Part shown: in pieces, positions 1 through 25,526 of the stretch | How positions within the stretch are numbered: position 1 is the first letter of the stretch | Layout: the number at the start of each line of letters is the position of its first letter | Assembly (NCBI GenBank): GCA_016930515.1 | Contig: JAFGGO010000099.1 | Span: forward strand, 1-25,526 | Direction: 5' to 3' | DNA from: Promethearchaeota archaeon | Lineage (GTDB): Archaea; Asgardarchaeota; Lokiarchaeia; Sigyniarchaeales; SOKP01 | Length of the DNA: 25,526 nt | The notes under the pieces: generated by a model | What the model saw: the letters and a program-made list of their open reading frames with translations, nothing else | Told to the model about the DNA's origin: nothing | The model's database searches: none | Translations under genes and position numbers: made by a program

Positions 1-277
1 AAAAGAGATATTTAATATATAGGAATGATTAGGAGAGATATGTTTAAGATGGCTAATCCAACACCTACAACAAAACCAAGATCACATGAAAATTCTTCTT
101 AAAAATAATTAAAGCTATAAAGGAATATAGATTTTATTTAAACCTCTTTCTGAAAGACATATCTCTCAAAATTGCACCAGATTGTTTTATAAATTAAATA
201 AAATATCGTTTTTTCATTGAATAGTGGTTTTTAATTCAATTACAGGGAGTTAAATGTAAAAAGGATGTGTTTAATGA

Positions 278-841
278 ATGGGAAAAAATAATATAGCAAT
301 TGTTGTTCTCGGAATATTGGCCGTAACGGGACTCGTTTTAAGCGGATACATCTTTATCTCTAATGTAATTCTTTCACCAGAAGAACCAAAATCAGAATCG
401 GATCTAGATTCAGGATATATTTTAGTTGGTTTATGGGATTATCTATACGACTATGGTGATGACCAAGATTTCTTAATAGAATTTCTTTCATATCAGGAAT
501 TTTTAAATTCTTACTATATAACTAAGAGTTCAAATTCCACTGGTTTTTTTCTAACTAAAATTGGAATATATAAGCTCACATTGAATGTAGCTTTAAACGA
601 TATCGATCCTGATTGCTACTATCTTTCAGAAGTTCTCGTGAATGGGAGTAGCGATGAAATATTCGAAGTATATCAATCACCCTCTGGAGGAGGACAAGAC
701 GAATATCAAATAAGCTCTACGCTATATGTCAACAATTCAATTGTATCATACTATGAAATTCGACTTCACAGTTACACGGATGATTTTGGAATCGCATTAG
801 ATCAAGATTATAATCAGTTTGCGATTGAATTTCAACTCTAA
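278..841 (+). CDS. Membrane-anchored/secreted hypothetical protein (N-terminal TM/signal helix, acidic beta-rich domain)
   Basis: 187-aa ORF. Hydrophobic segment IAIVVLGILAVTGLVLSGYIFI follows MGKNN. The rest is acidic and Tyr-rich with alternating beta patterns (GFFLTKIGIYKLTLNV). A T-tract follows the stop. Confidence 0.7.
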   Translation: MGKNNIAIVVLGILAVTGLVLSGYIFISNVILSPEEPKSESDLDSGYILVGLWDYLYDYGDDQDFLIEFLSYQEFLNSYYITKSSNSTGFFLTKIGIYKLTLNVALNDIDPDCYYLSEVLVNGSSDEIFEVYQSPSGGGQDEYQISSTLYVNNSIVSYYEIRLHSYTDDFGIALDQDYNQFAIEFQL

Positions 842-857
842 TTTATTTTTTTTTCTT
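842..857 (+). terminator. Putative archaeal oligo-T terminator
   Basis: T-rich run (tttatttttttttctt) immediately after the TAA of ORF 278-841. Confidence 0.4.
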
Positions 858-981
858 CACTTTATAGTTAAAAAAGGTTTTATTTTTTCAAAAATCAAAA
901 GAATAAAATACAAGAATAATGGTTTTTTTTCACTATTAAGATAAGTAATTCTAGAATAATTCTTTTCGGTGCTAAATTTCA

Positions 982-1968
982 GTGAATAAGAAATATAATA
1001 TCGAGACTCTTATAAAGAATTTCAAGGAGAATAATAAGATAGCCTTGGCGAGGCTCATTTCCATTGTAGAAAACAATCCCGATCGAGCTGAAGAAGTTTT
1101 CAAGCATTTTAATGGCAAACATCACGATTCTTACATCATTGGAATCACGGGATCTCCTGGAGTTGGGAAAAGTACATTAACAGGGTCGATCGCTAAAATT
1201 CTTTTGGATAAAGGTAAAAAAGTAGGGATCATTTCTGTAGATCCAACGTCCCCTTTCAGTGGAGGAGCTTTCTTAGGAGATAGAGTTCGAATGCCAAACA
1301 TAACTCTTCATCCAAACTTATTCATGAGAAGCCTCGCATCTAGAAGTTCCAAAGGAGGCCTTTCAAGAGCAGTTTTTGACATCATCTTGCTTTACGAGGC
1401 GTTCGACATAGACATCATCCTCATAGAAACAGTTGGGGCAGGACAAAGCGAATTTGATATTTATAATATAGCTCATACGATTGTTGTTGTTCTCGTACCG
1501 GGCTACGGAGACACGATTCAGATGCAAAAGGCGGGAATCATTGAGATTGGAGACATTTACGATGTGAACAAAAAGGATCTCGGAGGCGAGGATGTTGCGG
1601 TTCAAGTGGAAATGATGCTCGATGATTCTACTTTCCAACACGATTGGAGACCGCCGGTTGTCATGACGAATTCACTCTCAGGAGAGGGTGTTAACGATCT
1701 TTTAGAACACATCTTTAAACACAGAGAACATATGAAAAAATTAAACCTCATGGAAAAAAAGAAAAATAGGGCACTAAATTACAAGATGAGAGAACTTTTT
1801 CTTCAAGAAATGGAAAGGGAATTGTCTAAAGTCATTAAACCAGAAGAATTCGATAAGATATCTACCGAAATAGGATCGAAAAAATTTCATGTTCATAATG
1901 TCATCAAGGAATTATTTCGCTCCGTTCACATTACCCGTCGACATAAGGATAGTTCAGAAGAGAAATGA
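982..1968 (+). CDS. meaB: MeaB/ArgK family GTPase (methylmalonyl-CoA mutase-associated metallochaperone)
   Basis: LARLISIVEN, P-loop GITGSPGVGKST, VDPTSPFSGGAFLGDRVRM, FMRSLASR, IETVGAGQSE, IQMQKAGIIEIGD and NKKD. GTG start. Confidence 0.93.
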   Translation: MNKKYNIETLIKNFKENNKIALARLISIVENNPDRAEEVFKHFNGKHHDSYIIGITGSPGVGKSTLTGSIAKILLDKGKKVGIISVDPTSPFSGGAFLGDRVRMPNITLHPNLFMRSLASRSSKGGLSRAVFDIILLYEAFDIDIILIETVGAGQSEFDIYNIAHTIVVVLVPGYGDTIQMQKAGIIEIGDIYDVNKKDLGGEDVAVQVEMMLDDSTFQHDWRPPVVMTNSLSGEGVNDLLEHIFKHREHMKKLNLMEKKKNRALNYKMRELFLQEMERELSKVIKPEEFDKISTEIGSKKFHVHNVIKELFRSVHITRRHKDSSEEK

Positions 1969-1975
1969 TTTCTAA

Positions 1976-2206
1976 CTTATTGATAAAACAATATCACTCC
2001 CGGAAGAAATACGCAATCTAGAATCACTTGAAAAACTTGAATTATCTTATAATAGTTAAGTTAATCTTTCTAAATCAATCGGATACTTAAAACCACTACA
2101 AAAATTGATAATAAGATCGAATGATTTAACAGCTCTCCCAGAGTCTATTACCACCTTATTATCACTTAAAGAATTAATATTATTTTTAAACAAAAATCTC
2201 ATATAA
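1976..2206 (+). pseudogene. Leucine-rich-repeat protein remnant (about 3 LRR units, no start codon, internal TAA)
   Basis: Manual translation from 1991: ISLPEEIRNLESLEKLELSYNS*VNLSKSIGYLKPLQKLIIRSNDLTALPESITTLLSLKELILFLNKNLI*. This fits a 23-aa LxxLPxxIxxLxxLxxLxLxxNx repeat. TAA at 2057-2059 sits where Leu (TTA) is expected. Confidence 0.85.
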
Positions 2207-2434
2207 ATATTAGAAATTATGAATTATTGAATGATTCAAAACGAGTTCTTAACGATAATAATATCTATTTTCTACAAAGATTCATAGTTTTTTGAATAAA
2301 ATATAGATAATTCAATTTTTCAATACCATCTTTTTGAAAGTCCGTGTTATAAACACGATAATCAATTTATTAGGGAGTATATATTAGAAAAATCATGTAT
2401 TATTAGTTCAATTATACGCACATTGAGAATTATA

Positions 2435-2650
2435 ATGGTTGAATGTAAATATATTGCGAATTGTCCATTTTTTAACAATAAAATGAGCAATATGCCAAAA
2501 ACCGCAACACTTTTCAAGGAAAGATATTGCAAGGCCGATAACTCTAGATGTGCCCGACTAATGGTTTCTAAAAACCTTGGAAAGGAAATGGGTCCTTCAG
2601 ATCTATTTCCAAATCAAATTGAACGCGCTTACAACTTGATTAATTCCTAA
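2435..2650 (+). CDS. Small Cys-rich (C-x5-C-x21-C-x6-C) hypothetical protein, probably metal-binding
   Basis: ATG at 2435 is in frame with the TTG at 2423. Sequence MVECKYIANCPFFNNKMSNMPKTATLFKERYCKADNSRCARLMV...DLFPNQ. Overlaps the convergent DUF362 gene by 4 nt. Confidence 0.7.
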   Translation: MVECKYIANCPFFNNKMSNMPKTATLFKERYCKADNSRCARLMVSKNLGKEMGPSDLFPNQIERAYNLINS

Positions 2651-3789
2651 TTTCTTTCTAAATTTTTCCCTTTTTTAATGGTGGAGTTAATATTACTTAA
2701 ATCTAAAATAGCGTCTCGTATTTGATTAGAAACAGGGGGACAACCTGCTATATGAATACCTTTTCCATTCAATCCACCCATACAATTTCCAACCGATATA
2801 AATTCTTCAGATGGAATTGTAACCTTGCCTTCTTGCTTTCCAATCACGAATGTTATTTCATTTTCCAAATATCCTTTATCTTTCGCCTTTTTTATACCCC
2901 TGATGAGCGCTCCGATACAATTTGAGCAAAATAATCTCCCAATAATCTTTACTTTATATTCTTTTTCGATATCTTCAATACTCGCGTTAGGTTTGTTAAA
3001 ATTTGGTATAATAATTTCGTCAGATAATACTTCAAATTCTGGTTTTTCGAAGAGACTCAAATGCTTAACTTCCTCTCTCGAAAATCCTATTAATTTGGAT
3101 AAGTGAGTATCTAGCGAGAGCAAATCGTTGCTTCCAGCTAATATATTTCCTTTTTTGGGAACGTAAAGCTCGCTTCCTAATATTCCGTCTATGATTCCTA
3201 TTGTTTGAACATTTATATTCGTGTATAGATCGTGAATACAATTTGCCAAGTTAACGAGATGAAATCTCTTTTTATATTTGTCAGGAATTAAACCCTTAAG
3301 ATTTTTGATAGATAGGGTAACTGTTGCAGAAACATTCGTTTTTAATTTCGCAAGACTGATTAAAAGGTCAACATGGTTTAGTAACTCTGGTAATTCAATT
3401 TTTTTTAATGATAAACCATTGATCTCAATTTGAATACGAGCCGCTTTTTTCAAATCAATAAATTCCACGCATTCTTTTTTTAAAACTTCGAATAAACCCG
3501 ATGTTTTCATCGCAACCATGGTATCATTTTCAACATAAGAAGATTCAGCAACAAGAATTTTTTTTGGTTTGAACTCTTTTACGATTTGAATCACGGCCTT
3601 TAGTACAATTGGATGGATCGTATCACCTTCCTCAGGATAAGCTATCGGACCACAATTTGGTTTGATAAGAATGGTTTTGTCCTTAATTTTTTCAGGTTCG
3701 ATAATGATTTCGAAGATTTTTTGTATTTTTTCTTTTACTTCTTCAAAAATATACTCTGATTGTTCTAAAACTACAATTTTTTTTTTCAT
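2647..3789 (-). CDS. DUF362-family protein with C-terminal Fe-S-binding extension
   Basis: LIKPN, HP, VAES, LAKLKT, TLSIKNLKG and IIDG motifs of DUF362. C-terminal CSNC...GNC...GCPP cysteine cluster. Confidence 0.8.
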   Translation of the reverse strand: MKKKIVVLEQSEYIFEEVKEKIQKIFEIIIEPEKIKDKTILIKPNCGPIAYPEEGDTIHPIVLKAVIQIVKEFKPKKILVAESSYVENDTMVAMKTSGLFEVLKKECVEFIDLKKAARIQIEINGLSLKKIELPELLNHVDLLISLAKLKTNVSATVTLSIKNLKGLIPDKYKKRFHLVNLANCIHDLYTNINVQTIGIIDGILGSELYVPKKGNILAGSNDLLSLDTHLSKLIGFSREEVKHLSLFEKPEFEVLSDEIIIPNFNKPNASIEDIEKEYKVKIIGRLFCSNCIGALIRGIKKAKDKGYLENEITFVIGKQEGKVTIPSEEFISVGNCMGGLNGKGIHIAGCPPVSNQIRDAILDLSNINSTIKKGKNLERN

Positions 3790-3930
3790 TAATGAGTTTA
3801 AATTTCTAAATTTTAATAATTTTGCTTGAAAACAAAGAAATTAACTTGAGATAAAAAAAGGACATGAGTTTTTAATAAAACTCTATAAGGTTTCTGCCTT
3901 TTCCTACTTTAATAATTACAATTTTATGAT

Positions 3931-4831
3931 ATGAATCTTAATCCGAGCAAGTATTCAAGAAGAGAAATTTTTGCAATAATTTTTCTTATCTCAACTTCAA
4001 TATTGTAGGGAACTACATTCATAGTAGCAAAAATCGCGACTCGAGAGATCCCCGTTTTACTTTTTTTAGGAATGAGGTACTTGATAACTCTTATAGCATT
4101 TATCCCAACTTTATTAAGATACAAAAAGATCAACTTGAAATGAGTATTATATGGAATGATCAATGGATTGATTTTTTATCTTGCAATGATGTTTCAGACA
4201 TACGGACTTCAAACAACAACTGCAGGAAAAGCAGGTTTTATCACCGGGCTGAGCACATTAATCGTTCCTTTTTTTGCGTGGATTATTTTTTAAAAAAAAA
4301 TAAAGAAAAGAACTTTTTTAGCGCTATTTCTTTCGATTTTAGGTATTATCTTATTATTTTTTGAATCGTTCGATAATTTTATTTTAGGAGATCTTCTGGT
4401 TTTAATATGTGCACTTTTTGCTGCACTCTATCGTCTTTAACGATAAATTCGTTCAAGATATCGACATTTATTTGTATTTATTCTTTCAAATGCTTGTGAT
4501 GGTACCAGCACTTTTTATAAGTTCGATTATTGCTAGAGAGTCTTTTGATATAAATTTAATTGACATCAATTTCATTCTAATCATCTTTTACATGGGATTT
4601 ATTGTATCTGTATTAACTATATTCTTTCAAAATTGGGCGCAGAAAGTAAACAAGAATCCCACTCTAACGGGAATTATTTTCAATTTAGAACCCGTTTTTG
4701 CAGTTATTTTTGCATTCTTGATAGGGAACGAAACTCTCTCTTGGTTAGAACTCATTGGATGCGCAATCATCTTCTTTTCCATATTCATAGCTGTTTACGA
4801 GAAAAACAGAACCCAAACTGAAATGATGTAA
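3931..4831 (+). pseudogene. DMT/EamA-family transporter pseudogene
   Basis: From ATG 3931: MNLNPSKYSRREIFAIIFLISTSIL*GTTFIVAK...GMRY...K*VLYG...FQTYGLQTTTAGKAGFITGLSTLIVPFFAWIIF*KKI...GDLLVLICALFAAL. Stops are TAG 4006, TGA 4141 and TAA 4291. A frameshift near 4430 leads into the 4409-4831 frame (QNWAQK...IFNLEPVFAVIFAFLIGNE). Confidence 0.88.
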
Positions 4832-4857
4832 ATTTAGATAAGTTAAAGTTTGAAATT

Positions 4858-5844
4858 TTATTGATTTTCAAAGGATTTTTCCAAGCCTTTTATTAACACC
4901 GTAATTAATTCGTTAATTGGAACGGAAATGTTAATTTCTTTAGCGTAATTTACTATTCTTCCGTTTATAAAATCAATTTCAGTCTTTTTTCCTTTTAAAA
5001 TATCCTGAAGCATTGAATTCTTGTTTGAAGACGTTTTTTTCGCAACATCATAAGTCAAGGCAATAAAATCTTTTTGAGAAAGGTGAATATTTTTCTTTTC
5101 AGCAATCATTAGTGCTTCATTTATCGCTCTTGCCATAAAATTCTTCAAATCCTGGTTTTGTAATAATTGACCGTTTCTTAATCGCGTTAAAGCCCCAAAC
5201 GCGTTAATTCCAATGTTAATAAAAACTTTCTCCCAGCATTCTCCCTGAATATTTTCCACAATAATGGTCTCTAAACCAGCGTCAGATAAAAGTGTTTTTA
5301 AAGTATCGAGATCCTTTGATTTGAGTTTTATATCTTTTTTCTCAAAGGGAAAGCCAATCTTCGTAACACCAATTCCCGTATGAACTATTCGACCATCACC
5401 CTCTCTTAAGGCTCCGTTAGTTGTAACCATTCTTACAAGCTTATTTTCGTCGCAATACTTCTTTGCAACGTCTTCATTTCCAATACCATTTTGTAGGAGA
5501 ATTAAAAAATGACTTTCTGCAATTACCTTCTGATATTGTTGAAGAGTTGAGTCGGTATCGTAAGTTTTTGTAGTAAGAAAAATGAAATCAAAATTAAATG
5601 GTATATTATAATTTTCTGCTTCCTCAAGACTTTCGAACGCTTTAACATTTTTTACCACGATTGTCGAGTCCTTTATTTGAATAAAAAGCCCTTTTTCACG
5701 AATGGCTTTCACATGTTCTTTTCGTGCGAATAAAACAATATCAATTGGTTTTGATTCAGAATGTAGGTTTGCAAGATAGCCCCCAAATAAGGAACCCATC
5801 GATCCTGCCCCAATAATTCCAATACGTATTTTTTTAACTGGCAA
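4858..5844 (-). CDS. panE: 2-dehydropantoate 2-reductase (ketopantoate reductase)
   Basis: GAGSMGSLFG Rossmann motif, TTKTYD, LLQNGIG, WEKVFINIGINAFGAL and SMLQDILKGKKTEIDFING. TTG start. Confidence 0.93.
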   Translation of the reverse strand: MPVKKIRIGIIGAGSMGSLFGGYLANLHSESKPIDIVLFARKEHVKAIREKGLFIQIKDSTIVVKNVKAFESLEEAENYNIPFNFDFIFLTTKTYDTDSTLQQYQKVIAESHFLILLQNGIGNEDVAKKYCDENKLVRMVTTNGALREGDGRIVHTGIGVTKIGFPFEKKDIKLKSKDLDTLKTLLSDAGLETIIVENIQGECWEKVFINIGINAFGALTRLRNGQLLQNQDLKNFMARAINEALMIAEKKNIHLSQKDFIALTYDVAKKTSSNKNSMLQDILKGKKTEIDFINGRIVNYAKEINISVPINELITVLIKGLEKSFENQ

Positions 5845-5865
5845 GGAACGAAACCGAATAGAATA

Positions 5866-7242
5866 TTATTTTTTTTGCTTTTCCCACTTTTTCAAATAAG
5901 TAACCTCTGAAAGCGTGGAACCTCTCTTTATTTCTTCCCTGTATCTATTTTCTTTCTCAAGTACATCAATGGCTCTATTAACCATTTCTTGTGCTTTCCT
6001 TTTCGGAACTACGACCACACCAGAATCGTCTCCTATGATCCAATCGCCTGGTTCAACCTTTTGACCTGCACATTCGATACTCACATTATTTTCGCCTAAA
6101 CCTCGAGGTTCCCCCGCAGTAGGGGTAAAATGTTTTGCATAAGCGGGAAATTTCATTTTTCTTATATCGTCAATATCTCGTATCGCACCATCAATGACGA
6201 CACCCGATATACCCTTGGTCTTGCAACTCCAAGACGCTAATTCGCCCCAAACTGCGATTTCTCCCGCACAAGCGTCTATAACTATTACATCTCCTGGTTG
6301 TGCTTCTTCTATCGCCTCGACAGGCTTGCTCCAATCACCGTTATACGTTCGAACGGTATAAGCAGGACCAACGAATTTTAAAGGATGGTCTTCAGTACCT
6401 ATCCACACGGGTTTTAAGCCTTTCATCTCTCCGCTTCTATGCATTGCGTCAGAAACATTTGGAGCCGAAACCTTTTTGAATGCATCTCTAATATGTGCCT
6501 CATCGTACTTTTTAAAAAGCGCTGTTTCTACAGCTTTTGCAGATTTTATGGCTTGTTTGATTTTTTTAGCCGATTCTTCGGGATTTTCTGCCTTATAGAG
6601 CGCACCACCTACAATAATAACATCCACACCCAGTTGTTTTGCGTGCGCGGCTGTTTCACTGTTGATTCCTCCCGCAATTGCGAGCCATGTGGTAGGTTGG
6701 AGCTTTTCTTTTAGTACAGTGGCAACATCGAGAGTTTTTTCTCCTCCATAAATTACTTGTTGATCCACACCAACATGAGAAACTATCATATCTACACCTA
6801 GTGATTCTAATTCTATCGCTCTTTGTACAAGTCTATCAGGAGGAATATCTATCGTATCGCATCCTAACATTACCCCAAATTTTTTTGCTGCTTCTACGGC
6901 CTCTGTTACGGAGGCATTATCGCTTCCACCAAGCATTAAAACGACATTAGCTCCCGATTTAGCGGCAATTTCTATTTCTACGGACCCCCCATCTGCAGTC
7001 TTCATGTCAGCGACGAGAATCTTGTCTGGAAATCTTTTGTGCAATTCTCGCAAGATATTCATCCCTTCAGATTTTATCAATGGAGTTCCAGCTTCTATCC
7101 AATCCACCCCTCCTCTTACAGCTTCCTCAGCTATTTGCAGCGCTCGATGAGTGTTTATCAAATCAAGGGCTATTTGCAGATAAGGTTCTTTTTCTCGTTT
7201 TCTTAACAATAAAATCACGGAGGTATATTTTTTTTTAAACAC
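5866..7242 (-). CDS. hxlA: 3-hexulose-6-phosphate synthase fused to a C-terminal RraA/HMG-aldolase-like domain
   Basis: N-domain: LQIALD, IEAGTPLIKSEG, ADMKTADGG, HVGVDQQ, AGGIN, IVGGAL (HPS/KGPDC TIM barrel). C-domain: NVSDAM, GPAYTV, GDVIVID, AVWGELAS, GVVIDGAIRDID, PGDWIIGDDSGVVVVP (RraA family). The true start may be the TTG at 7209. Confidence 0.9.
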   Translation of the reverse strand: MFKKKYTSVILLLRKREKEPYLQIALDLINTHRALQIAEEAVRGGVDWIEAGTPLIKSEGMNILRELHKRFPDKILVADMKTADGGSVEIEIAAKSGANVVLMLGGSDNASVTEAVEAAKKFGVMLGCDTIDIPPDRLVQRAIELESLGVDMIVSHVGVDQQVIYGGEKTLDVATVLKEKLQPTTWLAIAGGINSETAAHAKQLGVDVIIVGGALYKAENPEESAKKIKQAIKSAKAVETALFKKYDEAHIRDAFKKVSAPNVSDAMHRSGEMKGLKPVWIGTEDHPLKFVGPAYTVRTYNGDWSKPVEAIEEAQPGDVIVIDACAGEIAVWGELASWSCKTKGISGVVIDGAIRDIDDIRKMKFPAYAKHFTPTAGEPRGLGENNVSIECAGQKVEPGDWIIGDDSGVVVVPKRKAQEMVNRAIDVLEKENRYREEIKRGSTLSEVTYLKKWEKQKK

Positions 7243-7545
7243 TCGTTAGTTTAATAAATCCAAATATTTTTTACAAAATAATTTTTTCGCATATGATAAT
7301 TCAATAGTGAAATAAAATCCCACATTTTATTGTATTTTTTATTATATTTGCGATACTTAATTTTCTTATTAATTTCAGTTGTTATTAAAGGTAATCATTA
7401 AATTATTTAAAGACTTGTTTTTAAAGGTTCAATCAAGAGAAGGAATTTTCTTATTATAACAATTATATCCCTTAAGTGTTATGCTAAGCTCAATAATTTG
7501 AACAGAATAAAATCTATAATGAATAATCAAAAATTCAGTTATGTT

Positions 7546-8499
7546 CTAGTCCAAAGATTCACATTTGATAATTTCTGGACCTTTATTACTTATTGATGTC
7601 TTAATAATTTTAATTTCTGGAGAGTAGGAGTTTAAAATCTTTCTTACATCACCTTCGTCTTTTTTTTCGCAGATTGCAAATATAGACCTCCCAAGTTGGT
7701 TCATACTAGCACCAATGATGTCCAACTCGTTTAATTTAACCATTAATTCCTTGGTTTTTTCAAGTCTGAGTATTTCAAGTATATTCGTTTCTTTTACAAA
7801 CTCTAAAGAGGCTTCCATGAATGTCTTAAGACTTGGTTTTTTAAGGAGTAAATTTAGAGCTCTTCTCCCATTTTCTTTGATTTTAGCACTCAAAACGGGA
7901 TCTGTTAATATTGATTTTGTATGGATCATGCCAAATGTTCCACAATAAACCACTAAATCTGGTGGAAATTCGATATTTTCCCGGGAACAAGGGTATCCTG
8001 GTTCCTTTAAAACGCACAAACCACCAATTAATTGACCACAGACCGTTCCTAACCCGGTCCTGTTCACGACTTCTGCCACATGCGCTATTCTCCCGCATTC
8101 TCGAGTATCTAATCCCAGATTGAGAATCTTATTTAACCCGTATATCGCTCCAAGGGCCCCAGAACCGCTCGCCCCGTAACCACACCCCACAGGTAGTTCA
8201 AAAAAGTGTTCAATTTCTAATTTAACGGGATGTTTTATTAAATTGCAAATTTCTTTGTAAATCGAAAAAGTGGTTTCTGCTTTCTGGTTTAACTCTTCGT
8301 TATTAATCTTTATAATACATTCGGATGTATGGTTTGCTTCAAGTTGTTGACAAGTTATTTCAGTCCTACCTAATGCGCTTAAATTAAATCCTGCTCCCCT
8401 AGATCCTATCTTTTCGGGAATGGAACTGACTTGATCCACTATTTCAAAAAATCCCGAAATCCTATGAGGCACCTCTACAATTACTTTATGTTTGTTCAT
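7546..8499 (-). CDS. pok: Archaeal pantoate kinase (GHMP kinase family)
   Basis: PHRISGFFE, GSRGAGF, GHMP motif LPVGCGYGASGSGALG, AHVAEVVNRTGLGTV and SMNQLG. Confidence 0.88.
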   Translation of the reverse strand: MNKHKVIVEVPHRISGFFEIVDQVSSIPEKIGSRGAGFNLSALGRTEITCQQLEANHTSECIIKINNEELNQKAETTFSIYKEICNLIKHPVKLEIEHFFELPVGCGYGASGSGALGAIYGLNKILNLGLDTRECGRIAHVAEVVNRTGLGTVCGQLIGGLCVLKEPGYPCSRENIEFPPDLVVYCGTFGMIHTKSILTDPVLSAKIKENGRRALNLLLKKPSLKTFMEASLEFVKETNILEILRLEKTKELMVKLNELDIIGASMNQLGRSIFAICEKKDEGDVRKILNSYSPEIKIIKTSISNKGPEIIKCESLD

Positions 8500-8833
8500 G
8501 ATTTAAAATATCATTAAATAATCAAGGTTCCATTCTTCACGAAAAAAAAGTTGTAAATCTTTTAAGTGTTTTTTGAAATTATTTGATTTTATTTTAATCG
8601 CTTTTTTTTTGGCTAGTATATATCTTAATAATGTTAAAGTTAGAAATCTTCGAATGATTTTTGTCGAGTTTGCCACATCGTTCCAACTGAAGACTTTTAT
8701 CAATCATTAATTAATTTTCGCAAATTTTTTCTTTTTTCGGTTTATTATTCTCATTTTAATAACTAAATTAATAAAGGTAATTGACCATATAAGTGATAAA
8801 GAAGATATAAATAAAGTTGATTAATATCGAACT

Positions 8834-9382
8834 ATGATCGGCAAAAAAAATTCTTTACTCGTTGAAGAAAACAATAATTGGAATACAATAAGAGTATCGG
8901 ACGTGACCGTTGAAAATATAGTCGCATTGATTAAAACTTTAAAACAAGACTTAAGTGAGAATTTTTTCATTGCCTTTAAAAGCTTGGAGAAACTTGGAAA
9001 AAAAGCCCAAAAACTTTTACAATCTGAGATAAAAAGACTTGAGAAGGGTGATTGGAAGATTAAAATATTTAAACACCTAATTTTTCATTCAAATATTAGT
9101 GATAGTTTTCATCCATTAATCTCCCAGCTTTATTCTCCCGATTTTATTCAAAGAGCTCGTGCTGTAATGATCGCTAGCGAGTGTTCTTGGGGCTCCGATT
9201 TTTTCGATTATATTTTGCCTTTATTGGACGATCCAGACGATTCAGTAAGATGGGCCGTTCTTAATTATTTATCACAAAAAAACAACAATTTCAAAAAGAT
9301 AGCATTCGAGATTTTAAAGAGACGCTATAAACTCGAAAAAAATAAAATAATAAAAAAAAAAATAGGCGAATTAACCAAATAA
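8834..9382 (+). CDS. HEAT-repeat domain protein
   Basis: LISQLYSPDFIQRARAV and ILPLLDDPDDSVRWAVLNYL are HEAT/PBS-lyase-like repeats. Confidence 0.75.
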   Translation: MIGKKNSLLVEENNNWNTIRVSDVTVENIVALIKTLKQDLSENFFIAFKSLEKLGKKAQKLLQSEIKRLEKGDWKIKIFKHLIFHSNISDSFHPLISQLYSPDFIQRARAVMIASECSWGSDFFDYILPLLDDPDDSVRWAVLNYLSQKNNNFKKIAFEILKRRYKLEKNKIIKKKIGELTK

Positions 9383-10072
9383 AATGCCTGTCAAAATTAT
9401 GCCTTGAACTATAAAAAACTGAGCAAGAATATATGTTATCATGATATATAGTCTCATATTTTTTATTTTAGACTCTCCAAATTGATCGATGGCTATAATC
9501 GAATCAGAAAGGATGAATAAAAAGGAACCAAGATACACAAAGAAAAAACAAGGGCAATAAAGACCTGGTAGCTTGGAAAGTCTTAACAAAGCAAAAACGT
9601 GCATCAATATAATCACGCCCATATACACAAATACAGGTATTTTCATGCTTCCTAAGCCTTTCTTGAATTTTGGAAAAGCTATTATTACAAGAACTATTAC
9701 AGGAATTACAAGCAAGAAACCATAAACTGGAAACCTTAAAATATCCCCGCCCAGGTAAAGAGAGAAAGAAATAATATAAAATACATGCCCTAACAAAAAG
9801 GCAACCATCCCAATAAGGAAATACTTCTCGTTCTCCTGAGAAAGCAAAAAAGTATCGCCTAAAGCCCCGAAAATCAATGCAAAAACGATTAATACATCGA
9901 ATTGATTTATTGCGAAAGTTCCGAACGCATAATACAGGGCAAGTAAGGGCATCAACAAGGGTTTGCTGAATTTAATCAAATTTTTGCTTTCTTTTAAAAT
10001 TCCATAAATATGGAGGATAGAATCCAAACAAAATAAGATTACAAAGAGATATTCAATCATTTTTTCAATCAT
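9371..10072 (-). CDS. YhhN/TMEM86 family membrane protein (lysoplasmalogenase-like)
   Basis: Multi-TM protein with KPLLMPLL, GALGDTFLL, FLIGMVAFLLGHVFYI, GSFLFILSDSIIA and MITYILAQ. Confidence 0.88.
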   Translation of the reverse strand: MIEKMIEYLFVILFCLDSILHIYGILKESKNLIKFSKPLLMPLLALYYAFGTFAINQFDVLIVFALIFGALGDTFLLSQENEKYFLIGMVAFLLGHVFYIISFSLYLGGDILRFPVYGFLLVIPVIVLVIIAFPKFKKGLGSMKIPVFVYMGVIILMHVFALLRLSKLPGLYCPCFFFVYLGSFLFILSDSIIAIDQFGESKIKNMRLYIMITYILAQFFIVQGIILTGILFG

Positions 10073-10164
10073 TTGTAATATGATTATTATGTATTTTTAG
10101 ACTTCTCAAGATATAAACATTGAGCTTGATCATTCTCTATAATTATAACCTCGTTTTATAAAGA

Positions 10165-10617
10165 TCACCCAAACGCACCTTCGGGGGCAAATATAATATT
10201 AGAATTGTGATCAAAAATTGTTCCTTCGAAATATACGATAGGTTTTAAGCCATAACAAAGTTTTCCTATTATATCTTCTGCTCTTCCCTGTGGATCTCTT
10301 TTAGGAGTTATATCAACATTTACAACAAGCGTAGTTTTTCTGAGTTTGTTAATGAGTTCAATCACTTGAAAAGGATAATTAGAACCAATTGTTCTTACAT
10401 ACATCAAAAACCCTTCTAGATATTTTTCTCTCTCTTCTTCTGGTAGTTCCATACACTCTACTCTAAGGTCCTCCCATTCATATAAATACACCAAACCTTT
10501 TTCATTTTTCATTTCTTCTGGCTTTAATTCTCGAACAAGGCATTTCATTTGAAAAGAAGGGAGAATATCATATTTACGAGAATGTAGTACGAAACTTTCT
10601 GTCAAAGATGAAAACAC
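10165..10617 (-). CDS. Hypothetical protein
   Basis: 150-aa ORF with GTG start that fills the gap and has a typical composition. No motif recognised. Confidence 0.6.
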   Translation of the reverse strand: MFSSLTESFVLHSRKYDILPSFQMKCLVRELKPEEMKNEKGLVYLYEWEDLRVECMELPEEEREKYLEGFLMYVRTIGSNYPFQVIELINKLRKTTLVVNVDITPKRDPQGRAEDIIGKLCYGLKPIVYFEGTIFDHNSNIIFAPEGAFG

Positions 10618-10748
10618 CGTCTAATATTTTAGAAAGAAATAATATTTATTATTATACTAGAAAGTGATATTTATTAATCACTCAAAATATTAAAAGAATA
10701 TTCTATAGACTATTAATTATATTTTAACTCTCATACAAGGTATAACTA

Positions 10749-11522
10749 ATGAACGAAGAAAAAGACATGTTAATATTGACCGAAAAATTAAAGGACTATT
10801 TAAAAACTCTTGAAATTGATATAGTTGGAGTAGCTGATGTGAATAATGAACTTTTTGTTCAAGCACCTGAGGAGCACCAACCTAAAAACATTCTTGAAAA
10901 AGCAAAAAGCGTAATAGTTTTTGGTATACCAATGACAAGGAGTATTTTCAAATTGAAAAAACACCAACTTCAGCTCCTTCACAGGGAATACCACAGCCTA
11001 TATAAAAATCTCGATATTATTTCAACGAAATTGGCAATATACATAGAATCTTTAGGGCATTACGCAATACCTATTCCGTCCTACAATCCGACTTCCTATA
11101 AAAATAATATTGAACCTTGGGGCGTGATTTCGCTTAAGCACGCATCGGTTGCCGCAGGTATCGGAAAAATTGCGAAAAATGGAATGATGATCCACCCAAG
11201 ATATGGTACATTGGTTAGATTGGCTGCCGTTATAACGACCGCAAATTTATCCCCTGATCCCGTATTGGAAGAGGATATTTGCTTGGATTGTAATCTCTGC
11301 GTCGAAGCGTGCCCTTACGGAGCGTTCACGAACGAGGGAAAGTTTAATAAAATTATTTGCATGCCAAAAACGGTGAAACATGGCTTATTTTCGCTTCACT
11401 ATAACGATCCAATGTTTCGGCAGAAAATTGAACTAGTTACAAATACAATGTTTTTGGAATATTCCATAGGATGCACGAGTTGCCAAGAAGCATGTCCACT
11501 TAACAAAAAACCATTAAAATAG
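10749..11522 (+). CDS. QueG/reductive-dehalogenase-like 2x[4Fe-4S] protein
   Basis: DIVGVA, AKSVIVFG, SLKHASVAAGIGKIAKNGMMIHPRYGTLVRLAAVIT, CLDCNLCVEACP, and C...CTSCQEACP. Confidence 0.85.
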   Translation: MNEEKDMLILTEKLKDYLKTLEIDIVGVADVNNELFVQAPEEHQPKNILEKAKSVIVFGIPMTRSIFKLKKHQLQLLHREYHSLYKNLDIISTKLAIYIESLGHYAIPIPSYNPTSYKNNIEPWGVISLKHASVAAGIGKIAKNGMMIHPRYGTLVRLAAVITTANLSPDPVLEEDICLDCNLCVEACPYGAFTNEGKFNKIICMPKTVKHGLFSLHYNDPMFRQKIELVTNTMFLEYSIGCTSCQEACPLNKKPLK

Positions 11523-11569
11523 GATTTAAAATAAAAGAAATAAAAAATAACTTGCATTTAACAATGATA

Positions 11570-13090
11570 TCATGTACGGTTATCAGAAACGGCGTATTCG
11601 GCCCAACCGCGCTTCAGATCACCTTTAGTGCCCATCATTTCTTCTTTAATCCAACCATCGTAGATCTTCCACATTTGCTCTAAATTATTCGTTATTCGCA
11701 CGCCTCTCTTTAATGGGTCCTTCCTAGCATTACTATAATCTAAGAAATAAACGATATATTCAGGGAAATATCCGCTATCGCCCTTGTTTGTTTTCCACGC
11801 CATGAATTTTTTTATTGCATTATCTCCCTTGTCGTAAACGGCTTTTGCTAAAACTTTTGAAGATTTCAATTTAAGTTCTTTCACGGAGTCCGACACTTGG
11901 ATGTCTAAAAGATCTGTAATTTGACTGATTCGCACATCTTCTATGTTGGATGCATCTTTATCCGATCTAATTGGATCTGTTTCGATGAATCGAGGGTGGA
12001 TGAGCTTAACGAATGGCATTAGACGAATCATTTTCCACTCGTTGTTATCCTTATCGAAAAATAAAGACGGTTGCATGATGGGCTCTCCTTCGTGGTCCGT
12101 GATAATGTCCAAGTATTCTAATTGCCCAACTAATTGAGGCTTTACCATTTTCATGGCCCTTCCGTCTCGAGTCGTGGTGATAAAACTTCTTGATTCGATT
12201 ATTTCGAATTGAGACCAGATTTCTCTTCTTTGATCGTCTGTCAAGCCACCACCCACTCTCGTTAAAACTTGATAATTTCCATCGGGATACCTTAACGCAA
12301 CGAGGGCAGTTGCAAGTTGATTTTCTCCCAATCGAGAGTCTTGCCGACCTTCTGCGATAGCAATTATCGCAACATCAAGAGTGTGAATTGGTTTAATTTT
12401 AAGGGTAAGATGTCCTGCTCGGACGATCAATCCCTCGTGTCCACCTTTAACCACGGTTTTAAAATAATATTCCTGCAAGTCGTGTGTATTGGAAAACGAT
12501 TTCGTTCGAACAGGGGCGATCCTGCCATCTTTTTCGAATATTTCTGAAAGCTTATCATGACGTTCCCTGTATTCCTTTTCTAACCAATCTTTTCCATCTA
12601 TTTCAACCACATCAAAAACTCGAAATCCAATTCGTTCTAAATCTTCATCGGATGAAGGATTTCTCCTATAACGCATCAAATCGTATACGGTTGATCGGGC
12701 GTTAAAATCAATGGGTGTTGTCGTTGATGCGTGCATCTCTCCCATAAAGAGGGCAGACTTAATCCCTTTTTTTTTCATGATTTGCTTCATTTCGTCATTA
12801 ATAGGCAACCCGAGGAAGACCCGGTGAGTAGGCGTGTTAAAAAAGATCGATTCGTCTTTTTTTTCGTCGTAGTAATATCCTGTAAAAGCGCCATCAACTT
12901 TTACACTCGCTATGAAATTTTTTCCAGGAAGTCCTATGATGTCTTCTTCTCTTCTCGTTAAAAAGCGTTGAGTAATATTTTTTCGATAAAAATCTATTTT
13001 TTTAGCCAAATCAGAATAAGGTAGGCTTTCAGATTTGCCTCTTAAATATCCGTGGAAAGACGTCTCAATTTTATCTTTAGTTAATTTCAT
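11570..13090 (-). CDS. Compact ATP-dependent DNA ligase (NTase + OB domains) with an extra C-terminal domain
   Basis: Motif I SVKVDG (K64), III FMGEM, IIIa FRVFDVV, IV HEGLIVR, V LKIKPIHTLDVAIIA. OB domain RVGGGLTDDQR and VKPQLVGQLEY; motif VI-like HPRF. No N-terminal DNA-binding domain. Confidence 0.85.
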   Translation of the reverse strand: MKLTKDKIETSFHGYLRGKSESLPYSDLAKKIDFYRKNITQRFLTRREEDIIGLPGKNFIASVKVDGAFTGYYYDEKKDESIFFNTPTHRVFLGLPINDEMKQIMKKKGIKSALFMGEMHASTTTPIDFNARSTVYDLMRYRRNPSSDEDLERIGFRVFDVVEIDGKDWLEKEYRERHDKLSEIFEKDGRIAPVRTKSFSNTHDLQEYYFKTVVKGGHEGLIVRAGHLTLKIKPIHTLDVAIIAIAEGRQDSRLGENQLATALVALRYPDGNYQVLTRVGGGLTDDQRREIWSQFEIIESRSFITTTRDGRAMKMVKPQLVGQLEYLDIITDHEGEPIMQPSLFFDKDNNEWKMIRLMPFVKLIHPRFIETDPIRSDKDASNIEDVRISQITDLLDIQVSDSVKELKLKSSKVLAKAVYDKGDNAIKKFMAWKTNKGDSGYFPEYIVYFLDYSNARKDPLKRGVRITNNLEQMWKIYDGWIKEEMMGTKGDLKRGWAEYAVSDNRT

Positions 13091-13099
13091 CGTTTTGTG

Positions 13100-13807
13100 C
13101 TACCTCGTTTTTTTTTTCTTTGGAAGTTTTATTTCTTGATCAGAGATGTGAAGAATAAGACAATATGAATCGTCCTTTACCCTTCCCTCTAAAAATGCTC
13201 TAGGAAATTTCCTTCCACCATCGTACAGAACTAAAGGTTCCTTTTTTTTTGTATCTGAATTGTAGGCCTCAACCAATGCAAATTTACCAGATAAAAATAA
13301 TTTTTTAGCAATATCAAACAAAAATTTATAGGAAGCTCCATCGTAATGAGTGATAAAATAACTCTTACGAAACACATAATTCACAAGTAAATCCTTAGGC
13401 TCGAATAATTCTTCGGTTATCCTAACTGGTAGTGTCCCATGAACATTTCCTGTTGATCGTTCGTGTGGTCTCTCCTGTTTTTTTCCATCGGGTCTTATAA
13501 TCACATCAAAAGACTTGAAATTATACACGGGATCGTAGTTATCTTTTACTGCGATTCTCGAAGTCGACTTGATATACCTCCCCGTCGTGTTTGGATCTAC
13601 ATCCACATCTTCATCCTTGAGTTTTTTCACGAGGTCAGGCTCCTCAAGAAGTTTTTCATCAGATTTTTCTCGATCAAAAATTAGATACCTTTTACTATCG
13701 ACCTTTTTTCCATCAGGACTCAACCTAAAATATTTCTTTGTCCCGTGAGTGGGAATCAGTTCCAAGTTCTTTGCGTCAATCTTTTCGTAAGCCAAATATA
13801 TTTTCAT
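13100..13807 (-). CDS. Hypothetical protein, putative divergent Ku core domain (Ku-like B)
   Basis: VRITEELFEPKDLLVNYVFRKSYFITHYDGASYKFLFDIAKKLFLSGKFALV...YCLILHISDQEIK resembles the prokaryotic Ku pattern (ieI..Fv...eidp.YF.rsYyl.p.....kay.LLr.aL..sgk.aia...l.l..l.y.dEvr). Basic C-tail. GAGGTGA SD upstream. Confidence refers to the Ku call; the ORF itself is secure. Confidence 0.6.
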   Translation of the reverse strand: MKIYLAYEKIDAKNLELIPTHGTKKYFRLSPDGKKVDSKRYLIFDREKSDEKLLEEPDLVKKLKDEDVDVDPNTTGRYIKSTSRIAVKDNYDPVYNFKSFDVIIRPDGKKQERPHERSTGNVHGTLPVRITEELFEPKDLLVNYVFRKSYFITHYDGASYKFLFDIAKKLFLSGKFALVEAYNSDTKKKEPLVLYDGGRKFPRAFLEGRVKDDSYCLILHISDQEIKLPKKKKTR

Positions 13808-13816
13808 TTCTTCTTA

Positions 13817-13823
13817 TCACCTC
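13817..13823 (-). promoter_or_regulatory. Shine-Dalgarno GAGGTGA overlapping the stop codon of the upstream gene
   Basis: Minus strand reads TGAGGTGATAAGAAGAAATG. Similar GAGGT(G) motifs precede the ligase (13102-13106) and rad50 (17261-17266). Confidence 0.7.
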
Positions 13824-14421
13824 ACCACACATCAAATTCGGGTTCTTCTTCCTCTTCTTCGTCATAATACAATATTTCTTGCGGTTTTAACATTACTGGG
13901 GCGATATATTCTCCAATAGCAACAAGCAATACATCATCTTTAGGAATGAGTATTGCGTCTTTCGGATCTACCGTATCGTAATAAGCATATGTGAATTTGT
14001 ACAATTTATCTTGTTCCTCTAACAATTTTTCACAAGCTATCTTGAGATCTTGAAGATTTTCAGACTCTAAGACATACAACCTCTCAACATCATAGCAAAA
14101 ATAATCGAGTAGATTAATCGTGCTTTCGATGTTAACGGGTCCAGAATACATCGACTTGGTTTTAGGTAACTCCTTGCCATCTTCACCAACCACGATCGTT
14201 TCTTTCGTGTAAAAACCGTCTTCGTTCAAATAAGAACTTCCCATTCCGCCCGAAGGAACGACGTGGGTGCCGTCAGACGAGAGATAAGCGTTTTTAAATA
14301 TATTTCCATCGTTGTCCCTTCGCTCAATAATGATTTTTCCGTAAACATCGTCTCTCGAGAGCGCTTTCAACGAGCCCACAATGTCCTTTCCCTCTAATTG
14401 TAAGGTTAATTTTCTTGGCAT
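13822..14421 (-). CDS. Hypothetical protein, putative divergent Ku core domain (Ku-like A)
   Basis: RDNDGNIFKNAYLSSDGTHVVPSGGMGSSYLNEDGFY resembles the Ku bridge (h.kdg.ri.y.rv....g.eV....ivkgYe...g.y). VNIESTINLLDYFCYDVERLYVLE...LLEEQDKLYKF...AILIPKDDVLLV resembles the Ku core. Acidic C-tail. Confidence refers to the Ku call. Confidence 0.5.
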   Translation of the reverse strand: MPRKLTLQLEGKDIVGSLKALSRDDVYGKIIIERRDNDGNIFKNAYLSSDGTHVVPSGGMGSSYLNEDGFYTKETIVVGEDGKELPKTKSMYSGPVNIESTINLLDYFCYDVERLYVLESENLQDLKIACEKLLEEQDKLYKFTYAYYDTVDPKDAILIPKDDVLLVAIGEYIAPVMLKPQEILYYDEEEEEEPEFDVW

Positions 14422-14440
14422 TTTACATCCTCTATTTTCA

Positions 14441-14476
14441 AACTTATAAGTTCTAATTAAGGATTATTTAAAAAAA
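14441..14476 (-). promoter_or_regulatory. Candidate internal promoter (TATA-like TTTAAATA) and 12-bp palindrome upstream of the Ku-like pair
   Basis: The 121-nt gap after rad50 contains minus-strand TTTTTTTAAATA and, downstream of it, the perfect palindrome AACTTATAAGTT (14441-14452). Confidence 0.35.
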
Positions 14477-14542
14477 CAATCAGTAAAGAATTTTTAATAC
14501 TATACAAATTTCAACCTAATTTCAGATCGTTTTTAAAGCGAT

Positions 14543-17251
14543 TTAAGAATTAAGAAATTGCACGTGAGAAATTTCATCTTCGTCTTTCGAGAACTTTATG
14601 ACATTTTCAGCGCTTTCCTCAAATGTGTCGTCGTGAGATATGATAAAAAGTTGTTTGAAGCCTTTAATGTTTTGAATGCATTTAGCAAGGTTTAATCGCA
14701 CATCGGAGTCCAAATTCGTAGTTGGTTCGTCAAAAAAGGCAAAATCAGCGTTAGTTAATATTTTCAAAATCGAAAGGCGAACGGATAATGCAACTGCCAT
14801 TTGCTCGCCCCCTGATAATTGATTATATTCTTTTTCTATTTCAGGCGTGATGAGCCGCACGTTATAATCTTTTTCTAGTTTTAACTGAACGGCATCGGAA
14901 TCAGTTAGTTCCCTGTAAATTTCAGATGCTAGTTGGTTGATTTTATTGAGTAATGCTTCAGTTATTTTTGGTCCAGCTTCTTTATAAATAAGGCGGAGAG
15001 ATTCGGTGAGATCTCTTGAATAAACTAACCAAGCCCTTTGTTTTTCCAATTTCTCGAATTTTACTTGAAGGTCAACAAGGTGTTCCATTTTTTGTTCGTG
15101 TTTGAGCAAAATAGCGCCTTTTTCATCAATCTTTGTCTTCATTTGAATTGTTATTTCAAGCAAATTTTCCTTTTTAATCCTCGTCTCATTGAATTCTTCG
15201 TTGTTAAATAAGGTTAAAACATGCTTGATCTCTTTTTTGATAGAATCAAGGTTATTTTTAGTATTTTCCATGAGTTTGTTTTGTTTGGCAAGCTCTTTTT
15301 CGAGTTCGGGTACTTTATTGGCGATATTTATCGATTTTTGATACTTATTGTAATTTTCAATCGTTTTTTCTAATTCCTTTTTAACGGTCGTAAACTCTTC
15401 TGGAACATGTTTTAATTCGTTAATTTTTTTATCGAGTGGTTTTAAAATCTTCTCGAGCGGTTTTAATTCGGATAATAATTCGGTTTCTTCTTTCTGTAAT
15501 TTGGGAAGTTCAACATTAATCTTTTCTTTATAAAGTTGGTATTGCTCGATTGAGGATTTAAGTTGCTCCTTGCGATGCATGAGCTCATCGAGGCGTTTCT
15601 TCAGCTCTAATTTCAAACTAACTTTTTCTTTTAGTTCTTTAATTTGATTGATATATTCAATGTATAATTTCTTCACACTTCTTAATTCTCCCTCGTCTTC
15701 TGATAATTGCTCGATTTTCTGTTGTAAGCCCGAAATTTTTTCAATTTTTTTGTTAAATTCATTTAATTTATTTATCGTTGATTTTAGTTCTTCTTTTAAG
15801 GGTACGAGTTGTTTATGGAAGTGATCTATAAGCGAATTTCCCTCGATGTTCTTGCATTTTTCGTTCAGAAAGGGACAATTTCCTCCTTTCGAGTTTTTTA
15901 TGTTTTCTTCAAGGTGTGCAATTTCCGTATCGAGGGTGATTCTTTTTTCGTTAAGCTGATTATATTCGTTCTGGAATACCTCAAGTTGGGAATAATCGCT
16001 TCTAATTTTAGGAAGAACTTTCAATTTATCTTCCAATTCAAATTTCCTTTTATTATTTTCAAGGTGTTTTTCCTTGATTCCGTCTAAGTTTTCTTGATAT
16101 GCCATTATGGTTTTAATCTGCCCTTGTAATTCTTCGATCTTTTTCTGGATATCTTCTGATTCATTAAAATTTTCTTCTAATTTGGGAATCATATTTTTCA
16201 TACTTGAAATATCTCCAATTTGAGCACGAACCCTTTCGATTTTTGCGTTAAATTCTGTAATTCTTTTTTCTGAATTTGTTTTTTGTTCTTTAAAGGCTTG
16301 GAGTTTTAAATGATGTTCTTGAAGTTCTTTTTCTTTAATAATTAGTATCTTATGTTTAGTATGGTCTGAAAGTGCTTGTTTACAAATTTTTTCGGATTCT
16401 CTAGCTTCTAATAGATTTTTCTTGATAAGATCTGTGGTTTCTCCTTCACTTACTAATTTTTGTTCTAGTTCTTTCTGTTTAAGATCCAAATCTTTTAATT
16501 TTTCTTCCATTTTTTTTAATTTATCATGTTTTTCAGATACTTGCTTGAGCTCTTTTTCATTTGTTTCAAGATCAGATTCGAGTTTCTTAATTTCATCCTT
16601 TAATTGTTCTATTTCTTGCTCCGTTTCTTCTTTTTCCTTCAATTCTCCTTCCAATTTTCCCATTTCTACAGCTAATTCCTGAATCTCGTTCTTGAATAAA
16701 TTCACTAATTTAATCCCTTTTTCATAAATATTACGATACACATCTACATTTAAAATTGGATTAAAAAATTTCATTCGTTCAGTAGGCGTTCGGAGAAATG
16801 GTTCGGTAAAAGTCCCTTGAGGGATGCCTATGGAAGTCTCAAAAATGTTGGAAAGGTTCAAATCTTTTCTTAATGAAAATTGCGTTTTTAACCAGGCTAT
16901 AAGGTCGCTTTTATTATCTATGTTTTGAATCAAAACGCCTGTCCGAGCGTCTGATATTTCTATCGCATTATTCTGTTTCCCAATCGTCCTTTCCACGATA
17001 AAAACATCGTCGTTGAGACCCACAACCCATAATTTAATTACACCGTATTTAGGTGTTTTTCTTACGGTGGTACGCACATAAGACTTTTGATTTCCTGGAA
17101 GATAATTGAATAATACATATCCAATCATGTTTAATATCGTTGATTTTCCCGTACCGTTTTGACCGAGTAACATGTTTAAACCTTCTTGAAATTCAATAGT
17201 AGTCCTTTTATGGGTTGTGATGTTTTGTAGTTCGATTTTTTTAATCAACAT
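14543..17251 (-). CDS. rad50: Rad50/SbcC SMC-like ATPase
   Basis: Walker A GQNGTGKS, Q-loop IPQG, long coiled coils with a central CPFLNEKC, signature LSGGEQ, Walker B/D-loop FFDEPTTNLD, H-loop ISHD. Confidence 0.95.
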   Translation of the reverse strand: MLIKKIELQNITTHKRTTIEFQEGLNMLLGQNGTGKSTILNMIGYVLFNYLPGNQKSYVRTTVRKTPKYGVIKLWVVGLNDDVFIVERTIGKQNNAIEISDARTGVLIQNIDNKSDLIAWLKTQFSLRKDLNLSNIFETSIGIPQGTFTEPFLRTPTERMKFFNPILNVDVYRNIYEKGIKLVNLFKNEIQELAVEMGKLEGELKEKEETEQEIEQLKDEIKKLESDLETNEKELKQVSEKHDKLKKMEEKLKDLDLKQKELEQKLVSEGETTDLIKKNLLEARESEKICKQALSDHTKHKILIIKEKELQEHHLKLQAFKEQKTNSEKRITEFNAKIERVRAQIGDISSMKNMIPKLEENFNESEDIQKKIEELQGQIKTIMAYQENLDGIKEKHLENNKRKFELEDKLKVLPKIRSDYSQLEVFQNEYNQLNEKRITLDTEIAHLEENIKNSKGGNCPFLNEKCKNIEGNSLIDHFHKQLVPLKEELKSTINKLNEFNKKIEKISGLQQKIEQLSEDEGELRSVKKLYIEYINQIKELKEKVSLKLELKKRLDELMHRKEQLKSSIEQYQLYKEKINVELPKLQKEETELLSELKPLEKILKPLDKKINELKHVPEEFTTVKKELEKTIENYNKYQKSINIANKVPELEKELAKQNKLMENTKNNLDSIKKEIKHVLTLFNNEEFNETRIKKENLLEITIQMKTKIDEKGAILLKHEQKMEHLVDLQVKFEKLEKQRAWLVYSRDLTESLRLIYKEAGPKITEALLNKINQLASEIYRELTDSDAVQLKLEKDYNVRLITPEIEKEYNQLSGGEQMAVALSVRLSILKILTNADFAFFDEPTTNLDSDVRLNLAKCIQNIKGFKQLFIISHDDTFEESAENVIKFSKDEDEISHVQFLNS

Positions 17252-17254
17252 GCT

Positions 17255-18841
17255 TTAAAACACCTCAAAGTCAGATTCTTCATCCTCTTCTTCTCCGTCG
17301 TCTATATATAAATCCAAATCTATATCGTCAAATTCGTCATCATCGGAAAGTTCAAATCCTTCAATCCCATCTTTATCCTTAGCTTCAGTTTCTGGTTGAT
17401 TTATGATTTTAAATAATTTTTCTTTATCCTCTTCTTCTTGTTGATATGTAGAGAATACTTCTTCGATGGATTCGAAGTCTTTTATATTAAGTTTGACCCA
17501 TTCTTTAATTTGATTTCGTAATTTAGAATAATTTGGTTTTCTATCTGTTAATTCGGTTTTTAGATCGTCCATCAAGCCAAGTACTTTTTCTTTTATTGGG
17601 GAGAACTTCTGATTCTCTTCTACCAAGGCTAAGAAGATTTCCCGTTCTATTTCATCAATGGTCAAATCAGTACCAGATGTTTTTATGGTATCAAGAGAAG
17701 AATATAAATCCTTGCTATATGTTCTAACGTCTAATAGCGCAAATTCGTCTAAAATCTTTTTGCGAAGCTTATTAAGGTTAATTTCTAAACGAGAATACTT
17801 TATTTCTCCTTTTATTGAAAAAACTAAAATCATCGTATCAAGATCTTCTCTTGAAAAATTAGGATTGTTTTTTTTCAATGGAATGTTGTAATTTCTAACC
17901 CGTTGAACAATCATATCAATAGCTTGATCAAAGGAGTTTGTTGACCCAATATCAATCGAGCTCATGGAATAGAAGCGCCTATTTGGAATTAGATGAGGAT
18001 CTGAAGCACCATTATCGCAGGCAATTGGTCTAATATTTCTTTTATAAAATTCCTTTCCCGTAATATTACAAATAATTGCCCCTCTAGGATATTGTAAACT
18101 CGGAATTTCGAAAATATCCGTTGTTTCTAAACTCCCTGGATTGAATATCCATGGTTCCGAAGCCGGATAAGAAAATGACCTGTGATAATGTCCTAATGCC
18201 AAATAATCAATCTTTTCACCAAGTTTCTTCAAATTATCGCTTATTTCTATACCTGGCTTTTTCTTGTCATAACCTTGAACGCCAAAGTGCATCATTAATA
18301 TGTTAAACTTTGAGGAATCGGAGTTTATTTCGTTGTAAATAGATGGAAAAAGGTTTTCAGTAAAACTTCCATAGTAGGGAAGCCCATATATATTACAATC
18401 CTTTATTTGTATCGTTCCTCCCCTGCGAGTTTCGTGTGAGTATTTTTGAAAACTCACTTTTTTCGAATTTTTATCGAATTGCCCGTTTAGTAAAATAATT
18501 AATCCCAAATCGGCCAAGAAACTCATCCACGATTGGGAAGAATATATTGGATTGTCGTGATTTCCTTCAATGCATATAATTTTTATATCTCTTTTTAACC
18601 TTTTATTACATTCAAGCTGAAAATCGGTTACAATATTATAGACTTCACTTAGGACGGACGGTCCAATCTTCTTGTTATCGAATAGATCTCCAGAGATCAG
18701 AATGAAATCCACTTCTTCCTTGATACTAAGTTCCAAAATCCATTTAAAAGCCTCGAAATAATCCCGATATCGTTCTTCAAGATTGTATTGTTTTTTCCCG
18801 AGGTGCAGGTCCGCAATGTGGATATACTTAACAGGATCCAT
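17255..18841 (-). CDS. mre11: Mre11/SbcD metallophosphoesterase nuclease with long acidic C-terminal tail
   Basis: HIADLHLG, SGDLFD, EGNHD, MMHFG, LGHYH and NPGSLE. Lies 3 nt upstream of rad50. Confidence 0.93.
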   Translation of the reverse strand: MDPVKYIHIADLHLGKKQYNLEERYRDYFEAFKWILELSIKEEVDFILISGDLFDNKKIGPSVLSEVYNIVTDFQLECNKRLKRDIKIICIEGNHDNPIYSSQSWMSFLADLGLIILLNGQFDKNSKKVSFQKYSHETRRGGTIQIKDCNIYGLPYYGSFTENLFPSIYNEINSDSSKFNILMMHFGVQGYDKKKPGIEISDNLKKLGEKIDYLALGHYHRSFSYPASEPWIFNPGSLETTDIFEIPSLQYPRGAIICNITGKEFYKRNIRPIACDNGASDPHLIPNRRFYSMSSIDIGSTNSFDQAIDMIVQRVRNYNIPLKKNNPNFSREDLDTMILVFSIKGEIKYSRLEINLNKLRKKILDEFALLDVRTYSKDLYSSLDTIKTSGTDLTIDEIEREIFLALVEENQKFSPIKEKVLGLMDDLKTELTDRKPNYSKLRNQIKEWVKLNIKDFESIEEVFSTYQQEEEDKEKLFKIINQPETEAKDKDGIEGFELSDDDEFDDIDLDLYIDDGEEEDEESDFEVF

Positions 18842-18875
18842 TATTAATTACTTTTATTTTTAGTTTGAATTAAAT

Positions 18876-21800
18876 TTATTGCCTATATCGAAATCTAATT
18901 TCTTTTTCTTGATCTTTATCATCTATTATTGTCAATTTTTTCTCTGTATTACAATAATTATATGCATATTTTCTTATTTGAGCGGCCTCTTCCATTACTT
19001 TACGATCGCTTGGTATGTTATTCAAAAACATGTCGCTCGAAATTAAAATTACCTTACATTTTGCTCGAGATGTTAGAACATTAAATCGATTAAGATTATA
19101 AATAAATTCAACTTCAGCGTTGAGTTGATCCTTATCGGATAAACCAATTGAGGCAATAATAAATTCTCGATCCGATCCTTGAAATTTTTCAACTGAATAG
19201 ACCGTATTTTTGAGTAGTTTCATTAATAAAGCAGGCTCGAGCAAGGTTTTTTTATCAATTGAATCTATCATTTTAGTATATATTTTTCGGATAATTAAGC
19301 GTCCTTGAGCGTTGTGAGGCGCAACAACACCAATTTTTTCCTTCCAAAAATTTTGCTCGTCTTGTTTAGTTTTGAGCTCACTCATTTTAAAATATCCAAT
19401 TACAAGTTCTGAAACCATTTCAGCTTCTAATGTACTCACTCCTATCTCGTATTTATTATCGTGAACGAGAGCACCAACTATTTTATTTGGATCCAAAACA
19501 TCCTTAATCCAAGTAGTTTTAATATTATTTAAGTTACCACCAAGTTTCAAACTTGCGTTTAATGGTGCAGCTTTTAATTTCTTATAAACTCCCAACATTG
19601 AAGTAAATTTCACAATTGCCTTGTTAGATCTGTAATTAACTTGGAGTTGACGGCTAGGAATTGAATGTGCTTGAACATAATAACCAAACAAGCTTTGCAG
19701 GACTTTTTCTAAATTTTTTGGAGGATTTAAAGGTTGCACGGGGGGAAGTTGATTATAATCACCAACTATAATTATTTTTGTAAGTTTTGCAATTTCTTGA
19801 TTTCGATCGATTTCCAATCGGTTAATCATTGAAGCGTCTTCAATTAATTTATTTGGTTTATAGGTAATACTTGGTTTTCGGAGCTCAAGCTTAACATTTC
19901 TTACGAATTGGAGGCTCGACATGAAATAATCAACTTGTAGTTGACTTGCCTCGTCAACGATAATCAGATCGAAATAAAAGTCGGATCTTACCCTTTCTTT
20001 TAAATGATATAATTGATGAGCATTTGCGAATAAAATAAAATCCTCTTCTAAGGACTCTTCTAATGGTCTTGTTGCGGTGACCGTTCTAGATTGACCGTTT
20101 AATTTCCAAGAATATCCCTTTCTTAGCAAATCGTCCACATCCCTGCACCCTGCTTTTTTATCAACGGGTTTTTGATGTTCAGAGCGTAAAAATATTAGTT
20201 GGGTTTTTGCTGAACTTGTTGGATTTCCTGATTTATCATTGCTTTGTCGCACTTTATTTATAATAACTCGAATTGCTGCGTAGGAAAACGCAGTTACCAA
20301 GATCCTATTTTTAATACATTTCTGCTTATTTCTCTCGATATATTCGTCAATCAGGGCTGCAATTGTTTGGGATTTTCCCGTACCTGGGGGGCCTTGAATT
20401 GCAGAAATAAATTGTCCTAAAGAATTATTAATTGCTCGCGATTGAGATCTATCTGGAGGAGGTAATATTGGAGTAATTAATGGTCTCTTCAAATTATTTT
20501 TTTTCACATCGATAAGCTGAAATAGCAGTTCTGGAGCAAACAAATAGATCGAAGGCGAATTAAATACCCAACTTGAAGGCCAGCGTAGTTTAGGATTAGA
20601 TCTAACCTTCCATAAATAGGAGCGCCGACTTCCTAACCATGAAGTACCGAAGGAGTGTCTTTGGAGAAGTCCGTCTTCACGATAGAGCTTGTTTGACCAA
20701 CTATCAACAGATGTGGGATATACATACCAAGCAGTATCGTTAACATTATGAATATATTTTCTAAAGAACTTTCCCCTAGTTAATTCAGATTCAACGATAT
20801 ATCCATTGTTTTCATTGCTCCAGGTTAATTTTTTAATAATTATCTTGCATTTTTCCATGTTATTTCCTGATCTCATTCCTCTTTTATTGTCAGGAATTAA
20901 ATAGACGCGATCACCTTCGTCTATTTTCATGTTGCTCGAAAGATTTACTAAAAAGAATTGAAAGGATACCTTTTTATCAAAGTCAAGCATCTGCAAGTTA
21001 GTAACCTTACCAGCAGCTAATTTTGCAATGCTATATTCGGGATATATCGTTCGAAATCCTTCAGCTTCGGTTTCGTCCATCGCACCGAGGTATTTAGAAA
21101 ATAAGTACCATACTTGGGCTATTGGGTGGTAATGCGAATCTAAAAAAACGCTTTTTAACTTCTTATCAGTTATGACTCTTGAATGTTTTGAAACAAAACT
21201 CCCCCCCTCTCTTTGGAAGTAGGATCTCAAGTCGTTAATAGTCCTGACTTTAAACATGAGTTGCTGCTTGAGCTTTTTCTTTAATTCTTTATTTTTAGTG
21301 GGATCTTCTTCAAGAAGATAATCGTACCAGTTATTGAAATCCATATAATTGAAATGAGGAATCCAATACATCGAATTTACCTTTTTATCAAGCAGTCTTT
21401 TTGCGATTTCGTGCCAGGTGTAAGATATTATGCCTGGAATTCCAAAAATGGTCTCAGAAAACTTTTGAATGTCAAATAATTTTTTATGCTGATACGGATG
21501 GGTTACCTCCGAATCAGAAGGTTTGAATAGAGAAAGAATCGAATTTAAAGAGTTAGCCGTTTTGGGATCGTCAATGATGTATTCAAGAGTGCGCTCGAGC
21601 ATGTCTTGAAAATTGTTTAATTGTCTTGAAGACCAATAATAAAAGCTCGTTGTTGGTCCAAAAAACTTTCCAGGCTCAAAAGCTTCCACTACAACATAAT
21701 TTTCAATGATATTGCACATATCAAATATTGTACTAAGGTAATTTATCACATGTTTTGAGAACTTCGCTTCGGATTCATCAGTGTCTCCCTCGTTCACGGA

Positions 21801-23345
21801 AGCGAACTGATAAATAACAATGGTTCGCTTACGAACCCCAGTTCCATTTTTTCTTGGTTCTCCTTTAGGAAATATTAGAAATTTCTTTAGCGTGATTAAA
21901 TAATTTAAAAACAACTCTACATATTCTAAAGGTATTTTTCGGAACAAAAATGCGTTGAGCATTTCGTGTATTTCCTTGGCAGTTTTGTGGGCTTTCAATG
22001 CTTCGTCCCAAACTTGCCACCAGTTGTCAAACATTAAACTATAAGCAGAATTTGGTGATATTGAAATATATAAATAAAGACCAACACCATATACTCTTTG
22101 ATTAGCTGGATCGGTCTCAATAGCAATGTTTAAAGCGATTGATGTAAATTTAGGTATTAAATAGGCATGAACCTGCCCCATCTGAGGGGGGATGATATCG
22201 TCGTTTATAATTGCGCGAGCTTTCAAGTCTAATAGTGGTTTCTCAGAATACAATGGTTCGGGAGTATCGCCAATCTGAATGCTTTTCAAATTATTGTTCA
22301 CATCCCCTATCGTTTTCATTCCCTTTTCCATCAATTGTTGAGCAATAGAAGTAGATGTATATGGAAGCAACATTAAAGACCAATCCTCTGGAGAAGTTGA
22401 TCCATCAACTCCTAAGAATTTTTTACAATCCTCAATAAAAAAACAATAACCGCAATTAGATTGAATGTTTACTGGAATATTTGAAATATTGCAAGGTGTT
22501 TTCATCCAGAGTTTTTTAATCTCATTGATGGTCTCTATGAAGATTCTATGCGATTCGTTAAAATGGATTCCGATGGAAAGCTCGTGAATATCTTGAATAT
22601 TTTTAATCATGAGTTTGTCGTCAGTATTATAAGGAAAGATGGCGTTGTTATCGATATTTATGAAAAATTTATCAGTTAATCTTTTATGACGCAAATAATA
22701 CGAAAGCGTCCACATATAATAAAATATTTCTGTAAATTGCTTTTTCCCGATCTTTTCTTTCCTTATGTTTTTAATGTCTATTACATTTATTCCGTATCGA
22801 TTATTCAGTTCGATTTCGGGAATTGAGCGAACAGTACCCTCGGGTAAAAGCTCTTTAGTTTTTCTAGCGTTTTTTCCCTTAATTTTTTGAATCACGAGAA
22901 TATCGGGTCTTTGCCTTGCGTAATCTACAGGCACTCGATCGTTTGGATGCTTTAATTCGAATAAGTCTCGAAAAAAGGATTCGGGAATTTCAAACTCGTG
23001 TTCGAGCAAGACGAGAAAATCATCTTGAGAGCTTGAAAGCATTGAATGATAACTCAAAAATTCTTTTTCGTCTAAAAAAGATTCCGTGACACTACTATTT
23101 TGAGAGATCTCGCATTTAACATTGGTTAAACTAGTTATTTTTGAATATACTTTTTGTTCGTACTTTTTTCCAAGCTTTTCAAGGTTTTCGGATCCCCGAT
23201 ATTTTCGCTTGGGTTTTTCGAGCTCCACTATTGGATCGAACCACAAGTATGGTTTATTTCTACCAAGATCTAGAAAGAGCTGCCTTTCGCATTGTGTTTG
23301 AACATACCGGGTTAAAACCTGCTTGTTAAAATTATTCTTATCCAT
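18876..23345 (-). CDS. RecB/Cas4-like PD-(D/E)XK nuclease + RNase H-like domain + Upf1/Dna2-like SF1 helicase
   Basis: N-terminus: CERQL, RPDIL, IDIK, EIFYY, CGYCFFIEDC. Middle: NIAIETDP, LFDI, SYTW. C-terminus: QGPPGTGKS, VTAFS, IVDEASQ, VGDYNQLPP, NYRS, VAPHNAQ, VEKFQGSDRE, RFNVLTSRAK. Confidence 0.88.
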   Translation of the reverse strand: MDKNNFNKQVLTRYVQTQCERQLFLDLGRNKPYLWFDPIVELEKPKRKYRGSENLEKLGKKYEQKVYSKITSLTNVKCEISQNSSVTESFLDEKEFLSYHSMLSSSQDDFLVLLEHEFEIPESFFRDLFELKHPNDRVPVDYARQRPDILVIQKIKGKNARKTKELLPEGTVRSIPEIELNNRYGINVIDIKNIRKEKIGKKQFTEIFYYMWTLSYYLRHKRLTDKFFINIDNNAIFPYNTDDKLMIKNIQDIHELSIGIHFNESHRIFIETINEIKKLWMKTPCNISNIPVNIQSNCGYCFFIEDCKKFLGVDGSTSPEDWSLMLLPYTSTSIAQQLMEKGMKTIGDVNNNLKSIQIGDTPEPLYSEKPLLDLKARAIINDDIIPPQMGQVHAYLIPKFTSIALNIAIETDPANQRVYGVGLYLYISISPNSAYSLMFDNWWQVWDEALKAHKTAKEIHEMLNAFLFRKIPLEYVELFLNYLITLKKFLIFPKGEPRKNGTGVRKRTIVIYQFASVNEGDTDESEAKFSKHVINYLSTIFDMCNIIENYVVVEAFEPGKFFGPTTSFYYWSSRQLNNFQDMLERTLEYIIDDPKTANSLNSILSLFKPSDSEVTHPYQHKKLFDIQKFSETIFGIPGIISYTWHEIAKRLLDKKVNSMYWIPHFNYMDFNNWYDYLLEEDPTKNKELKKKLKQQLMFKVRTINDLRSYFQREGGSFVSKHSRVITDKKLKSVFLDSHYHPIAQVWYLFSKYLGAMDETEAEGFRTIYPEYSIAKLAAGKVTNLQMLDFDKKVSFQFFLVNLSSNMKIDEGDRVYLIPDNKRGMRSGNNMEKCKIIIKKLTWSNENNGYIVESELTRGKFFRKYIHNVNDTAWYVYPTSVDSWSNKLYREDGLLQRHSFGTSWLGSRRSYLWKVRSNPKLRWPSSWVFNSPSIYLFAPELLFQLIDVKKNNLKRPLITPILPPPDRSQSRAINNSLGQFISAIQGPPGTGKSQTIAALIDEYIERNKQKCIKNRILVTAFSYAAIRVIINKVRQSNDKSGNPTSSAKTQLIFLRSEHQKPVDKKAGCRDVDDLLRKGYSWKLNGQSRTVTATRPLEESLEEDFILFANAHQLYHLKERVRSDFYFDLIIVDEASQLQVDYFMSSLQFVRNVKLELRKPSITYKPNKLIEDASMINRLEIDRNQEIAKLTKIIIVGDYNQLPPVQPLNPPKNLEKVLQSLFGYYVQAHSIPSRQLQVNYRSNKAIVKFTSMLGVYKKLKAAPLNASLKLGGNLNNIKTTWIKDVLDPNKIVGALVHDNKYEIGVSTLEAEMVSELVIGYFKMSELKTKQDEQNFWKEKIGVVAPHNAQGRLIIRKIYTKMIDSIDKKTLLEPALLMKLLKNTVYSVEKFQGSDREFIIASIGLSDKDQLNAEVEFIYNLNRFNVLTSRAKCKVILISSDMFLNNIPSDRKVMEEAAQIRKYAYNYCNTEKKLTIIDDKDQEKEIRFRYRQ

Positions 23346-23617
23346 GATTATATCTTATACTATATTAAATCCAGATAATTCGTCATTAGTTCTTTAACTA
23401 TTGTGTTACTCATAAATAATCCTTTAATAATCTTTTAAATTAAAAATCGCTTTAATATACAAGGTCTCTAAAAGATTATTAATAGGCTATTTTTACTTTC
23501 TTCATGGATTAATGAAAAAATTATCTGGCAGTAGCGATTTAAAAATGATCTAAATTTAAATTTCTTATCGTATTTAGTTAAGAAATACTCTTATAAACGG
23601 GCAATCGAGACGCGAAA
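23346..23617. promoter_or_regulatory. Divergent promoter region between the helicase-mre11-rad50 operon and the SWIM-like operon
   Basis: 272-nt AT-rich gap between head-to-head genes with several TATA-like elements. Exact boxes cannot be assigned. Confidence 0.5.
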
Positions 23618-24115
23618 ATGGCTAAAAAACCAGTAGATAAAGAAATAAAGGATTTTGTTGATAAATTAAATAGAACAATAAAAGATTCTAGCGTTCCCCC
23701 TCGAATCAGCAAGGCTATTTCCATGTTCAAGAAACAGAGAAACTTACTTTACCTTGATAAGAATGGGGCTGAATTAAAGGCAGTAATCAAATCGCAAACA
23801 AACAACGATTTGGACTACGCCATCTCAATTAAAAGCGACGGCAATTTCTTTTGTGGAACCCAAAATCTTCGTCCTTGTGGAGGGTTGAGAGGTAAAATAT
23901 GCAAGCACATCATATTAGGATTGATCGCCGCAATTAAATCGGGCGAAGCAGACATTAATAGCATGATAGAGTGGGTTCAAAAAACGAGCTCTAATAAGCC
24001 CTCCTTGCTTAGAGACGAGGCAATGGAGATATTCGTCAAATATAAATGCGCATTAGATGGTGAAATAGAATGGAGACCCATTGAGCTTCTTCCCGAAGAT
24101 TTCATAGCGTTCTAA
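23618..24115 (+). CDS. SWIM-like zinc-finger protein
   Basis: RISKAISM...LKAVIKSQT...YAISIKSDGNFFCGTQNLRPCGGLRGKICKHIILGL: the beta-meander plus C...C...CxH layout of SWIM proteins, with an expanded spacer. Confidence 0.75.
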   Translation: MAKKPVDKEIKDFVDKLNRTIKDSSVPPRISKAISMFKKQRNLLYLDKNGAELKAVIKSQTNNDLDYAISIKSDGNFFCGTQNLRPCGGLRGKICKHIILGLIAAIKSGEADINSMIEWVQKTSSNKPSLLRDEAMEIFVKYKCALDGEIEWRPIELLPEDFIAF

Positions 24116-24135
24116 ATAATGAATCACAAATAATC

Positions 24136-24480
24136 ATGCTAGAAAATTTAGATATTAAAAAAATTTTTGACATCTTGGACGCTATATCCTCCAAACTAAG
24201 CGAAATCTTGATTAGAGGTATTGAAAATATTGGTCAAGGTGAACTTGATGATATTGCCAGATTAAACTCCAAGTTTCAAAAAATGAACTTGGAAGTTGCA
24301 AGCGATTTATTAAATTCCTTTTTCGAAAAAATTGATCATCTTAAAAATGGAATCAATGACAACAAACTAAAAAATAGCTTGGCAAGCGATATATTAAAAG
24401 TTATCACCTCAATGAAGATGTTTGAGATAGTTTTAACAACCGAAATAGTAAAAAACGGACTAAAAACAGTAGAAGAATGA
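24136..24480 (+). CDS. Small alpha-helical hypothetical protein
   Basis: 114 aa of amphipathic helices (LSEILIRGIENI). Gaps of 20 nt and 1 nt to its neighbours suggest an operon. Confidence 0.75.
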   Translation: MLENLDIKKIFDILDAISSKLSEILIRGIENIGQGELDDIARLNSKFQKMNLEVASDLLNSFFEKIDHLKNGINDNKLKNSLASDILKVITSMKMFEIVLTTEIVKNGLKTVEE

Positions 24481-24481
24481 T

Positions 24482-25526
24482 ATGAGTCTTCAAATAGAGA
24501 ATGTGTCTAAACAAATCAAGCAATTAATGGAAAATTTAACCTATAACGGTTTAAATTTAGTTTCAAAAGAAAATATCAGGCAATTAGAATTATTCCTGCA
24601 AAACACCTCCCAGCTAGGAGCCTATCGTCTCGCTACATCTTTAAGATACTTGCACGTGGAACTTAATCGCTTTTTAACCAACAGTTCAGCTTTCAACATT
24701 GAAAGATATGTTTTTTTTTTAAATAATTGTTGGTTGCAAAGTCGTGCTTTTTTGTCAGAAACCCTTTTAAAAGATAAACGCAAAATTTTTAAAGAAACAC
24801 TTATGAAGAGGCCTTCCAAGCCTCAATTATTAAAAGAATTAGAGCTTAGAGTTGCTGGAATCGAAAAAGTCTTATTAGAAGGTTCAATGTTTGGATTTAT
24901 TTTTCACATCCTCAGCTTGTCTGGTCAAAGTAAGGGTAAAATATTTCAGTGGAGCTTATTACAACCACCTCAGGGTTCAATACAACCAGAATTATTATTG
25001 GGGCAATCTTTTAAAAATTCAAGACCAAAATCTTTGATAGGTTCGATTATATATAAGAAATTTCAAGCACAAAATGTGCCGAATTTGGAGAAGGAAGGCA
25101 TTATTTTTCTTATGAGGGAGCCAAATACGAAGATTCTTTTTACAAAAAAAGAATCAAATAAAAATGTTTCTTATGATTCTGATTCAATTGCTATTTTACA
25201 AGATTATAGCCAATCTGCTTCTGAAATACTCCAGCTCATAGAAAATAATGACAATTCCACACCTTTTGATGTACCAAAGATTAGTTTAGATTATATCTAC
25301 CTTAAGAATGTTAAAATATCTAATTTCGAAAGAGAAAATAATAAGTATTCCAAGAATAATACTGTCGTTTTTAAAATTGAACATAAAAATCATTACAATC
25401 TCCACACCAGAATACTGGATAAAATAATCAATCAAAAACTCATTAATAAGCTAGAATTGTTCTACGAAAATCAAAATCTAATTGAAGGAATGTTTGGAAA
25501 ATTATGTATGCAACGAGGACAGCTCG
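24482..25526 (+). CDS. Hypothetical protein, truncated by the window end (absent from the ORF track)
   Basis: ATG at 24482, open for 348 codons to the end: MSLQIENVSKQIKQLMENLTYNGLNLVSKENIRQLELFLQNTSQLGAYRLATSLRYLHVELNRF...FFLNNCWLQSRA...MFGKLCMQRGQL. Confidence 0.85.
   Translation, partial: MSLQIENVSKQIKQLMENLTYNGLNLVSKENIRQLELFLQNTSQLGAYRLATSLRYLHVELNRFLTNSSAFNIERYVFFLNNCWLQSRAFLSETLLKDKRKIFKETLMKRPSKPQLLKELELRVAGIEKVLLEGSMFGFIFHILSLSGQSKGKIFQWSLLQPPQGSIQPELLLGQSFKNSRPKSLIGSIIYKKFQAQNVPNLEKEGIIFLMREPNTKILFTKKESNKNVSYDSDSIAILQDYSQSASEILQLIENNDNSTPFDVPKISLDYIYLKNVKISNFERENNKYSKNNTVVFKIEHKNHYNLHTRILDKIINQKLINKLELFYENQNLIEGMFGKLCMQRGQL

Follow-up and report, generated by a model that had tools for sequence, protein, structure and literature searches.

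Which enzyme makes ketopantoate in an archaeon that encodes ketopantoate reductase and a probable pantoate kinase and has no recognizable panB? The question is raised by a Promethearchaeota contig (JAFGGO010000099.1; 25,526 nt, hereafter the window) in which three genes lie together on the minus strand. These are pok, for a probable archaeal pantoate kinase of the GHMP family (7546..8499; 317 aa); a fusion of an HPS (3-hexulose-6-phosphate synthase) domain and an RraA domain (5866-7242; 458 aa); and panE, for ketopantoate reductase with a TTG start (4858..5844; 328 aa). The spacer between the fusion and panE measures 21 nt (5845..5865). A first-pass annotation had described this co-oriented layout, which the open reading frames bear out. 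It had also proposed that the fusion hands HPS-derived formaldehyde to an RraA-type ketopantoate aldolase, coupling pentose synthesis, formaldehyde disposal, and CoA synthesis.

The locus and its host genome

The window lacks panB, as first reported, and none was found in the whole host genome with the PF02548 profile or by tblastn and blastn with panB from a close relative. Neither blastn nor tblastn detected a panB remnant in that genome, which is 94% complete and 5.3% contaminated and encodes PPS, MfnA, and CoaBC. IlvD was not found in the host genome; ketoisovalerate could be derived from valine via two PF01063 aminotransferases of the host.

The fusion is a single chain that matched PRK07028 (NCBIfam) across both domains (603.3 bits; cutoff, 593; residues 19 to 457; PF00215 plus PF03737), with no match to PF02548 (PanB/KPHMT). 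Because the frames of relatives span 447 to 448 aa, its real start is probably the TTG at 7209, giving 447 aa. GC content is higher within the gene; we do not read this as evidence of horizontal transfer, since the tree position of the fusion follows the genus. On the downstream side, panE scored 252 bits against TIGR00745 (cutoff, 141) and contains PF02558 and PF08546. The best matches of pok were pantoate-kinase models (NF041122 and NF040725; E = 1e-34 and 2e-32), with scores below their lineage-specific cutoffs (120 versus 500 and 112 versus 380 bits). It is the sole copy in the genome, and it adjoins the fusion in same-genus relatives too. The gene context and the PPS encoded by the genome favor its assignment as a pantoate kinase. 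In those relatives the two genes are ~90 to 100 nt apart, versus 303 nt in the window (7243..7545), or 336 nt with the 7209 start. Because this gap is long and AT-rich, it may contain a promoter of its own for the fusion and panE, with pok transcribed apart from them. The promoter scan of the region used a sigma-70, bacterial-type model that is unsuited to archaea.

Distribution of the fusion and panB

Comparing the presence of the fusion with the absence of panB, a check suggested by the first-pass annotation, revealed a strong anticorrelation across Asgard archaea, Halobacteriota, Chloroflexota, and other groups. Among 41 relatives, all 13 panB-less genomes carry the fusion, and all 25 fusion-less genomes carry panB. 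For Asgard archaea (n = 201), panB was not found in 22 of the 24 genomes with the fusion and was found in 161 of the 177 without it. Halobacteriota (n = 201) gave a similar picture, with panB absent from 151 of 152 genomes that have an orthologue and present in 39 of the other 49. In a class of Chloroflexota, panB occurs in 180 of 199 genomes lacking the fusion and in neither of the 2 carrying it. A true panB was found in none of 50 further fusion-bearing genomes, 16 of them bacteria; of two weak matches there, the better one is a PEP-mutase/lyase-family protein. The contrast was weak in Elusimicrobiota, where the base rate of panB is 55 of 121 genomes and panB is present in 0 of 6 fusion genomes; a search that lacked a positive control found the fusion in 0 of 5 panB genomes of this phylum. 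Near-exclusion is also seen inside single families and genera. Because the genomes are mostly metagenome assembled and kin are not independent, Fisher P values overstate this exclusion.

Genomes with the fusion keep the rest of the pathway. PPS was retained in 21 of 22 Asgard and 32 of 34 other archaeal fusion genomes, and PanC in all 10 bacterial fusion genomes tested. Five Halobacteriota have PPS and lack both panB and any PF03737 protein, and therefore pantoate salvage or a third route exists. Four panB-less Halobacteriota that we inspected encode an unfused RraA relative, one or two genes from fae-hps. A search with this unfused type reached no named Methanococcales or Methanobacteriales; when the RraA domain served as query, most of the homologues recovered were truncated fusions. 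The control genomes of M. jannaschii, which alone represents Methanobacteria and Methanococci, and M. acetivorans encode PPS without PanB. Three other candidates were dropped: the standalone RraA of one Asgard family (f13; G048 and G058), where PPS is absent too; a second family (f6), where the pathway is absent; and a protein with an unrelated gene context (P0163).

Gene order points in the same direction as gene content. Chloroflexota loci typically read panD-panB-panC (26 of 30, with panG visible in 19), and four loci (L103, L106, L108, and L221) read panG-panD-fusion-panC, with the fusion in the panB slot. In one apparent case, the fusion may have moved from Promethearchaeota into a Chloroflexota pan operon and displaced panB in place. 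Archaeal loci include pps-fusion-panE-mfnA (L071 to L074), fusion-panE (L075 to L078), panE-fusion (L109, L113, L115, and L120), and a cluster of coaBC, pps, the fusion, and panE (L222). Within the genus of the host, two loci read pok-fusion-panB-panE (L086 and L107), so that panB occupies the position of the 21-nt spacer; three others (L085, L098, and L130), like the window, lack panB there. The first-pass annotation had asked whether the linkage is conserved, and indeed the fusion adjoins pan genes in distant lineages. Because it recurs there with different, non-homologous pan genes, we do not attribute this linkage to chance.

Since the fusion occupies the place of panB and almost never shares a genome with it, we predict that it synthesizes ketopantoate. 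On this comparative evidence, the fusion is very probably a non-orthologous, non-homologous replacement for PanB that fills the PanB step. This core of the first-pass proposal withstood both of the computational refutation tests named there: the genome yielded no panB, and the linkage is conserved and accompanied by the anticorrelation. The two genes coexist in five genomes (G002, G003, G004, G195, and G662), and in two of them (G002 and G004) panB lies directly behind the fusion, as might be expected if the fusion were an accessory source of one-carbon units for PanB or for some third enzyme that makes ketopantoate. This accessory role is very unlikely, however, given that well over 200 genomes with the fusion yielded no panB, that archaeal and bacterial fusion clusters share no other recurring gene, and that in Chloroflexota the fusion alone occupies the slot.

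Alternatively, the fusion might serve only pentose synthesis or formaldehyde detoxification, with pantoate being salvaged and the linkage to pan genes reflecting co-regulation or chance. Many fusion loci do lack pan neighbors (none lay within 1.5 kb in the 30 Halobacteriota loci inspected), HPS is the sole activity measured for this family, and the PPS genomes with neither gene described above would also fit. Yet such a role leaves unexplained the exact panB slot in the bacterial operon, the repeated linkage to the non-homologous reductases PanE and PanG, the near-exclusion of panB inside single families and genera, and the retention of the fusion in PHI-less bacteria. Moreover, a separate Fae-HPS already does the pentose job; in the host genome, its HPS domain is 24% identical to that of the fusion. 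We therefore give this explanation very little weight. The demand for CoA is small relative to that for pentoses. Together with the presence of a separate Fae-HPS, which is ~30-fold faster in Methanospirillum hungatei, this makes bulk formaldehyde disposal and pentose synthesis, that part of the first-pass proposal, unlikely as the main role of the fusion.

The two domains and the source of formaldehyde

If the fusion replaces PanB, the reaction would fall to its C-terminal domain, a candidate ketopantoate aldolase with the RraA/HMG-CHA-aldolase fold (5866..6546, minus strand; about residues 245 to 458; PF03737, E = 2e-46). The WGE (332 to 334) and DGAIRD (351 to 356) motifs noted in the first-pass annotation are indeed present. 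Alignment with HMG/CHA aldolase (3NOJ) shows that the metal and enolate residues are kept (G333, E334, R355, D356, and E431), with E431 the likely equivalent of E199 at a point where the pairwise alignment is ambiguous by two residues. In contrast, the acceptor residues N71, H75, T145, and K147 are replaced by W304, V308, G377, and P379; in HMG/CHA aldolase, mutation of N71 or K147 each lowers kcat >1,000-fold (residue roles from PMC5065237). The domain scored 105 bits against the HMG/CHA aldolase model (cutoff, 305), and its structural model superimposes on 3NOJ with a TM score of 0.80. In vitro, metal-dependent 2-oxoacid aldolases of other folds, including PanB, use free formaldehyde as the acceptor for 2-oxoacids (PMC10127515).

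The database name of the protein, "ribonuclease regulator," would favor its annotated role as RNase E regulator or menaquinone methyltransferase. Models of true RraA regulators score far below their cutoffs (TIGR02998, 37 versus 241 bits; PRK09372, 69 versus 136 bits), the TIGR01935 model is itself labeled NOT-MenG, and at ~210 aa with an aldolase-type C-terminal helix the domain is unlike the 160-aa RraA form. A catabolic direction, in which ketopantoate is cleaved to ketoisovalerate and formaldehyde that HPS then fixes, would accord with the reversibility of aldolases and the preference of HPS for condensation; but a degrading enzyme would neither exclude panB nor sit between panD and panC. 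We regard the catabolic and annotated roles as the least probable of the explanations considered.

The N-terminal HPS domain (6547..7242, minus strand; about residues 20 to 232; PF00215) scored 183 bits against TIGR03128, slightly below the cutoff of 200, and its model, an OMPDC-type barrel, matches 3AJX with a TM score of 0.93. Its catalytic-type residues (E50, D79-x-K81-x-x-D84, and H156) are invariant in 126 fusion sequences and in PHI-less genomes too. The HPS-MenG protein of M. hungatei (Mhun0647), which has been expressed in E. coli, showed weak HPS activity in the condensing direction, 0.21 µmol/min/mg, compared with 6.05 for Fae-HPS (PMC5241800). That was the only activity measured; the second domain was published without known function, and CoA synthesis was not proposed (PMC5241800). 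Because the catalytic residues are invariant and an orthologue is active in vitro, the supply of formaldehyde by the HPS domain, as first suggested, is plausible.

Of 73 fusion genomes, 20 yielded no PHI (TIGR03127, E ≤ 1e-12), among them all 6 from the Chloroflexota class and all 6 from Elusimicrobiota; in the host, the only candidate is a divergent tandem-SIS protein (101 bits; cutoff, 160). Thus, reverse RuMP from fructose-6-phosphate is not a universal source, unless another isomerase serves. The absence of PHI would suit a PanB replacement with another carbon source, either free-pool formaldehyde or methylene-THF/H4MPT, where HPS acts as a buffer or scavenger or is fed by an unrecognized isomerase or another ketosugar phosphate. 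So would the unfused RraA relatives of Halobacteriota and a Kiritimatiellia operon that combines panE, the fusion, and phi with folate-type genes (formate-THF ligase-like, FTCD_C, and folD-like). However, the HPS residues remain invariant where PHI is missing, the unfused copies still lie close to fae-hps, and phi stands right behind the fusion in the Kiritimatiellia operon. On balance, another carbon source is rather unlikely, and it is reasonably likely that the ketopantoate carbon comes mainly from the HPS domain of the fusion itself.

We therefore favor a reaction sequence in which the HPS barrel would split D-arabino-3-hexulose-6-phosphate into ribulose-5-phosphate and formaldehyde. By analogy with family chemistry, the RraA domain would bind 2-ketoisovalerate on a divalent metal held by E334, D356, and E431, R355 would stabilize the enolate, and its C3 would add to formaldehyde. 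Fused in this way, the HPS domain would release formaldehyde at low flux next to the domain that uses it, and folate would be dispensable. PanE (or PanG) would then reduce ketopantoate to pantoate, which would pass to PoK and PPS in archaea or to PanC in bacteria. That HPS-derived formaldehyde and RraA ketopantoate synthesis are joined in one predicted enzyme seems moderately probable. We lean slightly toward the broader view of a folate- and pterin-independent ketopantoate synthase that uses hexulose-6-phosphate as one-carbon donor, passes it as formaldehyde to an RraA-fold aldolase, fills the PanB gap, and has spread to bacteria. True tunnel-type channeling between the putative paired sites is doubtful.

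Implications and relation to known systems

Although CoA is indispensable, PPS occurs without PanB in well-studied methanogens; if our proposal is true, that gap closes in most Halobacteriota methanogens and in many Thermoplasmata and Asgard lineages. The same assignment would give HPS-MenG, a widespread protein, a function for its second domain, correct the annotation of many genomes and metabolic models, make a sugar phosphate the one-carbon donor in a vitamin synthesis, and suggest a way in which pantothenate might be produced without folate. The RraA fold would also gain a biosynthetic reaction that forms a quaternary carbon; to our knowledge, no RraA-fold enzyme forms one from a branched donor, which weighs against the assignment. 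Our search of openly accessible literature found no paper linking RraA or HPS-MenG to ketopantoate and no report of the fusion making ketopantoate in vitro or complementing ΔpanB.

The nearest relative of the fusion is HPS-MenG (NF005442/PRK07028; Mhun0647), which belongs to the same family and has the same two domains; the copy in an M. hungatei MAG (L151) is 50% identical. HMG/CHA aldolase of Pseudomonas putida F1 (3NOJ, LigK/PcmE, TIGR02798) shares the fold and the equivalents of G101/D102, R123/D124, R40, and probably E199, whereas the fusion is only 25% identical to it, is joined to HPS, and lacks an aromatic-degradation context. Fae-HPS (PRK13307) and HPS-PHI fusions likewise pair an HPS barrel with a domain acting on its product or substrate, but that domain captures formaldehyde on H4MPT in the former and isomerizes the sugar in the latter. 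2-Dehydropantoate aldolase (EC 4.1.2.12) catalyzes the same reaction as we propose for the RraA domain and offers no sequence to compare; it is an old E. coli activity with low affinity for formaldehyde that is not known to have an assigned gene. Functionally, the closest counterpart is PanB (EC 2.1.2.11, PF02548), with which the fusion would share its proposed product, pathway position, operon slot, and metal-dependent attack of a 2-ketoisovalerate enolate on a formaldehyde equivalent. The two differ in fold, RraA versus a PEP-mutase/isocitrate-lyase barrel, and in donor, which is methylene-THF for PanB and would be a sugar phosphate or free formaldehyde for the fusion.

The pantoate cluster and its surroundings

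On checking the open reading frames (ORFs), we found pok (window 7546-8499), the HPS-RraA fusion gene (5866-7242), and panE (4858-5844) at the positions reported in the first-pass annotation, all on the minus strand, and the cluster is a real feature. The middle gene combines an OMPDC/HPS domain with an RraA-like domain and exceeds the curated cut-off of NCBIfam PRK07028; panE likewise exceeds that of TIGR00745. For the kinase, pantoate-kinase models were the best matches, with scores under their cut-offs. The spacers measure 21 nt between the fusion and panE and 303 nt between pok and the fusion. At 4409-4831 on the plus strand, convergent with panE, a lone EamA repeat (140 aa) occupies the place where relatives run on into pps and mfnA, and it may mark a rearrangement that split the pan cluster.

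The closest named loci to the window's genome (4.0 Mb) are from Promethearchaeota, at 87-90% protein identity. No panB, the gene for the usual ketopantoate-forming enzyme, was detected in this 94% complete genome by HMM, tblastn, or blastn. The genome encodes PPS, a later enzyme of the pathway, adjoining an MfnA-type decarboxylase, together with CoaBC, a Fae-HPS, and one RraA domain only.

Elsewhere in the window, six co-oriented minus-strand genes (11570-23345) encode an ATP-dependent ligase-like protein (506 aa), a Rad50/SMC-like ATPase (902 aa), an Mre11-like phosphoesterase (528 aa), an SF1 (AAA_11/AAA_12) helicase (1489 aa), and two unknown ORFs, possibly forming a DNA-repair or defence module. 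The plus strand carries a 257-aa 4Fe-4S protein (10749-11522), with weak matches to TIGR02486 (reductive dehalogenase) and QueG that are both under cut-off, and a MeaB GTPase (982-1968; TIGR00750, above cut-off), a chaperone of B12-dependent acyl-CoA mutases.

Distribution of the fusion and panB

Among 41 relatives, all 13 genomes lacking panB carried the fusion, all 25 lacking the fusion carried panB, and three had both. Across 201 Asgard genomes that were 85% complete or better, panB was missing from 22 of the 24 with the fusion and was found in 161 of the 177 without it. The 16 with neither gene included 12 in which PPS was tested, and it was missing from 8 of these. Of 201 Halobacteriota, 152 had a strong fusion orthologue (E < 1e-50), only one of them with panB, which was present in 39 of the other 49. 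A true panB was found in 0 of 50 further fusion-bearing genomes (16 bacteria, Thermoplasmata, and methanogens). The downstream pathway was retained alongside the fusion, with PPS in 53/56 archaea and PanC in 10/10 bacteria tested. The p-values of this contrast are inflated by gaps in metagenome-assembled genomes and by common ancestry; the pattern recurs within a genus, in two Promethearchaeota families, between Asgard families, in Halobacteriota, and in one bacterial class. We consider it very probable from these sequence comparisons that the fusion carries out the PanB step, as the first-pass annotation had proposed. The protein family is already known, and the proposed function is what is new: no publication proposing the fusion as a PanB replacement was found in the literature searched (subscription journals lay outside its scope).

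Ten Halobacteriota had neither a strong orthologue nor panB. Five of them had a weaker RraA match; in the four inspected (G477, G488, G509, and G517; loci L258-L265), the RraA gene is unfused and lies one or two genes from fae-hps, in a cluster of fae-hps, a tpiA-like gene, and rraA. These proteins (34-41% identity) have Gly in place of residue E334 of the fusion. The other five (G526, G533, G551, G591, and G602) encode PPS and no RraA domain, and may salvage pantoate or make ketopantoate by a third route; in G526 (L299), a PoK-like gene adjoins PPS. In G195, which carries both the fusion and panB, the intact gene is accompanied, 3 kb away, by a short copy of the fusion 3' end (L295:5629-5736), and this duplicated end suggests a recent insertion.

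Gene order in archaea and bacteria

In the window's genus, the cluster order is pok-fusion-[panB]-panE-pps-mfnA, with panB in two genomes and cleanly absent from others. A quick tree placed the PanB of this genus with that of its family, so the most parsimonious history would be a redundant phase followed by loss of panB. The order is pps-fusion-panE-mfnA or fusion-panE in other Asgard families and panE-fusion in four Thermoplasmata loci; one metagenome contig (L222) holds coaBC, pps, a split fusion, and panE together. No pan neighbour lay within 1.5 kb in 30/30 Halobacteriota loci inspected, and many other loci were similar. In three assemblies (L108, L221, and L222) the fusion appears as two ORFs, through frameshift errors or natural fission.

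Bacterial gene order is the strongest case for synteny. In one Chloroflexota class (probably Dehalococcoidia), 180 of the 199 genomes without the fusion had panB, which lay in the order panD-panB-panC in 26 of 30 loci, with a DUF2520/PanG-type reductase gene ahead in 19. Four fusion-bearing loci (L103, L106, L108, and L221) instead read panG-panD-fusion-panC; L105, a fifth locus, has this gene set in a rearranged order. Since these genes share no homology with the archaeal neighbours, the common factor is the pathway step. The copies from this class nest inside Promethearchaeota family f2 (support 100/99; full-length tree, Halobacteriota root), and an AU test rejected a single clade of Promethearchaeota families f1 and f2 (p = 0.010, an optimistic value for a group picked post hoc from nesting in the domain tree). 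Together these results make transfer of the fusion from archaea into the bacterial panB slot likely, though not proven. In a Kiritimatiellia operon (L162:5304-11440), pantoate synthesis is joined with folate one-carbon genes: panE, formate-THF ligase-like (fhs), hps-rraA, phi-like SIS, FTCD_C, and folD-like, with fhs and folD recognised by eye.

A candidate mechanism and its relation to known aldolases

In the proposed mechanism, formaldehyde released from hexulose-6-P by the HPS domain would combine with the ketoisovalerate enolate in the RraA domain, giving a product that PanE, encoded next door, would reduce. Formaldehyde from hexulose-6-P and from methylene-THF would reach similar equilibrium levels. 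In most methanogens methanopterin takes the place of folate, and this would account for a need for an alternative to PanB. The main weakness of this HPS-fed model is PHI, the isomerase partner of HPS, which was not found in 20/73 fusion genomes, including 6/6 from the Chloroflexota class and 6/6 Elusimicrobiota. Either another isomerase provides a trickle of substrate in such genomes, or carbon is drawn from another pool; their HPS sites are intact. The only PHI candidate in the window's genome is a 381-aa protein with two tandem SIS domains (L181:1459-2601), possibly a divergent PHI, and similar forms of 380-470 aa occur in several Asgard genomes. We regard the full HPS-fed mechanism as moderately probable. 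Gene fusion by itself is no demonstration of channelling, and the further suggestion, a coupling with pentose synthesis and with the disposal of formaldehyde, is quantitatively unlikely to matter. Two standing gaps are open to test by one complementation experiment.

The M. hungatei orthologue has HPS activity, about 30-fold under that of Fae-HPS, and its second domain was called unknown (PMC5241800). The AlphaFold model of the fusion (pLDDT 90, pTM 0.74) matched HPS 3AJX with a TM score of 0.93 and HMG/CHA aldolase 3NOJ with 0.80. In 126 fusion sequences, E50, D79, K81, D84, and H156 of the HPS domain and W332, G333, R355, D356, A376, and E431 of the RraA domain were invariant; E334 was almost invariant. 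Fused RraA domains group in a single clade (100/99), separate from paralogues of panB-bearing genomes. The fusion is a member of a known family and is not itself a PanB, and a role as RNase E regulator is ruled out by score. PanB and YfaU both perform aldol additions to formaldehyde in vitro (PMC10127515). Aligned with 3NOJ, the fusion retains the metal ligands and the Arg that stabilises the enolate (roles from PMC5065237). In contrast, N71 and K147, which are required for HMG cleavage and are proposed to bind the acceptor carboxylate (PMC5065237), are replaced by W304 and P379, and H75 and T145 by V308 and G377. These acceptor residues rule out an HMG/CHA aldolase, and the RraA-domain residues fit a 2-oxo-acid aldolase that acts on another acceptor, one that is small and uncharged.

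Follow-up and report, generated by a model that had tools for sequence, protein, structure and literature searches.

Six neighboring genes for a nuclease-helicase, Mre11, Rad50, two Ku-like proteins, and an ATP-dependent ligase raise the question of whether a Promethearchaeota archaeon encodes a single double-strand-break repair system or adjoining separate ones. The genes lie between positions 11570 and 23345 of contig JAFGGO010000099.1, which was analyzed over its whole stretch of 25,526 nucleotides (hereafter the window). The preferred reading, to which we assign a probability of roughly 65%, is that two adjacent and co-oriented double-strand-break repair modules are present: an Asgard end-resection machine (module 1) and a cryptic Ku-ligase end-joining system (module 2). 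Module 1 would be the counterpart, in Asgard archaea, of the machinery that resects ends in archaea generally, in which Mre11-Rad50 would sense and clean DNA ends and a fused Fe-S nuclease/SF1B helicase would fill the role held by HerA and NurA in other archaea and by Dna2 in eukaryotes. In module 2, two very divergent Ku-fold proteins, KuA and KuB, are predicted to assemble into a ring-shaped heterodimer at DNA ends, the conserved acidic-aromatic C-terminal tail of KuA may recruit the dedicated ligase, and the ligase would then seal the break. Some bacteria have, in addition, an AEP polymerase and an EEP nuclease/phosphatase, which would process the ends much as the Pol and PE domains do in LigD. 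The analysis established the gene content, the folds, how the parts are conserved, and a model of the heterodimer that passed its controls; the binding of DNA ends, tail-mediated recruitment of the ligase, end joining, and the resecting role of the nuclease-helicase are inferred.

Gene Order and Reading Signals

The six genes are co-oriented on the minus strand with gaps of 34, 3, 121, 14, and 9 nt, and the list of open reading frames agreed with the original prediction on this arrangement. The parts list proposed for the locus was also correct, with the helicase, Mre11, Rad50, and ligase recognized by domain and profile matches and the Ku fold by predicted structure. The GAGG-type SD motifs described for the locus were identified before rad50, KuA, KuB, and the ligase gene and were absent before the nuclease-helicase and mre11 genes, such that four of the six genes carry the motif. 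Pfam and NCBIfam detected no HerA, NurA, AEP/PrimPol, or PE domain within the six genes; the absence of PrimPol- and PE-type parts stood for this locus but not for the trio of KuA, KuB, and ligase in general, as AEP and EEP partners lie beside it in some bacteria.

The Nuclease-Helicase, Mre11, and Rad50 Module

The nuclease-helicase gene (18876–23345, minus strand) is a 1489-aa ORF with an N-terminal PD-(D/E)XK nuclease displaying a four-Cys Fe-S pattern (C19, D148, D190-x-K192, C298xxC301x5C307), a middle region of approximately 650 aa whose features recall RNase H, and, at the C-terminus, an SF1B helicase of the Upf1/Dna2 type containing the AAA_11/AAA_12 domains. The nuclease, Fe-S (Cys...D...DxK...CxxCx5C), and helicase motifs were intact and kept across 12 aligned sequences, Atlas features comprised PD-(D/E)XK, RNase_H_2, and AAA_11 clusters, and the family was found to be Asgard-wide. 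Matches of the helicase to PDB sequences included NAM7/Upf1 (1e-12), Sen1, and DNA2 (6e-6). The protein resembles eukaryotic Dna2, as well as the bacterial AddB and Cas4-type Fe-S nucleases, in that an SF1B Upf1-like helicase follows a PD-(D/E)XK nuclease caged by an Fe-S cluster of the pattern C...CxxCx5C, and its place beside Mre11-Rad50, with which it would cooperate, is also as for Dna2. It differs from Dna2 in the extra residues between nuclease and helicase and in a helicase nearer by sequence to Upf1/NAM7 than to DNA2, and the likeness is one of architecture.

The mre11 gene (17255–18841, minus strand; 528 aa) lies 3 nt from rad50 and its product can be assigned to Mre11 from a PF00149 match (1.9e-14), the calcineurin-like phosphoesterase motifs D-H, GD, GNHD, H, and GHxH readable in the translation, and best NCBIfam matches to archaeal Mre11 (Mre11_Pyroc, 6e-29) that fell below the equivalog cut-offs. 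Its C-terminal tail is acidic and ends in D-F-E-V-F. The Rad50 ATPase (14543–17251, minus strand; 902 aa) aligned with PRK03918 over residues 1–889 (3.9e-66, 224 bits versus a cut-off of 700) and has the Walker A, signature, and Walker B motifs. Its hook is the variant CPFLNEKC (C-P-x-x-N-x-x-C, Cx6C) instead of CxxC, which was kept in eight orthologues, and a more distant orthologue has the hook CPLC.

These were the only Mre11 and the only Rad50 found in the genome, and the separate canonical herA-nurA-mre11-rad50 locus that the original prediction had suggested looking for was not found. No herA-nurA pair lies beside mre11-rad50; NurA is encoded on contig C139 and DUF87/HerA-like genes on other contigs. 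As in the archaeal HerA-NurA-Mre11-Rad50 operon, the one Mre11-Rad50 pair of the genome shares an operon with helicase and nuclease functions. In contrast to that operon, helicase and nuclease are here fused in one protein unrelated to the HerA (FtsK-like) and NurA folds, the NurA and HerA-like genes are unlinked, and the Rad50 hook is CPxxNxxC and not CxxC.

Conservation of module 1 extends over Asgard lineages, "Ca. Lokiarchaeum ossiferum" among them, in most cases with no Ku genes alongside; it was kept without them at L101, L102, L104, L105, L110, L134, L136, and L137 ("Ca. L. ossiferum"). A literature search confined to papers readable without subscription found no description of an Asgard helicase-nuclease/Mre11/Rad50 operon. 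A review of August 2026 poses the question of whether, en route to eukaryotes, nucleases such as Dna2 took over from NurA in function (PMC13748450). An Asgard-wide operon in which a Dna2-style Fe-S nuclease/SF1B helicase accompanies Mre11-Rad50, and which the cultured "Ca. L. ossiferum" also has, makes this question testable.

Fold and Predicted Pairing of KuA and KuB

KuA (13822–14421, minus strand; 199 aa) and KuB (13100–13807, minus strand; 235 aa) had been proposed as two Ku-like proteins, an identity not visible by sequence. Neither protein matched Pfam, NCBIfam, PHROGs, or PADLOC, PF02735 (Ku) had no match over the whole genome, and the KuA and KuB family profiles searched against PDB sequences returned no Ku chain and nothing meaningful. 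BLASTP and profile-profile comparison likewise detected no similarity between KuA and KuB. The proposal was borne out by their predicted structures, which displayed the Ku core of a beta-barrel with extended bridge/pillar arms in both proteins when compared with three structure libraries.

The Ku/SPOC-like barrel could also serve a purpose other than end joining, for instance protecting ends, repairing RNA together with the ligase, or binding proteins or peptides, consistent with the missing sequence-level link to Ku, a weak RNA_ligase match of the ligase, and SPOC and INTS13/14 barrels that score near Ku over the core. Against this, alignments that include the arms (150–176 residues) were obtained with Ku alone, the arm regions fall within the modeled dimer interface, and the linked ligase, AEP, EEP, and SbcCD are the classical NHEJ toolkit, so that such a role is considered very unlikely.

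For the preferred reading of an end-joining Ku pair, the model of the KuA-KuB heterodimer gave ipSAE values of 0.74, 0.73, and 0.74 compared to 0.00 for the best control, on a mark met by 58 of 80 solved complexes versus 2 of 110 mismatched pairs and with a score that resemblance to solved Ku dimers may raise. The runs had at least 84% of contacts in common with a partner pLDDT of at least 76, and the interface takes in the arm regions. The modeling supports KuB as the partner of KuA in a heterodimer. The KuA tail is acidic, conserved, and ends in E-F-D-V-W; the KuB C-terminus in the window is short and basic, and some other KuB proteins have Lys-rich tails like that of mycobacterial Ku. A "short KuA" of 108 aa in L132 was rejected as a truncated form, as it was an artefact of an assembly gap.

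Like eukaryotic Ku70/Ku80 with DNA ligase IV, the trio joins a pair of Ku-fold subunits that have diverged from each other, here modeled as a heterodimer, to an ATP-dependent ligase of their own. Nothing ties KuA/KuB specifically to eukaryotic Ku70/80: both subunits fit bacterial Ku and Ku80 equally well and there is no one-to-one correspondence with Ku70 and Ku80. The Asgard-eukaryote parallel that the original prediction had called striking gained no specific support from this comparison or from the distribution of the trio, which occurs in 3 of 151 sampled Asgard genomes and is widespread in bacteria; its accompanying caveat that likeness of parts does not show ancestry holds. If the predicted pairing and function are true, Ku heterodimers are not a eukaryotic invention.

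The Ligase and Canonical NHEJ

The stand-alone ATP-dependent ligase (11570–13090, minus strand; 506 aa) has adenylation and OB domains, a family-specific C-terminal extension of approximately 130 aa, and no N-terminal DNA-binding domain, while a replicative-type ligase is encoded elsewhere in the genome. Its scores do not place it in LigD, with 52 bits for TIGR02779 (cut-off 228) and 42 for TIGR02776 (cut-off 373). In an orthologue naturally fused to a KuA domain (P0133), the ligase part is 42% identical to the ligase of the window over its full length.

Canonical prokaryotic NHEJ consists of a Ku homodimer (PF02735) and LigD in B. subtilis and M. tuberculosis, with split genes in the archaeon Methanocella paludicola. 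The trio has in common with it the Ku core fold, the presence at some loci of accessories of the AEP polymerase and phosphatase types, an accessory and patchy distribution, and a Ku C-terminal tail as the likely ligase-recruiting arm that is Lys-rich in some members. It also shows the operon link of a Ku gene to an ATP-dependent ligase gene by which prokaryotic NHEJ operons are defined. It differs in that its two subunits are distinct proteins without detectable sequence resemblance to one another or to PF02735. Its ligase also stands alone, falls well short of the NHEJ-ligase cut-off, carries a C-terminal domain of its own, and is never fused to Pol/PE. Prokaryotic Ku is still described as a homodimer that acts with LigD in recent (2025–2026) structural papers (PMC12784961, PMC12784962), and the C-terminus of Mtb Ku has a role as a ligase-recruiting tail (PMC9638933).

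A ligase tree, rooted with the two other ligases of the genome at a weak root (support 48) where long branches meet, mostly tracked bacterial phyla. The archaeal clade (99*) adjoins three bacterial superclades and is nested in none of them; therefore, no donor can be named for a transfer.

Distribution of the Ku-Ligase Module and Its Partners

The genomes in which KuA/KuB/ligase was identified number at least 485 and are mostly bacterial, and canonical Ku was also present in only 3 of 38 trio-bearing genomes. Among 80 loci drawn from many phyla, 70 had all three components, and Mre11-Rad50 was missing from nearly all of the 80. An AEP gene directly follows the ligase on the same strand in the 11 Acidobacteriota loci and lies within approximately 4 kb in any orientation in five Pseudomonadota and Planctomycetota loci, and an EEP gene is present in five loci. 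A search of this genome for an AEP with one acidobacterial neighbor, which is a weak probe, gave no match. The non-subscription literature yielded no account of a module that combines a Ku-like pair with a ligase.

Surveys by Ku sequence model have judged most bacteria to be without end joining. A Ku-like pair with its own ligase escapes that model and is common in bacteria thought to lack the process; as the trio is carried by Bacteroidota, Acidobacteriota, Planctomycetota, Verrucomicrobiota, Chloroflexota, and Gammaproteobacteria, its function, if true, would redraw the NHEJ map.

The patchy distribution would also be compatible with the locus or the trio being a defense or conflict system against mobile DNA and not one for chromosomal repair, as would a divergent TIR_2 gene upstream in L129 and L132, AEP neighbors that match only the "TOTE conflict system" AEP model, and weak matches of the helicase domain to MkoA, DpdJ, and ProA models and of Rad50 to LmuB models. 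However, the PADLOC matches of helicase and Rad50 are partial and generic to the ATPase domain, KuA, KuB, and the ligase have none, and a search of 2.9 million viral contigs, 72,556 plasmids, and 50,697 phages turned up no relatives. The locus is further flanked by housekeeping genes with conserved synteny, the ligase tree mostly follows bacterial phyla, and the locus contains the only Mre11 and Rad50 of the genome. Nothing points to a mobile element or a defense system, and a defense role is regarded as highly improbable.

One Unit or Two

The six-gene layout was identified in the window and in at least three other Promethearchaeota assemblies (L129, L132, and L135), and partly in L001, with helicase identities down to approximately 54%. 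The synteny survey therefore confirmed that the linkage is not peculiar to this genome, and as both small proteins have the Ku fold, the original prediction survived on the two computable points on which it hinged. Its picture of one conserved six-gene system did not: two independently conserved modules abut here, and each stands alone in most genomes. The Ku-ligase module lies directly behind rad50 in one Promethearchaeota lineage, which probably makes co-regulation of the two modules possible.

The alternative that the six proteins form one integrated machine, with resection and joining physically coupled by, for example, a docking peptide common to Mre11 and KuA, draws on this retained layout and on a Chitinophagales bacterium (L016) that independently links SbcD-SbcC with KuA-KuB-ligase. 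It also draws on the Mre11 tail D-F-E-V-F, which resembles the KuA tail and occurs in three of the four six-gene loci. The occurrence of either module alone in most genomes argues against it, and L135 has the layout without the Mre11 motif, such that an integrated machine is unlikely. Covariation of the Mre11 tail with Ku genes, at first 3/3 versus 0/5, was broken by L135 and by "Ca. L. ossiferum," the tail of which is F-D-F-E-L although its locus has no Ku genes; the covariation was accordingly downgraded to suggestive. A more elaborate form of coupling, in which Mre11 would carry a copy of the KuA docking peptide and compete for the same receptor, giving a prokaryote the means to switch between resecting and joining ends, and the nuclease-helicase would be an archaeal forerunner of eukaryotic Dna2, is distinctly unlikely.

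In favor of two modules, their junction is the rad50-KuA spacer (14422–14542; 121 nt), where a T-run precedes an AT-rich stretch resembling a TATA box and a second transcription start is therefore possible. A sigma-70 promoter and terminator scan gave 40 sites versus 43 expected, no more than chance, with a model unsuited to archaea. Spacers of approximately 61–115 nt occur at the same junction in L129, L132, and L135, and over this range of 61–121 nt the junction could hold its own promoter.

Gene Organization of the Cluster

Six minus-strand open reading frames were confirmed with intergenic gaps of 34, 3, 121, 14, and 9 nt, coding for a nuclease-helicase (18876-23345), Mre11 (17255-18841), Rad50 (14543-17251), the small proteins KuA (199 aa, 13822-14421) and KuB (235 aa, 13100-13807), and a stand-alone ligase (11570-13090). 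The GAGG-type ribosome-binding motifs claimed for the cluster were present before rad50, KuA, KuB, and the ligase but absent before the nuclease-helicase and mre11. Within the 121-nt spacer lie a T-run and an AT-rich stretch, of which the latter could be an internal promoter. Names on the homologues placed the host in the Promethearchaeota (Asgard phylum). Domain scans named four of the six genes: the 1489 aa nuclease-helicase with an SF1B helicase (AAA_11/AAA_12) in its C-terminal third, an Mre11-type phosphoesterase, a Rad50 aligning end to end with PRK03918, and an ATP-dependent ligase made up of recognizable adenylation and OB domains plus a C-terminal region. Ligase residues ~380-506 form a conserved C-terminal extension with a K-R-G-W motif as its last residues, common to the archaeal orthologues and a ligase-KuA fusion (P0133), and a similar K-K-G-W ends the bacterial orthologue of locus L016.

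Predicted Ku Fold and Pairing of KuA and KuB

The original prediction that both small proteins are Ku-like was borne out by predicted structures and not by sequence searches. Searches of Pfam, NCBIfam, PHROGs, and PADLOC gave no family match for either protein, their profiles matched no Ku chain in the PDB, and no mutual similarity was detected, including by profile-profile comparison. Models of KuA (73-sequence alignment, pLDDT 91.7) and KuB (44 sequences, pLDDT 77.8, with a poorly modeled arm region) each returned Ku for all of the best 50 Foldseek matches in the PDB, headed by bacterial homodimers, and Ku was again the sole return from the ESM Atlas and a viral library. The barrels of SPOC and INTS13/14 matched only the core of ~100-110 residues, while long alignments taking in the arms were obtained for Ku alone. 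A KuA-KuB heterodimer was predicted with ipSAE values of 0.74, 0.73, and 0.74 (best control 0.00), at least 84% of contacts in common between runs, and partner pLDDT of at least 76; 58 of 80 solved complexes reached this mark, as did two of 110 mismatched pairs, although the prediction used the analysis's own alignments and likeness to solved Ku dimers may aid the pass.

A Conserved Ku-Like Trio as a Putative End-Joining System

A scan for KuB relatives with one genome per species gave at least 485 loci, overwhelmingly bacterial and including Bacteroidota, Acidobacteriota, Planctomycetota, Verrucomicrobiota, Chloroflexota, Gammaproteobacteria, and others. KuA, KuB, and an orthologue of the window's ligase occurred together in 70 of the 80 loci kept, with the ligase either last (KuA-KuB-ligase) or first (ligase-KuA-KuB); contig edges truncate several of the other 10. 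The metagenomic protein P0133 (779 aa) is a natural fusion of the trio ligase (42% identity to the window's ligase over its full length) with a C-terminal KuA domain. Among the 80 loci, the only recurrent neighbors were an AEP-superfamily gene (16 loci) and an EEP nuclease/phosphatase (five loci), which parallel LigD's Pol and PE modules; the AEP gene directly followed the ligase on the same strand in the 11 Acidobacteriota loci and was no more than about 4 kb away, with no fixed orientation, in the five from Pseudomonadota and Planctomycetota. Canonical Ku was co-present in just three of 38 trio-bearing genomes. The Ku-like family was found in 13 of 61 sampled genomes of one acidobacterial order and in 3 of 151 genomes sampled from the Asgard phylum, where canonical Ku occurred in two. 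Searches of viral contigs, plasmids, and phages gave no relative. Some bacterial KuB proteins (P0055-P0058, P0061, and P0069; ~280-320 aa) carry Lys/Ala/Pro-rich C-terminal extensions that recall the basic tail on mycobacterial Ku. Literature searches turned up no account of the trio, and a 2025 survey of Ku evolution did not mention Asgard archaea (PMC11936186). The Ku-like trio would represent a previously undescribed form of NHEJ.

Across archaea and bacteria, KuA proteins share a conserved acidic C-terminal tail ending in [DE]-F-x-[VM]-[WFML], which is retained in the KuA domain of P0133. This tail probably binds the ligase or KuB, because the trio alone is conserved with it; the ligase-KuA fusion and the role known for the C-terminus of mycobacterial Ku (PMC9638933) are both consistent with this reading. 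In the window, an acidic run precedes the last residues of both Mre11 (D-F-E-V-F) and KuA (E-F-D-V-W). The Mre11 ending occurred in three of four six-gene loci (the window, L129, and L132, without it in L135), and a similar tail in one of eight others (“Ca. L. ossiferum,” F-D-F-E-L). This likeness is an unexplained hint and was not counted as evidence.

In the ligase tree, which has a weakly supported root, archaeal sequences formed a single clade (99*) beside rather than within three bacterial superclades, which mostly tracked phyla. Descent of eukaryotic Ku70/80 from the KuA/KuB pair gained no support from the trio's rarity in the Asgard sample or from the comparison of subunits, where no correspondence of KuA to Ku70 or KuB to Ku80 was found.

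The Nuclease-Helicase, Mre11, and Rad50 Module

The N-terminus of the nuclease-helicase carries C19, D148, D190-x-K192, and C298xxC301x5C307, a Cas4/AddB/Dna2-type Fe-S PD-(D/E)XK pattern kept in all 12 aligned sequences (the window's and 11 orthologues). The family (~1490 aa) spans Loki-, Hermod-, and Heimdallarchaeota under generic annotations only. The gene was followed by mre11 and rad50 at 10 further loci (L101, L102, L103 [cut], L104, L105, L110, L134, and L136-L138, of which L137 is “Ca. Lokiarchaeum ossiferum”), with no Ku genes behind rad50 as far as the sequence extends, and the KuB family was wholly absent from four of five genomes with this module but no adjoining Ku genes. The module appears to be housekeeping resection machinery, as its Mre11 and Rad50 are the only copies in the 94% complete genome and NurA and several HerA-like genes sit on other contigs. 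A replicative-type ligase is also encoded elsewhere in this genome. No description of this Asgard operon was found in the literature, and a 2026 review left replacement of NurA by Dna2-type nucleases as a question (PMC13748450). The Rad50 zinc hook (residues ~457-464) reads C-P-F-L-N-E-K-C (Cx6C) compared to the canonical CxxC; it was conserved in eight Asgard orthologues including “Ca. L. ossiferum,” and the more distant L105 orthologue has CPLC.

Juxtaposition of the Two Modules

The same six-gene order was found in three further assemblies (L129, L132, and L135), with helicase identities as low as ~54% (L135), and in part at L001. In a Chitinophagales bacterium, five co-oriented genes (L016:3224-9530; SbcD-SbcC-KuA-KuB-ligase) represent an independent juxtaposition of Mre11/Rad50-type genes with the trio. 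The six-gene cluster is two modules side by side, and their juxtaposition is thus a lineage feature of more than one origin rather than the conserved unit; its repeated origin suggests some functional benefit. The original interpretation as one double-strand-break repair locus was partly supported: the parts were borne out and the linkage is not unique to this genome, while the single unit gave way to two modules.

L129 also matches the window in downstream housekeeping synteny, including a panE / OMPdecase-RraA fusion / GHMP-kinase cluster (window 4858-8499). Two relatives (L129:1-801 and L132:1-330) have a divergently oriented TIR_2-domain gene upstream of the nuclease-helicase, and the window's ORFs at the equivalent position (23618-25525, plus strand) had no Pfam match. 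In L135, an 80 aa BRCT-domain ORF (9526-9768) is directly upstream of the nuclease-helicase.

Follow-up and report, generated by a model that had tools for sequence, protein, structure and literature searches.

The window, a stretch of 25,526 nt spanning positions 1 to 25,526 on the forward strand of contig JAFGGO010000099.1 from a Promethearchaeota archaeon (GCA_016930515.1), contains a block of co-oriented genes on the minus strand, headed by an SF1 helicase. Within this block lie two small genes, designated here A and B, flanked by rad50 and an ATP-dependent ligase gene. The features of the block are as follows.

18876..23345, minus strand: SF1 helicase (AAA_11/AAA_12), 1489 aa, heading the co-oriented block
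17255..18841, minus strand: Mre11, 528 aa, direct 5′ neighbour of Rad50 in the gene block
14543..17251, minus strand: Rad50, 902 aa (NF003034, E 3.9e-66)
14422..14542, minus strand: AT-rich gap of 121 nt between rad50 and A, read from the sequence
13822..14421, minus strand: gene A, ORF of 199 aa, predicted acidic Ku-like subunit
13825..13860, minus strand: C-terminal tail of A, EEEEEEPEFDVW (tails of 71 family members compared)
13817..13823, minus strand: GAGGTGA, Shine-Dalgarno-like motif, read directly from the sequence
13100..13807, minus strand: gene B, ORF of 235 aa, predicted basic Ku/SPOC-barrel subunit
11570..13090, minus strand: ATP-dependent ligase, 506 aa (PF01068 and PF04679)

A preliminary description of this DNA had placed adjacent ORFs of 199 and 235 aa directly upstream of a ligase, with a Shine-Dalgarno motif over the stop of the first, and both were found as described. 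On the minus strand, A ends in GTG TGG TGA, and GAGGTGA overlaps the TGA stop, 9 nt before the ATG of B (13807-13805). This position suggests that translation of A and B may be coupled. The ATG of the ligase follows the stop of B after 9 nt. Rad50 lies directly upstream of A, and the gap between them holds TTTTTTTAAATAAT and a GAGG 9 nt before the ATG of A, and a separate promoter for A, B and the ligase may lie in this gap. The two genes are considered real because 84 relatives of B and 275 cluster representatives of A were found in conserved synteny.

Sequence and predicted fold of A and B

Neither protein matches any Pfam or NCBIfam model even at E≤1, or any PADLOC model, and neither reaches the Ku family model PF02735 at its curated threshold. 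When the family alignments of A and B were run as profiles against PDB sequences, only chance-level matches and no Ku chain came up. The preliminary description called the two genes mutually divergent, which is right in that they are unlike but understates the case, as no similarity between A and B is detectable (BLASTP E 0.49; hhalign probability 1.7%). These two comparisons leave a relationship of A and B as recognisable paralogs unsupported. At 199 and 235 aa, with the Ku-like core occupying nearly their full length, both proteins are too short for a vWA domain and carry neither this nor any other Pfam domain, as had been noted for vWA.

Predicted structures are more informative. In both models a seven-stranded β-barrel core of the Ku/SPOC type is present, and solved Ku chains from bacterial homodimers rank first in both Foldseek and VIA. 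Inserts of 70-110 residues separate barrel strands in A and in B, so that neither resembles a compact, insert-free SPOC barrel, and alignments with SPOC domains reach only about 100 residues. The insert of A aligns with Ku; that of B occupies the equivalent position, with pLDDT <50 for residues 67-96. These models support a Ku fold for both proteins, and with it the Ku identity first proposed from motifs read by eye.

Protein A is the closer of the two to Ku. Its AF2 model (pLDDT 89) shows a β-barrel, a bridge-type insert at about residues 21-94 (pLDDT 81-94) and an acidic-aromatic C-terminal tail. Foldseek places B. subtilis Ku (9vnq) at the top (E 1.4e-7, TM 0.53), with B. subtilis and M. 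tuberculosis Ku together spanning E 1.4e-7 to 6e-7 and TM 0.50-0.53. VIA aligns 161-162 residues with Ku, insert included, at Z 11.3 and 10.6, compared with only about 100 residues for SPOC domains, and the ESM Atlas clusters nearest to A are 100% PF02735 (TM 0.58-0.61). At the sequence level, hhalign against a canonical Ku alignment built from 18 loci gives a collinear match over 157 columns that is non-significant (E 0.0023). Within the A family, PF02735 is the joint-most matched family and has the best E-value, with weak matches in 2 of 45 members (best E 6.5e-4). Annotation as hypothetical, which had been anticipated, applies to relatives in NCBI, but one fragmentary A relative is already labelled 'Ku domain-containing protein' in UniRef.

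Protein B is less clear-cut. Its AF2 model has a pLDDT of 74, and a long insert at about residues 20-127 is poorly resolved in the monomer. Foldseek ranks the Ku homodimers 8v53, 9i91 and 9vnq highest (E 6e-5 to 4e-4). VIA gives Z 11.0-11.8 for Ku, including 11.8 for M. tuberculosis Ku and 11.4 for Ku80, and 10.8 for SPOC; judged by aligned length alone, B is as near to SPOC domains as to Ku. The match of B in hhalign is confined to residues 132-184 and is non-significant (E 0.018). This is the same segment in which Ku motifs had been recognised by eye, which lends that reading partial support, but the claim that the better core match lies in B is reversed by the results for A.

The two proteins differ strongly in charge. 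A has a pI of 4.3, or 4.6 without its tail, and B has a pI of 9.3. Acidity of this degree, even with the tail removed, is unusual for a subunit of a DNA-binding ring. The opposite tails of the preliminary description, EEEEEEPEFDVW in A and KKKKTR in B, are both present in the window, but only the acidic tail is conserved family-wide; the charge of the B tail varies between lineages, from basic through neutral to acidic. Among 71 A-family members, an acidic run is followed at the C-terminus by [LMI][DE]F[GDSAE][MLIV][MLFWI], and F196 of A is nearly invariant. This pattern makes the A tail a probable docking peptide. The window Mre11, whose tail was compared with that of Mre11 in a second locus (L004), ends in EEEDEESDFEVF, an acidic-aromatic tail of the same type.

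Pairing, ligase and distribution

The proposed pairing of A with B as a heterodimer is supported by complex modelling. The A+B model reached an ipSAE of 0.73, whereas the best of three controls scored 0.00. Of 80 solved complexes, 58 attained the mark set by A+B, as did 2 of 110 mismatched pairs; part of the A+B result may reflect likeness to known structures, since Ku complexes have already been solved. Three runs agree in ≥80% of contacts, with partner pLDDT of 75-78, and the interface comprises about 280 contacts involving both inserts and both barrels. Dimer formation, a defining property of Ku, is thus predicted for A and B as a heterodimer; the obligate, asymmetric ring of the preliminary description is putative.

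The ligase contains adenylation and OB domains above cut-offs (PF01068, PF04679), with the lysine of its KVDG motif at residue 64. A ligase with an intact adenylation lysine therefore adjoins A and B, as in an NHEJ operon. Its best NCBIfam model is that of the NHEJ ligase, TIGR02779, with a score below cut-off. Pfam detects no fused AEP polymerase (PolDom) or other module in this protein. All associated ligases share a C-terminal domain of about 130 aa that is specific to this family, and an Atlas feature search linked it to unnamed clusters only and to no named family.

Synteny ties the three genes together. In 72 of 76 loci A is the direct 5′ neighbour of B, and the median distance between the two genes is 12 nt; in L052 it lies about 640 nt upstream, and in three loci (L008, L036 and L061) B has no recognisable A anywhere upstream. 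Of 59 loci, 57 carry a ligase of the same family on the same strand no more than 3.5 kb away, and one protein (P0128) is a natural ligase-A fusion. Downstream of the ligase, 18 of 82 loci have a separate gene for an AEP primase-polymerase, as seen in Acidobacteriota; with the Acidobacteriota AEP as query, no match was found in the genome of the window. Mre11-Rad50 is present in four loci, and the full order helicase-mre11-rad50-A-B-ligase recurs in L004 and L005.

At least 460 species genomes from about a dozen phyla contain relatives of B. Among Asgard genomes B is found in only 4 of 201, and A in the same four. In an unrooted B tree, the Asgard sequences group in a single long-branched clan, outside every sampled bacterial clade, and such a tree does not give the direction of transfer. 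Canonical Ku (PF02735) has no match in the genome of the window, which is 94% complete, and was not found in four of five bacterial carriers examined.

A candidate end-joining module

Taken together, these observations favour a model in which A and B assemble into a heterodimeric Ku ring of very divergent sequence and, with a dedicated ligase, make up a three-gene end-joining module, to which we assign a probability of roughly 0.65. A, B and the ligase would then probably constitute an unrecognised DNA break-joining system that is also present in hundreds of bacterial species. In the most likely mechanism, the A-B heterodimer would close into a ring of the Ku type and thread onto the ends of double-stranded DNA, with most of the DNA affinity coming from basic B. 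Acidic A would use its conserved acidic-aromatic C-terminal peptide to recruit a partner; the most plausible candidate is the dedicated ligase, whose family-specific C-terminal domain would receive the peptide. Lineage-specific neighbours may provide end processing: in Acidobacteriota a stand-alone archaeo-eukaryotic primase-polymerase, and in this Asgard lineage Mre11-Rad50 together with the SF1 helicase.

The β-barrel itself is common to SPOC domains and INTS13/INTS14 (Z 8-10.8), and A and B might instead form a Ku/SPOC-fold heterodimer that is not a ring but a scaffold or adaptor, resembling the Ku-like INTS13-INTS14 pair of Integrator, and that would bind proteins such as the ligase instead of encircling DNA ends. 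The strong acidity of A and the low confidence of the B insert are compatible with this, as is the near equality of SPOC and INTS13/14 with Ku as matches to B (Z 9.5-10.8 versus 11-11.8). However, SPOC domains do not have the Ku-type insert of about 70 residues that A carries, the alignment of A with Ku covers 161-163 residues with this insert against about 100 for SPOC, and both inserts participate in the predicted A-B interface. The genomic partners also differ from those of SPOC and Integrator proteins, as the ligase, primase-polymerase and Mre11-Rad50 all act on DNA ends, and a scaffold role appears unlikely. That A and B form separate homodimeric Ku-like rings with separate roles, sharing only an operon, would accord with the homodimeric state of canonical prokaryotic Ku (PMC12784961, PMC12784962) and with the three loci in which B stands without a recognisable A. 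This arrangement is very improbable, given the strict adjacency and co-occurrence of the genes, the overlap of the A stop with the B ribosome-binding site, the opposite charge of the A and B families throughout, and the confident A+B interface in the model.

A further question is the nucleic acid on which the module acts. RNA repair or modification, or a conflict or defence role against invading nucleic acid, would fit a sub-threshold RNA_ligase match of the ligase (E 1.2e-4), the match of the Acidobacteriota primase to an AEP model named for the 'TOTE conflict system' (29.7 bits; cut-off 27) and weak PADLOC matches for the helicase and Rad50. PADLOC has no match for A, B or the ligase, however, and it is the DNA-ligase adenylation and OB domains of the ligase that score above cut-offs. 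The neighbouring genes resemble housekeeping genes rather than defence islands, and the window Rad50 is the best Rad50 match in a search of its own genome. A role outside chromosomal end joining is thus quite unlikely, and the heterodimeric Ku ring with its ligase is retained as the preferred reading.

Relation to known Ku systems and implications

Literature searches for an earlier description of an A-B-ligase system returned nothing relevant. The closest parallels are with canonical prokaryotic NHEJ (B. subtilis YkoV/YkoU and M. tuberculosis Ku/LigD), in which Ku, like A and B, is a single-domain fold of about 200-240 residues that lacks vWA, and whose Ku structures (9vnq, 9i91, 8v53) are the best structural matches to both proteins. 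An adjacent ATP-dependent ligase, accompanied in some lineages by an AEP polymerase, is likewise shared. So is a C-terminal arm as the likely ligase recruiter, LigD being recruited by the Ku C-terminus in canonical NHEJ according to one study (PMC9638933). Unlike the canonical system, in which one Ku forms a homodimer, the module has two unlike subunits that fall outside PF02735. Its ligase, which has a C-terminal domain of its own and lacks fused Pol or PE modules, belongs to a separate family, and the candidate recruiting tail of the module is acidic-aromatic rather than basic.

In Sinorhizobium meliloti, Ku3 and Ku4 are reportedly both recognisable as canonical Ku proteins. With LigD4 they have been put forward as a heterodimeric Ku system in bacteria (Dupuy et al., NAR 2019, PMC6379672) and, like A and B, are unlike, co-transcribed Ku genes with a presumed heterodimeric product and a dedicated ligase. 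A and B, in contrast, are unrecognisable as Ku by sequence, belong to different families and are spread across many phyla as well as Asgard archaea. Eukaryotic Ku70/Ku80 resembles the predicted A-B pair as a heterodimer of two diverged Ku-core subunits, and both of its cores are significant Foldseek matches for A and for B. The linkage of A and B to Mre11-Rad50 in the window is a further point of likeness. However, A and B are without the vWA, SAP and Ku80 C-terminal domains, and there is no correspondence of A to Ku70 and B to Ku80, Ku80 being the slightly better match for both. With only 4 of 201 Asgard genomes carrying the pair, direct ancestry to Ku70/Ku80 is unsupported.

A broader proposal joins these points. 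An undescribed, ancient two-subunit Ku ring may give end joining to phyla usually counted as Ku-less (for example Bacteroidota, Planctomycetota, Acidobacteriota and Myxococcota), with the universal tail as a docking code for the ligase C-terminal domain. Because the Mre11 of this Asgard lineage has the same type of tail, the Ku-like ring would have a rival for its docking site in the resection machinery, creating a simple prokaryotic switch between resection and direct joining. We regard this combined proposal as speculative and, as a whole, rather doubtful.

Ku has been found by sequence in about a third of bacteria and in very few archaea (PMC11936186). Such surveys rely on sequence, and the A-B pair escapes both PF02735 and NCBIfam, often in carriers that have no canonical Ku match. 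If the heterodimeric Ku reading is correct, NHEJ-like repair would be more widespread than thought and a heterodimeric Ku would be no eukaryotic speciality. The pair would also offer a small, charge-asymmetric heterodimer for studying the division of work between Ku subunits. In the Asgard block, the module together with Mre11-Rad50 and the helicase may provide a natural system for investigating how DNA ends are routed between resection and joining.

Ku-like proteins A and B and their predicted complex

The window carries six co-oriented genes on its minus strand, encoding an SF1 helicase, Mre11, Rad50, the Ku-like proteins A and B, and an ATP-dependent ligase. Close relatives carry the label Promethearchaeota (Asgard).

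Co-oriented genes of the window
18876-23345, minus strand, SF1 helicase, 1489 aa
17255-18841, minus strand, Mre11, 528 aa
14543-17251, minus strand, Rad50, 902 aa
13822-14421, minus strand, A, 199 aa
13100-13807, minus strand, B, 235 aa
11570-13090, minus strand, ATP-dependent ligase, 506 aa; PF01068 and PF04679 above cut-offs; KVDG lysine at residue 64

The sequence GAGGTGA (13817-13823) contains the TGA stop of A, with the ATG of B 9 nt further on, and the ligase starts 9 nt past the stop of B. The spacer between rad50 and A (14422-14542, minus strand) is AT-rich, 121 nt long and holds TTTTTTTAAATAAT about 50 nt ahead of the ATG of A. This element may be an archaeal TATA box, in which case A, B and the ligase may form a transcription unit apart from helicase-mre11-rad50.

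A and B have no match in Pfam, NCBIfam or PADLOC, and neither BLASTP (E 0.49) nor profile-profile comparison (probability 1.7%) relates one to the other. Both are real, conserved families, with 84 relatives of B found by word-indexed search and 275 cluster representatives of A by exhaustive profile search. Their close relatives are named 'hypothetical protein' at NCBI, while UniRef labels one 114-aa A-family fragment 'Ku domain-containing protein'. Among 45 A-family members, PF02735 (Ku) is the family with the joint-most members matched (2 of 45, weakly) and the best E-value (6.5e-4). One member, the library protein P0182 (294 aa), has an N-terminal zinc-ribbon-like extension with weak DZR and Zn_ribbon_3 matches. 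Against a canonical Ku alignment of proteins from 18 planctomycete loci, A aligns collinearly over 157 columns (profile-profile E 0.0023) and B over residues 132-184 alone (E 0.018), values that are suggestive rather than significant. Since sequence similarity, the criterion applied, did not place A and B in PF02735, that assignment was rejected; they are best regarded as a new variant of the Ku kind that is cryptic at the sequence level.

Searched with Foldseek against solved structures, the model of A (45 sequences as input, mean pLDDT 89) is closest to the Ku homodimers of B. subtilis and M. tuberculosis (E 1.4e-7 to 6e-7, TM 0.50-0.53); dozens of Ku80 and Ku70 chains come next. VIA, a Foldseek-independent search, aligned 161-162 residues of A with Ku (Z 11.3 and 10.6), in contrast to just ~100 residues with SPOC domains (Z 8-9.8). 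The 60 extra residues aligned with Ku form, in the model, an insert between barrel strands that is the predicted counterpart of the Ku bridge. The closest ESM Atlas clusters are 100% PF02735 (TM 0.58-0.61 over 170-176 residues). For B (31 sequences as input, mean pLDDT 74, below 50 at residues 67-96), bacterial Ku homodimers are again the best Foldseek matches (E 6e-5 to 4e-4), with Ku80 next; in VIA, M. tuberculosis Ku scores Z 11.8, ahead of Ku80 (Z 11.4), B. subtilis Ku (Z 11.0) and a SPOC domain (Z 10.8), with 103-120 residues aligned in each case. From these matches and the low-pLDDT residues, B is predicted to be a Ku/SPOC barrel whose long insert, placed as in Ku, is poorly resolved in the monomer model. 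The preliminary description had placed a Ku core segment in both proteins, best matched in B. The segment picked by eye in B is indeed the one aligned by profile, although at a non-significant E-value, and the ranking is reversed, A being the nearer of the two to Ku.

Complex modelling supports a pairing of A with B. For A+B the median ipSAE of three runs was 0.73, and the best of three controls scored 0.00; in the tool's calibration, 58 of 80 solved complexes attained this mark, as did 2 of 110 mismatched pairs. At least 80% of contacts are common to the runs, with partner pLDDT of 75-78. The very large interface (~280 contacts) involves both the inserts (A 23-85; B 18-43 and 79-106) and the barrels (A 104-117 and 159-186; B 137-164 and 207-229), a modelled pattern as expected of interlaced Ku subunits. 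Because Ku dimers have already been solved, the score may derive partly from likeness to known complexes.

Conservation of A, B and the ligase

With one genome taken per species, a pattern scan identified B relatives in 460 genomes. The best 80 of these loci span Bacteroidota, Acidobacteriota, Planctomycetota, Myxococcota, Chloroflexota, Spirochaetota, Verrucomicrobiota, Fidelibacterota, Bacillota, Actinomycetota, Pseudomonadota, Patescibacteria and Promethearchaeota. All ORFs of these loci were scored against the profiles of A and B and against the neighbouring enzymes. In 72 of the 76 loci with room for it, A was the co-oriented gene immediately 5' of B (median gap 12 nt). In 57 of 59 loci a co-oriented ligase of the same family stood no more than 3.5 kb away, either following B or preceding A. 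An archaeo-eukaryotic primase-polymerase gene occurs in 18 loci, chiefly of Acidobacteriota, and Mre11-Rad50 precedes A only in the window, two further Asgard loci (L004, L005) and one Chitinophagales locus (L021). The universal parts of the module are A, B and the ligase only.

In locus L052, A lies ~640 nt upstream of B, and this scoring found no recognisable A upstream of B in L008, L036 and L061. A 529-576-aa unannotated protein with no Pfam match precedes B instead in L036 (1273-2862) and L008 (6843-8573); the vicinity of L008 lacks the ligase too. The protein may be a variant partner, or the module may be in decay. A natural ligase-A fusion, P0128 (779 aa; PF01068 and PF04679 at residues 48-378, A domain at 570-779), is the one example of its kind, which limits its weight, and could be an artefact of read-through.

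Within the window's phylum, B occurs in 4 of 201 sampled genomes and A in the same four, always adjacent; one 49-residue A-like fragment occurs elsewhere among the 201. PF02735 has no match in the window's genome (94% complete), and of five bacterial carriers checked, four likewise have no such match and one has two. The maximum-likelihood tree of B unites its six Asgard sequences in a single clan (100/100), set on a long branch and nested in no sampled bacterial group; as the tree is unrooted, the direction of transfer cannot be stated. The B of L021, a locus (3284-9533) whose mre11-rad50-A-B-ligase order is identical to that of the Asgard loci, branches close to the base of the bacterial part.

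A putative end-joining module and its alternatives

We consider it fairly probable, at roughly 65%, that A and B are the two subunits of a highly divergent Ku-type complex that binds DNA ends and serves a dedicated ligase, the whole making up an end-joining module. It is unlikely that they form instead an adaptor heterodimer of Ku/SPOC fold without encircling DNA. An RNA-repair or conflict system is more doubtful still: sub-threshold RNA-ligase and TOTE-AEP matches are its sole hints, whereas the neighbours look like housekeeping genes and neither A, B nor the ligase matched the defence library. Least probable, set beside the modelled A+B pairing, is that A and B form two separate homodimers.

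The closest known system to such an end-joining module is canonical Ku-LigD NHEJ. The nearest prokaryotic heterodimer precedent is Ku3-Ku4 of Sinorhizobium meliloti, both of which we take to be ordinary canonical Ku proteins. That heterodimer was inferred genetically (PMC6379672). A 2025 survey of Ku evolution, built on database Ku families with 19 archaeal sequences, leaves Asgard archaea unmentioned (PMC11936186). We found no published description of the A-B-ligase module; coverage of the literature was incomplete, so novelty is unproven.

Tails, the ligase C-terminal domain and Mre11-Rad50

Charge is opposite across the two families, with a median pI of 4.3 for A (4.6 minus the last 25 residues) and 9.1 for B; the canonical Ku sample has a pI of 8.9. 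The acidic tail of A and the KKKKTR of B, described earlier as opposite, are both present in the window, and the acidic tail is universal in the A family, whereas that of B is not conserved: other Asgard members have an acidic one, and some Acidobacteriota a long extension rich in lysine. In the B proteins of Acidobacteriota loci L010 (8836-9789), L026 (8815-9627), L039 (8815-9645), L048 (2244-3152) and L066 (739-1689), this lysine/alanine/proline-rich C-terminal extension spans 40-80 residues and is reminiscent of the extended lysine-rich C-terminus of mycobacterial Ku.

The tail of A consists of an acidic run and a terminal [LMI][DE]F[GDSAE][MLIV][MLFWI], with variants MDFGMM, LDFAMF and LDFDLL in bacteria and EFDVW, DFDIW and AFEVW in Asgard members (PEFDVW at the end of the window's tail, 13825-13860, minus strand). 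The ligases linked to A-B, from Asgard to Bacteroidota, all conserve a C-terminal domain of ~130 residues (~372-506; window 11570-11975, minus strand) that matched no named family. In canonical NHEJ, LigD is recruited and stimulated by the C-terminus of Ku (PMC9638933). Because of this parallel, and because nothing beyond A, B and the ligase is universal to the module, the tail of A would dock on the ligase, whose private C-terminal domain is the candidate receptor.

Mre11 ends in a tail of the same acidic-aromatic type, SDFEVF for the window's protein (tail at 17258-17293, minus strand) and EDFEVF for that of L004 (4168-5730). This is probably a shared docking peptide, and the likeness suggests that Mre11 and A use one docking site in this Asgard lineage. 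The usual archaeal arrangement is herA-mre11-rad50-nurA. Of the Rad50 matches in this genome the window's is the best, and the NurA homolog lies on another contig (G000:C139:10578-11456, locus L105), distant from mre11-rad50; the arrangement is therefore broken up in this genome. What appears to be its only recognisable Mre11-Rad50 is tied to the Ku-like module, which replaces the herA-nurA neighbours.
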